Source: Leucoraja erinacea
Taxonomy: Eukaryota
Length of the DNA: 64,000 bases
NCBI RefSeq assembly: GCF_028641065.1
Contig: NC_073404.1
Span: 13,888,001 to 13,952,000 of the forward strand
Direction of reading: 5' to 3'
The first letter of the stretch is position 1, and every line of letters starts with the position of its first letter. A program made the position numbers and the translations under genes. Of this stretch, positions 1 through 64,000 are shown piece after piece. Under the pieces are notes generated by a model. The model worked only from the letters and a program-made list of their open reading frames with translations, had not been told where the DNA came from and ran no database searches.

Positions 1-80
1 TCTTTGCATATTTTGTGTATAATATGCAAAATAAATAATTTCACCGCGGCATGTCACATGTGATAATAAACTATCAATCA

Positions 81-183
81 TCTGAAGTCTGAAGAAGGGT
101 CTCGACCCGAAACATTGCCTATTTCCTTCGCTCCATAGATGCTGCCTCACCCGCTGAGTTTCTCCAGCATTTTTGTCTACCAC
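81..183 (+). mobile_element. Short Penelope-derived element with hammerhead-like motif
   Basis: 13-bp direct repeat aaactatcaatca at 68-80 and 184-196; CTGAAGAAGGGTCTCGACCCGAAAC at 89-113. Confidence 0.75.
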
Positions 184-355
184 AAACTATCAATCAATCA
201 CTCATTATACAGCTCTTACTTTCTTCAATCCTTTGCTCACAGTATCACACGGTGAGTACAAATAAAACTCAGTCATCTTGAAAACATAAGAAACATGCTG
301 CTTCAAACTAGAAGATAACATTGTAAATCTGCACACAGCACAAACTATAACAAAC

Positions 356-3300
356 CTTTTGCTGAGTCATACGAGAGAAATCTATCAAACAGTTCATGCT
401 GGATAGGACTCCTGTCTGATGAACTGTAAGGCAGGATATCTTCATGGCTCACGTAGTCCAAACCTAAGACAAGGCAAAAGATCATATCAAAAAGATCTAA
501 CAGCAAGCGATATTGCACTCAGTTGTCGGGAAAATTGATTCCATAGCTCTGGCCAGAATCATCCAACTGCCCCCCCCCACCCCCAAAGCATATCATATTC
601 ATGTACTTGTCCAGCTGTCCTTTCAATGTTATAATCTACCACTTCCTCTGGGAGTTCATTCCACATATTCACCACCCTCTGTGTGGAAAAGGTTGCCCAT
701 CAGGTCTCCATAGATTTCCTCTCACCTTAAGCTTGTACTCTCTATTTTCAGACTTCCCCATGTGACCATCCATCTTATCTACATCGTTATGCAAATTAAT
801 TGAATCAAGCACACACTCAGATATAATAAGTCAATTTACATGTCGCAGGGCTACCTTTTATTCATTATCGTTGCACTATTAGGTCTTTAGTATATTATAT
901 GTCCATCACGATTTTGAATTACCAGTCCTAGACACACTTATCCCCTTCTGCTGGAAAAACTGGTCACCATCTTTGATGTTTGGCACGGTGCAAGGTCTTG
1001 CTTGAATATCTCTTATCCATCTGGAAAAGTGTTTGCCATTTCTGGCTCACTCTTCTCTTCAATACATTGATAGATTGTGACATTCTCATCTTTCTGTCAA
1101 CAGGATGCAGCAAACCAATACCATAGTAACTATAACAACCCAGAACATCATCTTTTCGGGATGCTTGACAAACTCGTCAATGTTGCATTTTCTCACCGGC
1201 TCTCCAACTGATCTCCAAACATGTTAACTCCTGAATCAGTAAATGGCTTTCTTCACTGAATAATACCTTTCTCCAGTCCTCATATGGCCACTCTTTTTTA
1301 AATATCAAATAATTATTTCTCCTTCTTATCATTTCTTTCTCATAGCAGGAAGAAGTTGTTTTTTTTCACATATCTTCTGGCTATACAGCCGACTAACTTA
1401 TGCATGCTTATGGGACTTTATAAAGAAGTTTGCAAAGCATATGTAGGATAGTTATGTAGTCGACAGGGAGAAAGGAAGTTAGACTGCAGGAGTGCAGATG
1501 GTCTGGTCAGTTGGGCAGAAAGATGACAAAAGGAGCAGAGTCTGGAGATGTGAGAGTTAGGCATTGGAGAGGTGCTTCAAAGCAATATAGACTATAAATA
1601 AAAGCTACCGAGGGCTTGCAAAAACAGATTGTCTTGGACAATATATCCACAAGTCCTTAAAAGGAGCAGACGTGGCCAAAAAAAAAGCACGAAAATGATT
1701 TGGACGAGGCACAGAATATAGGAGCTAGGAGACCATGCAACAAGTATACATAATACAATATACACAATACTAGTTATGCCAGCTCAAACTGTGGTCACCA
1801 CATTAGAAGTGAGATATAAATGCAGTTCAAGAGGTGCAGAGGAAGTTCAAAAATTTTGCCACGATTAGAATAATTGTGGCTGGGTGGGTAGATTATCAAG
1901 GTTTGGGGTTAAAGTCTTTGGAGCAGAAGGTGGTGAATGAAGATTCAGCTGAGGAACACAACATTATGAAGGATCTATACAGAGAAAAGCCCACTTCCAT
2001 TAGCAGAAGAATCAAAAACTGGAGTGAAAACACAGATATGACATACAACAAATCAGAACATGCTCTTCAGCCTACAAATAGAACACAGAATATTCATAGT
2101 ACAGCACAGGTATCAGTTCAGTTTTTGTCACGAGTACCGAGGTCAGTGAAAACATTTGTTAAAGTAAAAACCAATCAGCAGAAAGACAATACATAATTAC
2201 AATCAAGACATTCACCGTGTGTAGATGTATGATAAGGGCATAGTTAAAGTAAGAAATCTTGCTGTAGGAGTAGAGATTTAAAAGTGTGGAGTGATTATAA
2301 TGTGCGAATACAGATCAGCTTCTGTGATTAGCACACAAATAGTTGCCTCGGTTTGGCGCCATTTGGAAACTGCATAAACCCAGATTTAAAGTAATTAGTG
2401 AAAGGATTAGAAGGGAGACAATGTTAGGGGATCTGGAATACACCGACTGAAAGAGTAAGGGAGGTGTAAACCCTCATCACATTTAAATACTTGTATAATC
2501 AGTCAATTTACATATGGACTTGTTGGGTGGGATGATTAGGGTGGATAATTCTTTCCAAACATTACAGTCAAGATGGCCACCTTTGCTGTAAATTTTTGAC
2601 TACTCAATGAAGTATTCAATTGCACGCCTGAAGTAGGAGGGCTGAGGCTCTGAGGAGTTATGAGGGAGTAATGCACCACAGAATAAACACCTGCAGATAC
2701 AGCATTAAACAGTTGCTCCCGATAAGTTTTAGATGTTGAACTGATGCTACTTGTTGTTGATGTAACCCTTGATGTTGGCTTTTCAGGTCGAGCTGCATGC
2801 AAGCATGTATTCTTTCAATTCTAAGTGGAAGTGAATGGAACAACAACCATCATCCTCACTTTTTGACCTTGAGATGGAAAGATACTGATAAAGCAGCTGG
2901 AGGTGGTTGGGCTGCAGACACTGCCCTGATGTAATCCCACAACAATATCCTGGGGCTCAAACAACCAACTCCAACAAACACTGAATGGTGTTTCGTGGGT
3001 ACTGCTCACCACCAGGACTCAATAATGGCCAGTGCTCAGGTAGAATCCTGGACAGCATGCACTGCCAGGGCTTTCAACTTGAAGACACCTCACAACCAAC
3101 ACAATACTCTCCTCGCATAATGTACATATGCACACATGGTCCACCTTTTAATTCCCCCACCCTTTCAGTACCCTGGGTATTTCAACCAATCACAGAATCT
3201 TGACTGACTGGCTGACGTCAACTAACAAAGAACGCAGCAATTAAACCGTTTACCTGGAATAGCATAAAGGGCTCTGCTGTCATCATGGTTAGCAAGGAAA

Positions 3301-6300
3301 GTCACGGCCTCTGTCTGTGACCGCTGAGACTGAAACAAAAACGCTACAGTTACATACAATAATACGTTGGGAAGTTACATTAAAAGGCATGACAGCAAAC
3401 AAGCAATGGTCAACTTCTACAGAATTGATACGTGTTTGCAAGATTTAAACCACAAAACCCCTGCAAGAGAAGTGGTTCAGGTGTGACTATGAGGATAAAG
3501 GACCGTACTAAGCTAAAGGGAAAGTATAAGACTATGCCAATGATAAAGATAAAATCCAGACTGTATGAATTTCTACATACAAGTAATAAGGAAAAGATTA
3601 CAAAAGTTAATGCGAAACACTTAAGACTGAGATGGGAGTGTTTCTATTGGGCATAACCCCAAAGACTGGGCAAAATTCAGATTCCAACAGAGAAATAAGC
3701 AATAAAGAAATAGCAGAAAAATTAACATATATTTTGTGCTTATCTTCGGAGGAGGAAACTTCCTGGAAATAACAGAACAGGCGAGCATGAATGAGGAAGA
3801 GATGTTAGCACAGTGAGACAGTTAGAAGACTGAAGTAATTACCAAAGTAAATTAATCACTGGTACCTTCAATGCCTTCAATAAGATATCCAACAAGCGTT
3901 TATTAAACAATATTACAGCATGTGATGTAGGCGCAGATTGGTTATTTGACAGAAAACAAAATCAGAATAAATGAGCCGTTTAAGTTGGGAGGCTATTTGG
4001 ATCCTTGTGGAGTTTGTCTCAGTCCCTTCATCCACTTTGAAACTAATCAGCACACCATATTGAAGAGTTCAAGAAGGAACTGCAGATGCTGGAATATCGA
4101 AGGTACTTCGATCAGTCTGAAGAAGGGTTTCGGCCCGAAACGTCGCCTATTTCCTTCGCTCCATAGATGCTGCTGCACCCGCTGAGTTTCTCCAGCATTT
4201 TTGTGTACCACCATATTGAAGAAATGGTTTTGAAACCACATAGTTCTGCTCCACTAAATACAGGTGAAGCCCAGAGATCACCAGTGGACCTTTCTCCCAC
4301 TTAAATCATTCTAGAAGCTTTGTGCGAGTCCATAGCATTGATCAGAAGGGGCAAAATGTTGCTGATATGGCTTTACACAAGTGGCCAAGAAATGCCAGCC
4401 AGAAGCACAATCCCATCCGTGCATTACTCACACTTACTATATGAGGGCAGTCCCTGGTGTCAATCAGCACTTGATAGTAGGTGTGTGTTTTGCCTTTCAC
4501 CTCTTTGGAACCTTGAATGCCTGAACTTTCTGGTTTACTGTGAGCAAGAGAAAAAAAAAAGTGTTTATTAATTCATTGACTGCAGCCAGTGATGTATGTT
4601 TAAACAAAAAAGATGGTGGAAATCTGAAATAAAAATAGCAAATGCCAGAAATCCAAAGTTTAGATGAAGTAACTGATTAATTAACTCTTTCTCTCTCCAC
4701 AGATAATGTGACCAACTGTAGATTGCCAGCACTTTCCATTTTTATTAAGGGCGACAGGTAACCCCTGCGTTTCTGGCCACATGTGCAAGTGACATGGCTT
4801 CAGGCTATGAAATTTGCGATCTGGGCCTTTCTAGGAACACAACCCCACTCACCCACCTCAGTAACACCACGATTGTCTGTACTAAATTCCAAGTACCATA
4901 TTCACACCACAGAGATGCAGCAAACAACCCCACAGCCCTTGGTCGAGACTGGGAAAAGCCAAAAGCATTTTGATTTAATAAACAAGGCAAGGATAAAGAG
5001 AAATATGCTCCTTGAAGTTGCTGAATCAACTTTTCAAATTCACTGCAACTGGCAGGCATCGGGACTCCAATAGTGCAGTTCAGCTAGTAGAGGTGTGGCC
5101 TCAGTCCAGCAACCCAGGTTCAATCCCAGTTTGTAGTGCTGTCTGTATGGAGTTTGTGCATTCTCCGTCACTGCGCGAGTTCCCCTGGATAAACAATTGC
5201 CTCTCACATGCTAAAGACATGGGTTGGTACATTAATTGGCTGCCATAAATAGCCCTAAGTAAGCAGTAGAATCTCCAGGGAGAAGCTGATAGGAATGTGG
5301 GGAAGAAAAATTGCGATTACTGTAAAGTTAGAGTGGTGGCCCTTTGCTTAGGGTTGGCAGACTCCGTAGGGTGTAGGTTTTGTGTCTGCTGTGTGACTCA
5401 ATGAAGGGACTCAACCATCAGACAGTATAGTTCTAGCAAGAACCTGGTGACACCATTCCAGACACTGGATCACACTGGCCACCTACAAGGGGGATACACA
5501 GTAATTGTTTATACTTTGATTATTACAACTTGAATTTAAGCATTTCAAGTCCCTGCTCCCAGCACATCAATCCCAAGAGTCCCTTTCCCTCCCTCCTTAT
5601 TTATCACAATTAATTCTCCCTCACATCCTCAGCAACTCCCCTTCAATGCTTTTGCTATCTTATTCCAATAAGTGGTATTCTACAATAGCCAACTAAGCTA
5701 CCCACACATCATTGGGATGTGGGTGGAAACCAGAGCACTGGGAAGAATCTCAGACGGTCCCAGGGAGAATAAGCAAAATCTGTATAGACAGAACCCGAGG
5801 TCAGGGTCAAGCGTGGGTTAGCACAGGTTCACACTGCATACCTTCCCAAGGGAAGAGTGCACATTGTGCTTCCCTCGATTGCCACGCTGCAATTTCAACC
5901 TATGCGCCTCACGCAACCAAAACATGTTCCCCACTAACTTCAATATTCTACCTTCACAAGCACCACGGGAAATTAGCTGGAGCAACGAGTGGCTTGCAAA
6001 CAATCACTTGTACCTGTCAGGGGTGGATGAAGCCACATCACGATCGTAGAGCCTGGCATGCCAAGGGAACAGGACAATTCCTCGGTATCCAAACACACTG
6101 TGCAGAAATAGCTGCAGACAAAGCACATGAGAAGATCATTGTGTCTGATGAATCATGACCCAAAATGTCAGCTGTCCATTTCCACTCCAGATGCTGCCTG
6201 ACCTACTGAGTACAGGTGCACAACCTTTTATCCGGTGTTCCAGAAACCGAAAAGCTCCGAAAACCGGCCATTTTTTCCAGATGTCGTCTGCGCACCAAAG

Positions 6301-9300
6301 CTCGCGTTTGGCGCCAAATTTGACCCAAAACGACCCACGGTCAACCCAGGTCTGTACTACTGTAGCGGCTGCCTCCTCCCTGGAGACGCTTAAACATCTG
6401 TAAATCATTGCTTAAATGTTAGTCAGTTAGTTTGGAGGGCTTTTATGTGAAGGGGGGTGAAGGGGTAAACTTTAATTCTTAGTCCCCTACCTGGTCGGAG
6501 AGGCGGGGAGCGGTCAATGCCTTACCGGGTCGCTGTGCAGTAAGCTCCGCAGCGCTGTGGCCGGTGGGGCCGCAGCGGCACCGGTTGTAGCTCCGACCCC
6601 GGCAACTCTACCCCTGGCTGCGAGGCGCTCCAAATCCAGCGGCCCGCGGCCGGACGCCCCAGCTCCGCGAATGTCGGGAGTCGGCGACGTCGCAGCGCTG
6701 GGATACCAGCGGGGTGCGGGCAATGCCTTACCGGGTCGCCGTGCGGCAAGCTCCGGAGCGCTGTGGCCGCCGACACACAACATCGCGGAGCGTCGCTGGA
6801 TTTGGAGCCGCGCAGCCAGGGGTAGAGTTGCCGGGGTCGGAGCTCCAACCGGCGCCGCCCGCGGCCGGACGGAGCCCTCAGCTCCGCGGCTCCAAATCCA
6901 GCGACGCTCCGCGAATGTTGGAAGAAGGCGGCCACAGCGCTCCGGAGCTTGCCGCACGGCGACCCGGTAAGGCATTGCCCGCTCCCCGCTGGTATCCCAG
7001 CGCTGCGACGCTGCCGACTCCCGACATTCTCGGAGCTGGGACGTCCGGCCGCGGGCCGCGCTGGATTTGGAGCGCCTCGCAGCCAGGGGTAGAGTTGCCG
7101 GGGTCGGAGTTCCAACCGGCGCCGCCCGCGGCCGGACGGAGCCCTCAGCTCCGCGAGGTTGGGAGTCGCCGACCAGGTAGGTAGGGGACTAAGAATTAAA
7201 GTTTCCCCCTTCACCCCTACACCACCACCACCACATAAAATCCCTCCAAACTAACTGACTAACATTTATGCAATGATTCTCCCCGGTCTCCGGGGAGGAG
7301 GCAGCTGCTCCAGACTTTTCAAGCCGCCTGCGCTACCTACCTAATCTACGCTAAAAATCTTCCATTCTGAAATCCGAAAATGTCCGAAATCCGACAAGTG
7401 TCTGGTCCCAAGGCTTTCGGATAAAAGGTTGTGCACCTGTATCTGCAGCACATTTTATTTTGCTCAAGATTTACAAGTTACCGGGTTTCCGAGCTAGCAC
7501 TCTGGCACTGCAGCCCGCCCAGGGTTTGCTCCAGAATTATTCAATCCTAAGTTTTCTAGCATATGGAATAAGTAGTAATCAGGACAATGGGAAGCTTTTG
7601 AGTTTAGTTTAGAAATACAGCATGGAAACAGGCCTTTTGTCCCACAGAGTCCATGCTGACCATTGGGCATTCGTACAGAAGTTCAATTCAATCCAATCCA
7701 ATTCAATTCAATTCAATTCAACTTTAATGTAATTGCACAAATACAAGTATGGGTACAACGAAATGCAGTTTAGCGTCAGTCCGTAGTAATAGTGCAATAT
7801 AGAAATAAAAATACAGAATAAGCAAACAATGTGGACGGAGAGACTGGAGAAATCTATCGGCGGGACTCCGAGTTCAGCAATGTGATAGTGTTGTTGTAGA
7901 AGCTGTTCCTCATCCTACTAGTACGAGACCCGAGGCTCCTGTACGGCCTCCCTGATGGGAGGAGGGCAAACAGTCCACGGTTGGGGTGGAGGGGTCTTTG
8001 ATGATCTTCCCGGCCCGTCTCAGACACCGTTTTCGGTGGAGGGCATCCATCGAAAAGTTCTATGTTATGTCACTTTTGCATCCTACACACTCAGGGGAAT
8101 TTACAGAAGCCAATTAACCTTCAAACCTGCACATCTTCGAATGTGGGAGGAGATTGGAACACCCCGAGAAACGGTTGCACGGTGTTGCAGCTGTAGAGTG
8201 CGGCCTTACAGCACTAGAGACCCAGGTTCGATCCTGAATACTGGGGCTGTCTGGACGGAGTTTGTATGTTCTCCTCCTGACCTGTGTTCGATTTCTCTGG
8301 GATCTCCAGTTTCCCCCCACACTCCAAAGATGTACATGTTTGTAGGCTAATTGGCTTTGTATAATTGTAAATTGTCCCTAGTGTGTGAAGGAGAGTGTTA
8401 GTGTGCGGGGATCGCTGGTCGGTATAGACTCAATGGGCCGAAAGGCCAGTTTTCACACTGTATTTCTAAACTAAACTAAAACCCACACAGTCACAGGGAG
8501 AATGTACAAACTCTGCACACAACACATGTAATTAGGACAAACCCAGGTCTCTGGCACTGTGATCTCTATCACAGTGCCACTGTATTCTCCTTGCAGTAGA
8601 AAGTAAGGCAAGCCATTCTACCTCATAGGTGATTAGGAAAGCTACCCACATATTAGCTTTTACTGTAAGAGGATTGATCTTAGAAAAGGGAGACTTGTTA
8701 CAATTGAACAGGACATTTGTCTGGTTTGTAAAGTACGTCGCTCAGTTTTAGTCCCCTTTTGGAAATGATATATTGACATTGGGGGCAGTCCGAAAGAGAT
8801 TCAATATGTTAATCCCAGGGATACGAGAGGTGACCTTTCACATGGCTTTACAAATCAGATGCATATTCTTTGGCGTTTAGAAGAATCAAGGGCGATCTTA
8901 TTGAAACATAAGATTAGGTGTGGGGACAGAGAGGCACAGCAGCATAGATGAGATGTTTCTATGAGGGGGAGAATCTTGAACAAGGGGATATAGTTTCAAG
9001 ATTAGGGAGTAGTCATTTAAATCAAGGTGCTGATAAATTTGTCTTTAGACAGAGAATGGTTGATTCCTGAAGGGAATTCTTGAGGGATATTTAAAGACAG
9101 GTCTGGTATTCCAGTTTTCAGGTCGAACCAGAGATCTCTTACCTGTCCTGTTTCGTATTTTCCCTGCAGTTTAGGTGCCTCAAACACTCCAACCGTCTCC
9201 AACACTTTGCCTTCAGGGCGATTTCTGGGGAGACAGAGATAACCATTGTAGACAAGACTGAATTCAATGGGGATGCAGGGGGCAGTGCAGTTGTCAGAGA

Positions 9301-11742
9301 GAAACAACTGGGTGTGGGGATGTAAGGTAAAGGGAAGGAAAAAGGAGCAGGGATAAGTGAGATAGTGGGAGTGGGTGGCGAGAAACGAGGATAAAGTTGG
9401 TCATTTTACACAAGTGAGGAGCGGGACCGGGTAGTGGGATGGGAAGCTGGAAGATCAGGTGGACAGTATGGCAGAGTAGGATGGATGGAGGAGTACCATC
9501 AGGGGTAAAGTCAAGTCAAGTCACATTTATTTATATAGCACATTTAAAATACAACTCTCGTTGGCCAAAGTGCTTTACATTTGTTATAAGAATAGCACAA
9601 CAAAACAAACTACATACATATATACATGTAGCCCACACTCAGAGGACATCAGGAAAGGCTTGGGAGTATAGATAAGTCTTTAGTCTTGACTTAAAAGAGT
9701 CGATGGAGGGGGCAGTTCTGATGGGAAAGGGGATGCTGTTCCACAGTCTAGGGGCTGCAACCGCAAAGGCGCGGTCGCCCCTGAGCTTAGGCCTAGACCG
9801 TGGGATATTCAGCAACCCCAAGTCGGCCGATCTGAGGGGCCTGAAGGTGGAGTGGTGGGTGAGAAGACTTTTTATGTAGGTGGGGGCAAGCCCATTGAGG
9901 GCTTTGTAGACATGGAGGAGGATCTTGAAGTTTATACGGAACTGCACAGGGAGCCAGTGGAGAGAGGCCAGGATCGGGGTGATGTGGTCCTTTTTTCGGG
10001 TCCCGGTCAGGCGTCTCGATGCGGCGTTTTGGACCAGTTGCAGGCGGGACAGCGAAGATTGGCTGATGCCAGTGTAAAGGGAGTTGCAGTAATCTAGGCG
10101 GGAGGAGATGAATGTGTGGATGATCTTTTCCAGGTCATCAAACTGGAGGAATTGTTTTATTTTAGCTATCGTCCGAAGCTGAAAGAGGCTAGCTTTTACC
10201 ACGGCATTGACTTGTTTGTCAAATTTCAGTGCCGAGTCAAATATCACGCCAAGGTTTTTGAAGTGAGGTTTGAGTAGTGGGGTAAGGCTTCCAAGGCTGC
10301 CTGCTATCATTTTGATTGAGTTCGAGGAGCCGAGAAGGATGACCTCAGACTTACTCTCGTTTGGTTGGAGGAAGTTTTGGGCCATCCAACACTTTATATC
10401 CTCGAGGCAGTGGGTAAGGTTAAACAGATTTGATTGGTTTTTGGGCTTCAGGGGGATAGAGTTGGGTATCGTCTGCGTAGCAATGGAAGGAAATGCCGTG
10501 CCTTTCAATGACTTGGCCTAAGGGGAGCATATACAGGGAGAAGAGAATGGGGCCAAGGATGGAACCTTGTGGAACCCCACAGCAGAGATTAGCTGGGGAG
10601 GAGAATGAGTTGCTTATGTTAGTCGAGAAACTCCTACCTTTGAGGTAGGAGATGAACCAGCTCAGGGCAGTGCCATCAATACCAACCCCATACCGGAGAC
10701 GGTCAATTAGGATACTGTGGTCGACAGTATCAAATGCTGCACTGAGGTCAAGAAGGAGCAGAATTGCACAGTCGCCGGAGTCAACGGTGAGCAGTAGGTC
10801 ATTGTGTACCTTCAACAAGGCAGACTCTGTGCTATGGTGAGCCCTGAAATCTGATTGGAAAGTTTCCAAGATAGTGTTTTGGTGAAGGTAAGGTATAAGT
10901 TGACTTAAAATTACCTTTTCAAAGGCTTTTGAGAGGAAAGGCAGTTTAGAAATGGGTCTGTAGTTGCTTGGCAAGGTGGGGTCGAGGTTAGGTTTTTTCA
11001 GGAGTGGTTGGACAACCGCATGCTTGAAGCAGGTAGGTACAATGTCAGTGGCCAGAGAGCTGTTGAAGATGGCGAGGATGCTGGGACCAGCTGTTGTAAT
11101 GACGTCCTTTAGGACGCAGAGGGGACAGTGTCGAGAGGGCAGGTAGTAGGTTTCATGGTGGTGATCAGTTTTACAGAAGCATGGGGAGTGAGCTAGGACT
11201 GAAGGAGTGATGGGGATTGAGGAGGTAACTCAGGGTGGGAGGGGGCGCTAGGCTAAGGCCATGTTTAGTGGGGGGTGGGGGGTGGGGGGGGGGCACCGGG
11301 CCGGGATTGTGCCCAGGGCGGGGGACATCGAGCCAGAAGCATGCCTGGAGTGTGGGGCACTGGGCCTGAACCGTGCTCGCTGTGGGAGACACCGGGCCGG
11401 GGCCGGGACCGTGCCCGGGGTGGGGGGTCACCGAGTCGGGACGGTAGCCGGGGTGGGGAGGCGAGGGGAAGAGAGCGGACATTGGCTGAGCAGTGAGACA
11501 CGAGTAATTCCAGCAAAAAATATTCCGCACTTGTACAGCCTGTTATCGGACTTCTCTCTGGCCGAGCCCGAGGCTTACGGCAGCGCTAACGCCGAACCGG
11601 GGCCTTACCTGGATGATAGGAGCCGGACTTGCTGATGGCGCTGGCCGATGCTGCAGGCGCGGCACACGGCGATAACCCGAAGTGCGGCGACGGAATGCCT
11701 GGCCAAGGCCGAAACGCAAAATCCTAGGGCCGGAGCCGCCAT
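356..11742 (-). CDS. POLDIP2: Polymerase delta-interacting protein 2, exons 1-6 (3' part lies beyond the left edge)
   Basis: Minus-strand exons with GT-AG ends and matching phases: 11742-11609 ([10 protein letters not shown]...VRLLSS, transit-peptide-like), 9224-9143 ([28 protein letters not shown]), 6111-6014 ([32 protein letters not shown]), 4537-4438 ([33 protein letters not shown]), 3329-3254 ([25 protein letters not shown]), 463-356 ([36 protein letters not shown]). Peptides are near-identical to vertebrate POLDIP2 as recalled. Confidence 0.96.
880..1420 (-). mobile_element. Degenerate Tc1/mariner transposase fragment
   Basis: Minus-strand translations with frameshifts: [16 protein letters not shown] (first catalytic D region, cf. 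FSDES), [23 protein letters not shown] (cf. FQQDNAPCHTS). Boundaries approximate. Confidence 0.7.
4067..4208 (+). mobile_element. Short Penelope-derived element with intact hammerhead-like motif
   Basis: 14-bp direct repeat caccatattgaaga at 4053-4066 and 4209-4222; motif at 4117-4144. Confidence 0.8.
5065..5395 (+). mobile_element. Old tRNA-derived SINE (HE1/V-SINE-like)
   Basis: B-box-like ggttcaatccc and central gtatggagtttgtgcattctcc motif shared with the 8175-8480 copy. Confidence 0.55.
6213..7439. mobile_element. Non-autonomous Tc1/mariner (Tigger/pogo-like) DNA transposon
   Basis: Perfect 22-bp TIR CAGGTGCACAACCTTTTATCCG (6213-6234; inverse 7418-7439) with TA on both sides. GC-rich interior with direct and inverted repeats; it splits an older short repeat. 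Confidence 0.88.
7683..8050 (-). mobile_element. Rex1/Babar-like LINE 3' fragment with (TTGAA)n tail
   Basis: (caatt)n tract 7683-7720; minus strand encodes a [22 protein letters not shown]-like C-terminus typical of Rex1. Confidence 0.6.
8175..8480 (+). mobile_element. tRNA-derived SINE (HE1/V-SINE-like), nested in an opposite-strand copy
   Basis: ggttcgatcc B-box, conserved core (gagtttgtatgttctcc..ccacactccaaagatgt), CR1-like 3' end with (ctaaa)n tail. Confidence 0.75.
9508..11172 (-). mobile_element. L2-clade LINE, 5'-truncated ORF2 (reverse transcriptase) in POLDIP2 intron 1
   Basis: [59 protein letters not shown]; frameshift near 10465; (cttga)n 3' tail 9508-9523. Confidence 0.93.
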
Positions 11743-12060
11743 GACAGTGCGGGGCGGGGCCTGTGCGCCGTGCTGCGCGGCGAGACCAGGCCGGAACCGG
11801 CTCCCAGTTACCCCAACGCCAGGCCGTACCCGCGCTGCCCACAACCAAGATGGCGCAGGTTGTCATGCCGACGGGCCTTGCGAGGCTTGAAGCCTGAGTC
11901 TGAAGTAAGAGCAAGGTCAGAGCTCGTTGCGGAATTACCTCAGGTCGTGGCCGTTTCCATTCGCGCAGGTGAGATTTAACGTTGAAATCGGACCGAGGGC
12001 GGCGAATCTGCCAGTGGGATTTTACAAATTCCGTGCCGGGCCTTGAGATCCGCCGGGCCT
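11540..12060. promoter_or_regulatory. CpG-island bidirectional promoter, POLDIP2 / TMEM199
   Basis: CpG-dense; GC boxes (ggggcggggc ~11751), CCGGAA (ETS-like) ~11791, YY1-type CAAGATGGCG 11846-11855. POLDIP2 ATG at 11742 on minus; plus-strand donors gtaaga 11905 and gtgaga 11969. Confidence 0.75.
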
Positions 12061-12208
12061 GAAGTCAAAGTCCTGCTGTCTGGGACGATGAGTGGTGCAT
12101 GATAGACGGTGGGAGTGCGATCATGTCATGGTGCAGCGGACGGCCTTGATGTGAATGTTTTACAGATTTCCTCCCTCTCCACAGATGTTGCCTGATTTGT
12201 TGAGTATT

Positions 12209-13440
12209 CAAAGGTTTCAAAGGTCTTTTATTAGTACAGTGATATGAGAATTATCAAACAGCCATAGAAAAAAAAGCAACAAGACACAAAACTACATAAA
12301 AGTTAACATAAACATCCACCACAGGGGATTCCCCACATTCCTCAATGTGATGGTAGGCAAAACAGACCAGGTTTTTCCTCTATTCTCCCGCAGTCGGGGC
12401 AGTCATATGTTGATAGAATGGAGTGGCTGGGCTTGTATACTCTGGAATTTAGAAGGATGAGAGGATATCTTATTGAAGCATATACGATTATTAAGGGATT
12501 GGACACGCTAGAGGCAGGAACATGTTCTTGATGTTGGGGGAGTCCAGAACCAGGGACCACAGTTTAAGAATAAGGGATAGGCCATTTAGAATGGAGATGA
12601 GGAAAAACTTTTTCACCCAGAGAGTTGTGAATCTGTGGAATTCTCTGCCTCAGAAGGCAGTGGAGGCCAATTCTCTGGATGTTTTCAAGAGAGAGTTAGA
12701 TAGAGCTCTTAAAGGTAGTGGAGTCAGGAGATATGGTATGGTGAGAAGGCAGGAAATGGGGTACAGAATGTGGATGATCAGCCATGATCACAGTGAATGG
12801 CGGTGCTGGTTCGAAGGGCAAAATCAAAGATTATAGAGGAGCTCCTCTATAATCTGGGCAAAATGGCCGAATGGCCTACTCCTGCACCTATTGTCTATTG
12901 TCAGTCGAACCATTGTCGCTGCGATCAAAGCTCCCGCGTCGGGGTGATCGAAACTCACGGGGCTTGGAGTTCCCGAAGTTGGTCTCTCACCGGAGACCTC
13001 GGGCTCCATGATGTTAAAGTCTGCAGGCACCCACGGTTGGAGCTCCGAGGTCGATCCCTGGCGGGCTTTAACAAAGGGATTGCGGGCTCCGCGATCTTAA
13101 AGTCCCGTAGGCACCCGCAGTGGAGCTCTCGAAATCGGTCTCCAGCAAAGGCCGCCAACTTCTCGATGTTAGGCCGCAGTGCGGACAGAGATATGATACG
13201 GGAAATAACCGCATCTCCATCGAGGTAAGAGATTAGAAAATGTTTCCCACATTTCCCCCCCCCCCCCCCCATCCCCTTTCCTTCCCTCCCTTCCCTTCCA
13301 CCTACCCCACCCCCACCCCCACATAAAACAAGCTGAAGAACACTAAAAACATACGTTTAACACATACTATTAGAACACAAAGAAGGAAAGGACAGACAGA
13401 CTGTTGGCAAGGCAGCCATTGCTGGCGCCGCCCAGTGGTT
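12209..13440 (-). mobile_element. Non-LTR-derived non-autonomous repeat (minus) interrupted by a CR1 3' fragment (plus, ~12410-12900)
   Basis: 3' end 12209-12360 matches the inverse of 16906-17070 (tail cctttgaacctttgaaa). The CR1 piece has [15 protein letters not shown] and a ctattgt tail. Confidence 0.6.
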
Positions 13441-14044
13441 AGTCGTGGTATTTCCTATGTTTACTGAAAAAAGGATTTTATTGTCATGTTTCCCAGATAG
13501 GACAATGATAGCAAGAATTTAATTGTCCTATCTGGGACACATGATGATAAACTCTGACTTCACTTGACAAAGTATTTCTATAATTCCTCTACAGTTCTTT
13601 ATTTACTCATCTGTCCCTAATGGGGACCACATTCACCCTTGCCAGTCTTTTTCCATTTACATATTTGTAGTAGTTCTTGCAACCCAATTTGTCGTCTTCA
13701 TGCCTGATATCTGCCAGTGCCCAGCTTCCTCTCCCTGCCCTTTTCACTCCCTCATTACCTTTTCCCATTGCCCTCTTACCCCCCCCAGCAACTGTTCCCC
13801 ACTGTCTGTTGACAACCAACAATTGCAACTTGCCACTGTCCCTCCTAACCCCACTGTTTCTGCCCCCACCTGCCTCTATCATCCCTCACTTCCTGTCCTA
13901 ACAATACAGTTCATGCCCTCCTTCACAGCCCTCTTCTACAAACCAATCCTCCACACCTCTCATGCCTCAGTGTCAGCCTGACTCCCAACCCACCCTACTG
14001 CCAATCCATCACTGCTCCTCTCATTCTTCACTCTGCCCCCTTTA

Positions 14045-15200
14045 CCGGAGATGTAATGCTGAGGCTCTATAAGATGCTGGTCAGGTCGCATTTGTAGTAT
14101 AGTGAACAAATTGGGGCCCAGAGGAGGTTTATAAGAATGATTCCAGGATTGAGCGGGTTAGCATATAATGAGTGCTTGACAGCACTGGCCTGAACTTGCT
14201 GGAGTTTAGTAAGTTGAGGGGGGACCTCATTGAAGTGGATGTGGAAAAGATGTTTCCTCTGGTGGGAGAGACTAGGACCAGAGGTCATAGTACTTACTTA
14301 CTTACTGCCTATTATGCCTTCTGGCATGTAGGGCAGCAACAAAGGTCCTCCACTCCTGTCTGTTCTGGGCTAGCTTCTGGACACTACCCCAGGTCAGGTT
14401 CATTGTTTTCATTTCCTCCTCTACAGTTCGACGCCAGGTAGTTTTGGGTCTCCCTCTTTCCCTTTTCCCTACCGGTGTCCAGTGCAGGGCTATTCTTAGG
14501 ATGCTGTCTGGTTCTCTTCTCAGTATATGGCCAATCCAGTTCCAGCGCCTTCTCATGATGCCTAGTCTTATGTTTGGCATTTAGAATTTCCACCTTCCTG
14601 CCAGTGGCTTCAATTCGGCTTTCACCATTGACATTCATCCTAGCATCTGTCGATAGCCCTGGAAGTCCATCACGCCCAGTAGTGTTGATTCCTTCAGTTG
14701 CTGTTTCTGCAACATATTTGTTTTACAAGACAGGGTTGTTAGCCCTATGCTCAACCTCCAACCTGGAGGACCAGTGGATCGCTCTTCGTCTCGCCTCTAC
14801 CCTTTGACCTGTCCAGTATGGGAGACCCTAACAGGAGGCAAATCTCCCGCTGGCTTAGCTCTAGGGGTCACTTCGACACACAAGCTCCCCGACCACGACA
14901 AGGTTGCAATCCAACGGGGAGCAGAGGTCATAGCCTCAGCATTAAAGGGCGCTCTTTTAGAAAGGAGGTGAGGAACTTCTTAAGTCAGAGGGTAGTTAAT
15001 CTGTGGAACTCATTGCCACAGAGGGCAGTCAAGGCCAAGCCATGGATATTTTTAAGGCAGATTCTTGATTAAAACGGGTGGCAAAGGTTATGGAGAGAAG
15101 GCAGGAAAATGGGATTAGGAGGTAGAGATCAGCCATGATTGAATGGCGGAGTAGACTCAAAGGGCCGAATTGCCTAATTCTACTCCTATAACTTGTGAAC
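14045..15200 (+). mobile_element. CR1 LINE 3' fragment split by an RTE-derived insertion
   Basis: CR1 C-terminal motifs (LRGDLIEV, TRGH | [18 protein letters not shown]) rejoin when 14291-14921 is removed. Confidence 0.8.
14291..14921 (-). mobile_element. Bipartite RTE-derived non-autonomous element (5' UTR + ORF2 3' end)
   Basis: 12-bp TSD cagaggtcatag (14279-14290, 14922-14933); (TAAG)n tail; RRWNWIGHILRR..GRPKTTWRRTVEEE RTE C-terminus; 5' end resembles RTE/BovB-type ccttgtcgtgg. Confidence 0.85.
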
Positions 15201-15429
15201 CCCACACCCCTTCCTGTCCCTTACTGCCTGTCATAATTGTTTAAGCATCACTACTCAAGCCCCCATGACTCACCTACTATGGATGTTTATGTAAAATGTA
15301 CTATTTTCTATTTCCCCCAACCATCCTTGTATTGCTCCTACCACCCTATCAGTCCCTCATATCTCTACTATATGCTGGCCTTGCTTGCTTGTGAGCTAGT
15401 ATCGAGACTTGCTAGTATCCAGACTTGCT

Positions 15430-16570
15430 AGTATCTAGACTTTCAGAAAGCCTTTGATAAGGTCCCGCACGGAAGACTGGTGACTAAAATTAGAGCACAT
15501 GGAATTGGGGGTAAGGTGTTGACGTGGATAGTAAATTGGTTGGCAGACAGGAAGCAAAGAGTAGGAGTGAACGGGTCCTTTTCAGAATGTCAGGCAGTGG
15601 CGAGTGGAGTGCCGCAAGGCTCGGTGTTGGGGCCGCAACTGTTTACCATATATATTAATGATTTGGAAGAGGGAACTAGGAGTAATATTAACACGTTTGC
15701 GGATGACACAAAGCTGGGTGGCAGTGTAAACTGTGAAGAGGATGTTAGGAGGTTGCAGGGTGACCTGGACAGGTTGAGTGAGTGGGCAGATGAATGGCAG
15801 ATGCAGTATAACATAGATAAATGTGAGGTTATCCACTTTGGTGGCAAAAACAAAGGGACAGACTATTATCTCAAACGGGGTTAGGTTAGGTAAGGGGGAG
15901 GTGCAGCGAGACCTGGGCATCCTTGTACAGCGGTCATTGAAAGTTGTCGTACAGGTACAGCAGGCAGTGAAGAAAGCTAATGGAATGTTGGCCTTCATAA
16001 CAAGAGGATTTCAGTATAGGAGTAAAGAGGTTCTTCTGCAGTTTTATAGGGCTCTGGTGAGACCACATCTGGAGTATTGTGTACAGTTTTGATCTCTTAA
16101 TTTGAGGATCGACATCCTTGTGATTGAGGCCGTGCAGCGTAGGTTCACGAGAGTGACCCCTGGGATGGCGGGACTGTCATATGAGGAAAGATTGAAAAGA
16201 CTAGGCTTGTATTCACTGGAGTTTAGAAGGATGAGGGGAACATCTTATAGAAACATATAAAATTATAAAAGGACTGGACAAGCTAGATGCAGGAAAAATG
16301 TTTTCAATGTGTGGCAAGTCCAGAACCAGGGCCCACATTCTTAGAATAAAGGGGAGGCCATTTAAGACTGAGGTGAGAAAAACTTTTTCACCCAGAGAGT
16401 TGTGAATTTGTGGAATTCCCTGCCTAGGGGCTAGTGGAGTCAAGGGATATGGGGAGAAGGCAGGAGTGGGTTATTGATAGGGGACAATCAGCCATGATCA
16501 CAATGAATGGCGGTGCTGGCTTGAAGAGCCGAATGGCCTCCTCCTGCACCTATTTTCTATGTTTCTATGA
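15430..16570 (+). mobile_element. CR1 LINE (HER1-like), 5'-truncated RT to 3' end
   Basis: LDFQKAFDKVPH, GVPQGSVLGP, FADDTKLGG, LVRPHLEYCVQF; frameshifts and stops; ttctatgt tail. Confidence 0.92.
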
Positions 16571-17283
16571 GCTCATATACTAAAAATGAATTAAAAGATC
16601 AGGCCAGATTGATAAGGGATGGTGGAATTCCTTCCCTTATAGAACAAGTGAACCCATGAGTTTCATGATTAATGTTACTGTTGTTGACTTGTTAGTTCAG
16701 ATGTATTAAATAAATTGAATAACTTTCCAATTGTCACAGTGGAGCCTCTGGATTGCCAGTACAATAACATTGTTATTGTGTTATGTATTCTAAACATACT
16801 TTCACTTCATGCTGTTTAATGCCATGTGTATTAGAAATTTACCTATTCTTCCTGTAAAAGCAGATTAAAGAATAAAGAGTGAAGAAGATTAGACTTTATT
16901 ACCTTCTATCACAGTGAGGAATGTGGGGAATCCGCTGCAGTGGATGTTTATATTAACTTTTATGTAGTTGTGTGTCTTGTTGCTTTTTCGAGTATGACTG
17001 TATAGTAAATCGAGTTTCACTGGACCTTAATTGGCACACGTGACAATAAAATACCTTTGAACCTTTGAAATTAATTGTATATTGATTTCTTTAACTCAAG
17101 GACTCTTGGCAATTATAGATTCTAGGGAGATTATAGGTAGGAATTTTATTTAAAATCTTCTGTTTTTATACTGGTCCGACTATCTGTTTTGTTTGGTGGT
17201 AATATGTTTGTTGTGACCCCCCCTCCCCCAGACTGCTACTTTGGAGCCCTGCTGCTCCATTTGGGGTTTCTAACAGTTCACCG

Positions 17284-20200
17284 ATGGCACATTCCCTACG
17301 AGTGAGTGATGGCTTCCTACAACAGCTTGACCTTGTACTCAAAGATGATCATTCTTTGCCCATGGATCTGCATGCTGAACTCAAATCCTGCTTCACAGGA
17401 ACGAAACCCACCCCCACGATTCCTTTCACCCTCCTGAGAAAACTCCACATATTCTTGGAAACAAAAGGTGAGTAAATCAGACAAAAATGGCTGGTTTTTA
17501 ATCTCATTATTCTTTATGAATTTATGCTGGGACGTAGGATTTAACAACCACAAAAAACCCTTGCGTCATTTATCTATATTAAAAGCAACAGGGTAACTAG
17601 AGAAAGCATATGTCCCCTTAAGGATCAGTGCAGTTGTCTATGTGTGGAGCCACAGGAGGTGGACAATGTCTTAAATGAATATTTCTAATTTGTATTTATT
17701 GTGGAGGAGGTTATGGAAGCTAGGCACAAAATGCTGGAATAACTCAGTGGGACTGGGAACATCTCTGGAGAGAAGGAATGGGTCACGTTTCGGGTCAAGA
17801 CCGTTCATCAGACAGTCTCGACCAGAAACGTCTCTCCAGAGATGCTGCCTGTCCCACTGAGATACTCCACCATTTTATGTCTACCTTCGATTTAAACCAG
17901 CATCTGCAGTTATTTCCTACACAGGTTATGGAAGCTATGGAAATCATGGGAGGAAAATAGAGATGTTTTGAAAAATATTCACGTAAGAGGATAGAGATAC
18001 AAGGAATTGCAGATGTTGGTTTAAATAAAAGGACACAATGTGGTGGAGTGAGTCAGCTGGTCAGGCAGCATCTCTGGAGAACACAATGACGATTTGGGTC
18101 GGGATTTGGACCTGACCCGAAACTTCACCAATGCATGTTCTCCAAAGATGCTGCTGACCCCCTGAAATCAACTGGAAAAGTGGGACAAAGAATAGCAGAT
18201 GGAATTTAACTTGGACAAGTGAAAACACAGAACTGTACAGCACAAGAGGCTGCCATTCTGAAGAAGGTCCCAACTTTAAACATTGTTTATTCATTTCTTC
18301 CTTACATGCTGCCTGGCCCACAGAATTCTTCCAGCATTTTGATTTTTGTTCAGCCATTTAAAAGGGACCTAACTGTCAACTTTTTCACACAGTGGGTAGT
18401 GGATATGTGGTAAAGGTGGGTACAAATACAACATTTAAATTATATATGGATAGATACACCGGCAGGAAATGATGAGAGAAATATGGGCCAAACGCAGACA
18501 AATAGGACTACCCCAGGAAGATGTCTTGGTCACCATGACTAGTTGGGCTGAAGGCCCTGTTTCTGTGCTGCAGAAATCTATCACTCTATGATTATAATTC
18601 TGCAGGCAGTAGACTGTTCGGTGAACTTATGTAACTTTGTGGCCCCAAACCATGGCGAGGCTTGTGTATTGTCTAGGTGAGGTCTGCTACATGCAAAAAC
18701 AAAGCATTTCACTGTACTTTCAAATGTATCTATTTGACAATAAAGTATAATTGAATCATTCTTTACATCCTGCCAAGCAGAAGCAGCTCATGTGTGCTGT
18801 TAACAGGGTGCAGGCTCCCCTTCCTTCCCCTCCCCAGCATCATCCATTCCGCCTCAGCTGCCCCCTGTCCCCTCTTGACTGTCCCCCTCCCTACCAAGCT
18901 GCCCCTTCCGTCGTGGATGAGATGTCACTCCTACAGGTGTGAAATAGAGGAGCTCCTCCTGTCGTTCTCCCACCTGGAGTGCTGGCTTAGTAAAGCTGGA
19001 ATAAATTAAGTGACCTGATAACCATTTAAAGATGGGTAGCGAGTCAATTGAGTGGGGCCCTCACCTGTCGTTCTGGGCCCCTGTATAATCTTGGCTGAGA
19101 TGTGATGGTTTGTGTGATTTTACTTACTGTAGTTCGATGTTCTTTGTTTGCAGGGTTCCCTGTGTATCTTCACGAACTTCTGGAGGGTGCAGAAATATTT
19201 ACACCAGAAGTGAAGCTGCCTGAGAGGGTCAGTATAGAAGATGGGAGGAGGTGACTGAGGTGGGGGGTGGTATGGAATACTGCCCTTAATCTGGCACTGG
19301 CTCTGCACTGGACTCTGCTGGTTTCTGGTTTCTCCTAGACACTGGTTTCTCCTGGACATTGGACTCTGCTGGGCACTGATCTCCATTGGAAAGTGATCTC
19401 CACCAGACACTGGTCTCCACAGGACACTGGTCTCCACTTGATACAGGACACTGGTTCTCACTGGGTGCACCACCATTCATTCTGGCTGATCTTTTAACCC
19501 CAATACTACTTCCCCCACCCATAATCCCTCGATTCCATTAATATCCAAACGTTCGGGATCTTTCCGTGAATATAGTCAGTGACTGAGCCACTGCCCTCCT
19601 GTGCAGAGAGTTTCAAAGATTTGGTATGTTCTGGGAACGTAAATTACTTAACTCCGCCCTGAATGTCTGATTCCTTATTTCGAGACTGTACTGGCTGGTT
19701 CCAGGCACGCTGGCCAGGAGAAAAGGCATCCCTGTATCTGCCCATCAAACCCAGCAAGAATTTATACTTCCTTTCTTACTCATTAGGATTCAGAATGCTC
19801 ATTGAGTCAATACCAGTTCCAGCACTCCTGCAACTTAGTCTATCTCCTGTGCCCATCAAATCATTGATTCTATTGTCACATATCTACATTAGGGAGTAAA
19901 TTACAGCAGTAGTTGGGATGTGGGAGGAAATCAGATCACAAGGGGGAAAGCCACACAGTCACAGGGAAAATGTGCAAGACAGTGCACGGATTGAGCCTGT
20001 GTTACTGGAACTGTGAAGCGGCAGCTCTACCAATGAGGCGATGTATTTTAGGAAGTCAAAAGTGCAAATATCTCCGTTGGTGTCTGTGGTGGGTCACCAT
20101 CTCTGATCCTTGTGAGTGTGTGTGCTGAGGACAGGAGATCAGACTTAATCTGGTAAATCTGTTACTGGTTATCAGTTATGAAATGTTAATGACCTTCTCA

Positions 20201-23200
20201 TGTCACGTCCCTGTCCCTTTCAGAACCCGCAGCTGGTGGCCAGATTGGACAAGATCAAAGCAAAGATGGCAAATGAAGAGTACAGACGGATCACCAAAAA
20301 TGTCAACTGCCAGGTGGTGTGATCTTCTCCAGGGGTTCTGGCGTGCTTGCTCTATATTGGTGTAGCCCTGTGTCCAGGAGCAGGACAGCCTGGCTGGGGA
20401 TAAAGCCACAGCTTGGTGCTAACTTCCCTTTATCTTTTGTTCCTAGCAGATAAACCGATACGGCACAATTGGAGATGTGGGAAAGCAAGGTGAGTGGCTG
20501 AAGATTTTCCATTGGATTTGTTTCAAATCATATCTATTCAAAATGAAGTTCAAGACGAGCAGGACCGAATGTAGAATTAAATGACTAGGGAAATGATGGA
20601 GGATTTCAGCCAGTCAGGCAGTCACTTGTGGAAAAAATATTTATTTAACATTTCTGGCCAGGGAGCCTTCCTGAGAACCTCTTTCCACAGGACCTGCGTT
20701 CTGGCTGAGTTCTTCCAGCAGTTGGTTTTGATTCAGATTCTGGTCTCTGCAGTTTTAGTTGATTCCACTGTAGAATGAGTTGGTCACTCTGGCAACAATC
20801 TGGCATTTGTGTACCAAAGTCTCAGAGTGACTTTGTCATCTGAGAGATTCTGTTCAGCTGGGAAGTGTTAAAAAATAATGTTGAGACTGCAGCAGGTATT
20901 ATTGAGGTTGGGGTAGTGGAAGGGGAGCCTGCATAACCATCTGTTTATGAAAGAACTGCAGATGCTGGAAAAATCAACGGTAGACAAAAATGCCGGAGAA
21001 ACTCAGCGGGTGAGGCAGCATCTATGGAGAGAAGAAATAGGTGACGTTTCAGGTTGAGACCCTTATTTAGACGCTGCTCGACCCGAAATGTCACCTATTC
21101 CTTCGCTCCATAGATGCTGCCTCACCCGCTGAGTTTCTCCGGCATTTTGTCTACCTTCATGACCACCTCGTCATCTCCACCTCGCCCAGGAACTCCGGAT
21201 GGAACATCCTGTCAAGTCAGGCGAAGCACGTCTGAAGAAGGGTTCCAACCCAAAATGTCATCTGGCCATTCTCTCCAAAGATGTTACCCACTGAGTTCCT
21301 CTCACACTTTTGCTCAAGGTTCCAGCATCTGCAGTCTCTTGTGTCTCCATTAAACAGGTAAGGTATATATTCTTTAGAGTTCAGAGGATGAGAGGTGATC
21401 TGATGGAAATATAGAGCATCCCAATGGGGCACAGTAGATAGATGATTGAGATGTTTCCATATGGACTGTTAGCTAGGAACACACCCACATGAGGATTCTG
21501 GTACATCACTCTGCAACTCGCCTGTGTTTTTCCCAATCTCCAAGTGTTCTGGTATGAACCTGGAAGGTTCCATCTCCTTGATGTAGAAAACCTGAAACAC
21601 AATGTTAAAGCAAAGTCTCTGCGCCTCACAGCAGGGATGTGGTAACCACAGTGTCTGTGGGTGATCAGGAGAGCTCCTGGTTGCTGCATCCAGTGGGCAA
21701 GGCTGGTCTAAATTAACTTCTGCTCTTCGTTTTGCATCAGCATCGCTTTAGAAATGCTGCTCCTATTTCCAGAACACAGAGCAGTTTCCTCTGGTTCTGG
21801 GATTTTGGTTGCCTAGCTGCGACCAGCACTGTCAATCTCCTGTGTCAGATCGGCTTTTAACCCTTGCTGATGTCTACCTCTTTCTGTCGGTGTTGCAGTG
21901 CGATCCGCTAAGGCCGTGGTGGTAACCATCTTTAACTTCATGGTGACGGTGGTGGCAGCGTTTGCCTGCGCCTACCTCGGTAGTCAGTACTTGTTCACGG
22001 AGCCGGCTGCGGTGAGTGTGGGTATCGCATGGGACGAAGATAATTGATGGGAGGTGTTTAACAGAACATAGATCAATACAGCATGGTAACAGGCCCCTTC
22101 AGACAACAATGTTTGTGCCAAACATGATGCCAAGTAAAACCAATCTCTGCCTGCACATTACCAATATCCCACATACCCTGCATATCCATGTGCCCATTTA
22201 AAAGCCTCTTAAATGCCACCATAGTATTTGTCTCCACCATCACTCCTGCAGCAAGTTCCAGGAACCCACAACCCACTTTGTAAAACAAAACACACCTTGC
22301 ACATCTCCTTTAAACTTTGCCCCTTCTCACCTTAAAGCCACGACTTCTGGTGTCTGACGTTTCCACTCTGGAAAATGCGTCTGACTGTCCACCCTATCTA
22401 TGCCTTTCAGAATTTTATCTACTTCTATCAGGCCTCTCCTCAACCTCTGATGTTCCAGGGAAATTCAAGTTTGTTCAACCTCTCTTTATATGTAATACCC
22501 TCTAATCCAGGCAGCATTCTGGTAAACCTCTTCTGCACCACGTTCAAAACCTCCACATCATTGCTGTGACCAGAACTACACACAGTACTTCAATTGCTGC
22601 CTAAGCAAAGTGTTACAAAGCCACAACATGACCCTTATACTCAATGCCCTGACCAATGAAGGCAAGCATACCATATGCCTTCTTTACCACTCATGTACTT
22701 GCGTTGCCACTTTCAGGAGCTATGGATTGATGAAGAATAGAGATGGGAGGGAGAGCTTTGATGAAGAGGGATTTGTGAGGGAGTGTTTGGGCTTGGGAAG
22801 GTCCGATGCCGGGGTTTGGGATTTGATGGGGGATGTTTGTCAGCTGGGGTAATGTTAATGAGGAACTTGGCCAGTGTATATGGGCCAACACTTCATTATT
22901 GGAGTGAATGGAATGTGGGGCCTGTACTCCTGTGAGATGTGGTTTCTGGCATGTGGTCAGGGGTCAGACTGAACAATGAACATCTGTAGTGGCCCTGGGC
23001 GACATGCTGTTGGCTTCCTTCAGTCTCCCTGCGCTGGAGAACGCTGGAGTACGCTGGTCTGCTCTGGATGTCTGGCAGGAATGAATACACAAGAATGGAT
23101 GATGTGATTGCACAAGCCTATGGCAGACCTTGTTCTCTGACATTGCCTCTGCCTTTCCTTCTGCTGCAGTGTGTTCTCAGTGGACTCATTGTTGCCTCAG

Positions 23201-23265
23201 TGGTGGGGTTGGCTGAGCTGTACGTGCTCGTGCGCACCATGGAAGGAGAACTGGGGGAGATGTAG
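17284..23265 (+). CDS. TMEM199: Transmembrane protein 199 / V-ATPase assembly factor VMA12, 6 coding exons, 199 aa
   Basis: Exons 17284-17467, 19154-19227 ([24 protein letters not shown]), 20224-20313 ([30 protein letters not shown]), 20447-20489, 21899-22011 ([33 protein letters not shown]), 23170-23265 (..[24 protein letters not shown]). Sum is 600 nt in frame; lies head-to-head with POLDIP2 as in mammals. Confidence 0.95.
19290..19465. repeat. Degenerate minisatellite (cactggtctccac/ggac units)
   Basis: Repeated cactgg(t/c)tctc..units visible directly after TMEM199 exon 2. Confidence 0.55.
22060..22725 (-). mobile_element. Degenerate CR1 LINE 3' fragment
   Basis: Inverse of CR1 3' motifs (ggtaaacctcttctgcacc, ccagaactacacacagta, caatgccctgaccaatgaaggc). 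Confidence 0.65.
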
Positions 23266-26200
23266 CGGGCACGGATCCCCCGGCTATGGTCTCGTCGGAC
23301 CAGCTACATGTTTCACCACAAGGTCTGGCTGGAATCTGCTTTGTGCGGCTCTCACCCTGCGGGAATGCTGGAAGCTCTCTACCTACAAATATTGACTCTG
23401 CAAACACCTTTGTTGTACATTATCTGTACATGTTCTTGTGCTGTGACCAAGGTTTATTTGTTGTTCATGTGTTACTTTATGAGTATGTAAGGAATAATTA
23501 AGTTGATGTGTGCCTGTCCAGTCCAGGTATGAACCACTCTCCCACAAAGAACATTGATGAGCAAGTTGTGTCTTCTGACAATCGGCTTGCTTTGTTCTCA
23601 ATATCCTTCAGCTGAATTTAATTTCACAATGTGTATAACCCTCTATCTGTTGATTACATAACTAGTGCCACAATCATGACAAAATGCCCCAAAGCACTGC
23701 TCAGATCTGAAACAAAACCAGAGAATGCAGGAGATACTCAGCAGGTCAGTCAGCATCTGTGGAAAGAGGCTTATTATGATTTCACTTCAAAGTCTTTTTG
23801 ACTGACTGATGGGAAAGCGCGGGTATATCTGTGAAGGGAGTGCGCAATCTGTTGGCGTAAGGGGGAGGCAAGTGGGGTGCTGGTAATTATCTCCTCTTTG
23901 TATCTTTCCTGGAGAAGCAATGATCAGGAACCCAGGAGAAACTAGAGTCGCCAAATCTTCCTGCCCTCTCTCAGCGCACCCAAAGACCTATTGTCTATAG
24001 ATACCTTGAGTTAGTCACAGTGTTTCATTCTTGCGAAGCAACCCGTGTGTGATGGAGTGTGGTGATTCTGACTGAGATTGTATACCTGTAACTGAGTTTG
24101 CTGTTGCGTATGTGTCCACTTATGTTAAAGAACATCTCGTGCTTGGTTGGGAAGCTGGCTTCGTGAGAGGAAGGTGTCTCCCAGTGTGAACAACTCCATT
24201 CACTGCACCCTGAGAAGGGTGATGCAGAGTTACTGGCCTTGGGAACCTCAGCCTGAAGTACACACTGGTGGTTGACAGGTTCCAGCTGAAGCAATAACTT
24301 TACACATCGCACTTTACACACAGCTAAACATTCAAAGGTTATTCACAGGAGCAAATGTAAGCTGACATAGGGAGGATGACCAAAAGCTTGGTAAGAGAAA
24401 CATCTTGAAGGGGGAAGAGGGATAGAAACTGAGAGGTTTAGGAAGGAAATCCCAGAGTTTAGGGCCTTGGCAACAGAACATTGAAGGATGGAATTAGTGA
24501 AGGCTGCAGGGCCAGAGGGGGCTGGAGGGTGTATGGACTTTGAAAATGGAGACATTGCTTCATTGGGAGCAAGTGATCTCAGAGCTAAGCAGTGTCCACC
24601 ATACATTTGTATGCAGAGTCGAATGTGAGAATGCCACTCCCCTGAGAGGGAACACCTTGCATGAAATGGGCCCTGCAAAAAGAGTTGTCCCACTTCCTGG
24701 TTAGATTGGTCTCATGCTAAGATCTGGCCCTGGAGTTAGAGTGGACACCAGATAAGGCTTCCCTGTCAACTTGAATATTTGGAATTGAATATTTCAGTCC
24801 AAAGACTTTATTAAAAACGAAATAAATCTCAGTCAAACTTTGTAACTTGTGCCTTGTGTTGAGTGGAGTGATTGACATGCAAAACGCATTGCCTGACACT
24901 CCCACAGATGCATGTATGAGGAGTCTTGCGTCTGCGCAGTAAAACGCTCAGTCCACTTCTCCATGAGAATGGAGTTCCTGTAATTGTTTCACTTGAACAA
25001 TGTTGGCATTTGATGGGACCCAGCAATGTAACATTGACCTCTGTCAGTCCTGCATTTTAATAATGACCACACTTAAACATTTGGAATGAAGTTCATTGAA
25101 TTTGCTTGAACAGATGCAACCTGTATCCTGGGAGTGTGTGATGGAATGGTGTAGAGGGAGCTTCACTGTATCTGATCCTTTTTCTGGCCTTTGTACTCCT
25201 TTGTACATGTGTTCTTTTTGTTGATATATTTTTTAGTTTTTAAATATCTTTACCATGATTTCAAACATTACTAAAAAAAACGTAATATAGCAATGCACAC
25301 AAGTCCCAGACATTCCAGCATTCACCACCCTTGCCCTCTCCAGGAGCACTCTAGAACCAAGTCACCGTGGCAGGGGCAAGCCAACGGTTACATGGAAACA
25401 AAATACGCCGTTAAAGTTATTACTGAGTAAAGCTGTTCCTTGATCTGTCCCAGTGCAGGGAGAGCAGGGTGGATTTTTCATACGCAAGGAAAACACAGCT
25501 CTCAGCTCGGAGGGAGTTGCCTGTCCTTCATTGGAGTCTGGTTAGTAATTAGGGAGTAGGGAGCCTGCACGCAGAGGGGGGGGGGGGTCTCTGTCAGAGT
25601 GGCAGCCCGTGAGGCAGGCTCAGCACCGGTGGATCTGAACACCACCAAGGCTCTTGGCCCAAACTCCCCGCAGACCTATCGAGGAGTGGCTCAAGTGGGA
25701 CCGTTCTGACTGAGCTGATTCCCTCAGCTGCATTCGCCCATTGGATCTCCTTGGGAGCTTTGATCAATTGTTTTTGATCAACTCTTAAAAAAGCTCGACA
25801 GCATAGCACAATGGTCTTTCTGTAGGCATTGCTCTTGAACTATCTCTCAGCTTCTTCACCTATTGCAGGGCGAGTCCCCAGTGGTGGTCACTCAACACAA
25901 GGGTCTTCCCCCCTTCATATCAGGGACCTGAGCTGGAAAGTGTGCACTGAGCAGTAACACAGGTTTCTCAGCTGGTTCACTAACTCCCAGGCTGCCTGCA
26001 GTTGCTGCGTCCTGGAGTGTTGCCCTTGAGTGTAAGGTTGCAGCCCCAATTTGAATGTTTGACGATGCTGCTCCTCAAGTTCTGGTTGAACTTCAGCCTG
26101 TGGAGGAGGTTGAGGGTATGTGGGTTGGGGAACCTCTCATTGACCTGCTCCTGAGCCTGGCTAATGTAGCCATTCACAGGTCCACACAGCGGGTTTTACA

Positions 26201-27691
26201 TTAACAATTATGTGAATATTGTAACAATTGCAAATAAATATTTTCTTTTTTTTTTTAAATGGCCCCCTCTATTCTATTTTCTCTCTCATGTCCAGGGAAT
26301 GAACAGCACAGAACTGATTGCTAATTGACAGCATCTGAATGTAATTGGTGTGAGCTGTTGCAGCCTAGAGAAGTATGTGGAGAGGGGAGGGGAGGGGGAG
26401 AGAAAGAGAGAGACTGATGAGAGAGAGATACAAAAAGTTAAGGGGAGATACTGGCAAATGAGGGGAAATAGAAGGGCAGTGAGGTAGACAGCCCCTCTAT
26501 CACCCGATCCTGAAGCTCACTGACATCCACTTTTGCTGGGACTCGGTATCCTCTCCCCAAGGAAACCTGTGGCAATGTGCTGACAATACCCCAGTCCCAC
26601 AGGCAGCTTTCTAATCAGTGGGTGCACTGATGCTGCTGTCGGGTCTGCAGTTTCCAGAGATGTAGTAATAATGTCCTTGCCTTGAGTAAATATTATCTGC
26701 CAACCAATTCACCAGAATCTCTGCTCTGCAGAGTGCACAGGGAATTGATGGAATTGTGCCTTGTCCAGGCTGACAGTGCGCTGTGCGGCACAACATGTAA
26801 CCAGCAGACTAATTCCACATGGGGGGTGTGGATTAATCTGATTGCCAACCAAAATGCGGATGTGGTATTGTCACTCAGCAAAGGGTGGGACTCTGTGTTT
26901 ACCTCGCATTTAATTTGAGATTGAAATCAGGATTAAGAGATTGTTAGAGATCACTGTCTCTGAGGGATCCCACTCAAAGGGCAGGTGGGGAGCAGGTTTG
27001 TAACTGGAACGACGATGAGGCTTTGAAGCAGAGTAATAGTCGATGATATTCAGATATAGAAAAATCCTCCTGTAATTAAAAGATCATCTGAGAGGCTCAT
27101 CAGTATAGAACAATCTGATTGTTGTAAATCGAAGGGTTTTAGATATAAAATAATGAAAAAAGTTATCATTGCCTTGTCCTTTGCTATACAATTGTGTTAC
27201 AGTCTGGATTAGTAAAAGGATCAGAAGGTCTTGCAGCAAAAGGTTCAGGAGCCAGAGCTTAGGCAATCTTTATTTCATTTAATCTGCACAGGTTTAGTCA
27301 CTACAGGGGGTGGGGGTGGGAAGAGCGATAGAGAGGGAAAACTTTGCATCTGGACACTGCACAGGAACAGAATGGTGACACAGAGGCTCTCTTTACTTAA
27401 AGGAACCGCGCTGTTTCTATTGCATCCATTTTATAAATGTGTTTCTGTCTTTTTGCTTTACCAAAAATGTTCCTGCCACCCAACACTGCCCCCATCTGCC
27501 TTCCTTGTGCCATCGGAACATGGGCCATTCCACTGGGCTATCCGCTCCCTGTCCATATAAGTGAGCAGGAAACCACCACATACTGTGGGCGGTGGGCAGA
27601 TACAGGAGGAGCACTAGCGACACAAGCCTGCTCCCTTGCTTCTCGTTAGACCTGCATGGAATTTCCACCACCCAAGGAAAACATTTTTTTC

Positions 27692-27820
27692 TGTCTGAAG
27701 ATGGGTCTCGACCCGAAACGTCACCCATTCCTTGTCTCCAGAGATGCTGCCTGTCCCATTGAGTTACTCCAGCTTTTTGTGTCTATCTGTGGTTTAAACC
27801 AGCATCTGCAGTTCCTTCCT
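27692..27820 (+). mobile_element. Short Penelope-derived element with hammerhead-like motif
   Basis: CTGAAGATGGGTCTCGACCCGAAACGTC 27695-27722; flanked by aaacatttt(ttt)ctgt repeats. Confidence 0.75.
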
Positions 27821-28465
27821 AAACATTTTCTGTAACACATAAACAAGTAGTAACTCCCCAAAGCAGAATATTAGACCCCTGCCACCCTCCCCAATTTATG
27901 TACCAAAATGTTGTTGCTATCAGGCAGAGGTTGATCACACTCTCATCATTGATCACCCAAGTACCACAAAGTGACGCTCATCACACTAGATTAGTCTCTA
28001 TGCCCATTGGTCTCATGGCTGCACCCATCTCTAATCCCCAGCCTTTCCCCAATACCCATCCCTTCACCTACAGCCACAGGGTGTAATGGGAGAGGCTGGC
28101 TCCAGCAGAACAAAGCTCCCCACCTTGTTACAGTTATAGCACAATCACCTCTGGAGATGGGCAAGCTTAGGTCAACAGTTGCCGAGAACCAGTTGGAAAA
28201 AGAGCTCAAGTATGGTTGGTGTGAGATTGGCTCACGGTCACAACATTCTCAGACACTGTCAACTCTGCAACCCACTCTGCTGTTAAGAGGGCTTTTCAGT
28301 ATCTACCTGATTTCAGTTAAGGCAGGTGCTCCTGGCTGGCATTTGAGGAGGAGTGCAGTGATCTCTGGAAGGGACAAGAGACTCCAGGCTGACAGAGGAG
28401 TTTGCTTTTGGTATGAGCTGCTCCAGGGAAAAGATCCATCCAGGTCCAATACTGAGGTGGAAATG

Positions 28466-30837
28466 CTACTCGTTGGTGACGATGGCGGCGTTGTAGATGA
28501 GGTATGAGGTGTGGCGGAGGGATGTGTGTGCTTCAGGTGTGGCCTGGTCCTCAGGCAGTGGTTCCAGATGTGGCACGACCTGGTCACTGTGCTTCATACA
28601 GGGAGTCATCCTGGCCCCTTTACTCCCAGATCCGAGTGTGTCTCTCTCTCCAGGAACCGTGCGAGCCGGGAAACCAAAGGCCAAGGGCTTGTCCCTGGTG
28701 ACCTGCTGCACGCAGTGGGGAGCATGGTGATACTGCGTTAGGGGTCCATGCCCCGCTGCCGGGGTGCTGCAGAAACCGGCCGTACAGTACATACACCTTC
28801 TGCCCACTCCGCTATTTGACGGAGCCTGGGCTGAGCGGGATGCAGGGGGGCTCCATCCCCGCGGGCACCTCTTCACCATCCTGCCCTGTCTAGTGCATCG
28901 CGCCCGGCGGTTCTGGAACCAAACCTGGAAAACCACAAAGGAGAAGTAAGTGGATATCAGAGTACAGACACTGGCATCTGGAGCGAAATACACAGTGCTG
29001 GAGGAACTCAGCAGCAAAGATCATAGATTGCTCAGCAGGTCTGGGAGCATCTGCGGAAGGAATGGACGGGGAACGTTTCAGCTCGGGACTCTTCAGACTG
29101 AATCTTCAGTTTCAACATTTAGTCTGAAAAAGGGCATTATTAATACACTTCTGGACCCTGACCCGAAACGTCGCCTGTCCATTCCCCAAAACCAAGATGC
29201 TCCTTGACCTGCTGAGTTCCTCCATCGCCAAGATTCCAGCATCTCAAGTTTGCTGTGTCTCCATCTCATCTCTTGAGCTGGAGGAGAATGGAAAACCTCT
29301 AAATGCAATCTGATTTTAACCAGGGGTCACATTGCAATTAAGAAGAACGATAAAATGTTTATTCGTACGATAATATATTAAAACATTTGAAATACGTAGT
29401 GGATAGCGGATCCCACAGCTAAGCCAACATTCAGTTCCTCGACCAGCAAAGGAGATAATTTAGCCATGATCACATTGCTTTTGTTGAATCAAGCCGTGTA
29501 CAAGTTGGCCGCTCCCGCTCCCGCTTTACAACAGCAAGTTTATTTGAAGAGTGGGACATGTCCGCCATCCCAGGACCTCCTCACTTGCACTTTCACTGCA
29601 CTCCTTCTGTGGCAATCACGGCCTTTGCTTGGATAGGGAGATCGAACTGTACACTGTGAAGGTTATGAGAGATTTGCTCTTGTATTCAAATCAGGGAATG
29701 AAGTCCAGGATGTTTCTCGCCCTCCTGACTCTTGCCACTTGATCCCTCATGCCTGCCCTACCATTCAATGCTATCACGACTGGTCTGCCCCAGGCCCCGT
29801 CTCCTGTCTTCCCCACTTGCCCCTTGTCCCTAATTCCTCAATGAATACCCCCCAAACATCCCATGGATTCGCCGCGGGTGCAGGAAGTGCCTCAGTTTAA
29901 AGTAACTGCCCCTTAACGTGGGATTGTCTCCTCTCCAAGACTCTCTCGCCGGCAGAAACATCACCACGTCTCCCCGTCACGTCCCCTTGGGACCCCCCTC
30001 ATTCCGCGGGACTCAGAGCCGATGGAGAGCCTCGGACAGCGGGAACCCACCTGGATCTTGGCCTCGGCAATTCCGGTGATCTCGGCCAGCCTCTCCCTCA
30101 GGCTGATGCCCGGGTAGGGAGTCACCACGAAGGCCTCCTCCAACTCTCCCAGTTGCCACTTGCTGAAGATGGTTCTTTTCCTCTTGCGCTGCCCCCCACT
30201 CCCGCATCCCAGGCCCACCGCCCGGGGCAAACATAGGGGTCTGGTGTCTAGAGGAGTGAGATGAGGGCGAAGGGGGAGTCAGGCGGAATCATCTATCACC
30301 CTGGTCTGACCCACCACCATCCACAGATTCCCCCCACTCAGACCAACATCCCACCCACACCTCCCTGCACCCTCTCGCACAACTCTAGCTCACCATCATC
30401 CTTCCCACGCCCTCCCCCCACCCTCTGCCCCCCGCCCTCCTTCCACCGTTTCTCTTGATCACTCCTCTTCGACCATGTCTGACCTAGACTCGCACCCCCG
30501 ACTCCCATCTCTCTTTCCGCACTCAATACTCTTGCAGGTCACCACCCGGAATATGGACTATATCCCTCTGCCTCCACAGACGCTGCTTGACCGCGGGCTC
30601 CTGCAGCGAGCGGATCAATGTGTGTTCCTCTAGATTCCAGCCTCTGCCGTCTTTTGAGTCTCCCTCAGCCAAAGGTTTCACATCCTCCTCTCACCCTCCC
30701 CTCCTCACCCTGCCCCCTATTCTCCCCATCACCCTCGACCACATTCACACCCCTCCTTCCCTTTCTTCGCCCCCTGCTCTCACATTTCTCAATTCCTTCC
30801 CCCTCCACCCTCGCACGACAACCTCACCATCGTCCAT
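28466..30837 (-). CDS. SEBOX: Paired-like (Q50) homeobox protein SEBOX (Mix/mezzo-related)
   Basis: Exon 30247-30051 (RKRKRTIFSKWQLGELEEAFVVTPYPGISLRERLAEITGIAEAKIQ) splices to 28924-28466 (VWFQNRRAR...HTSLRHTSYLIYNAAIVTNE*). The C-terminal motif resembles SEBOX SDLIYASAIVTN, and the gene lies next to TMEM199 as in mammals. Putative 10-nt first coding exon 30837-30828 (ATG GAC GAT G|gtgagg, phase-compatible, in-frame TAG upstream) is less certain. Confidence 0.88.
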
Positions 30838-31194
30838 CGGGTACTGCTAGTCGGCCCCTCCGGTGGATTGCTCCAGTTCGAGTGTCTGCCCGCTCTCCAG
30901 TCCGCTTTGAAGCGGCCGCCGGGACCTCCCCCACCCGCCCCGCCCGGGGGACGTCCCCGAGACGCCAGACAAATTCACACCTCCCGGGCTCAGGGCAATA
31001 AACAGTCCCGGGACAAGAACTGACTCCACACACACAATGGGACACACGCACACAGTCAGTGGCACCCAGCGTCAGATAGACACACACACACACACACTGT
31101 CACACACATAGAGAGGCAGTCACACTCACTGTCAGAGACTCACAGAGTCAGGCATAGACACAGTCAGAGACAAACACAGTCCAATACATTTTGT

Positions 31195-31329
31195 TTAAGA
31201 AGGAACTGCAGATGTTGGAAAATCGAATGTTGCCTATTTCCTTCGCTCCATAGATGCTGCTGCACCCGCTGAGTTGATCCAGCATTTCTGTCTACCTTCG
31301 ATTTTCCAGCATCTGCAGTTCCTTCTTAA
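31195..31329. repeat. Fold-back short element (Penelope-tail derived) with long inverted ends
   Basis: ttaagaaggaactgcagatgttggaaaatcgaa (31195-31227) versus ttcgattttccagcatctgcagttccttcttaa (31297-31329), one mismatch. Confidence 0.75.
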
Positions 31330-31569
31330 ACACACACACGCCGAGTCAGTCACACATAGACGCGGGATCTTACACACAGAGTCATTGAGAAACAAGAGCA
31401 TTCAGGCGTCCTGAGCAAAAAAATAACTTTCTGCTGGAGGAACTCTGCAGGTCAGGCAGCACCCGTGGCGGGAATTGGACGATTGACATTTGCGGTTGGG
31501 CTGCAATTGTGGGTTGCAGCAGTCAGGGGGGGAGGGGGGGGGGGGGGGGGGGGGGAGCTGAATACAGAG

Positions 31570-32340
31570 GTGTGTCAACTACTTTGTTGAGTGGTGTGGG
31601 CTGAATCCCCTACAGCTCCACAGTCGATAGGTGTTCAGGTGCTTATAATAGGACTCAGGTTTGTCCGTAATTGCCTCTTGGCATTCCTGATGACCCGCAA
31701 GATTTATTTGACCACTCGGGATCGTTTCTTCGGCATTCGAGAAGATTTGACAAGTCCACGAGGAATATCTCAAACTTCTATAGATGCGCTACAGAAATGA
31801 ATCTTGCGGGAACATCTCGATTTGGTAATGGAAACTGCTCTGCTCTTAACTGCCTGAACCTACAGTGAGTGGTGAACACAGTCCAGTCTATCACAGGCTC
31901 GTCACTTACTTCGATCCAGTCCATCTTCGTGGTGCGTTGCATCGGGAAGGACAGAAGTATTGTCGAGGTGCCTGCTGCTCTGGCCATTCCTTTTTCTCTC
32001 TTCGATAAGTAGGTACAGCAGATTGAAAGTTCTGGCATCCAGACTGAAGCACAGCTTCTTCCTCGCTGTTATCAGTCACCCAAAACATCTATTTTACACC
32101 CCCCCCCCCCCCCCCCGTTCCTGGGTGTGATGCCACGTATTCCTGCTCTTTACCTCATTCAGTTATTGTACCTTTTTTTTGCACTACCTCAGAGTGCACC
32201 TGTTCAGCTGTTTTGCGCTTGTCATTGTATTAAACGTGTATTTTTCATTACTGTGTGTATACTGTTTACTCTGTGAACTTCGTGTGAACAAGGAATTTTA
32301 TTGCACCCTGATGCATCTGACAATCGGGTAATCTGAACCT
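31570..32340 (+). mobile_element. Degenerate Rex1/Babar-like LINE 3' fragment
   Basis: Residual motifs (gtggtgaacacagtccagtctatcacagg, aagcacagcttcttcc, tgacaatc..ctgaa tail); boundaries approximate. Confidence 0.5.
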
Positions 32341-33252
32341 GGATCTGAGGGAACTAACAAATCCAGACTTCCCTCAATAATGAATGAGATGCAGCAGACA
32401 ATTAAAGAACAATAACCTGCTTACAACCAAGTAGTTGGCTGCAAATACCAACGAAGACCATGGCTGATTACATCAGCATCAGAGAGGAAGTGAAAACTAA
32501 AATAAGAGAACAAAGAGAGTGAGGGAAGATGTGTTGGCAATGTGAAGAAAAGGGCAGGACAAGGCGAATTGTGTCTTCAACCGGAACTTGCACAGAGACG
32601 GCATTAGTGAAGAGTTAACATCCAACTTCACCAAGAGGGCGCTCACACACTAAAGTACTAACATACAACAGTGCTGCATAGGAACAAACTCTTCGGCCCA
32701 CAATGTCCATGTCAAACATGATGGCAAGATAAACTAATTTCATCTGCTTGCACATGATCCACATCCCTTCTTACTCTACATATTCACGTGGTTATCTAAA
32801 GCCTCTGTAGGGCAACTATCTTATGTACTTCCACCACCGCTCCTGGTAGTGTGTTCCAGACATCCACCACTCTCTATGTAAAAAACCTGCCCCGCATATC
32901 TATATTACTAAAAGTCTGATCTTGACCGCTTTTGGCCCACTGTGCTTCGATTTCCGACAGAATGCCGCCACCTACGGCCGTCATTTTTGGCCACCTCGCT
33001 CAGAGTCCCCCTCCGCCTTTCGGGACCGGAGGATTTTTCCCATCAATGAAAAATCAGAGAGATATTAATGGGTTTTTTTAAATTGCCATTCTCTCTGCTG
33101 CCCCTTCTGGATGGAGGGGGAGGGACTATAAAACCCGGAAGTGGTGTTCCTCACTCAGTCTCTGCAAGATGGAGAAAGCCTGAGGGTCATGTCTGTCTGA
33201 GCTGTGAATAACACTGAACACATGTCTACTTAAATGTGAGTACCCTTAATGT

Positions 33253-33510
33253 GGTTCTAAAATGCTTGCAAAAAGTGTCTACTGTTTCTAAAATGGTTGC
33301 AAAAGGTGTATCTATTGGTTTGAAAATGCTTGCAAAAAGTGTCTCTATTGGTTCTAAAATGCTTTCAAAAAGTGTCTCTACTGGTTCTAAAATGGTTGCA
33401 AAAAGTGCTATATTTGGTTCTAAAATGGTTGCAAAATGTGTCTCTATTTGGTTCTAAAATGCTTGCAAAAAGTGTATTGGTTCTAAAATGCTTGCAAAGC
33501 GTGTCTATTG
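33253..33510. repeat. ~33-bp minisatellite inside the Helitron
   Basis: About 8 copies of ggttctaaaatg(c/g)ttgcaaaaagtgtctctatt, followed by (GA)n at 33523-33575. Confidence 0.85.
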
Positions 33511-33518
33511 CCTGTTGT

Positions 33519-33557
<39 letters not shown>

Positions 33558-33689
33558 AGAGAGAGAGAGAGAGAGATCACGACTGTCTGAGCTGTGAATC
33601 AACTAAACACACTGAATGTCTACTGAACTGTGAGTGTGGTGTTTTGTGTGGTTTTATGGTGGTTTCACCCTGATTGAAATGGTATGCAT

Positions 33690-33915
33690 TTGGTGGTGGC
33701 CTTGCACCCTGCTTGAAATGGCAGGAAACAGCACGAGTTTGGTGGCCCTGCACCCTGCTTGAAGTGATATGAAACTGCACTTGAATCGGTGGCCTTGCAG
33801 CCTGCTTGAAGTGGCAAGAAACTGGACTTGAATTTGGTGGCTTGGTACCCTGCTTGAAATGGTAGGAAACTGCATTTGAATTTGGTTGCCTTACACCCTG
33901 CTTGAAGTGGAATTT
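33690..33915. repeat. ~47-bp minisatellite inside the Helitron
   Basis: About 5 copies of ggtggccttgcaccctgcttgaa(a/g)tggcaggaaactgcacttgaatt. Confidence 0.75.
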
Positions 33916-34749
33916 CAAAGAATGGCCATGAGTCAACTGTTAGTCCACCAGCCGTTAGTGAGCTGCCAGCACATCAGGCTTGAGTGACTGAGCTGCCACC
34001 TCAAGAATCCATTTGGCCCACAATGTCCATACTAACCAGTCCCTTCAGCCCACTGCATCGGAGGACCAGCCCTCCCGTGTGAACATGGGACCCAACGGGT
34101 CCCACTTAGTCTAGTTTATTTTCAATTTTGCCCCTTTCACCTTAAAGCAATGTCCTCTTGTCTTTGACAATTTCCACCCTGGTAAACCTCCCGCACCCTC
34201 TCCAAAGCCTTCACACCACATCCTTCCTATAGTGGGGCATCCTGTACTGCGCACAAAACTCCACATGCAGCTTAACCAATGTTTAATAAAGTTGCAACAT
34301 GATTTCCTGACCCTTGTTCTCTATGCCTTGACCAAAGAAGACAAGTACATCAAAAGCCATCATTACGATTCCATCTACTTGTGTTGCCATTTTATTAAAC
34401 TGTTCTGTGTTCGTTGTATGAGGCATTGAAAAAGGGAAGGAATCCCCATGACAGAGATGTGGCAAACTCTTTTCTCTCAGAGGGAACTGCGTTCTCTCAG
34501 AGGTATCATGCAAAAGCCAGGGTGGGAGGAGATGCAGTCGCTGCAGCTATGTGAGTCAGTGAGTTTATAATAGATAGACACAAAAAGCTGGAGTAACGCA
34601 ATGGGACAGGCAGCATCCCTGGAGAGAAGGAATGGGTGCCGTCATCCATTCCTTCTCGCAAGAGATGCTGCCTGTCCTGCTAAGTTACTCCAGCTTTCTG
34701 TGTCTATCTTTTGTTTAAACCAGCATCTGCAGTTTTTTCCCTAAACAGT

Positions 34750-35660
34750 TTATAATAGACGTCTGTCCTGTGTGATGGAGGGAGAGAGATCAAGAAAAGG
34801 GAGAGTGTTGTCGGAGATGGTGTTCAACGTAAAGGGCCTGTCCCACTATGAGGACCTAATTTGCGAAGTGTTTGCGCTCGCCACAAACTCGCAGCATGGT
34901 CTACACGTGACCAACAAGAAGACAGGCATAGTTGGAGGCCCTGCGGGTACCCATGGCTACACCTTAGACGAACGCGTTGAGAGAAGTCTAAAGCAAAAAT
35001 GTTAATAGTTCAGGAAGAGAGTTGGTTGAGGGGGACGGACGAGTTCTCTGTTCAAGGAAGAACCAGAGGGCCCAGAGATGTTCCTGGTGGGAAATGGAGG
35101 TGTAAAGGGCCTGGACATCTATGGTAAAGATTAAGTGAAGGAGACCTATAATTTGGATGTTGATGAGGTGGAATAGAATTGGGGTATTTAGAGATGGGGC
35201 AGAAACAGCACGTTTGTCAAGGCAGACCTGCTTGTAGATTTCGGAAACGAATAAAAAATGGGCAGCGCAGGGTTGGCGAACCAAAAGGTTGGAAGCTGTC
35301 GAGGGAAGATTGCAAGAGACGATAAGATCAGTGATGGTTCATTGGACGTAGAAACAAGGAACCGCAGATGTTAGTTTACAAAAAATATATACAAATTGCT
35401 GGAGTAACTCCAGAAGATGGGTCCGACCGGAAATGTCACGTATCCATGTTCTCCAGAGATGCTGCCTGACTCGCTGAGTTACTCCAGCACTTCGTGCCTG
35501 ATGTTCATGATGTGTATGGGTTGTGGGCAATGGTGGTCAAGGTATGATATGTCCGAGACCTGACGCCTGGCCACTGCAAGGGAAAGGTCAGCCTGCCAGA
35601 CTACAATAGCACCTCCCTGGCCAACGGGTTCGGTGACAATATTGGGAGAGGTCCCTTCCT
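34750..35660 (-). mobile_element. Degenerate Penelope-like RT fragment
   Basis: IFTIDVQALYTSISHQEHLWALWFFLEQR and PVGQGGAIVVWQADLSLAVARRQVSD resemble PLE RT motifs (FTMDVxSLYTSIPH; PADKGGAVVVW). Confidence 0.7.
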
Positions 35661-36004
35661 CTCCCCACCCTCCCCGGCCAGCTCTCTCCCCATAGAAACC
35701 CCACGCCCACCTCGCGGTAGAGCCTTTCCCTCTCATTGTACCTGGTCTCTCCGCGTTTCCCCCCCCCCCCCCAGAACCGGACTTGACCCTCACCACGATC
35801 TCCCTCCCTGTTGCCCTCTCCCCTGCTCTCCTCCCTACCTCCTCCCCGTGGAATACCGGTCCCCGGGAACCTGGATCCCCCACCCCCCCCCCCACCCCCC
35901 CCTCCCCCTCCCTCCCTCCCTCGTTCTCTGCAGAAGATCCGGCTCGTTCGGGTGAAGGTCGCTGAGCTCCCGGTGGGCGCCGACCACTTAGCTGGAGGAA
36001 CGGC

Positions 36005-36060
36005 GGCTCCAAACTTGGAGCGCGGTATTTTTACCCTCGGCGCAGCCTATATAAGCTAGG
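36005..36060 (+). promoter_or_regulatory. Muscle-type proximal promoter of the RLC gene
   Basis: TATATAA 36048-36054, about 45 nt before the ATG; MEF2-like GGTATTTTTACC 36024-36035; CArG-like CCAAACTTGG 36009-36018. Confidence 0.65.
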
Positions 36061-36096
36061 GTCTGCCCACAATCTGCCCGACACAGGATCAGAGTC

Positions 36097-39000
36097 ATGG
36101 TGAGCGGCGGACGCCCCATGGACTTTCGTTTGCCCGCTCTCTCCCTCTCCCTCTCCCACCACCTTCACCTTCTCCCAGGTTTGATGCTGATTGTCACCTC
36201 ATCTGTTTCAGGCCCCGAAAAAGGCGAAGAAGAGGACGGAGAAGGGAAGTTCCAATGTCTTCTCCAATTTCGACCAGATTCAGATCCAGGAGTTCAAGGA
36301 GGTGAGTGGGGGGGAGTGAGATCAGGAGAGGTCCAGCCCCACACGCCAGCCAGGTTAACCCAGCAGAACCATTCCAGTGCCTAGCCCTGGCGGCTTGAGC
36401 GCGCACGGTTCTGCCGTTGGAAACCAGGTGGAACACCTGAGCTGGGAGTTGGTTTGATAAAAACCGGCAGTGGGAGACCTGTCCAGAGTATAACATTAAG
36501 TTGTAAATTGTTGGCTGGGGGCGGTCACCCACTGAAAGCTCGCGTTGCATTTCAATCCTCTCTCCCGCAGGCTTTCACTATTATGGACCAAAACAGAGAT
36601 GGTGTCATCAATAGGGAAGATTTGAGAGGCACCTTCGCTGCTCTGGGTAGGGTCACTCTTTACAAAATCTTCAGAGATTTCACAAAGTGTAGGAGACACA
36701 CGATGTGAACGTATGCGCTTCTCTTCCACCAGGGCGCGTGAATGTTAAGAACGAGGAGCTGGATGCGATGTTGAAGGAGGCCGCGGCACCGATCAACTTC
36801 ACCATCTTCCTCACAATGTTCGGGGAGAAGCTGAAAGGTAAAGTGAACAAGAAATGATGTGAGATGACGAAGGTTACATTAGGTGATTGCCATCACCTTC
36901 CCTGGCCTTCCCACGGCATATAATGATGCCCCTGTCCCACTTAGGAAACCTGAACGGAAACCTCTGGAGACTTTGCGCCCCACCAAAGGTTTCGGTGCGG
37001 TTGCCGGAGGTTGCAGGTAGTTGCCGGAGGTTGCAGGTGGTTGCCGGAGGTTGCAGGTAATGGAAGCAGGTAGGGAGACTGACAAAAAAAAACCTCCGGT
37101 AACCGCATGGAAACCTTGGGTGGGGCGCAAAGTCTCGAGAGGTTTCTGTTCAGGTTTCCTAAGTGGGACAGGGGCATAATTGTATCCAGCCTCCTCAGCC
37201 CACCAATGCGAACTCAGTGTCTCAAGCAGCATCTCAGTCTGAAGAAGGATCCCGACCCAAAATATCACCCATCCGTTTTCTCTAGAGATGCTGCTTGACC
37301 CGCCGAGTTCTCCAGCACTTTGTGTCTTTTTACCAAAAAATAACGATTGGATTATAAGTGTGTGTTAATGATCTTTTTCTTCCTGTGCATTTGAACAGGT
37401 GCTGATCCAGAAGAAACAATTCTCAATGCTTTTAAGATTTTTGACCCAGAAGGCAAAGGACATATCAAAGCAGATTAGTAAGTGTAAAACAGTCAGAAAC
37501 CGTCCACACTTGAATCCACTGTAGATTGTTGAAAAAACATCTTCCAGGGCATGCAATCAATGTGTACAGACATTTATATTCCTCCTGTCTTCACACGCAC
37601 CTCAGTGAAAATTATATTTCACAATGAAGAACAATATAACTGTATGAGGAAGTTTTAATCCATGAATGCCCCAATTCGTTGGGAGCTTCTTTTTCCTTTT
37701 TGTATGCCTGTGCCTTTATTGAACGCTTATGCCTCTATGGCATCAATAGCAACACCTGTGTCCCTCTGTTAAACCAACATTCCTCTATTAATGTATATTC
37801 CTCTTACAGCAAATGGTTACCTTTAAAGTCCAGTGTTTCACTGAACGAAGTTCCTTCTTGAAGTTTTGTTTAACTCTGTCTTCCTGTTAAGTCCACTTTG
37901 AAATTCTGTGTCTCCCTGTGAAATATTAGCACTTCCTTATCGTCCTTATTTCTGAAGTCCATTACTCGTCTGTAAGATCCTGCAGGGCTCAGGTGTGTTA
38001 CAGCTGCACAAGAAGCAGGAGAGATCTGGACAGGAACTGATGCAGTATACTTGTTTCCTCTCTCAGCCCTTGGGCATGCTGGCACTTTACTCCTAATTAC
38101 ACATAGTGTAAGTAGGTGGCAAATTAATCAAATGAAAAAGGTGAGAGGAAAAAGTAAATTGCAGGGCTGCAGGGAATAAAACAAAGCGGAATGAGACCAC
38201 AGGGTTTGCTCTGGAGTGAAGCCGGCATTGGATTTTCTGGCCATGTGGGCTCTTCTGTCATATGTATGTGATGATGGTTCTTGTTCTTTGTTAATAACGA
38301 ACACTTCTAACATTACTGCAATAGATATTGCAATTCTATACTCGCTTATCTAACCAGTTGGCGAACTGTGCACTGTAAATTTTCTTCTCTCTATTGCAGC
38401 TTCAAACAAATGCTGCAGACCCAAGCAGACCGATTTAATGATGAGGAGGTAATGAATGAAAGCTGCTAATATTAGATATCAGATTTTCACTTGATGATAG
38501 TATTAACATTAAAATTCTCCAGAGATCCAGCCAATTCATGTTCCGAGTTACAATCGGGTATGATTTCTCTGGGAATGGTTTACTGACATTAATAGTTATT
38601 AATTTGGCCAGAATTTTTCCCACAAACTCTATGACCTAGTTGCCCTTCACTAGCAGATGTATGAGATTTGAAATTCCAATTGCCTGTTAAAGCAGTTTAA
38701 TGACTAATGCGATAGGCAGGTGGTGAATCTTTAAGCATCTCTGGGCAACAATTGTGCATTCCTCATCCAGCTGGAACGTTGACTACTCCCCTCTCGTGCC
38801 CAGAGCCTGTGTGATACTTGATTATACCCCTTCTGTGTGACTTCTCCAAGGGGAATCAATTCGGAGAATTATAACAAATCTAGAGCACTGGTTTTGGCCA
38901 CACTATAGTTTCATGATGACCACGCTTAGGGGCTCTGCTTGTCACCCTTTGAGCGAATACACTTGTCATCCCAGTCACCTACCTTTATTCTCAAAATGTG

Positions 39001-40661
39001 CCTTCTGGCACTGAACTCCTCAGCCAGTTTGACAAAGGGTCCTGAACCAAAATGTCACCTGTCCACGTCCTCCTAAAGATGCTGCCTGATCCTCTGAGTT
39101 ACTCCAGCACTGTGTGTTTTTTGTAAACAAGCATCTGAGGTTCCTTGTTTACCTGAAACCTACTACATGCCCTTGCCTGAAAGTCTTGTAAGTTTCAGTC
39201 ACATTTCCTGTCACTCTTATTAACTCTAGAGGGTCTGGTACCATTTTGGGTACTGGGCTTTGGCAATTTCAGTCCATGAGGACCATAATAATATTTAAAT
39301 AGTGGGTGCTGGTGCCATCTGCTGGACTATGACAGGACTGCAGAGATAACATCCAGCGCCAGGGTAGGTTGGCCTGTGAATCGGAGCCAGTTCAGCATTT
39401 TAAATAATACTCACCCAGATTTTCTTGTGGGGTCCTTTCACATTCCCAGACTGAAACTACAGACAAACCTCCCTCCACCATCCCCACACTACTATACTTT
39501 TAGTTACAGTCACCTCCAGGTCCTGCCTCATCATGATATATTTCAGGCCAGAGATTCCCTGGGGTTCTTGCAGGTACATTATTTCCAAGGTCATAGACTC
39601 GGTTCCATTGCTGGTTTTAGACAAGCACCTGAGAAAGTACACTGACGAGCTCTGCCGCCTCTTCCTTTGAATCCTGCAAACCCATCTTATCACCCAATGC
39701 AGCAAAAACATTGTCGAGGGAAATGGACAGATGACATTTCAGGTTGGGACCTTTCCTCAGACCAGACTGACCTGCTGAGTTCTTCCAGCATAGTCTGAAG
39801 AAGGGTCTCGACCCGAAACGTCACCCATTCCTTCTATCCAGAGATGCTGCTTGTCCCACTGAGTTACTCTAGCATTTTGTGTCTATCTTCGGTTTAAACC
39901 AGCATCTGCAGTTCCTTCCTACAGAGTTCTTCCAGCACTTTGTTTTCTGCTCAAGATGACAGTATCTGCAGTCTCTTGTGTCTTCATGGCACATTCTGGT
40001 CACTACTGCTCACCATTTGAACTTGCAACTGATCCTTTCCTTTCCCAGACCTTTAATTAAATGGAAAAGTGAGATTGTTTTACCTGAACCATGGTACAAA
40101 ATGAGTATGTGCACAAAAATGCATACACAGTCATAGACGCAGACATTCAGTCTTACATGTAGGTATACACACTCATGTATGTACATACACACCCATTCAT
40201 ACAGATTGTGTATTCATTGAAGATTTAGAGACACAATTATGACAATTTTTGTGTTGTTCCTGAGCTGCCATGATCCTGCTTTGTGTCAACTGTTATAAAA
40301 CCACTTGCGATCTCATGAGAAATGAATGAACTGATATGTAATGAGCCCATTTGCTGCCACAACCTGCTGTTACGTCTGAAGTATCCCAGACAAAAAGGTA
40401 CAGCATTTCCTGACTGGGGCTCCATTGTTACAAGTCAGGGCCAGTGTTAGGGAAACTCTCCGTGAAGTTCCACATCTGGAACTGAAAAAGTTAAAGTTAC
40501 TTCAGTCAGCTGAGCCGTGCTTCTGTGACCAGCATCTTTTCTTTTTCACTCTCTCCCTCCAGTGTAAGCAGATGTTTGGTGCCTTCCCTCCTGATGTTTT
40601 GGGGAATCTTGACTACAAAAGTCTCTGCTATGTCATCACTCATGGTGAAGAGAAGGACTAA
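36097..40661 (+). CDS. MYL10: Myosin regulatory light chain (MYL10 / MLC-2B cardiac-like), 7 exons, 166 aa
   Basis: Exons 36097-36099 (ATG|gt), 36212-36301, 36571-36646 ([25 protein letters not shown]), 36733-36837, 37399-37477 ([24 protein letters not shown]), 38400-38448, 40563-40661 (..[19 protein letters not shown]); total 501 nt. RLC family is certain. MYL10 rather than MYL2 is inferred from [19 protein letters not shown] and linkage to IFT22. Confidence 0.88.
36927..37176. mobile_element. PIF/Harbinger-like MITE in intron 4 of the RLC gene
   Basis: Long TIRs tgcccctgtcccacttaggaaacctgaac.. / ..gttcaggtttcctaagtgggacaggggca; flanks TGA/TAA; three internal 20-bp repeats (g/a)gttgccggaggttgcaggt. 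Confidence 0.8.
39791..39923 (+). mobile_element. Short Penelope-derived element with intact hammerhead-like motif, nested in an older copy
   Basis: 14-bp TSD gagttcttccagca (39777-39790, 39924-39937); motif at 39795-39822. Confidence 0.82.
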
Positions 40662-40896
40662 GAGCAAAGGAACTCTCCTTGCAAGATGAAGAATGGAGTT
40701 GGGGACCAAATAACTTTCCTTCCTAGCAATTAATGATTAGAAACTATCTCATTAAACCCTGGAATTCACCAATGACTTGTGGAACCATTGTGTTTTATAT
40801 GTTGACTTCCAATATTCTGATGTTGACTTGTGGTTCTGGCTATGTAATTTTTTTGTAACTTGGTTTACACTTTGGTCATAACTCCAGCTCCATTGT

Positions 40897-40902
40897 AATA
40901 AA
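40897..40902 (+). terminator. Probable polyadenylation signal of the MYL10-like gene
   Basis: AATAAA 236 nt after the stop codon, followed by T/GT-rich sequence. Confidence 0.55.
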
Positions 40903-41329
40903 TTTCTTCTGCTTGCACCATTCTTACCGTTGATTTATTCATGCTGGTGTCCTAACTACTTTAGGCTCATGTGTACATGTATTACGTGCTAATTTACTGT
41001 AAGGAGTAATCTGCATGATCTATGGATAGGGTTGGTGTAGACCAGGTGCCAGAACACACTTAGGATCCCAAGGCTGAAATTGAGGTACAATGGGCAGTGC
41101 GAAGGCTGTTGAACTGGGCTACAAACCAGATAGAGCTATAAAGCGTGAAAACAGGCTGTTTGGCCCAACCTTGTCCATGTCTACCAAGTTGTCATTCTGA
41201 GCTGGTCCCATTTACCTGCATTTGGCCCATCTATAGAATAATAGATGCTATGTTTAAATTCCACCAGGTCAGGTTATAAAGTTGAGGGCGAATAAATTTG
41301 GAAATTTGGAGTTTAGCATCAGGAAGGTA

Positions 41330-42100
41330 AATCATAATCAGTGGAAAATTGGGAAGAGTGCTGGCAAAGGGAACTTAGCTTTGGCAAGTGGGAAGTAATG
41401 TTTCCTTGAAGGTCAAACATGGGTAGGACATACAGAGTCAATGGAAGGGGCACGGGGAGTATACAAGCCCATGGAATTCCTGACAGTGACAACACAAGTA
41501 AATAGAGTGATGAAGAATCTTTTATCATCCAAGGCATCAGATGTAAGAGCAGGAATTTCTTGGTATAGCGTGTTAAAAACATTGGATAGGGCATGCTTGG
41601 AGAATTGTGTGCAGTTCTGTTTACCACGCAGAATGTAGGGAGGATATGATTACACTAGGCAGGGTGTGGAGGAGATTCCCATGATGTTGCTTAGGATGGA
41701 GTATTAAATTCTACGGAGAGACTGGATAGGCCGGGCTTGTTTTCCCTGGAGTAGAGGCTATCACCTGATAGAGGTGTGCAAAATTAAGAGGATAATTGAC
41801 ATGGTAGATTATAAGAATCTTTTTCCATTGGTGGGGGTGTCTAAACCAAAATAGCATAGAAATAAGGTGAGAGAGAAGAGATTTAGAGGGTTCTGAGGAG
41901 AATCTTTTCACACAGAGTGGTTGGAGTCTGGAACTCGTTGCCTGAGGAGATGGTAAAGGCAGATATTCTCATGACATTTAAGAAGCATCTAAACAAGCGC
42001 TTGAGGGCTGCAGACCAAATGTGGGTAAATAGGATCAGTATGTTTAAGTACAATGGTCAACATGGGCAGGTGGAAACACCTGTTTGTTGGTGCTGTACAA
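41330..42100 (+). mobile_element. Old CR1 LINE 3' fragment
   Basis: LENCVQF and VGVWNSLPEE motifs, heavily degenerate. Confidence 0.65.
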
Positions 42101-43344
42101 CCCTAGGACAAACATACCCAGTAGACAAAATTTATCTGAGACACTCAGCTATTCCACAGTATTCCTTGGATGAGTGGGATGTATCCAAGAGCGAGGATAG
42201 TTCCCAGAGAGTGCGGTGCGAGGCAGCCCCCTCCTCCATCCTGCACTTACCCATCTATCATCCTGCACTTACCCATCCTCCATTAGTGGTCCAGTGCCTC
42301 CCAACTGCCAAATTTAAGACTGAAGTCCCACCGTATACTATGTGTCACATGTTTACTGAGACATTAGCTGGGTTCCAGTTAGCTCTGTGAAATTGTTGAG
42401 TGCCATGCTAACAGCAATTTAAAACATCACTAAATATTTGCTAGATTGGGTGGAAAATTATTTGTAAGCGTGTGATTGTACTTCCTACTCTAAAAGGATC
42501 AGCGAGTTTCAGTACAGTTCCCAACATTCCTTTGCACCAGCTTGAACAATCCCTGCTGTGTAGAGCTTGCTGATCCAGCATCAAGCATTGCTCTTGTCCA
42601 CAAGCTGTATAAATGTTGTACCTGTCTGTCATTCTGTTCCATGTAGGACAATTGGGGAAAAATAAAGTTTGGGGCGCATAACCTGTTCTTTACAGCTGTG
42701 AGCACGAGGTTGTGTGGCTTGTATAATGACAGAGTTCTGGACCTTTCTGTGGATAACAAGGAACTTGGAGAAGGTGAGGGAAGATCTGGACATTGTCCAC
42801 CAATATCCATCAATAAAGACAGAACAAAGATGGAGATTTGTTGAAAGATAGTAGTAGAAAGGGTTCAAATTAAAAAGCTGAAACACAAAGGTAATAATTT
42901 ACCACTGAGCCACGTGACACAGAATTAATAAGAATTGAGGTAAATGCATGGTTCGTAGGTTGGTGTAGGCGAACTAGATTTCAATATCTGGCCCACTGGG
43001 ACTTGTACAGGGCACAGTTTGGTGGCGGTGGGCTTTAGTTAGATCCCAGTGAGAGCACTGTTTAGGCAAATTCAATCTCTGAGGCTGTAGTTAAGCCTTT
43101 AAAATAAATAGCTGGAGTTGGGACGGACAGTTAATTAAAGAAAAAGCTCAAGTCTACAGAGAGGTTTAGTGAAATGATTCATGATAACCAGTGTGGCCGG
43201 ATGGCACAGAGCAAACAAATATATGAAAATACCTTCAGTTAGAGGTAAAAGTGAATCAAAGCGTAAATATGGAAAGAAACACCATTTCCCATAAACAAGA
43301 GCCATTGCTCGATGACGGTTGGCACTTATTCTTTTCAATTACTA

Positions 43345-43503
43345 TGCCAAAATTTCTAAACACCTGTTTTCGCTTCTTCATTCTGGAGTATTGTGTGTAG
43401 ATTGATGATTTAAAAAAATGAATTTAAACCATTTAAAAATAAGACTGTAACGTAACAAAATGTAGAAAAACTGAAGGGGTCTGAATACTTCCTGAAAGCA
43501 CTG
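43345..43503. mobile_element. Tc1-like transposon terminal fragment
   Basis: Ends aaggggtctgaatacttcctgaaagcactg|TA, the inverse of a fish Tc1-type TIR (CAGTG..AAGTATTCAGACCCC). Confidence 0.65.
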
Positions 43504-45811
43504 TATTTGGTCACACAGGCATAGCATTTCCTTGGAGACCCTCTCAGTAGAATCTCTTTGAAGCCTTTCTTCAGTCAGAAGGTGGTGAATCTGTGAAATT
43601 CTGTGGAGGCCAAGTCAGTGGATATACAGTATTTAATGCAGAGATAGATAGATTCTTGATTAGTAAACATGTCAGAGGTTATAGGGAGAAGGCTGGAAAA
43701 AGGGGTTGGGAGGGAGAGATAGATCATCCATGATGAATAGCGGATTACATTTTGTGGGCCAAATGGCCTAATTCTTCTCCTATCACTTCTGATCTTATGA
43801 AGTCAAAGGATATCAAGTTTGATGTTCTCAAGAACAAAATAACAGCAAGTAATTCAATAAAATTACAGTGGCCACAATAACATCAATTACTTCAATATTT
43901 TAAGTCTGACAAATGGTTCTATTGAATTTAATGTTTCCATTGGGAGTGCACTGTAACTGATATGACACCTCTGAATGTTTAAACACCTTTGTTGGGCCAA
44001 AAGTAATTCATGTGGATAGTTGGAAAACATTTGAGGACAGTGAATCTAGAGTGTTGTGATGGCTGACTCTCTTGAATCTTAATAATCACAATTATTGATA
44101 GACAGCGCAAAGATGCTCTGGGCATATTTGATGTGCCAATAACAAAATAAATCTGGTTCTCACTTTATGTAATGCCTGCTATTCACATAATTCCGGAAAG
44201 ATGTCCCATCTTTAATAATCCCTGTCAAACCTATGGAATTCTCTACCCAAGAGGACAGCAAAAGCCCAGTCTATGAGCATATTGAAGGCATAGATCGATC
44301 GATTTTATGACAATGTAATATGGGATTATAATTTAGTAAAGGAATCTGGCATTGAAGTAAAAGTTCAGCCAGGATCTTCCTGAATGGCAAAGCAGATGAA
44401 AAGGACAAATGGGCTTCTCCTGCTTCTGTACCTTCTGTTGATAAGCTGGTTTTAACGGAAGACAACGGTGAGGCCACAGTGCTGACTTGCAATGTAATTG
44501 AATGCAGTCTTATGTTGGCTGCCTGTCCAAATGAATGACATTTGCCATTTCACACAGAAATGAGCACAGTCTACTCTGGGCAAATTTCTATTTTGCACAT
44601 GATCTACCTAGAACATAGATACTTTTTCTAGGCTTCTGATCATCCGGACCAGCCGCCAAAGGAGCCATGGACACATTCCTCTGCCTCCACCGCACATTTC
44701 TATGAACAGCAACCAGAGCAATGAGTCTAAGTCTCAGGAATTCTGGCCGGATGAGTAAGAGTCATATTTCTTTACTAACACCTGACTGAAAATAAATCAC
44801 ATCAGTCACCCCAGCTTTATTGTATTGCAATGGCCATAAACAGTGGGTTTGAATTGGCTCTCCCTGGGAGTAGACCTCTCCCAGTACCAGAAGGCATTAT
44901 TTTTGGAAGACTAAATGCAAATAGAAGGATTGTTAGGATTTCAGTTGCCAGCAGTCTCATATCTCAAGAGATCATTGGGAACCAACAATTCGGCCTGTTG
45001 AAATGCAGCCTAGATCAAGATTTTCAAGATCTGTTGCACATGATTAGGTCCCAGATCTTGCTCAGACTGATTCCCAACTGGAATTTCTCATGGGGCTGCC
45101 AAGAGACAACAAGGGCATGGACTTGCCAGTTGGCAACAAAACAAATGGAACCATCACTGAGAGCAATCTAAATGCAGAACGAGACAAGTCGTGGGTTGGG
45201 GATTGATTAACAGATGGACATGGAGAGTAGGAATAGTTGGGGTATGTTTGGATTGGGAAGCTGTCATAGTGAGCAGTTCACATCAAAGATTTGGGTTACT
45301 GTGATCTGTGGGGTGCCGGGTCCCACCGATCACTATATCTGATCGAGGCAGAATGTGTGAAGTTTGGTATCTTACAGGGCAAGCCCATCCTGACTTTTCT
45401 CTCCACCAACCTTTATGGGTATTGTGGTGTTTTGCCTGGCAGATTCATGGATCCATAGAAAATAGGTGCGGTAGGAGGACATTTGGCCCTTCGAGCCTGC
45501 ACCGCCATTCATTGTGATCATGGCTGCTCATTCACAATCAGTAACACTGTGCCGGCCTCCCCATATCCATTGATGTGACTGCAGCAGTGTGCTGTCAGAG
45601 CAACATCTTGTGTGCCAATCCAGTCCCCCCTGGAACTCACTATTCCCGACCAGTGGTGGATTGCAGCAGTGTACAATCCCAAATGTTCTGCCGAGGAAGA
45701 GGACCGAGAGAACGCTCCCATTCTCCCCAACATCTTGTGTGTAAGTACCATGCAGCCAGGTATGTTCAGTAACTCCTGCCACTCCCTTGCCTCAACAGAG
45801 AGATTTCTGAG

Positions 45812-46418
45812 TTGGAGCAAAGGTAGACACAAAATGCTGGAGTAACTCAGCGGATCAGGCAGCATCTCTGGAGAAAAGGAGTGGGTGGCGTTTCAGGTCA
45901 AGACCCTTCTTCAGGCTGATATCAGGGGAGTGGGCAGGCCAAAGATAGAATGTAGTCAGAATAAGATTGGTGGGAGAACTGCGGAGGGGGAGAGAGGGAA
46001 AACTAGGGCTATTTGAAGTTAGAGAAGCCAATATTCATACTGCTGGGGTGTAAGCTCTCCAAACAAAATATGAGGTGCGGTTCCTCCAATTTGCGCTCTG
46101 CCTCAATCTGACAATGGAGGAGGCCCAGAACAGAAAGGTCAGATTGGGAATGGGAGGGGGAGTTGAAGTGCTGAGCAACTGGGAGATCAGGTAGGTTAAG
46201 GCGAACTGAGCGGAGGTATTCCGCGAAACGATCGCCGAGCCTGCTCTTGGTCTCGCTGATGTACAGAAGTTGACACCCGGAACAGCAGATACAGTAAATG
46301 AGGTTGGAGGAGGTGCAAGTGAACCTCTGCCTCACCTGGAAAGACTGTACATCGGCGATACCAAGCGCAGGCTCGGCGAACATTTCGCTGAACACCTCCA
46401 CTCAGTCCGCCTTAACCT
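45812..46418 (-). mobile_element. Penelope-like element 3' end: GIY-YIG endonuclease, hammerhead-bearing tail and inverted 5' piece
   Basis: FTCTSSNLIYCICCSGCQLLYISETKSRLGDRFAEYLRSV..HFNS..MNIGF (GIY-YIG). Tail motif CTGAAGAAGGGTCTTGACCTGAAAC at 45914-45890. 46345-46418 is an inverted copy of 46192-46266. Confidence 0.9.
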
Positions 46419-47499
46419 TTTGCAAACAAACGGCTGCATTTCTTACATTCTACCAGCCTGAGTCAGAGACCAAAAACTGCCAGCTGGGCAGGGAATCCAA
46501 TGGGTACATTGGCAGATAATCCACCAATGGCTGCTGGGTGCATGGTACAAAGACAACAGCCAAAATATGTGAAATAACTTCCAGGAAATGTACAACACAT
46601 TGTTTGGACATTTAATTCATGTTGACACTCTGCTCAATAATGTCCATCTAAAAGGGGAACAATTAGTTCGAAGCTCATCCAATAGTGCTCCACTCCACCT
46701 TTTCCCAAACCGATGTTTTAAAATTAACGTGAGTTTTTGTTTCCCACACAGTGACATGTCTGACTGTATGAGGAGTGGGTCAGCTGCTGTGGAGAATCCC
46801 CCACTGATCCCTGGTTTAACTAAAAAAAGCTGTTGAAGTCAGTGCAGAGTGCTGAAAACCACACTGGTCTAAATACAATGCAGTTGACCCAGTTGCTAGA
46901 CAAAAGCAATATTGTTAGTACATTACTCATAACAGCTGCATTAAACTATTGTCTCCATCAAAGATCAACAGGTTTAGATGAGATCGCCGACTGGAAACAA
47001 TACAAAGGAATGCGATTCTGCTTCCATCCCCATCAATCATGTATGATGTCTTCCACACGTCCCCTCTGCAAAAGACTCTGAATGCTGTTAATACTGCTCT
47101 CAGGCTGATGAATTATACCATTGTGTAACAGAAGGGTGTTTGGCCCTGAGGGCCTATGCTGTCAGAAAGGCACTACCCAACCTAATCCTATGTCTCAGTG
47201 TGAGACACATAGCTCTACAGCATCCACGTGAGGAAGATATCTACCTCCACCTTGTCAGACCCTGAGTTCTAGACCCCACCACCCTTTGATTGGCTTTTCT
47301 TCATCTCTCCAACCATTCTTCCACTAAAAGTCCATAATAAAACAAAATATTCTACATACTCTTATACTCAGCAGTTCATACAACTTCTGTATAAAAGGCT
47401 GAGGGAAGATCATCCACTTTAATAATATTATATCTGTTTATCCTTCTACAGTTGCTGCCCGATCTGTTGAGCTTTTCCAGAATTTTTGTTTATATTTCA

Positions 47500-47900
47500 G
47501 TGTGCGCAGGTATCATCACTATACTGGGGTGATCATGTACGCATCCCCAGTGTTCTGGGTGAATGTGTGAGTATGTATCATGAGTGTTATGAGTGTGCTT
47601 CACCGTTTTTCTAGGTGAGTCTCCATCACCAACTTTCTGTGTGTATTTGTGAGTGTGCATCACCAATGTTCTTTTATGGAAGAATGTGTAACACGACTGA
47701 TTTGAGGTGTGAGTGTGAATCACCAATGTTATTGGTCTATCTGTGAGTGTGCACCGAATGTTCTGGGGTGAACATTTAAATCGGCATCATCAGCATTCTT
47801 AGCTAAAGCAAAAGTGTGCATTCCCCCTTGTACTGGGATAAGTGTGTGAGTGTGCAACAACCTTGTTATTGGGTGTGAGTGTGTGCACATCATCATTGTT
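47500..47900. repeat. Degenerate ~30-bp tandem repeat (gtgtgagtgtgcatcaccaatgttct)
   Basis: Recurrent gagtgtgca/tcacc/tgttct units. Confidence 0.55.
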
Positions 47901-47999
47901 TTAGTTTAAGTGTTGGGATGATTGACCTCAGCAACCACAACCATCTTCTTGTGTTCAAGCTATGATTCCAACCACTGATTTCAAACGGAAAAGAATGCA

Positions 48000-49352
48000 G
48001 GAAAGGTCGTGTTTAAACTAACAGGGCAGGGGGGTGGGACCCAATGCAAGGAGACAGGGGGCCATAAAAGGAGGACAAAAGCAAAAGGTAGAAGGGGGAA
48101 AGGAAAAACTAACCTGAAAGCTTTGTGCCTTAATGCGAGGAGCACTCAAAATAAGGTGGATGAATTGAATGCGCAAATTAGTAGTTAAGGGATATGATAT
48201 AGTTGGAATTACGGAGACAAGGTTTCAGAGTGACCAAGGCTGCAAGCTAAACATGCAGGGGTATTCTATATTCAGGAAGGATAGACAGAAAGGAAGAGGG
48301 GGTGCGGTGGCATTGCTGATTAAAGAGGAGATCAATGCAATAGCAAGGAGAGACATTAGCTTGGATGCTGTAGAATCGGTATGGGTAGAACTGTGAAATA
48401 GCCAAGGGCAGAAACCGCTTGTTGGAGTTGTACACAGACCATCAAACAGCAGTAGGGATGTTGGTGATAGCATCAAGCAGGAAATTAGGGATGTGTGTAG
48501 CAAAGGAGAAAGCGTTTATCATGGGTGATTTTAATCTACATACAGATTGGGCCAATCAAATTGGTAATAGTGCCTGGAATATATACGGGATGGGTTTTTA
48601 AACCAATATGTAGAGGAACCGAGCAGAGGGCAGGCCATCCTAGACTGGGTATTGTTTAATGAGGAAGGATTAGTTAGTGATCTTGTTGTGCAAGGCCCCT
48701 TGGGCAACAGTGACCATATGGTGGAATTCTGCATTAAGATGAAGAGTGACAAGGTTAATTCAGAGACTAAGGTCCTGAACTTGAATAAAGCAAATGATAC
48801 TTAAAGGGTTGACAGTGGAGATGCAATGGCAAAGATTTAAAGACCACATGGATGAACTCCAGAAATTGTTCATACTTGTCTGGCGAAAAAATAAAATTGA
48901 AGGTGGCTCAACCTTGGCTGATGAGTGAAGTCAAGGACAGCGTTAAATCCAAGGAAGAGGCATATAAATTGGCCAGAAGAAGCAGCAAACCAGAGGACTG
49001 GGAGAAATTTAGAACTCAACAGAGGAGGACAATGGGGTTAATTAAGAGGTTGGGGGGGGGGGGGAGAGCATGAAGGAAAGCTTGCAGGGAATATAAAAAC
49101 TGACTGTAAAAGTTTCATTAGGTATGTAAAAATGAAAAGATTAGTGATGACGAATGTAGGTCCCTTACAGTCAGACAAAGGTGAATTTATATTGGGAAAC
49201 AAAGAAATGGAAGAACAGTTAAACAAGTACTTTGGTTCTGTATTCACTAAGGAAGACATAAAATAATCTCCCGAAAATACTAGGGGACCGAGGATCTAGT
49301 GGTAGGGAGGAACTGAAGGGAATCCACATTATTCAGAAAATGGTGTTAGGTA
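48000..49352 (+). mobile_element. CR1 LINE fragment (APE endonuclease and linker), ending at the IFT22 promoter
   Basis: YDIVGITET, FRKDRQKGRGGAVALL, MGDFNL, ILDWVL, LGNSDH motifs, with stops and frameshifts. Confidence 0.88.
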
Positions 49353-49369
49353 AATCTCTTGTATCCAAA

Positions 49370-49680
49370 TCTTTGCCCACGGGGGCGAGTGCGATCGCGC
49401 GTGCGCGGTCGGGGGGCGTGTCTACGTTGTGTCGACCAACCGCAGGCGGTGCGAGCTCGCCCGCTGTCAGCGCGCGACGTGACGAGCGGCAGCCCGAAGT
49501 CCCGCCCCCTTCCCCTGGAGCAGGGACCTGCGGCCCGGGTCGTCTCCATGGTGACGGGAGTCGGCGGTCAAGCCAGCCATGTTTAATGCGAAGCTGCTCC
49601 TGGTGGGGCCGAGCGAGGTCAGTTGGCGATAAACGCAGGTCCGGTGGAGCTCCGAGGTTGATGGTGACTAGACATCGGGT
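49370..49680 (+). promoter_or_regulatory. Short CpG-island promoter of IFT22
   Basis: CpG-rich patch around exon 1; GC box cccgcccc ~49501; X-box/RFX-like GTCTCCATGGTGAC 49542-49555, typical of ciliary genes. Confidence 0.65.
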
Positions 49681-52600
49681 GTAGTGAGCAGGCGAGCGAA
49701 GATAGATGTCGGGTAAATCAAATGTATGGTAGCGTGTTGATGCACAAGGGTGTATAAAGTCTGTTAAATAAGCGGTTGGAGGTGCGTAGAAGGAAGGGTC
49801 AAACGCCGGGATGGGTGGTAGGATGAGAAGAATAAACGTCGTGGCGGATGATTATTACAGCTGCAACAGCTGGGGACTGAGAAGTTACTGCTATAGATCC
49901 AAGAGGCTTGGTGCTACCGTGCTAGGAAACATCTCAACGAAATCCAATCACCTGGGAATGGCAGGTGATTATGGATTGCTGAGGGACACACTGTTGCCTG
50001 AAACATTAACTCTTAATAGAATGGGGCCATCTCGCATCCCATTAAGTTGAAACTAGCAATATTATCCTGGTAATTTGTAAGGAAGGCATGCCGATTTTTA
50101 AAATATATGATCAACGTATAAATGTTGAGATGTGCTGATCCATCATGATTATAAAGTATATTGTACAGTATATGTTCCTGGATTTATCTTTTTAGAGCGG
50201 AAAAACGGTTCTGGCAAATTTTCTTTCTGATGCAACAGAAGCAATTGGTGGCGACTACAGCCCTACTCAGGGAGTCAGGTACATGGAGCATCTAGCAGTT
50301 TATTTAAAACCAAACTTGCCTCAAAACGTACTTTGTAATACATAAAATGATGATGACAGAGAGAAAACATTATACATTTATCTTATATTCTTATTCATGA
50401 ATCACCGAACCTTGTGTGCCGTGTGGTTTCTAGCATTTGCTAATCATAGCACATAGTGGCTGCAGGATAAGCAGAAGAAAGTTCACTAAATACCTTTCCC
50501 ATTCCTGGTTGCCGTCCAGTTGTTGTATCTGGATGTGTTCAGATAGCTGCTGTATAATGCAGATCTCACTATGATACCATCCTGAATCGCCACACTACAA
50601 TCTCCTATTGTCCGTGCATTAAATCTATTTACTGTCATGGGGTGAAATTATTTCTCAAAATATGTTAATGTCTGATAATACAATTTGTATGGTAAATTAG
50701 AAACAGCTGCCAACAGAACAAATATATCAGATTGGTGCAGTTCTATTGGTAAAGAAATCACGCTGAAGACTGAAGAAGGGTCTTGACCGGAAACGTCACC
50801 CATCCCTTCTCTCCAGAGATGCTGCCTGTCCAACCGAGTTACTCCAGCATTTTGAGTCTACCTTCGATTTAAACCAGCATCTGCTGTTCTTTCCTACACA
50901 AAGTGCTGGGGTAACTGAGCAGGTGAGGTAGCATGATACAGATGCATGCCATTTTGGGTCTAGACCCTTCTTCAGCCTGATTGCGGTGGGTGGGGGAAAG
51001 CTGGAAAAGAGGAGGAGAATTTCTTCAAAGTGTGCAAATAACATGCTGTTAAGTTAATGTAGTATTTGGTCCAGTTAACAATCACTGAGTATTCTGTTTT
51101 TCAGGTAATATCCTTTTATTCTTTCTCTCTCTCACTCCACATTTGTAGCTGTACCTCTGTTTCAATTTGTTTCCATTTAGCTTTTCTGTCTCCGACTGCC
51201 TAACTATTTAGTAATTGTTCTATTAATAACTTTGATCTCATGGTAATGTGCAGAAATGAACCTATGTTTTGTTTTATTGGTTATTTGCGACTTCCCTGCT
51301 CTATGCTCTCTATGGCACAGGGTCCTTTGTGCATTTTAATCACTTTCTCAACCAACCCAAGCACTTTCAGTAAACCATAGTCCTAGATCCCTCTGCCTTC
51401 CACTTCTTTTGGAATTACGCCCTCCAATTTTATTGCTTATTCCCCACATGTCACACTTCTCATTTCTCAGTATTAAATTTCACATCAGCCCATCCAACCA
51501 GTCTTTGCCTATATTTTCACATGTCTTCAATAGATCCTACTTGCGATTACTAGGACTCAGATTTATGTCAGTGATTTGGATTTTAGGTTTAAATAAATTA
51601 TGTATAAGTTATGTATATTAATGCTAATGAAATAATCATTTTGTATACTAGAATACTGGAATTCGAATGTCCAAATGTGAATGCTGGTGGTAAAAATGTT
51701 GGATGCGAAGTGGAACTCTGGGATTGCTCTGGTGATCAGAAGTAAGAAAACAGTAAAATTAATCATCTATCATATCACCCCTTTAGCCTCCGACATTCCT
51801 CTGAAAACAATCCGAGTTTGTCCAACAACTGCTTATAGCGAATACTTTCTAATCTAGTTAATATCCTAGTGAACCTTATTTGCACCCTCTTCAAAGCCTC
51901 CATATTGTTCATGTAATGGAACAACTAAAACTCCACACAATACCCCAAGTGTGGCATAACAAAAGATTAATATGGCTGGAACATGATCTTACCTTCATAC
52001 TTAACACACTGACCAATGAAGGTAAGTGTGCCATACCCCTTCTTTACCGTTGTACATTTGTTGCCGCTTTCAGAGAGCTATAAACCTGAACCCCAAAATC
52101 TTTTTGTACATCGTTGCGCCCCAGGGCCTTGTCATTTACTGAATATGTCCCTCTTTCATTTGATCTCTCAAAATGCAGCACCTTACAATTATGTATAGTC
52201 TGTGTTACATGTGTATATGGAGTGTGTGATGTCGCAGCCACTCTTCCAATACCTGAAGGGGCTGCTCCTTGCCTTCTGGCTGAACTTCACACCTATCATC
52301 GTCATCTTTGGACACCCTGTGCATAAGGGAGAGGGTAGGGCAGAAGATGTCCTGGATAGGTTGCTCCTGAGCCTCACCAAGCTGGCCATCCGTGAGTCAC
52401 GGCGCCAGGTGGAAGAGGGCTTTACCCGAGCCAGTTGCCTGTCCCTTTTCCGGAGTTACATTCACACCCGGGTGGTACTTGTGAGGGAATACGCACTGTG
52501 CACGGGCGCCCTGGGGGTTTCCAGGACCGTTGGGTTCCGCATGGGGTGGAAGTCATCCTCAATAAGGATTGTAATATAGTTGTACAGTAATTTATTTAGT

Positions 52601-55483
52601 ATATTTGTTTGTCTTGTATTATGGTGGTGGGTTTTGTTTTGATTAATTTCATACTAAATATTATTGTAAATAATTGATTTAAATAATTTTTGGTTAAAAA
52701 AAATGTTTTGGTGGCACTGGATCGTGAAAAAAGCAATTGGCCTCGTCTAGCACGATGCAGTCAGTTCATTCTATCGCTACTTTGTGCAACTGCTGCAGGG
52801 TGTCTGCAAATGGATTCTGCATGATTGCATCAACAGATCTGTTTGGACAATGTTCTGTTTAAAACTTTAATGGCATGGAAACTGTTCTTCATTTCTTCTG
52901 TAAACAAGATATTTAGTTAACCATGATATTCTGAAACATTCAACTCGAGGCCTGTTATGGATATTATTGAATATTAAGTGGTCATCTGTATGTATTTGGT
53001 CTTTTTTTTTAGTTCTTGTAAGTATTAAGTTTCACGTTTTGTTCTTTTCATATTTGAAGGTTTGAGACTTGCTGGCCTGCCTTAATGAAAGATTCCAATG
53101 GAGTTATCATTGTGTTTAACGTGGAAGTACCCAGCCACCTGAAAGAGATTGAGACATTCTATTCCTACTTTGTTCAGCAGCAACGGTTACATGACTCTCA
53201 ATGTCTTCTAATTGCTCACCACAAACCAAGTTCAGCAACTGGGAGAGGTCGGCCAGGCCTGGGTAAGTGAGGGAATTGTGTGGCTCCAGCTACAGAGGAT
53301 GGCTCCTGGTGCAGTCCAATCCATTATCTAGGAGTCAAATATTTTCCCACCTAATAAATTATATTTAACAGTATAAATCGGTAAATACCTATCATGGAAC
53401 TCCACACAAATGGTATCCAGGATGAAACCGAGGGCAAGATAGAATCCAGGTTTATATAGCTGTGTGGCAGGAGTACAAACTGATGTACCACTGTGAAGCA
53501 CTTTGGCTTCAGCAACAAACATGAGAATTGTTTTAGCTGTCTATTATTCCTCTGTGGTACTTTTGTTAGATTGCTAACTACATTGTAAGTCACATGATGT
53601 AGACTTTTGGATTAATTACAACAATCACTTTCTTGGCATGATTAAAAGGATGATTGTTCCTCCCAAAAGTGATTATAATCACAATTTTGGAAGAAAAGGA
53701 ATGCCATGGGCATTCAATTGGGACCTTCGGGCAGATAGCAATCTCTGATTACTAATTGGGCCAAGATCTGTACCTTGCATATGCAAACACTGTTGCCAAA
53801 TATGCAATATTTGTTGGTGAGCCTGAGGGTGGCTGGCAAAACGAGCCCTGGAGGTGTGCACTTGGGAAAAGTGGGGATACAAGAGAGACGTTGCTGCAGT
53901 TACTGATGTCACGGCCTTCCTGCGCTCTCTGGGTCCGGCGACACGGTCCCGTCTGCTGGTTTCAAAGTCGATACAGACACTTTTGGTCAAAGCACACCAG
54001 CCTGTTCTGTCCTGAGCACATTATGTACATTTTGATTACTTCTACGATTGGTCCAATCATAGCAATTCTGTTTTGCAGTAACTGATAACTATTTGTTGGT
54101 GGAGGGTAAATAGTGATGTGGATGCTAGTGATGAATGGCTGCCAGAATTAATGGATCCCTAGGATTTGGCACATCATCATTGAAAAAAGTGAGCAATTGT
54201 GACACTTTCAGACGACTTGGAAGTATTCATCAACAGCGTGAGCTACATTTCATTGATATGCTACCGCAAGGTTTCGAATCAGCAGTTCTGATGCATTCAT
54301 TTTCTGGCAATTTATTCTCTGTTCTTGCATCATACACCCAAGCAGACTAACCAGCCATTTCCTCAGACAAGGAATTTCCGTTGCACGCCAAAACATGGGT
54401 TATCACATTCTGTAGGCAATTTAGTAGGAGAATGTGAACCTGGGGAAAGCTTGGGGATGGTGCACATTGGAGTAGAGGAGGTGCTTTAATTCTTAAAATG
54501 TTTGAAGATAGATAAATCTGCAGTGCCTAATCGGGTAAATCCAAGAAGACTCTGGGAAGCTCGATAAGAAATTATATATGTGCATCATCATTAGCCAAGG
54601 GCGAGGTCTCAGGAGACTGGAGTGTGGCTAATGTACTTTTATTTAAGAAGGGCAACAAAGAAAAACCCAGAACCTATACACCACTAATCCTCACATCTGT
54701 GATAAATCAATTTCTGGAGGGATTTCTGAGCGATAAAATGTACTTGCATTTCAAAAGGCAAACGTTGAATATGGATAGTCAGCATGGCTTTGTTTGTGGA
54801 AGATTATGCCATATGAATCAGGTTGAGTTTTTTGCAGTAACCAAGGAGGTCATGATTCTCCCTGTTGGATTGCAACCTTGTCGTGGTCGGGGAGCTTGTG
54901 TGTCCCTAGAGCTATGCCAGCGGGAGATTAGTCTCCTGTTAGGGTCTCCCATGCTGGACAGGTCAAAGGGTAGAGAGGCGAGATGAAGAGCGATCCACTG
55001 GTCCTCCAGGTTGGAGGTTGAGCACAACCCTATCTCGTAAAACAAATATGTTACAGAAACAGCAACTGAAGGAATCAACAAGGAGTGGAGGACCTTTGTT
55101 GCTGCCCTACATGCCAGGAGGCATAATAGGCGGTAAGTAAGTAAGCAAGGAGGCCATGTAAAAGCATTAGAACCACATTGCCACACAATTTCTTTAAAGA
55201 ATGAATGATTAAGCATTAGTGTTATTAATGGTCAGGAAAATGCCTAGGTGAGTGGGGCTTGCTGAATACTCCATTTATTTGTAAAAGGGATTTGGTTTCT
55301 GCTCTTAACAAGTTTTACTTTTTTTCTACATTAGCGCAGCAATTAAACAAGCTGAGTTTGATCCATTCAAACCTGGAAGAGGATCCAGAACAAGTCCGCA
55401 CAGCTTTCCGTCAGTATTTGGGGACAGTTGTCAGTACTTTGTCTGAAAGCAGAGACAAAGAGGAGATGTCAATCATCACTTGA
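49579..55483 (+). CDS. IFT22: Intraflagellar transport protein 22 (RABL5), 5 exons, 187 aa
   Basis: Exons 49579-49617 (MFNAKLLLVGPSE), 50196-50278 (SGKTVLANFLSDATE..YSPTQGV), 51652-51741 (ILEFE..ELWDCSGDQ), 53060-53262 (FETCWPALMKDSNGVIIVFN..), 55335-55483 (..ESRDKEEMSIIT*); total 564 nt. P-loop GPSESGKT and WDC motif of RABL5. Confidence 0.95.
50765..50985. mobile_element. Tail-to-tail pair of Penelope-derived short elements
   Basis: Plus motif at 50770-50797; inverse degenerate motif ~50947-50975. Confidence 0.7.
52195..52703 (+). mobile_element. Tx1/L1-clade LINE 3' end
   Basis: LFQYLKGLLLAFWLNFTP..LLLSLTKLAIRESRR resembles a Tx1-like ORF2 C-terminus; T-rich UTR and A-tail at 52696-52703. 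Confidence 0.65.
54855..55145 (+). mobile_element. Second, more deleted copy of the RTE-derived element
   Basis: Matches the inverse of 14291-14921; (TAAG)n tail; TSD caaggagg(t/c)catg at 54842-54854 and 55146-55158; inserted at the end of a CR1 fragment (~54490-54850). Confidence 0.85.
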
Positions 55484-58403
55484 GAAATCTGCTGAGGGAT
55501 TTTCAATCAAGATCCAAAATGTCACCCATTGGCATATATCCAACTCTTCACAATTTTGCTTCATCACTGCTTTTGCATAATATATGTGAATGATCTGATG
55601 GGGGAATGTAATGCATTCCTTCGTTTTTTTTAAATTAGGATTCCAGCATCTGCAGTCTCTTGGATCACTTGATTATCAGATTTCAGGCCAATCTGCATGC
55701 ACTCTGATCCTGTTGGCTGCAGCTGTTCTGAAAGTCAAAGAAAATTGGGTCCCAAATATTTTCATTCACCTGGATATCAAATAAGAGAAACAATGTTTTT
55801 TTAATATATACTTATTCTGTTTATGTGTTAGTTAACTTCAAGGCCAAGGTTCAAAGTGAGGAGATAGTGAACAGATTCATGTTACATGTGATTGCCCAAA
55901 CTTCTGTGATTGAGGCAAGATGCTCATTTATTACAATATAATCACTTTTCCAAGTTTTTCAAAAAAAGTGTCAATTTTTTTGAATTAGTATTATTCTTTG
56001 AAGATCTCTTATAATTGGCAGAAACCAGCCAAACCATTGGACTACCAATACAAACTCTTAACTTGTCTGTGACAGAGTGGAATGAATAATCAAAAGTCCA
56101 TGTGTATCAGTCTGAAATGTCTATTAAAATACACTTTGTAAATATTATCCCTATTCCACTTTGTTGCAACTAAAAGCTTGCTTGAAGCAGTAATAATGTC
56201 TAAAACTTCTATTTCTAGTTCTATGCGTTTTAAAGACCAAGATGAATTTCTTTTAAGTGGGGCTGTGTTAACCTTAATCCCTCTTCTCAAACGAACTGTT
56301 CTTCGTGCCTTCCAAAATACAGCTCAGTTCCATTTTGTCCATCAATATCGCCATTTCTTTCATCCTTTCTTGCCTTATCTGTCTAAACATCAGAAATGGA
56401 TAGGCAGAGTTCCCTCCAACTAAATATTTTAAAATTGCATGTAAAGTTTTACCAACATGGTATCAGTTTGGTCTACCAGCTGCACAACCGCCTATAAGGC
56501 CAACACCAACACTGCCTACTTCTAAGTTTAGATACAGGATTGAACATGGTTCTCTGATGCTGTAAAGCAGCAACTCCACTGCTGTGCCACCTTATTTTTT
56601 TATTCTGTGAAGTTGCCAGACATAATCATGCCTAGATTGAGATCTTCATTCATACTTTAACTTAACCATAACGTTTTGCTGATTATTTTTTCTCATGGAC
56701 AGGAATAATGTAGTTCAAGCTCAGGGAGAATTTATAGCTTTGGTCCATCCTGTCCCCCTGCTGATTGAAAAGCACCTGGTCTGTGGTCCAAGAAAATATC
56801 CAGGTACTTTTAAAATGTGATGAAAATTTCTCACTGTCATCCAATGTGTCCTCCATCAGCCACCGGGTTTTCAAAAATGTCTCAGCTGTCAACTACCCAA
56901 ATCTATGCTCATGGTTGCTGACCCCTGCAGATGGAAAATAAATAAGACTCACCTAGAGCTTTCATAATTTGTTATACCTTGATAGTCTTCACTCAAGCAT
57001 CCATTTTACAAAATACATTTCTAATTTACGTAATCTTCCCACATGGTTACAATTGTTCAATACTGGCAAAGGTATGAAAACTAGCTATCCTAATTTGGAA
57101 ACAAACGCTGTCTCTAATAGCACTTTGAGAGTACCTCTATCAGGGTTGTAGTGGTATACTTTCTCAAGGGAGATTAGGGATGGGCAGTAAATGCAGGTCA
57201 TGTAAGATACATTATAAACTATTAAGTTTAAAAATCCCTTTGAAGTTCTATCTTCGCCTATAATCACTTACTTTATCCGAATAGCCTAGGCAAGCAATGG
57301 CAGTGCATTTTGTAGCTGATATACTGTAGCCATTGTACTTTAGTGGTGCAATAATTTGTACCTTCCAACACATGCCCAAATGTTGCCCAGATCATACTAC
57401 ATATAGGCACTGCCTGCATCACTTTCCATCTGAGGTGTTACAAGTGCAATTAGACATTAGGAAAGGACATTGAACAACCAGCATATTGGTCCAAGGAACT
57501 ATAGTACCTCTCCAAGGTTATGGCAGTCTTCCTTTTTGCAAAGCATTACTCCATCCATTGGGAATTTCTACTACAAAATACCCTTCTACTCATACCGTTT
57601 ACACCATTCTCAGAAATAAAATCCTGATTTGCTTCCTACCATTCATTCTTTTTGGGCTAACCACATATTGTTTGAAATAAAAAACTATCCCTGAATACAA
57701 CTTATGAATTCTTACTCTTTCCGCCTCCTGTGCTGACTTTTATCCCAGTCAAAATAAATGTTCACTATTATATTACTTGCACATGGTTTTACACATTAAA
57801 AATGCCATGCAAATTCTGTATTCAAACTGCATGGAGATCAATAATACAACAGGACCAATGCTCATTTTTTGTCTTCTCACATTTTATTTCTTCTCACAAC
57901 TGTGATTGTTTCTTTAACCAACAGTAGTACCCACTTCCCTTTCTTAATCATCTAGATCCTGAAATTGTTTATAACTATGAACATAAAGTTGCCATTCTCT
58001 TTATAGCCAATACGAATGCATATTCCTGAGAACATGTCCTGAATTTGGCTTTATTTGAGATATATTTAAAATGGAATTAAGGCTATGACCGCGGCAAACT
58101 CCACTTTAAAATGACTTTAACCACATACAACAAGTGTTAATGAGTTTTGACTATATAGACCGATTAACATTTAATTTCCTGAAGAACTCAAACTACCGCT
58201 CAGCATTGAGAATCTCATACACTAGTCATCCTCATGCCCTTTGAATAACAGCAAATAAAATGTCGAAGTCTAAAGCAAGTTTTGTGTTCTGCACCGAGGA
58301 TAAGAGCAAGAATTGCTGTGCATTTTGCAGTTAGGACATTCACAGCCCTCCATTCTAGAGTGTAACATGATCCAAAGAGGAAAAAAAAATTCCACTGCAC
58401 TTC

Positions 58404-59099
58404 CTACTCATGACCTAATTTCATTTTGTGCTGCTTCCAATTGCTTTCTTCACCTTTTGTTCGTGCACCCAGAGCTTGCTTCTGCTCTATTTCATCCTTG
58501 TATTTTTCTTCAATTTTTGCAAGCACAGCTGGAATTTCTTGGGCCAACTCTGTAACAAAGGTCAGGCTCTCAGGAATGCTGCTAACTGCATTATTCTTCC
58601 ATGTATTGTCTAAACTGTTCAACCAGTGAACCCTCTGTTCTAATTTAATCTCAGTCATTTTTTGCTCTTCTAACTCATTCAGAAGGGCATGCTTAGCCAT
58701 CATTTCACATTTGTAGCTCTGTTGAAGCTGAGCAATTTCCATCTGCATCTCCTGGTACTGTTTCTCTGTGTACACGTGCTGTTCCTGAACGCTGTCTTCA
58801 GGAAGCAGAATATTTTCAGGAATATAAAATATATGCTGCAGAATTCCTTGTTCAACCCTTTCGAAGATCAAGTCCAAACGTTCTTTCATCAACTGGAGAA
58901 AGCTCTCTGTACAGGCACGGAGCTGAGATGGTGTGACCCTGTTGTCTGGTAGCTCCTTCAGTTTCTTATGGATTACTCGTTCAACAACAAGCATCACGTC
59001 AAGCAGAGAATCCTGAATTCCACTGTGAACTCGAAGAACGCAGGTCTGTGGAGAAAACCCAAAGAACTGGGTTTCGTACATCATCAACCCGTCTGCCAT
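58404..59099 (-). CDS. MIS12: Kinetochore protein MIS12, single coding exon, 231 aa
   Basis: MADGLMMYETQFFGFSPQTC.. and IPENILLPED are MIS12 signatures, followed by a coiled coil. A splice acceptor (tttcccag, exon begins 59107) lies just upstream of the ATG, so the track ORF start at 59192 is intronic. Non-coding exon 1 donor at 59682; head-to-head with DERL2 as in mammals. Confidence 0.93.
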   Translation of the reverse strand: MADGLMMYETQFFGFSPQTCVLRVHSGIQDSLLDVMLVVERVIHKKLKELPDNRVTPSQLRACTESFLQLMKERLDLIFERVEQGILQHIFYIPENILLPEDSVQEQHVYTEKQYQEMQMEIAQLQQSYKCEMMAKHALLNELEEQKMTEIKLEQRVHWLNSLDNTWKNNAVSSIPESLTFVTELAQEIPAVLAKIEEKYKDEIEQKQALGARTKGEESNWKQHKMKLGHE

Positions 59100-59649
59100 T
59101 TCAAACTCTGGGAAATAAATAATAGTAAAGAAAAGTAAATCAAAAACAGTGAATAACAATGTAAAGATTGTACTCAACATTATACTTTCCATAAATCAGA
59201 AAAACACCCAAAATGACAATAAAACAAAAGAGCTGCCAACATGCAAATGCTACGTTGCTATGGTCTCTGGCACAAACGACCCATCCTCACCTTATCCTTG
59301 AAACCCTCTTCATTCTTGATGCTGACTTACTTCTACCTCTGCCTTTACCCCTCTCCATCCTCCATGCCAACTTTTCCGTCCCCCTGCCGCGAACCTCTCC
59401 AATCTCCGCGCCGACTTCTCCTTCTGCCCTAATCCTTCCCTATCCACCATGCCAAATTTCTTCTCTCTCTGCCTTCACTCCTCTCTCCACGCCCATATCC
59501 TTCTCCTCCGGCCCCTACCCCTTTCTCCATCCGCCTTTCTTCTCTCTCCATCCGCCTTTCTTCTCCCTCTTACTCTTCTCTCCGCGCCCACGTCCTTCTT
59601 CTTCCTTCCTTACCCCTCACTTCACAGCAATGATACTCTAGTAGATATT

Positions 59650-60260
59650 CTTCTCAGCGCCTCCGATCCTGAATCCACTCACCCGCCGAAACCAACCACC
59701 GCCGCACATGCGCAAAGGGTTCGGTGCCCGGAAGTACCGAGGGCTCCCCCCTGTGACGCCATTGGCACTGGCCGGAAGCACGAAGATGGCGTACCAGAGC
59801 CTTCAGCAGGAGTACCTGCAGATCCCGCTTGTCACCCGGGCTTACACCACCGCCTGCGTGCTCACCACCGCCGCCGTGGTAGGGTCTGCAAGGGCGCAGC
59901 ACGCAGTGGCTTTGGGCGCCCGCTCTGCTTTCATGGGGCGGGGAGACAACGCCGGCGTGAGCTCGGGGACGATCCGGTGGCCCGAGCAGGAAGGAGGGGT
60001 AGTGGGAGCAGGTATCCGAGAGGGCTCCGGCGTTGCAAGGCTGGGCAGGTCCGGAGCCTTGGCGACAGATGTGGGTGGCTTGGTGCACTGGCATCCGGCT
60101 GGGGCGGAGAGCTTACGTGTTTGTCAGTCGCGCCGGGCTCCAGGATGTGACTCTCGCCAACGCGGCTCGAAACTCGGGAGTGTGGCGTGTGTTGGTGGGA
60201 GAGAGGATTTGGAAGTGGCGTTGTTTTGGTTTCCTCAGACACGCGTGGGAATGTACATCT
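59650..60260. promoter_or_regulatory. CpG-island bidirectional promoter, MIS12 / DERL2
   Basis: MIS12 non-coding exon donor at 59682 (minus) is only ~100 nt from the DERL2 ATG at 59786. NRF1-like GCACATGCGC ~59704, CCGGAAGT ~59728, ATTGG 59761, YY1 AAGATGGCG over the ATG. Confidence 0.75.
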
Positions 60261-63200
60261 TATCCCGCGTGGGAACTCGAACACCGTTCCGTGTCCAGGT
60301 TGTGCAGGACGTGTCATCGGTTGGAGCAGCTCAAGTTTCGCAATGGACAGCACTATGGAGGACCAGAATCATTAATACTTTCTTTTTCGCCAGATACTAC
60401 CGTGTGCAGTATCTTCTGTCCTCGTTTCAGATTTCCAACATCTACTATGTTTTTGTTTCCATGTATTGTGATGCAAATTGCAGAGTCTGGCCATCATCTT
60501 TCAATCTGGATTTTCCCATTGTTTTGAAAAGAATGAACGGCTGAAAGGATTTATATGGCTATTAATTTGAACTTAGTGGTTGGCAGTTATTGGAATTCAT
60601 TACGGTATACTACAATACAAAGGCAAAAATCAATCGGGAAGCAAATCGTCAAATAAACTTGACTTTGATTTAATGGTCACGTTATAGAACATAACAGCAC
60701 AAGATATACACCACCATATTTACACTGAACATAATGACAATATAAACTATTTCTATCTGCCTGCATGTGGTCCAGATCCTTCCATTTCCCACCTCTTTGG
60801 GTTCTTCTAAATGCCTGTTAACCATTGTATCTGCTTATACATCCTCTCCTGGCAGCATATCAACCACTGTGTAAAACAGAACTTGCCACACTCATCTTCT
60901 TTAAACTTTTCCCCTCTTATCTTAAAGCAAACCCTCTAGTATTTGACAGTCCACCTTCAGAAAATATGCTGACTATCTGCCTTATCATAAGTGCCTCTCA
61001 TAATTTTATAATCTTTCCCCTCAGCATCTAATGCTCCAGAGAATACAATCCCAAGTTTGTCCAAACTCTCCTTGTAGCTAATATACACCAATCCAGAAAA
61101 CATCTCAGTGAACCTTTTATGCACCCCCTCCAAAGCTTCCACATCCTTCTCCAGTGTTGTGACTGGAACTGCACACATTACTCCAAATATGTCCTAAAGA
61201 AAGCTTTATACAGTTTATATGTGATTTCCTAACATTTGTATCTGATAAAGCTAAGCGTGTCATCACCTTCTTTATCACCCGATCCACTTGTGTTATCATT
61301 TTTAGGGAGCTATGGACTTGCACCTGAAGTCCTTCTGTACATCAATTCTCCTAGGATCATGCCATTCACTGTATACCTTTCAATTTTCCAACATCTCACA
61401 ATTGTCTGAATTAAACTCTGCCAATTCATTGCCATATTTCAAACTGATCTATATCCTGCTGTATCTGCCATTTTCCCTCACTATCCATAACCCTCCCAAT
61501 TTATGTGTTGACTACAAATTTACTAATCTAGTCTGATTAAAATTGTGCAGAAGAATCTTGGAGTCCAAGTCCATAGCTCTGTAAAAGTAGCAACACAAGA
61601 TGATAGAAGGTATATGATATGTTTGCCTTCATCAGTTGAATACAAGAGTGAAGAAATCATGATGTAACTTTATAAAACTTTTGTTCGGCTATATTATAGA
61701 GTATTGTGTTCAGTTCTGGTCACTTCATTACAGGAAGAATGTGGAAACTTTGGGGAGGGTGCAGAAGAGGTTTATGTGAATGATCCCAGGATGATTGGGT
61801 TAAAGTATGAGAAGTGTCTGAAAGCTCTGGGTCTTTACTCGCTGGAGTTTAGAAGGATGAACGGGGATCTCATTGAAACCTACCAATTAATGAAAGGCCT
61901 AGATAGAGTAGATGTGGAGAAGATATTTCCAGTAGTGGAATATTCTAGAATTGGCTGGCATGGCCTCTGGCAAAATGAATGTACCTCTGGAATAGAGATG
62001 AGGAGGAATTTATTTTGCCAGAAGTGGTGAATCTGTGGAATTCATTGCCACAGACAGCAGTGGACACAAACTCATTGGGTATTTTTAAAACAGAGATTGA
62101 TAGGTTCTTGATTAGTAAGAGCATCAAAGGGTACTGGTAGAATGCAGGAGAATGTGGTTGAGAGGGGAAAAATAGATCAGCCATGATTGAATGGTGGAGC
62201 AGACTCAAAGGGACGAATGGCTTAATTCTGTTCCAAATACTTATGGGTATTATGGTCTGAATTATTTGCTGAGTGGGTATGCATTGGGACTGTGGCTGCA
62301 ATTCTAAAGTGATCCATTGTTTTGAGTACTTTAGGTTGATTTATGCTTGATTAGAAAATACCAACATTTTTTTGTTGATGACAATTGTGTCTTTCATTCC
62401 TTTCAGCAATTAGAAATAATCACACCATTCCAGTTGTACTTCAATCCCGAGTTAATATTTAAGCACTATCAAGTAAGTGTTGTGTTTCTCTCTCTAATGT
62501 ATTAAGAAACAATGCATGCACAAATTTTTGTATTGTGTGCACGAATCTAGAGGCCGCACAAGTAATACTGCAAGAATAATACCCTGCTCCTGATTAAGTG
62601 TTCTCTTCTGCTCTTTAAAAAAAACTCCAGTGCCCAACTTTCATCATAACCTTTTATGGTTACCCCCACACAGTAAATCACCACCTGTCACAACCTATGT
62701 CTATCAATAATTGCCTCTGACTGGCTTATTACGGAGGAGGCACATTTATCTTTGCCAAGTGTCCATCCAGTCTGAAAATAAGAATAGAGAATTCTAAGAG
62801 TTCAGGATCCCTGAGAAAGAAAATCCTGCATGTCTCTGTCTAAAATAGACAACTCCTGATACTGAAAGTTTATCCCCTATGAACACATCCACTATGTTTC
62901 ATATTTACGTATGAAATTTAATCACACTATATTTGATGGTTCCCATATCTACCCAATATGTACATACTTGAAGAAATGGAGCTGATTTGTCATTTTCCCT
63001 TTATAAAACTTGTTCGATTGTATTATGATTTATTCTTATGTTAACTTGTATTTTCTTTCTTGTAGGTTTGGCGATTAATTACAAATTTCCTGTTTTTTGG
63101 TACAGTGGGATTTAATTTTTTGTTTAATATGATCTTTTTGTATCCTTTTAATGTTGTTGGGATAGACATTTGTTGGGATTAGACATTTGAAAAACAAACT

Positions 63201-63461
63201 ACTTTGTGGCACAGAAGTCTATGTTCTCTTTAATCAGCGATTCTACATGTGTCCATTTCAACAGTCAAAAGCAATTTGGTTTGGAGCTGGTTCATCCATC
63301 AAAAAAGCATTCTTTGTTTGCCGTGTTTTTATTGTGATATACATTGCCTTAACTATTGCAACTGAAGGTACCGGTATTGTCGAATGCTGGAAGAAGGATC
63401 GTTCAGGGGTCGCACTGCAGATTTTGTCTTTATGTTCCTTTTCGATGGATTTTTGATGACT
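59786..63461 (+). CDS. DERL2: Derlin-2, exons 1-4 (continues beyond the right edge)
   Basis: Exons 59786-59878 ([31 protein letters not shown]), 62407-62472 ([22 protein letters not shown]), 63066-63139 ([24 protein letters not shown]), 63368-63461 ([31 protein letters not shown]). Confidence 0.95.
60690..62240. mobile_element. Two head-to-head CR1 3' fragments in DERL2 intron 1 (minus ~60690-61530, plus ~61550-62240)
   Basis: [13 protein letters not shown] (minus); [19 protein letters not shown] (plus). Confidence 0.75.
63140..63367 (+). other. U12-type (minor spliceosome) GT-AG intron, DERL2 intron 3
   Basis: 5' site GTATCCTTT at 63140; branch point GCCTTAAC 63346-63353; AG at 63366-63367 with no polypyrimidine tract. 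Confidence 0.9.
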
Positions 63462-64000
63462 GTATCCTTCAGCCTTTGTTTAATGGCCTATAGATATATA
63501 TATATATATAATATTTATTACAAAATAACAAATTGCTTTAAGGATCAGTTAAGTAACTAACTGAATACACAACTCTAAGGTCATTAATGTGAGATGTTTC
63601 AGAGTGAGACCTTGTATTCGTACTGAGTGTGTAGTGGGAAAATGGCCATAATAAAGAGAGGAAGGTTGTAAGACAAGGGCTGGCAGGTGATGGGTGGAAC
63701 CAGATAAGGGGTTGATGGTAAGATGATGGAGCTGAAGTTGGAAGTTCCTGGTGTGAATCCCCATCATCTCTTCCTTAACGTTCCATATTTCCAGCCTCTG
63801 TCTCTACACTCCCATACGGCTCTAACTCTCCATCATTTTCTCCCCTCATCTGGTTTCGCATATCATCTTCAAGCCCCTGCCTCATCCCTCTCTCTCCATA
63901 CAGGTTATCTTCTCTCTATATTTTCAGTTCTAATGGAAGGTTCCAACATGAAACATCAATCATCCTTTTGCCTCCACAGTTAGGCTGTGGGCCAAGGAGC
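63462..64000 (+). other. U12-type intron, DERL2 intron 4 (5' part)
   Basis: 5' site GTATCCTTC at 63462, directly after ..LMT. Confidence 0.85.

Follow-up and report, generated by a model that had tools for sequence, protein, structure and literature searches.

A hammerhead-bearing Penelope-like element end and its short scattered copies in a 64-kb window of a skate genome

Host genes, hammerhead motifs, and short inserts

The window analyzed here, which is the whole 64-kb stretch of DNA, contains several host genes. From exon motifs at about 36281, 36586, 36819, 37404, 38431, and 40587, we take the segment 36200-40650 (+) to be a myosin regulatory light chain (MRLC) gene. A paired-type homeobox gene presumably occupies 28466-30200 (−), with its homeodomain split between about 30176 and 28921; the last splice acceptor of this gene lies a few tens of bases past the end of a decayed head-to-head repeat. 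An intronless Mis12 ORF (58404-59195, −; Pfam E 2e-36) stands head-to-head with what we take to be a Derlin-2-like first exon, from about 59780 onward (+). Also present are reverse transcriptase (RT) fragments of a non-LTR retrotransposon (Pfam RVT_1; 9639-11229, −, and 15432-15884, +), unrelated to the Penelope-like element (PLE) discussed below; a near-perfect 80-nt inverted repeat at 13474-13555, which matches mir-960/MIR4372 below the gathering score and is probably a small DNA-transposon remnant; and minisatellites of 33 and 48 bp at 33252-33910.

The last intron of the presumed MRLC gene carries, in sense orientation, a pLTR-end insert of 133 nt (39791..39923, +), made up of an extra T followed by positions −3 to +128, where hammerhead C3 (39795) is position 0, plus denotes downstream, and minus denotes upstream. 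Identical TSDs of 14 bp bound it on the left (39777..39790, +) and on the right (39924..39937, +). Within it lies a predicted minimal type I hammerhead (39793..39824, +), composed of a 2-bp stem I, CUGAAGA, an extra A, a 4-bp stem II with a CUCG loop, GAAA, and a CG palindrome, with cleavage predicted after the GUC at 39822. The insert closes with an optional “tail” of about 35 nt (39889..39923, +), located between two preferred 3′ ends (~+92 and ~+128). It landed in an older head-to-head copy, now decayed, from the same repeat group (39713..39985, outer ends approximate), which holds a decayed hammerhead of its own (39727-39766, −). Three hammerhead-bearing arms (37239, 39029, and 39795) are sense-oriented in the introns of this gene.

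The initial annotation had described a hammerhead motif dispersed along the window, and this recurrence was borne out. The motif pattern gave eight matches with at most two mismatches (89, 4117, 17811(−), 21232, 27695, 39795, 45914(−), and 50770), compared with 0 in each of 100 dinucleotide shuffles. Decayed copies were likewise recovered near 21070(−), 35411, 37239, 39029, and 50975(−), and a profile search of the window found others beyond those first listed. With 39792-39923 as the query, this search returned 32 arms at E ≤ 1; the 28 arms at E ≤ 0.01 make up 2,598 bp, or 4.1% of the window. At least two subfamilies of these short copies, or stubs, are told apart by diagnostic bases. The exact pattern gave no matches in viral_contigs and none in metagenome_contigs.

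The CUGANGA and GAAA boxes and a UH cleavage site, which characterize the minimal hammerheads of PLEs, are present. It was observed that the whole motif is intact in only 3 of the 17 arms reaching the hammerhead (4117, 27695, and 39795), and these three have the extra base after A9, the ACGU palindrome, the GUC triplet, and the 2-bp stem I as first described; seven copies had been named as bearing the whole motif, and it does not hold for the other four. In copy 50770 the core alone is intact and C11.1 is changed to G, the palindrome region of copy 89 reads ACAUU, copy 17811 combines G10.1>C with a GUG triplet, and copy 45914 has both C11.1>U and U16.1>C. The variation of stem II, interpreted initially as a stem that keeps pairing while its loop varies, comprises one pairing-preserving G-U change in the window (4117) and is otherwise largely CpG decay; pairs in which both partners have changed appear only once distant relatives are added. 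Among the 17 arms, which are not independent and include two misaligned rows, the core departs from the column majority in 23/183 cases, loop II in 21/68, the 3′ flank in 169/939, and the CG palindrome in 10/34. The expected conservation of the core was found relative to the loop (12.6% versus 30.9%; p = 0.001) and not relative to the flank (18.0%; p = 0.09 over all sites), with p = 0.02 for the latter comparison when CpG sites were excluded.

The proposed comparison of the motif with known hammerhead models gave a negative outcome, as no Rfam hammerhead model matched the window at E ≤ 1. A MIR2118 match was rejected, the sequence in question (20946..21157) being a head-to-head insert of the second subfamily with a decayed TSD. 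For annotation, this repeat covers about 4% of the window, escapes Rfam, and is mis-called as microRNA precursors.

Short TSD-bounded inserts, also part of the initial description, proved to be 103-200 nt long, six of them with exact TSDs of 9-15 bp. An exact repeat of at least 12 bp flanks 5 of the 18 units searched, compared with 1 of 300 random intervals (2 of 300 for at least 10 bp), and 12 of the 18 units, mostly older copies, show no exact repeat longer than 7 bp. The insert at 81..183 (+) is a short form of 103 nt with a 13-bp TSD, in which palindrome and triplet are mutated. That at 4067..4208 (+; 142 nt, 14-bp TSD) joins a short inverted tail arm to a direct arm with an intact hammerhead, and that at 17723..17922 (200 nt, 15-bp TSD) joins a short minus arm head-to-head to a long plus arm. 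A long-form insert of 133 nt (27688..27820, +) has an intact hammerhead with U as the extra base and a TSD of 9 bp if exact, or 11 bp with one mismatch. The 173-nt head-to-head insert at 34574..34746 (12-bp TSD) lacks the hammerhead core and lies within a decayed PLE RT fragment, and the long-form insert at 50767..50899 (+), where no TSD was found, adjoins an older minus-strand copy (50900-50978).

Two further features of the inserts were noted. The repeat has inserted repeatedly into or next to earlier copies belonging to its group (34462-35350, 39713-39985, 50767-50978, 17723-18350, and 20946-21340), and one of these landing sites is decayed PLE RT sequence (34462-35350). The first 7-8 nt of the core are duplicated just before the hammerhead at 81-95, 50763-50776, and 29096-29110, which looks as if RT had re-primed at the template end.

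Relation to an endonuclease-bearing Penelope-like element

The minus strand of the window contains a C-terminal GIY-YIG endonuclease fragment of a PLE (46009..46347, −, ending in a stop codon at 46009-46011; part of it recurs, short and inverted, at 46345-46419). It is followed on the same strand by a segment (45820..46008, −) that comprises about 95 nt of 3′ UTR, the decayed hammerhead of copy 45914 (45887-45914), and a short-form end. This is the only endonuclease-linked copy in the window, and it has the hammerhead in the pLTR behind the PLE ORF. Over +28..+90 it shares 84-89% identity with six arms of the 39795 subfamily and 83% with the seventh.

The endonuclease fragment is 57% identical to P0003 and 74% to P0001, and its closest named proteins come from Leucoraja erinacea and Chiloscyllium punctatum. 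Pfam gave no GIY-YIG match for the fragment; the proteins to which it is 57-74% identical match this domain at E 1e-3 to 1e-4, at or just below the curated cut-off. P0003 carries a PLE RT plus a CX4CxxC linker. A CX2-5CxxC linker between RT and endonuclease marks Neptune and Nematis elements, according to the available text of PMC8557442; it is present in both closest proteins, and the window copy ends before it. The PLE is likely of the Neptune/Nematis type. Decayed PLE RT fragments, 42% identical to P0003, were found at 34462..35122 (−); they are not continuous with any hammerhead copy and have been hit by a later insertion.

The architecture of the inserts is also that of endonuclease-bearing PLEs: an inverted pLTR arm, a one-sided tail of 30-40 bp, and a TSD are all present. 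Long and short arms stand head-to-head at 4117, 17811, 21072, 34640, and 35411, and two long arms do so at 31196-31328. The repeat is almost certainly the pLTR end of a PLE. The reading of the motif as a PLE-type minimal type I hammerhead thus gains support from the 45914 linkage, the related loci described below, and the hallmark features, and mobilization by a Penelope-like element is supported by the head-to-head arms, the tail, and the TSDs. The part of the initial proposal that did not carry over is that of a separate non-autonomous family, given that copy 45914 shares the sequence. Since the stub sequence is the 3′ end of this endonuclease-coding copy, short products of the PLE's own RNA are the simpler reading.

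Taking the search beyond the window, 80 loci encoding related endonucleases, 80 of 96 having been confirmed, were collected from metagenome contigs (261 kb); their hosts are likely invertebrates, which is inferred. A plain descriptor located 31 distinct hammerhead sites in these 261 kb, compared with 0-2 in each of 20 shuffles, and features left free by the descriptor recurred: the extra base in 28/31, the CG palindrome in 29/31, and a stem I of at least 2 bp in 26/31. We trained a covariance model on 18 rows, 6 of them window copies and 12 locus copies. It matched the sense strand at 46-340 nt past the endonuclease in 42 of the 59 loci with enough flank, including 31 of 47 loci outside the training set, when these were counted on their own. 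Of its 66 matches in all, 46 are confined to no more than 5.4% of the sequence. In the 18-row alignment, five of nine pairs change on both sides, and covariation is 0.52 versus at most 0.08 in slid controls; because the descriptor that picked the rows requires stem II, and few families are represented, better evidence comes from stem I and the invariant core. The extra base after A9, the G10.1-C11.1 pair, and the palindromic 15.2-16.2 are all present, these being hallmarks described in the available sections of PMC4209133. Together with the related loci, the four hallmarks given there indicate that the motif is, as far as sequence can tell, a PLE hammerhead kept by long-term selection in master elements.

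In one related PLE family, most copies have the core CCGACGA or CCGAUGA (U4 to C) behind the endonuclease; its loci are L011:1097-1136, L009, L015, L026, L029, L032, L052, L062, L065, and L080.

The scattered copies themselves are probably for the most part inactive, considering the few intact arms (3/17), the rarity of tandems, and the predicted sequestration of stem II. Folding models, which do not score the hammerhead core, predict a weak stem II: its 5′ side pairs with +28..+39, leaving a stem II probability near 0 in the whole unit, and folding z-scores were not significant (−0.77 to +0.73). The predicted probability of an intermolecular ACGU duplex was also near 0 in nearest-neighbor models that leave the core unscored. 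None of the 17 tandem-repeat rows in the window is a tandem of this repeat. In three public DNA runs, a 95-nt tandem unit was found in 15, 16, and 21 contigs, and in two runs, over the 13 joints listed, tandem units of 33-53 nt occurred in 34 and 45 contigs; tandem joints thus number tens of contigs, compared with thousands for solo junctions. Among the contig junctions listed, tandem joints were not enriched at the cleavage site. From the portions of these sources available, published PLE hammerheads show weak cleavage, confined to multimers (PMC4209133), that of an anole PLE needs the protein for cleavage (PMC11167929), and one of nine Xenopus dimers was cleaved (bioRxiv 10.64898/2026.07.22.740005). 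Contigs labeled or guessed to be RNA (X15, X16, and X19) contain the repeat, most with long unrelated flanks that are likely read-through.

The folding models also drew attention to an 8-nt stretch (+47..+54, within 39842-39907) whose predicted partner is either +75..+82 or +105..+112, with z-scores that are not significant. Each partner lies 10-16 nt before one preferred 3′ end, and in these models the alternative pairing may mark RT start sites.

Ends of the short copies and their possible origin

The two ends of the stubs behave differently. At the 3′ side, 24 of the 32 arms stop at +86..96 (11 arms) or at +122..128 (13 arms); the query of the arm search itself ends at +128, and the TSD-bounded inserts confirm that end. 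The preferred 3′ ends are ~35 nt apart, and this difference is the PLE tail, described in the available text of PMC8557442 and PMC11167929. At the 5′ side, 16 of the 17 arms reaching C3 lose homology within 4 nt upstream, and the pairwise identity of the arms is 0.25 at −30..−5 versus 0.52 at −4..−1. Inverted arms stop at scattered points, from +4 to +93. No arm in the window starts at +28, the predicted cleavage product; copies retain an intact cleavage site inside, and the edge precedes the core instead of lying at that site.

The same edge was seen in contigs of public DNA runs. The top loose ends at −3, −2, −1, and 0 numbered 3356, 1520, 918, and 855 contigs in run X1 (6,649) and 2916, 1190, 758, and 674 in run X11 (5,538), figures that come from the best 19 of 185 rows, are saturated, and would include any contig running on into the UTR, which likewise ends at −3 against the 39795 copy. 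The flanks of these loose ends are unrelated in both runs, with an agreement in X1 of 0.31-0.34 versus 0.52-0.59 where contigs continue in shared sequence. All 13 tandem joints listed return to −4..0 from variable points, and 5 of the 15 joints listed switch strands at C3. The edge spans several nucleotides, and contig junctions show extra upstream letters; a consistent cap-derived G was absent at three TSD-bounded junctions. An initiator-like TCAGT is found at the edge and is not conserved in the invertebrate relatives. At the same place a polypyrimidine tract ends in CAG, which occupies −4..−2 in copy 45914.

These observations can be brought together in the following account, toward which we lean. 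Transcription would likely start at the A of TCAGT (−3), so that the 5′ edge would be the 5′ end of the transcript. The PLE protein would bind near the start of the ORF, nick the DNA, and begin cDNA at +92 or +128; on uncleaved RNA from the 5′ pLTR, RT would then run off the RNA 5′ end after ~95 or ~130 nt and leave a stub. Head-to-head pairs with a single tail would result when both nicked strands are used, and short tandems when RT re-primes; RT starts in the 3′ pLTR would account for endonuclease-bearing copies such as 45914. The hammerhead would be selected in the master element and not in the scattered stubs. For an anole PLE in vitro, the available sections of PMC11167929 describe internal RT initiation at two adjacent sites near the ORF start, an endonuclease that cuts both strands, and uncleaved RNA as the main template. 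They also describe that the RNA must reach ~55-60 nt past the RT start (the first 172 nt of the ORF versus 111-118); such a need for RNA beyond the start would favor the 5′ pLTR and leave stubs immobile. Overall, we judge it somewhat better than even that stubs are dead-end run-off products of uncleaved PLE RNA with the hammerhead selected in the master, and, taken separately, that they are by-products rather than a self-propagating family seems probable. It counts against this account that a full-length PLE master was not found within the 64-kb window. Further points against it are the breadth of the edge, the lack of a consistent cap-derived G, the splice-acceptor-like CAG at the edge, the absence of a conserved TCAGT in the invertebrate relatives, and the unlinked T59 subfamily described next.

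A different origin would be an independent non-autonomous family, in which short masters are transcribed from their own promoter or by read-through and mobilized in trans by the PLE, as in SINE/LINE pairs. The discrete ends, the TSDs of their own, and the 16 of 17 arms without upstream PLE sequence fit such a family, as do the two or more subfamilies with diagnostic bases. In particular, all five window loci of the T59 subfamily, which includes 39795, are without UTR and endonuclease, and the sole linked copy has A59, so that an independent short master is a possible source. Transposition in trans has a precedent in Adineta, where pLTRs sufficed to mobilize unrelated DNA (PMC3846280, available text), and a 2026 preprint proposes, in its accessible part, that non-autonomous retrozymes arise from pLTRs (bioRxiv 10.64898/2026.07.22.740005). 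The stub, however, holds nothing foreign to the PLE end and is without the ~55-60 nt beyond the RT start that the anole PLE needs (PMC11167929, sections available); no stub in the window carries the flank of another stub, and the window is without tandem arrays. We regard an independent family as unlikely.

The edge could also be a pause site, in ordinary 5′-truncated copies begun in the 3′ pLTR whose RT stalls, or which are resolved, past the hammerhead hairpin or a protein, given that RT halted by a structure or protein would leave an identical edge. Truncation, and single minimal hammerheads from truncated PLEs, are described in the available text of PMC4209133 and PMC8557442, and the edge is several nucleotides wide. 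Yet arms truncated beyond −4 are nearly absent (1/17 in the window), stem II is predicted to be weak, and, as a weak argument, summed depth in X1 shows no further fall from −7 to the endonuclease (0.62 million at 45921 and 0.46-0.99 million at 46009-46063); depth summed over contigs does not measure copy number, and its values for the two copies used were tenfold apart. Such truncation appears decidedly unlikely as the source of the stubs. Another reading takes the edge as a 3′ splice site (pyrimidine tract, CAG|U), with stubs arising from spliced or debranched RNA; the pyrimidine-rich UTR of copy 45914 does end in CAG at −4..−2, and the intron of D. virilis Penelope ends at helix I (PMC4209133 and PMC2377424, as far as available). 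But the intron-side G at −2 is kept in 15 of 17 arms and the A at −3 in 10 of 17, and the loose letters before −1 reveal no common first exon (agreement 0.32-0.33, X1 and X11), which makes splicing very improbable.

The run-off account makes a direct prediction from the shared 5′ edge, namely, an RNA 5′ end at −3 and run-off cDNA of ~95 and ~130 nt. Its value would be mechanistic, in the route by which PLEs arrive at full-length, tandem, and inverted insertions from internal RT initiation and in the role of the hammerhead; the ribozyme itself is no surprise, since pLTR hammerheads and scattered truncated copies are already known. Noticed after the fact was a resemblance of +18..+29 to the MTE consensus (9/12; equally good 12-mers make up 0.28% of the window) and of +28..+32 to the DPE (4/5). 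That the hammerhead DNA doubles as an internal core promoter of the PLE, with the initiator-like TCAGT placing +1 at −3, is a doubtful idea on this resemblance. If it were true, each stub would be a strong-stop-like cDNA carrying its own start site, some stubs could be re-transcribed and re-copied as a ribozyme-headed parasite of 100-135 nt, and such genomes would record PLE start, RT start sites, and template jumps in many thousands of products.

Comparison with known systems

A literature search that had most subscription journals outside its reach turned up no account of this skate/shark family or of run-off stubs from PLEs; supplementary files of PMC4209133 and bioRxiv 10.64898/2026.07.22.740005 may list chondrichthyan motifs. 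The comparisons below refer to the text of each source that was available.

The minimal hammerheads of PLEs (Cervera and De la Pena 2014, PMC4209133) share with the present motif the core boxes, the extra base between 9 and 10.1, G10.1-C11.1, the palindromic 15.2-16.2, the position in the pLTR, and the occurrence mostly as single motifs scattered in thousands. Stem I has 2 bp here, shorter than the 4-5 bp of the Schistosoma families; a D. virilis PLE variant is also reported to have a helix I of 2 bp (PMC4209133), so the short stem I is compatible with membership. No cartilaginous fish is named, and no fixed 5′ edge at the hammerhead is described, in the available text of that paper.

Similar to the endonuclease-bearing PLEs Neptune and Nematis (PMC8557442, PMC3846280) are the C-terminal GIY-YIG with CCHH-type residues, the linker in the closest proteins, the head-to-head arms, the one-sided tail, the TSDs, and the insertion into own copies. 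The head-to-head layout of a long and a short arm is that of Adineta Pen2a (PMC3846280). This is, however, different from those elements in that most insertions here are only the last 95-135 nt, with no ORF, and the TSDs are 9-15 bp, compared with 8-10 bp in Adineta (PMC3846280). With PAc of Anolis, a Poseidon element (Frangieh et al. 2024, PMC11167929), the likeness lies in two RT start sites that define the tail, RT starts ~90-120 nt behind hammerhead A9, and an uncleaved template with no reads ending at the cleavage site. PAc belongs to another clade, its ORF starts in stem II, where an AUG occurs in only 2 of 17 arms here, and run-off stubs are not discussed in the part of the article at hand. 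A protein search with the 41-codon frame that opens at the AUG variant of 27695 matched two short unnamed proteins and revealed no RT fusion.

The non-LTR retrozymes of animals (bioRxiv 10.64898/2026.07.22.740005) are likewise non-coding and pLTR-related with a type I hammerhead; they were found in one chondrichthyan, with monomers evenly dispersed, as here. In the accessible part of that preprint they consist of tandem units with at least two complete hammerheads. The present repeat differs from these retrozymes in that the window has no such tandem and that tandem joints are rare in the contigs. By the features examined, the repeat is the minimal-hammerhead-bearing end of an endonuclease-bearing PLE.
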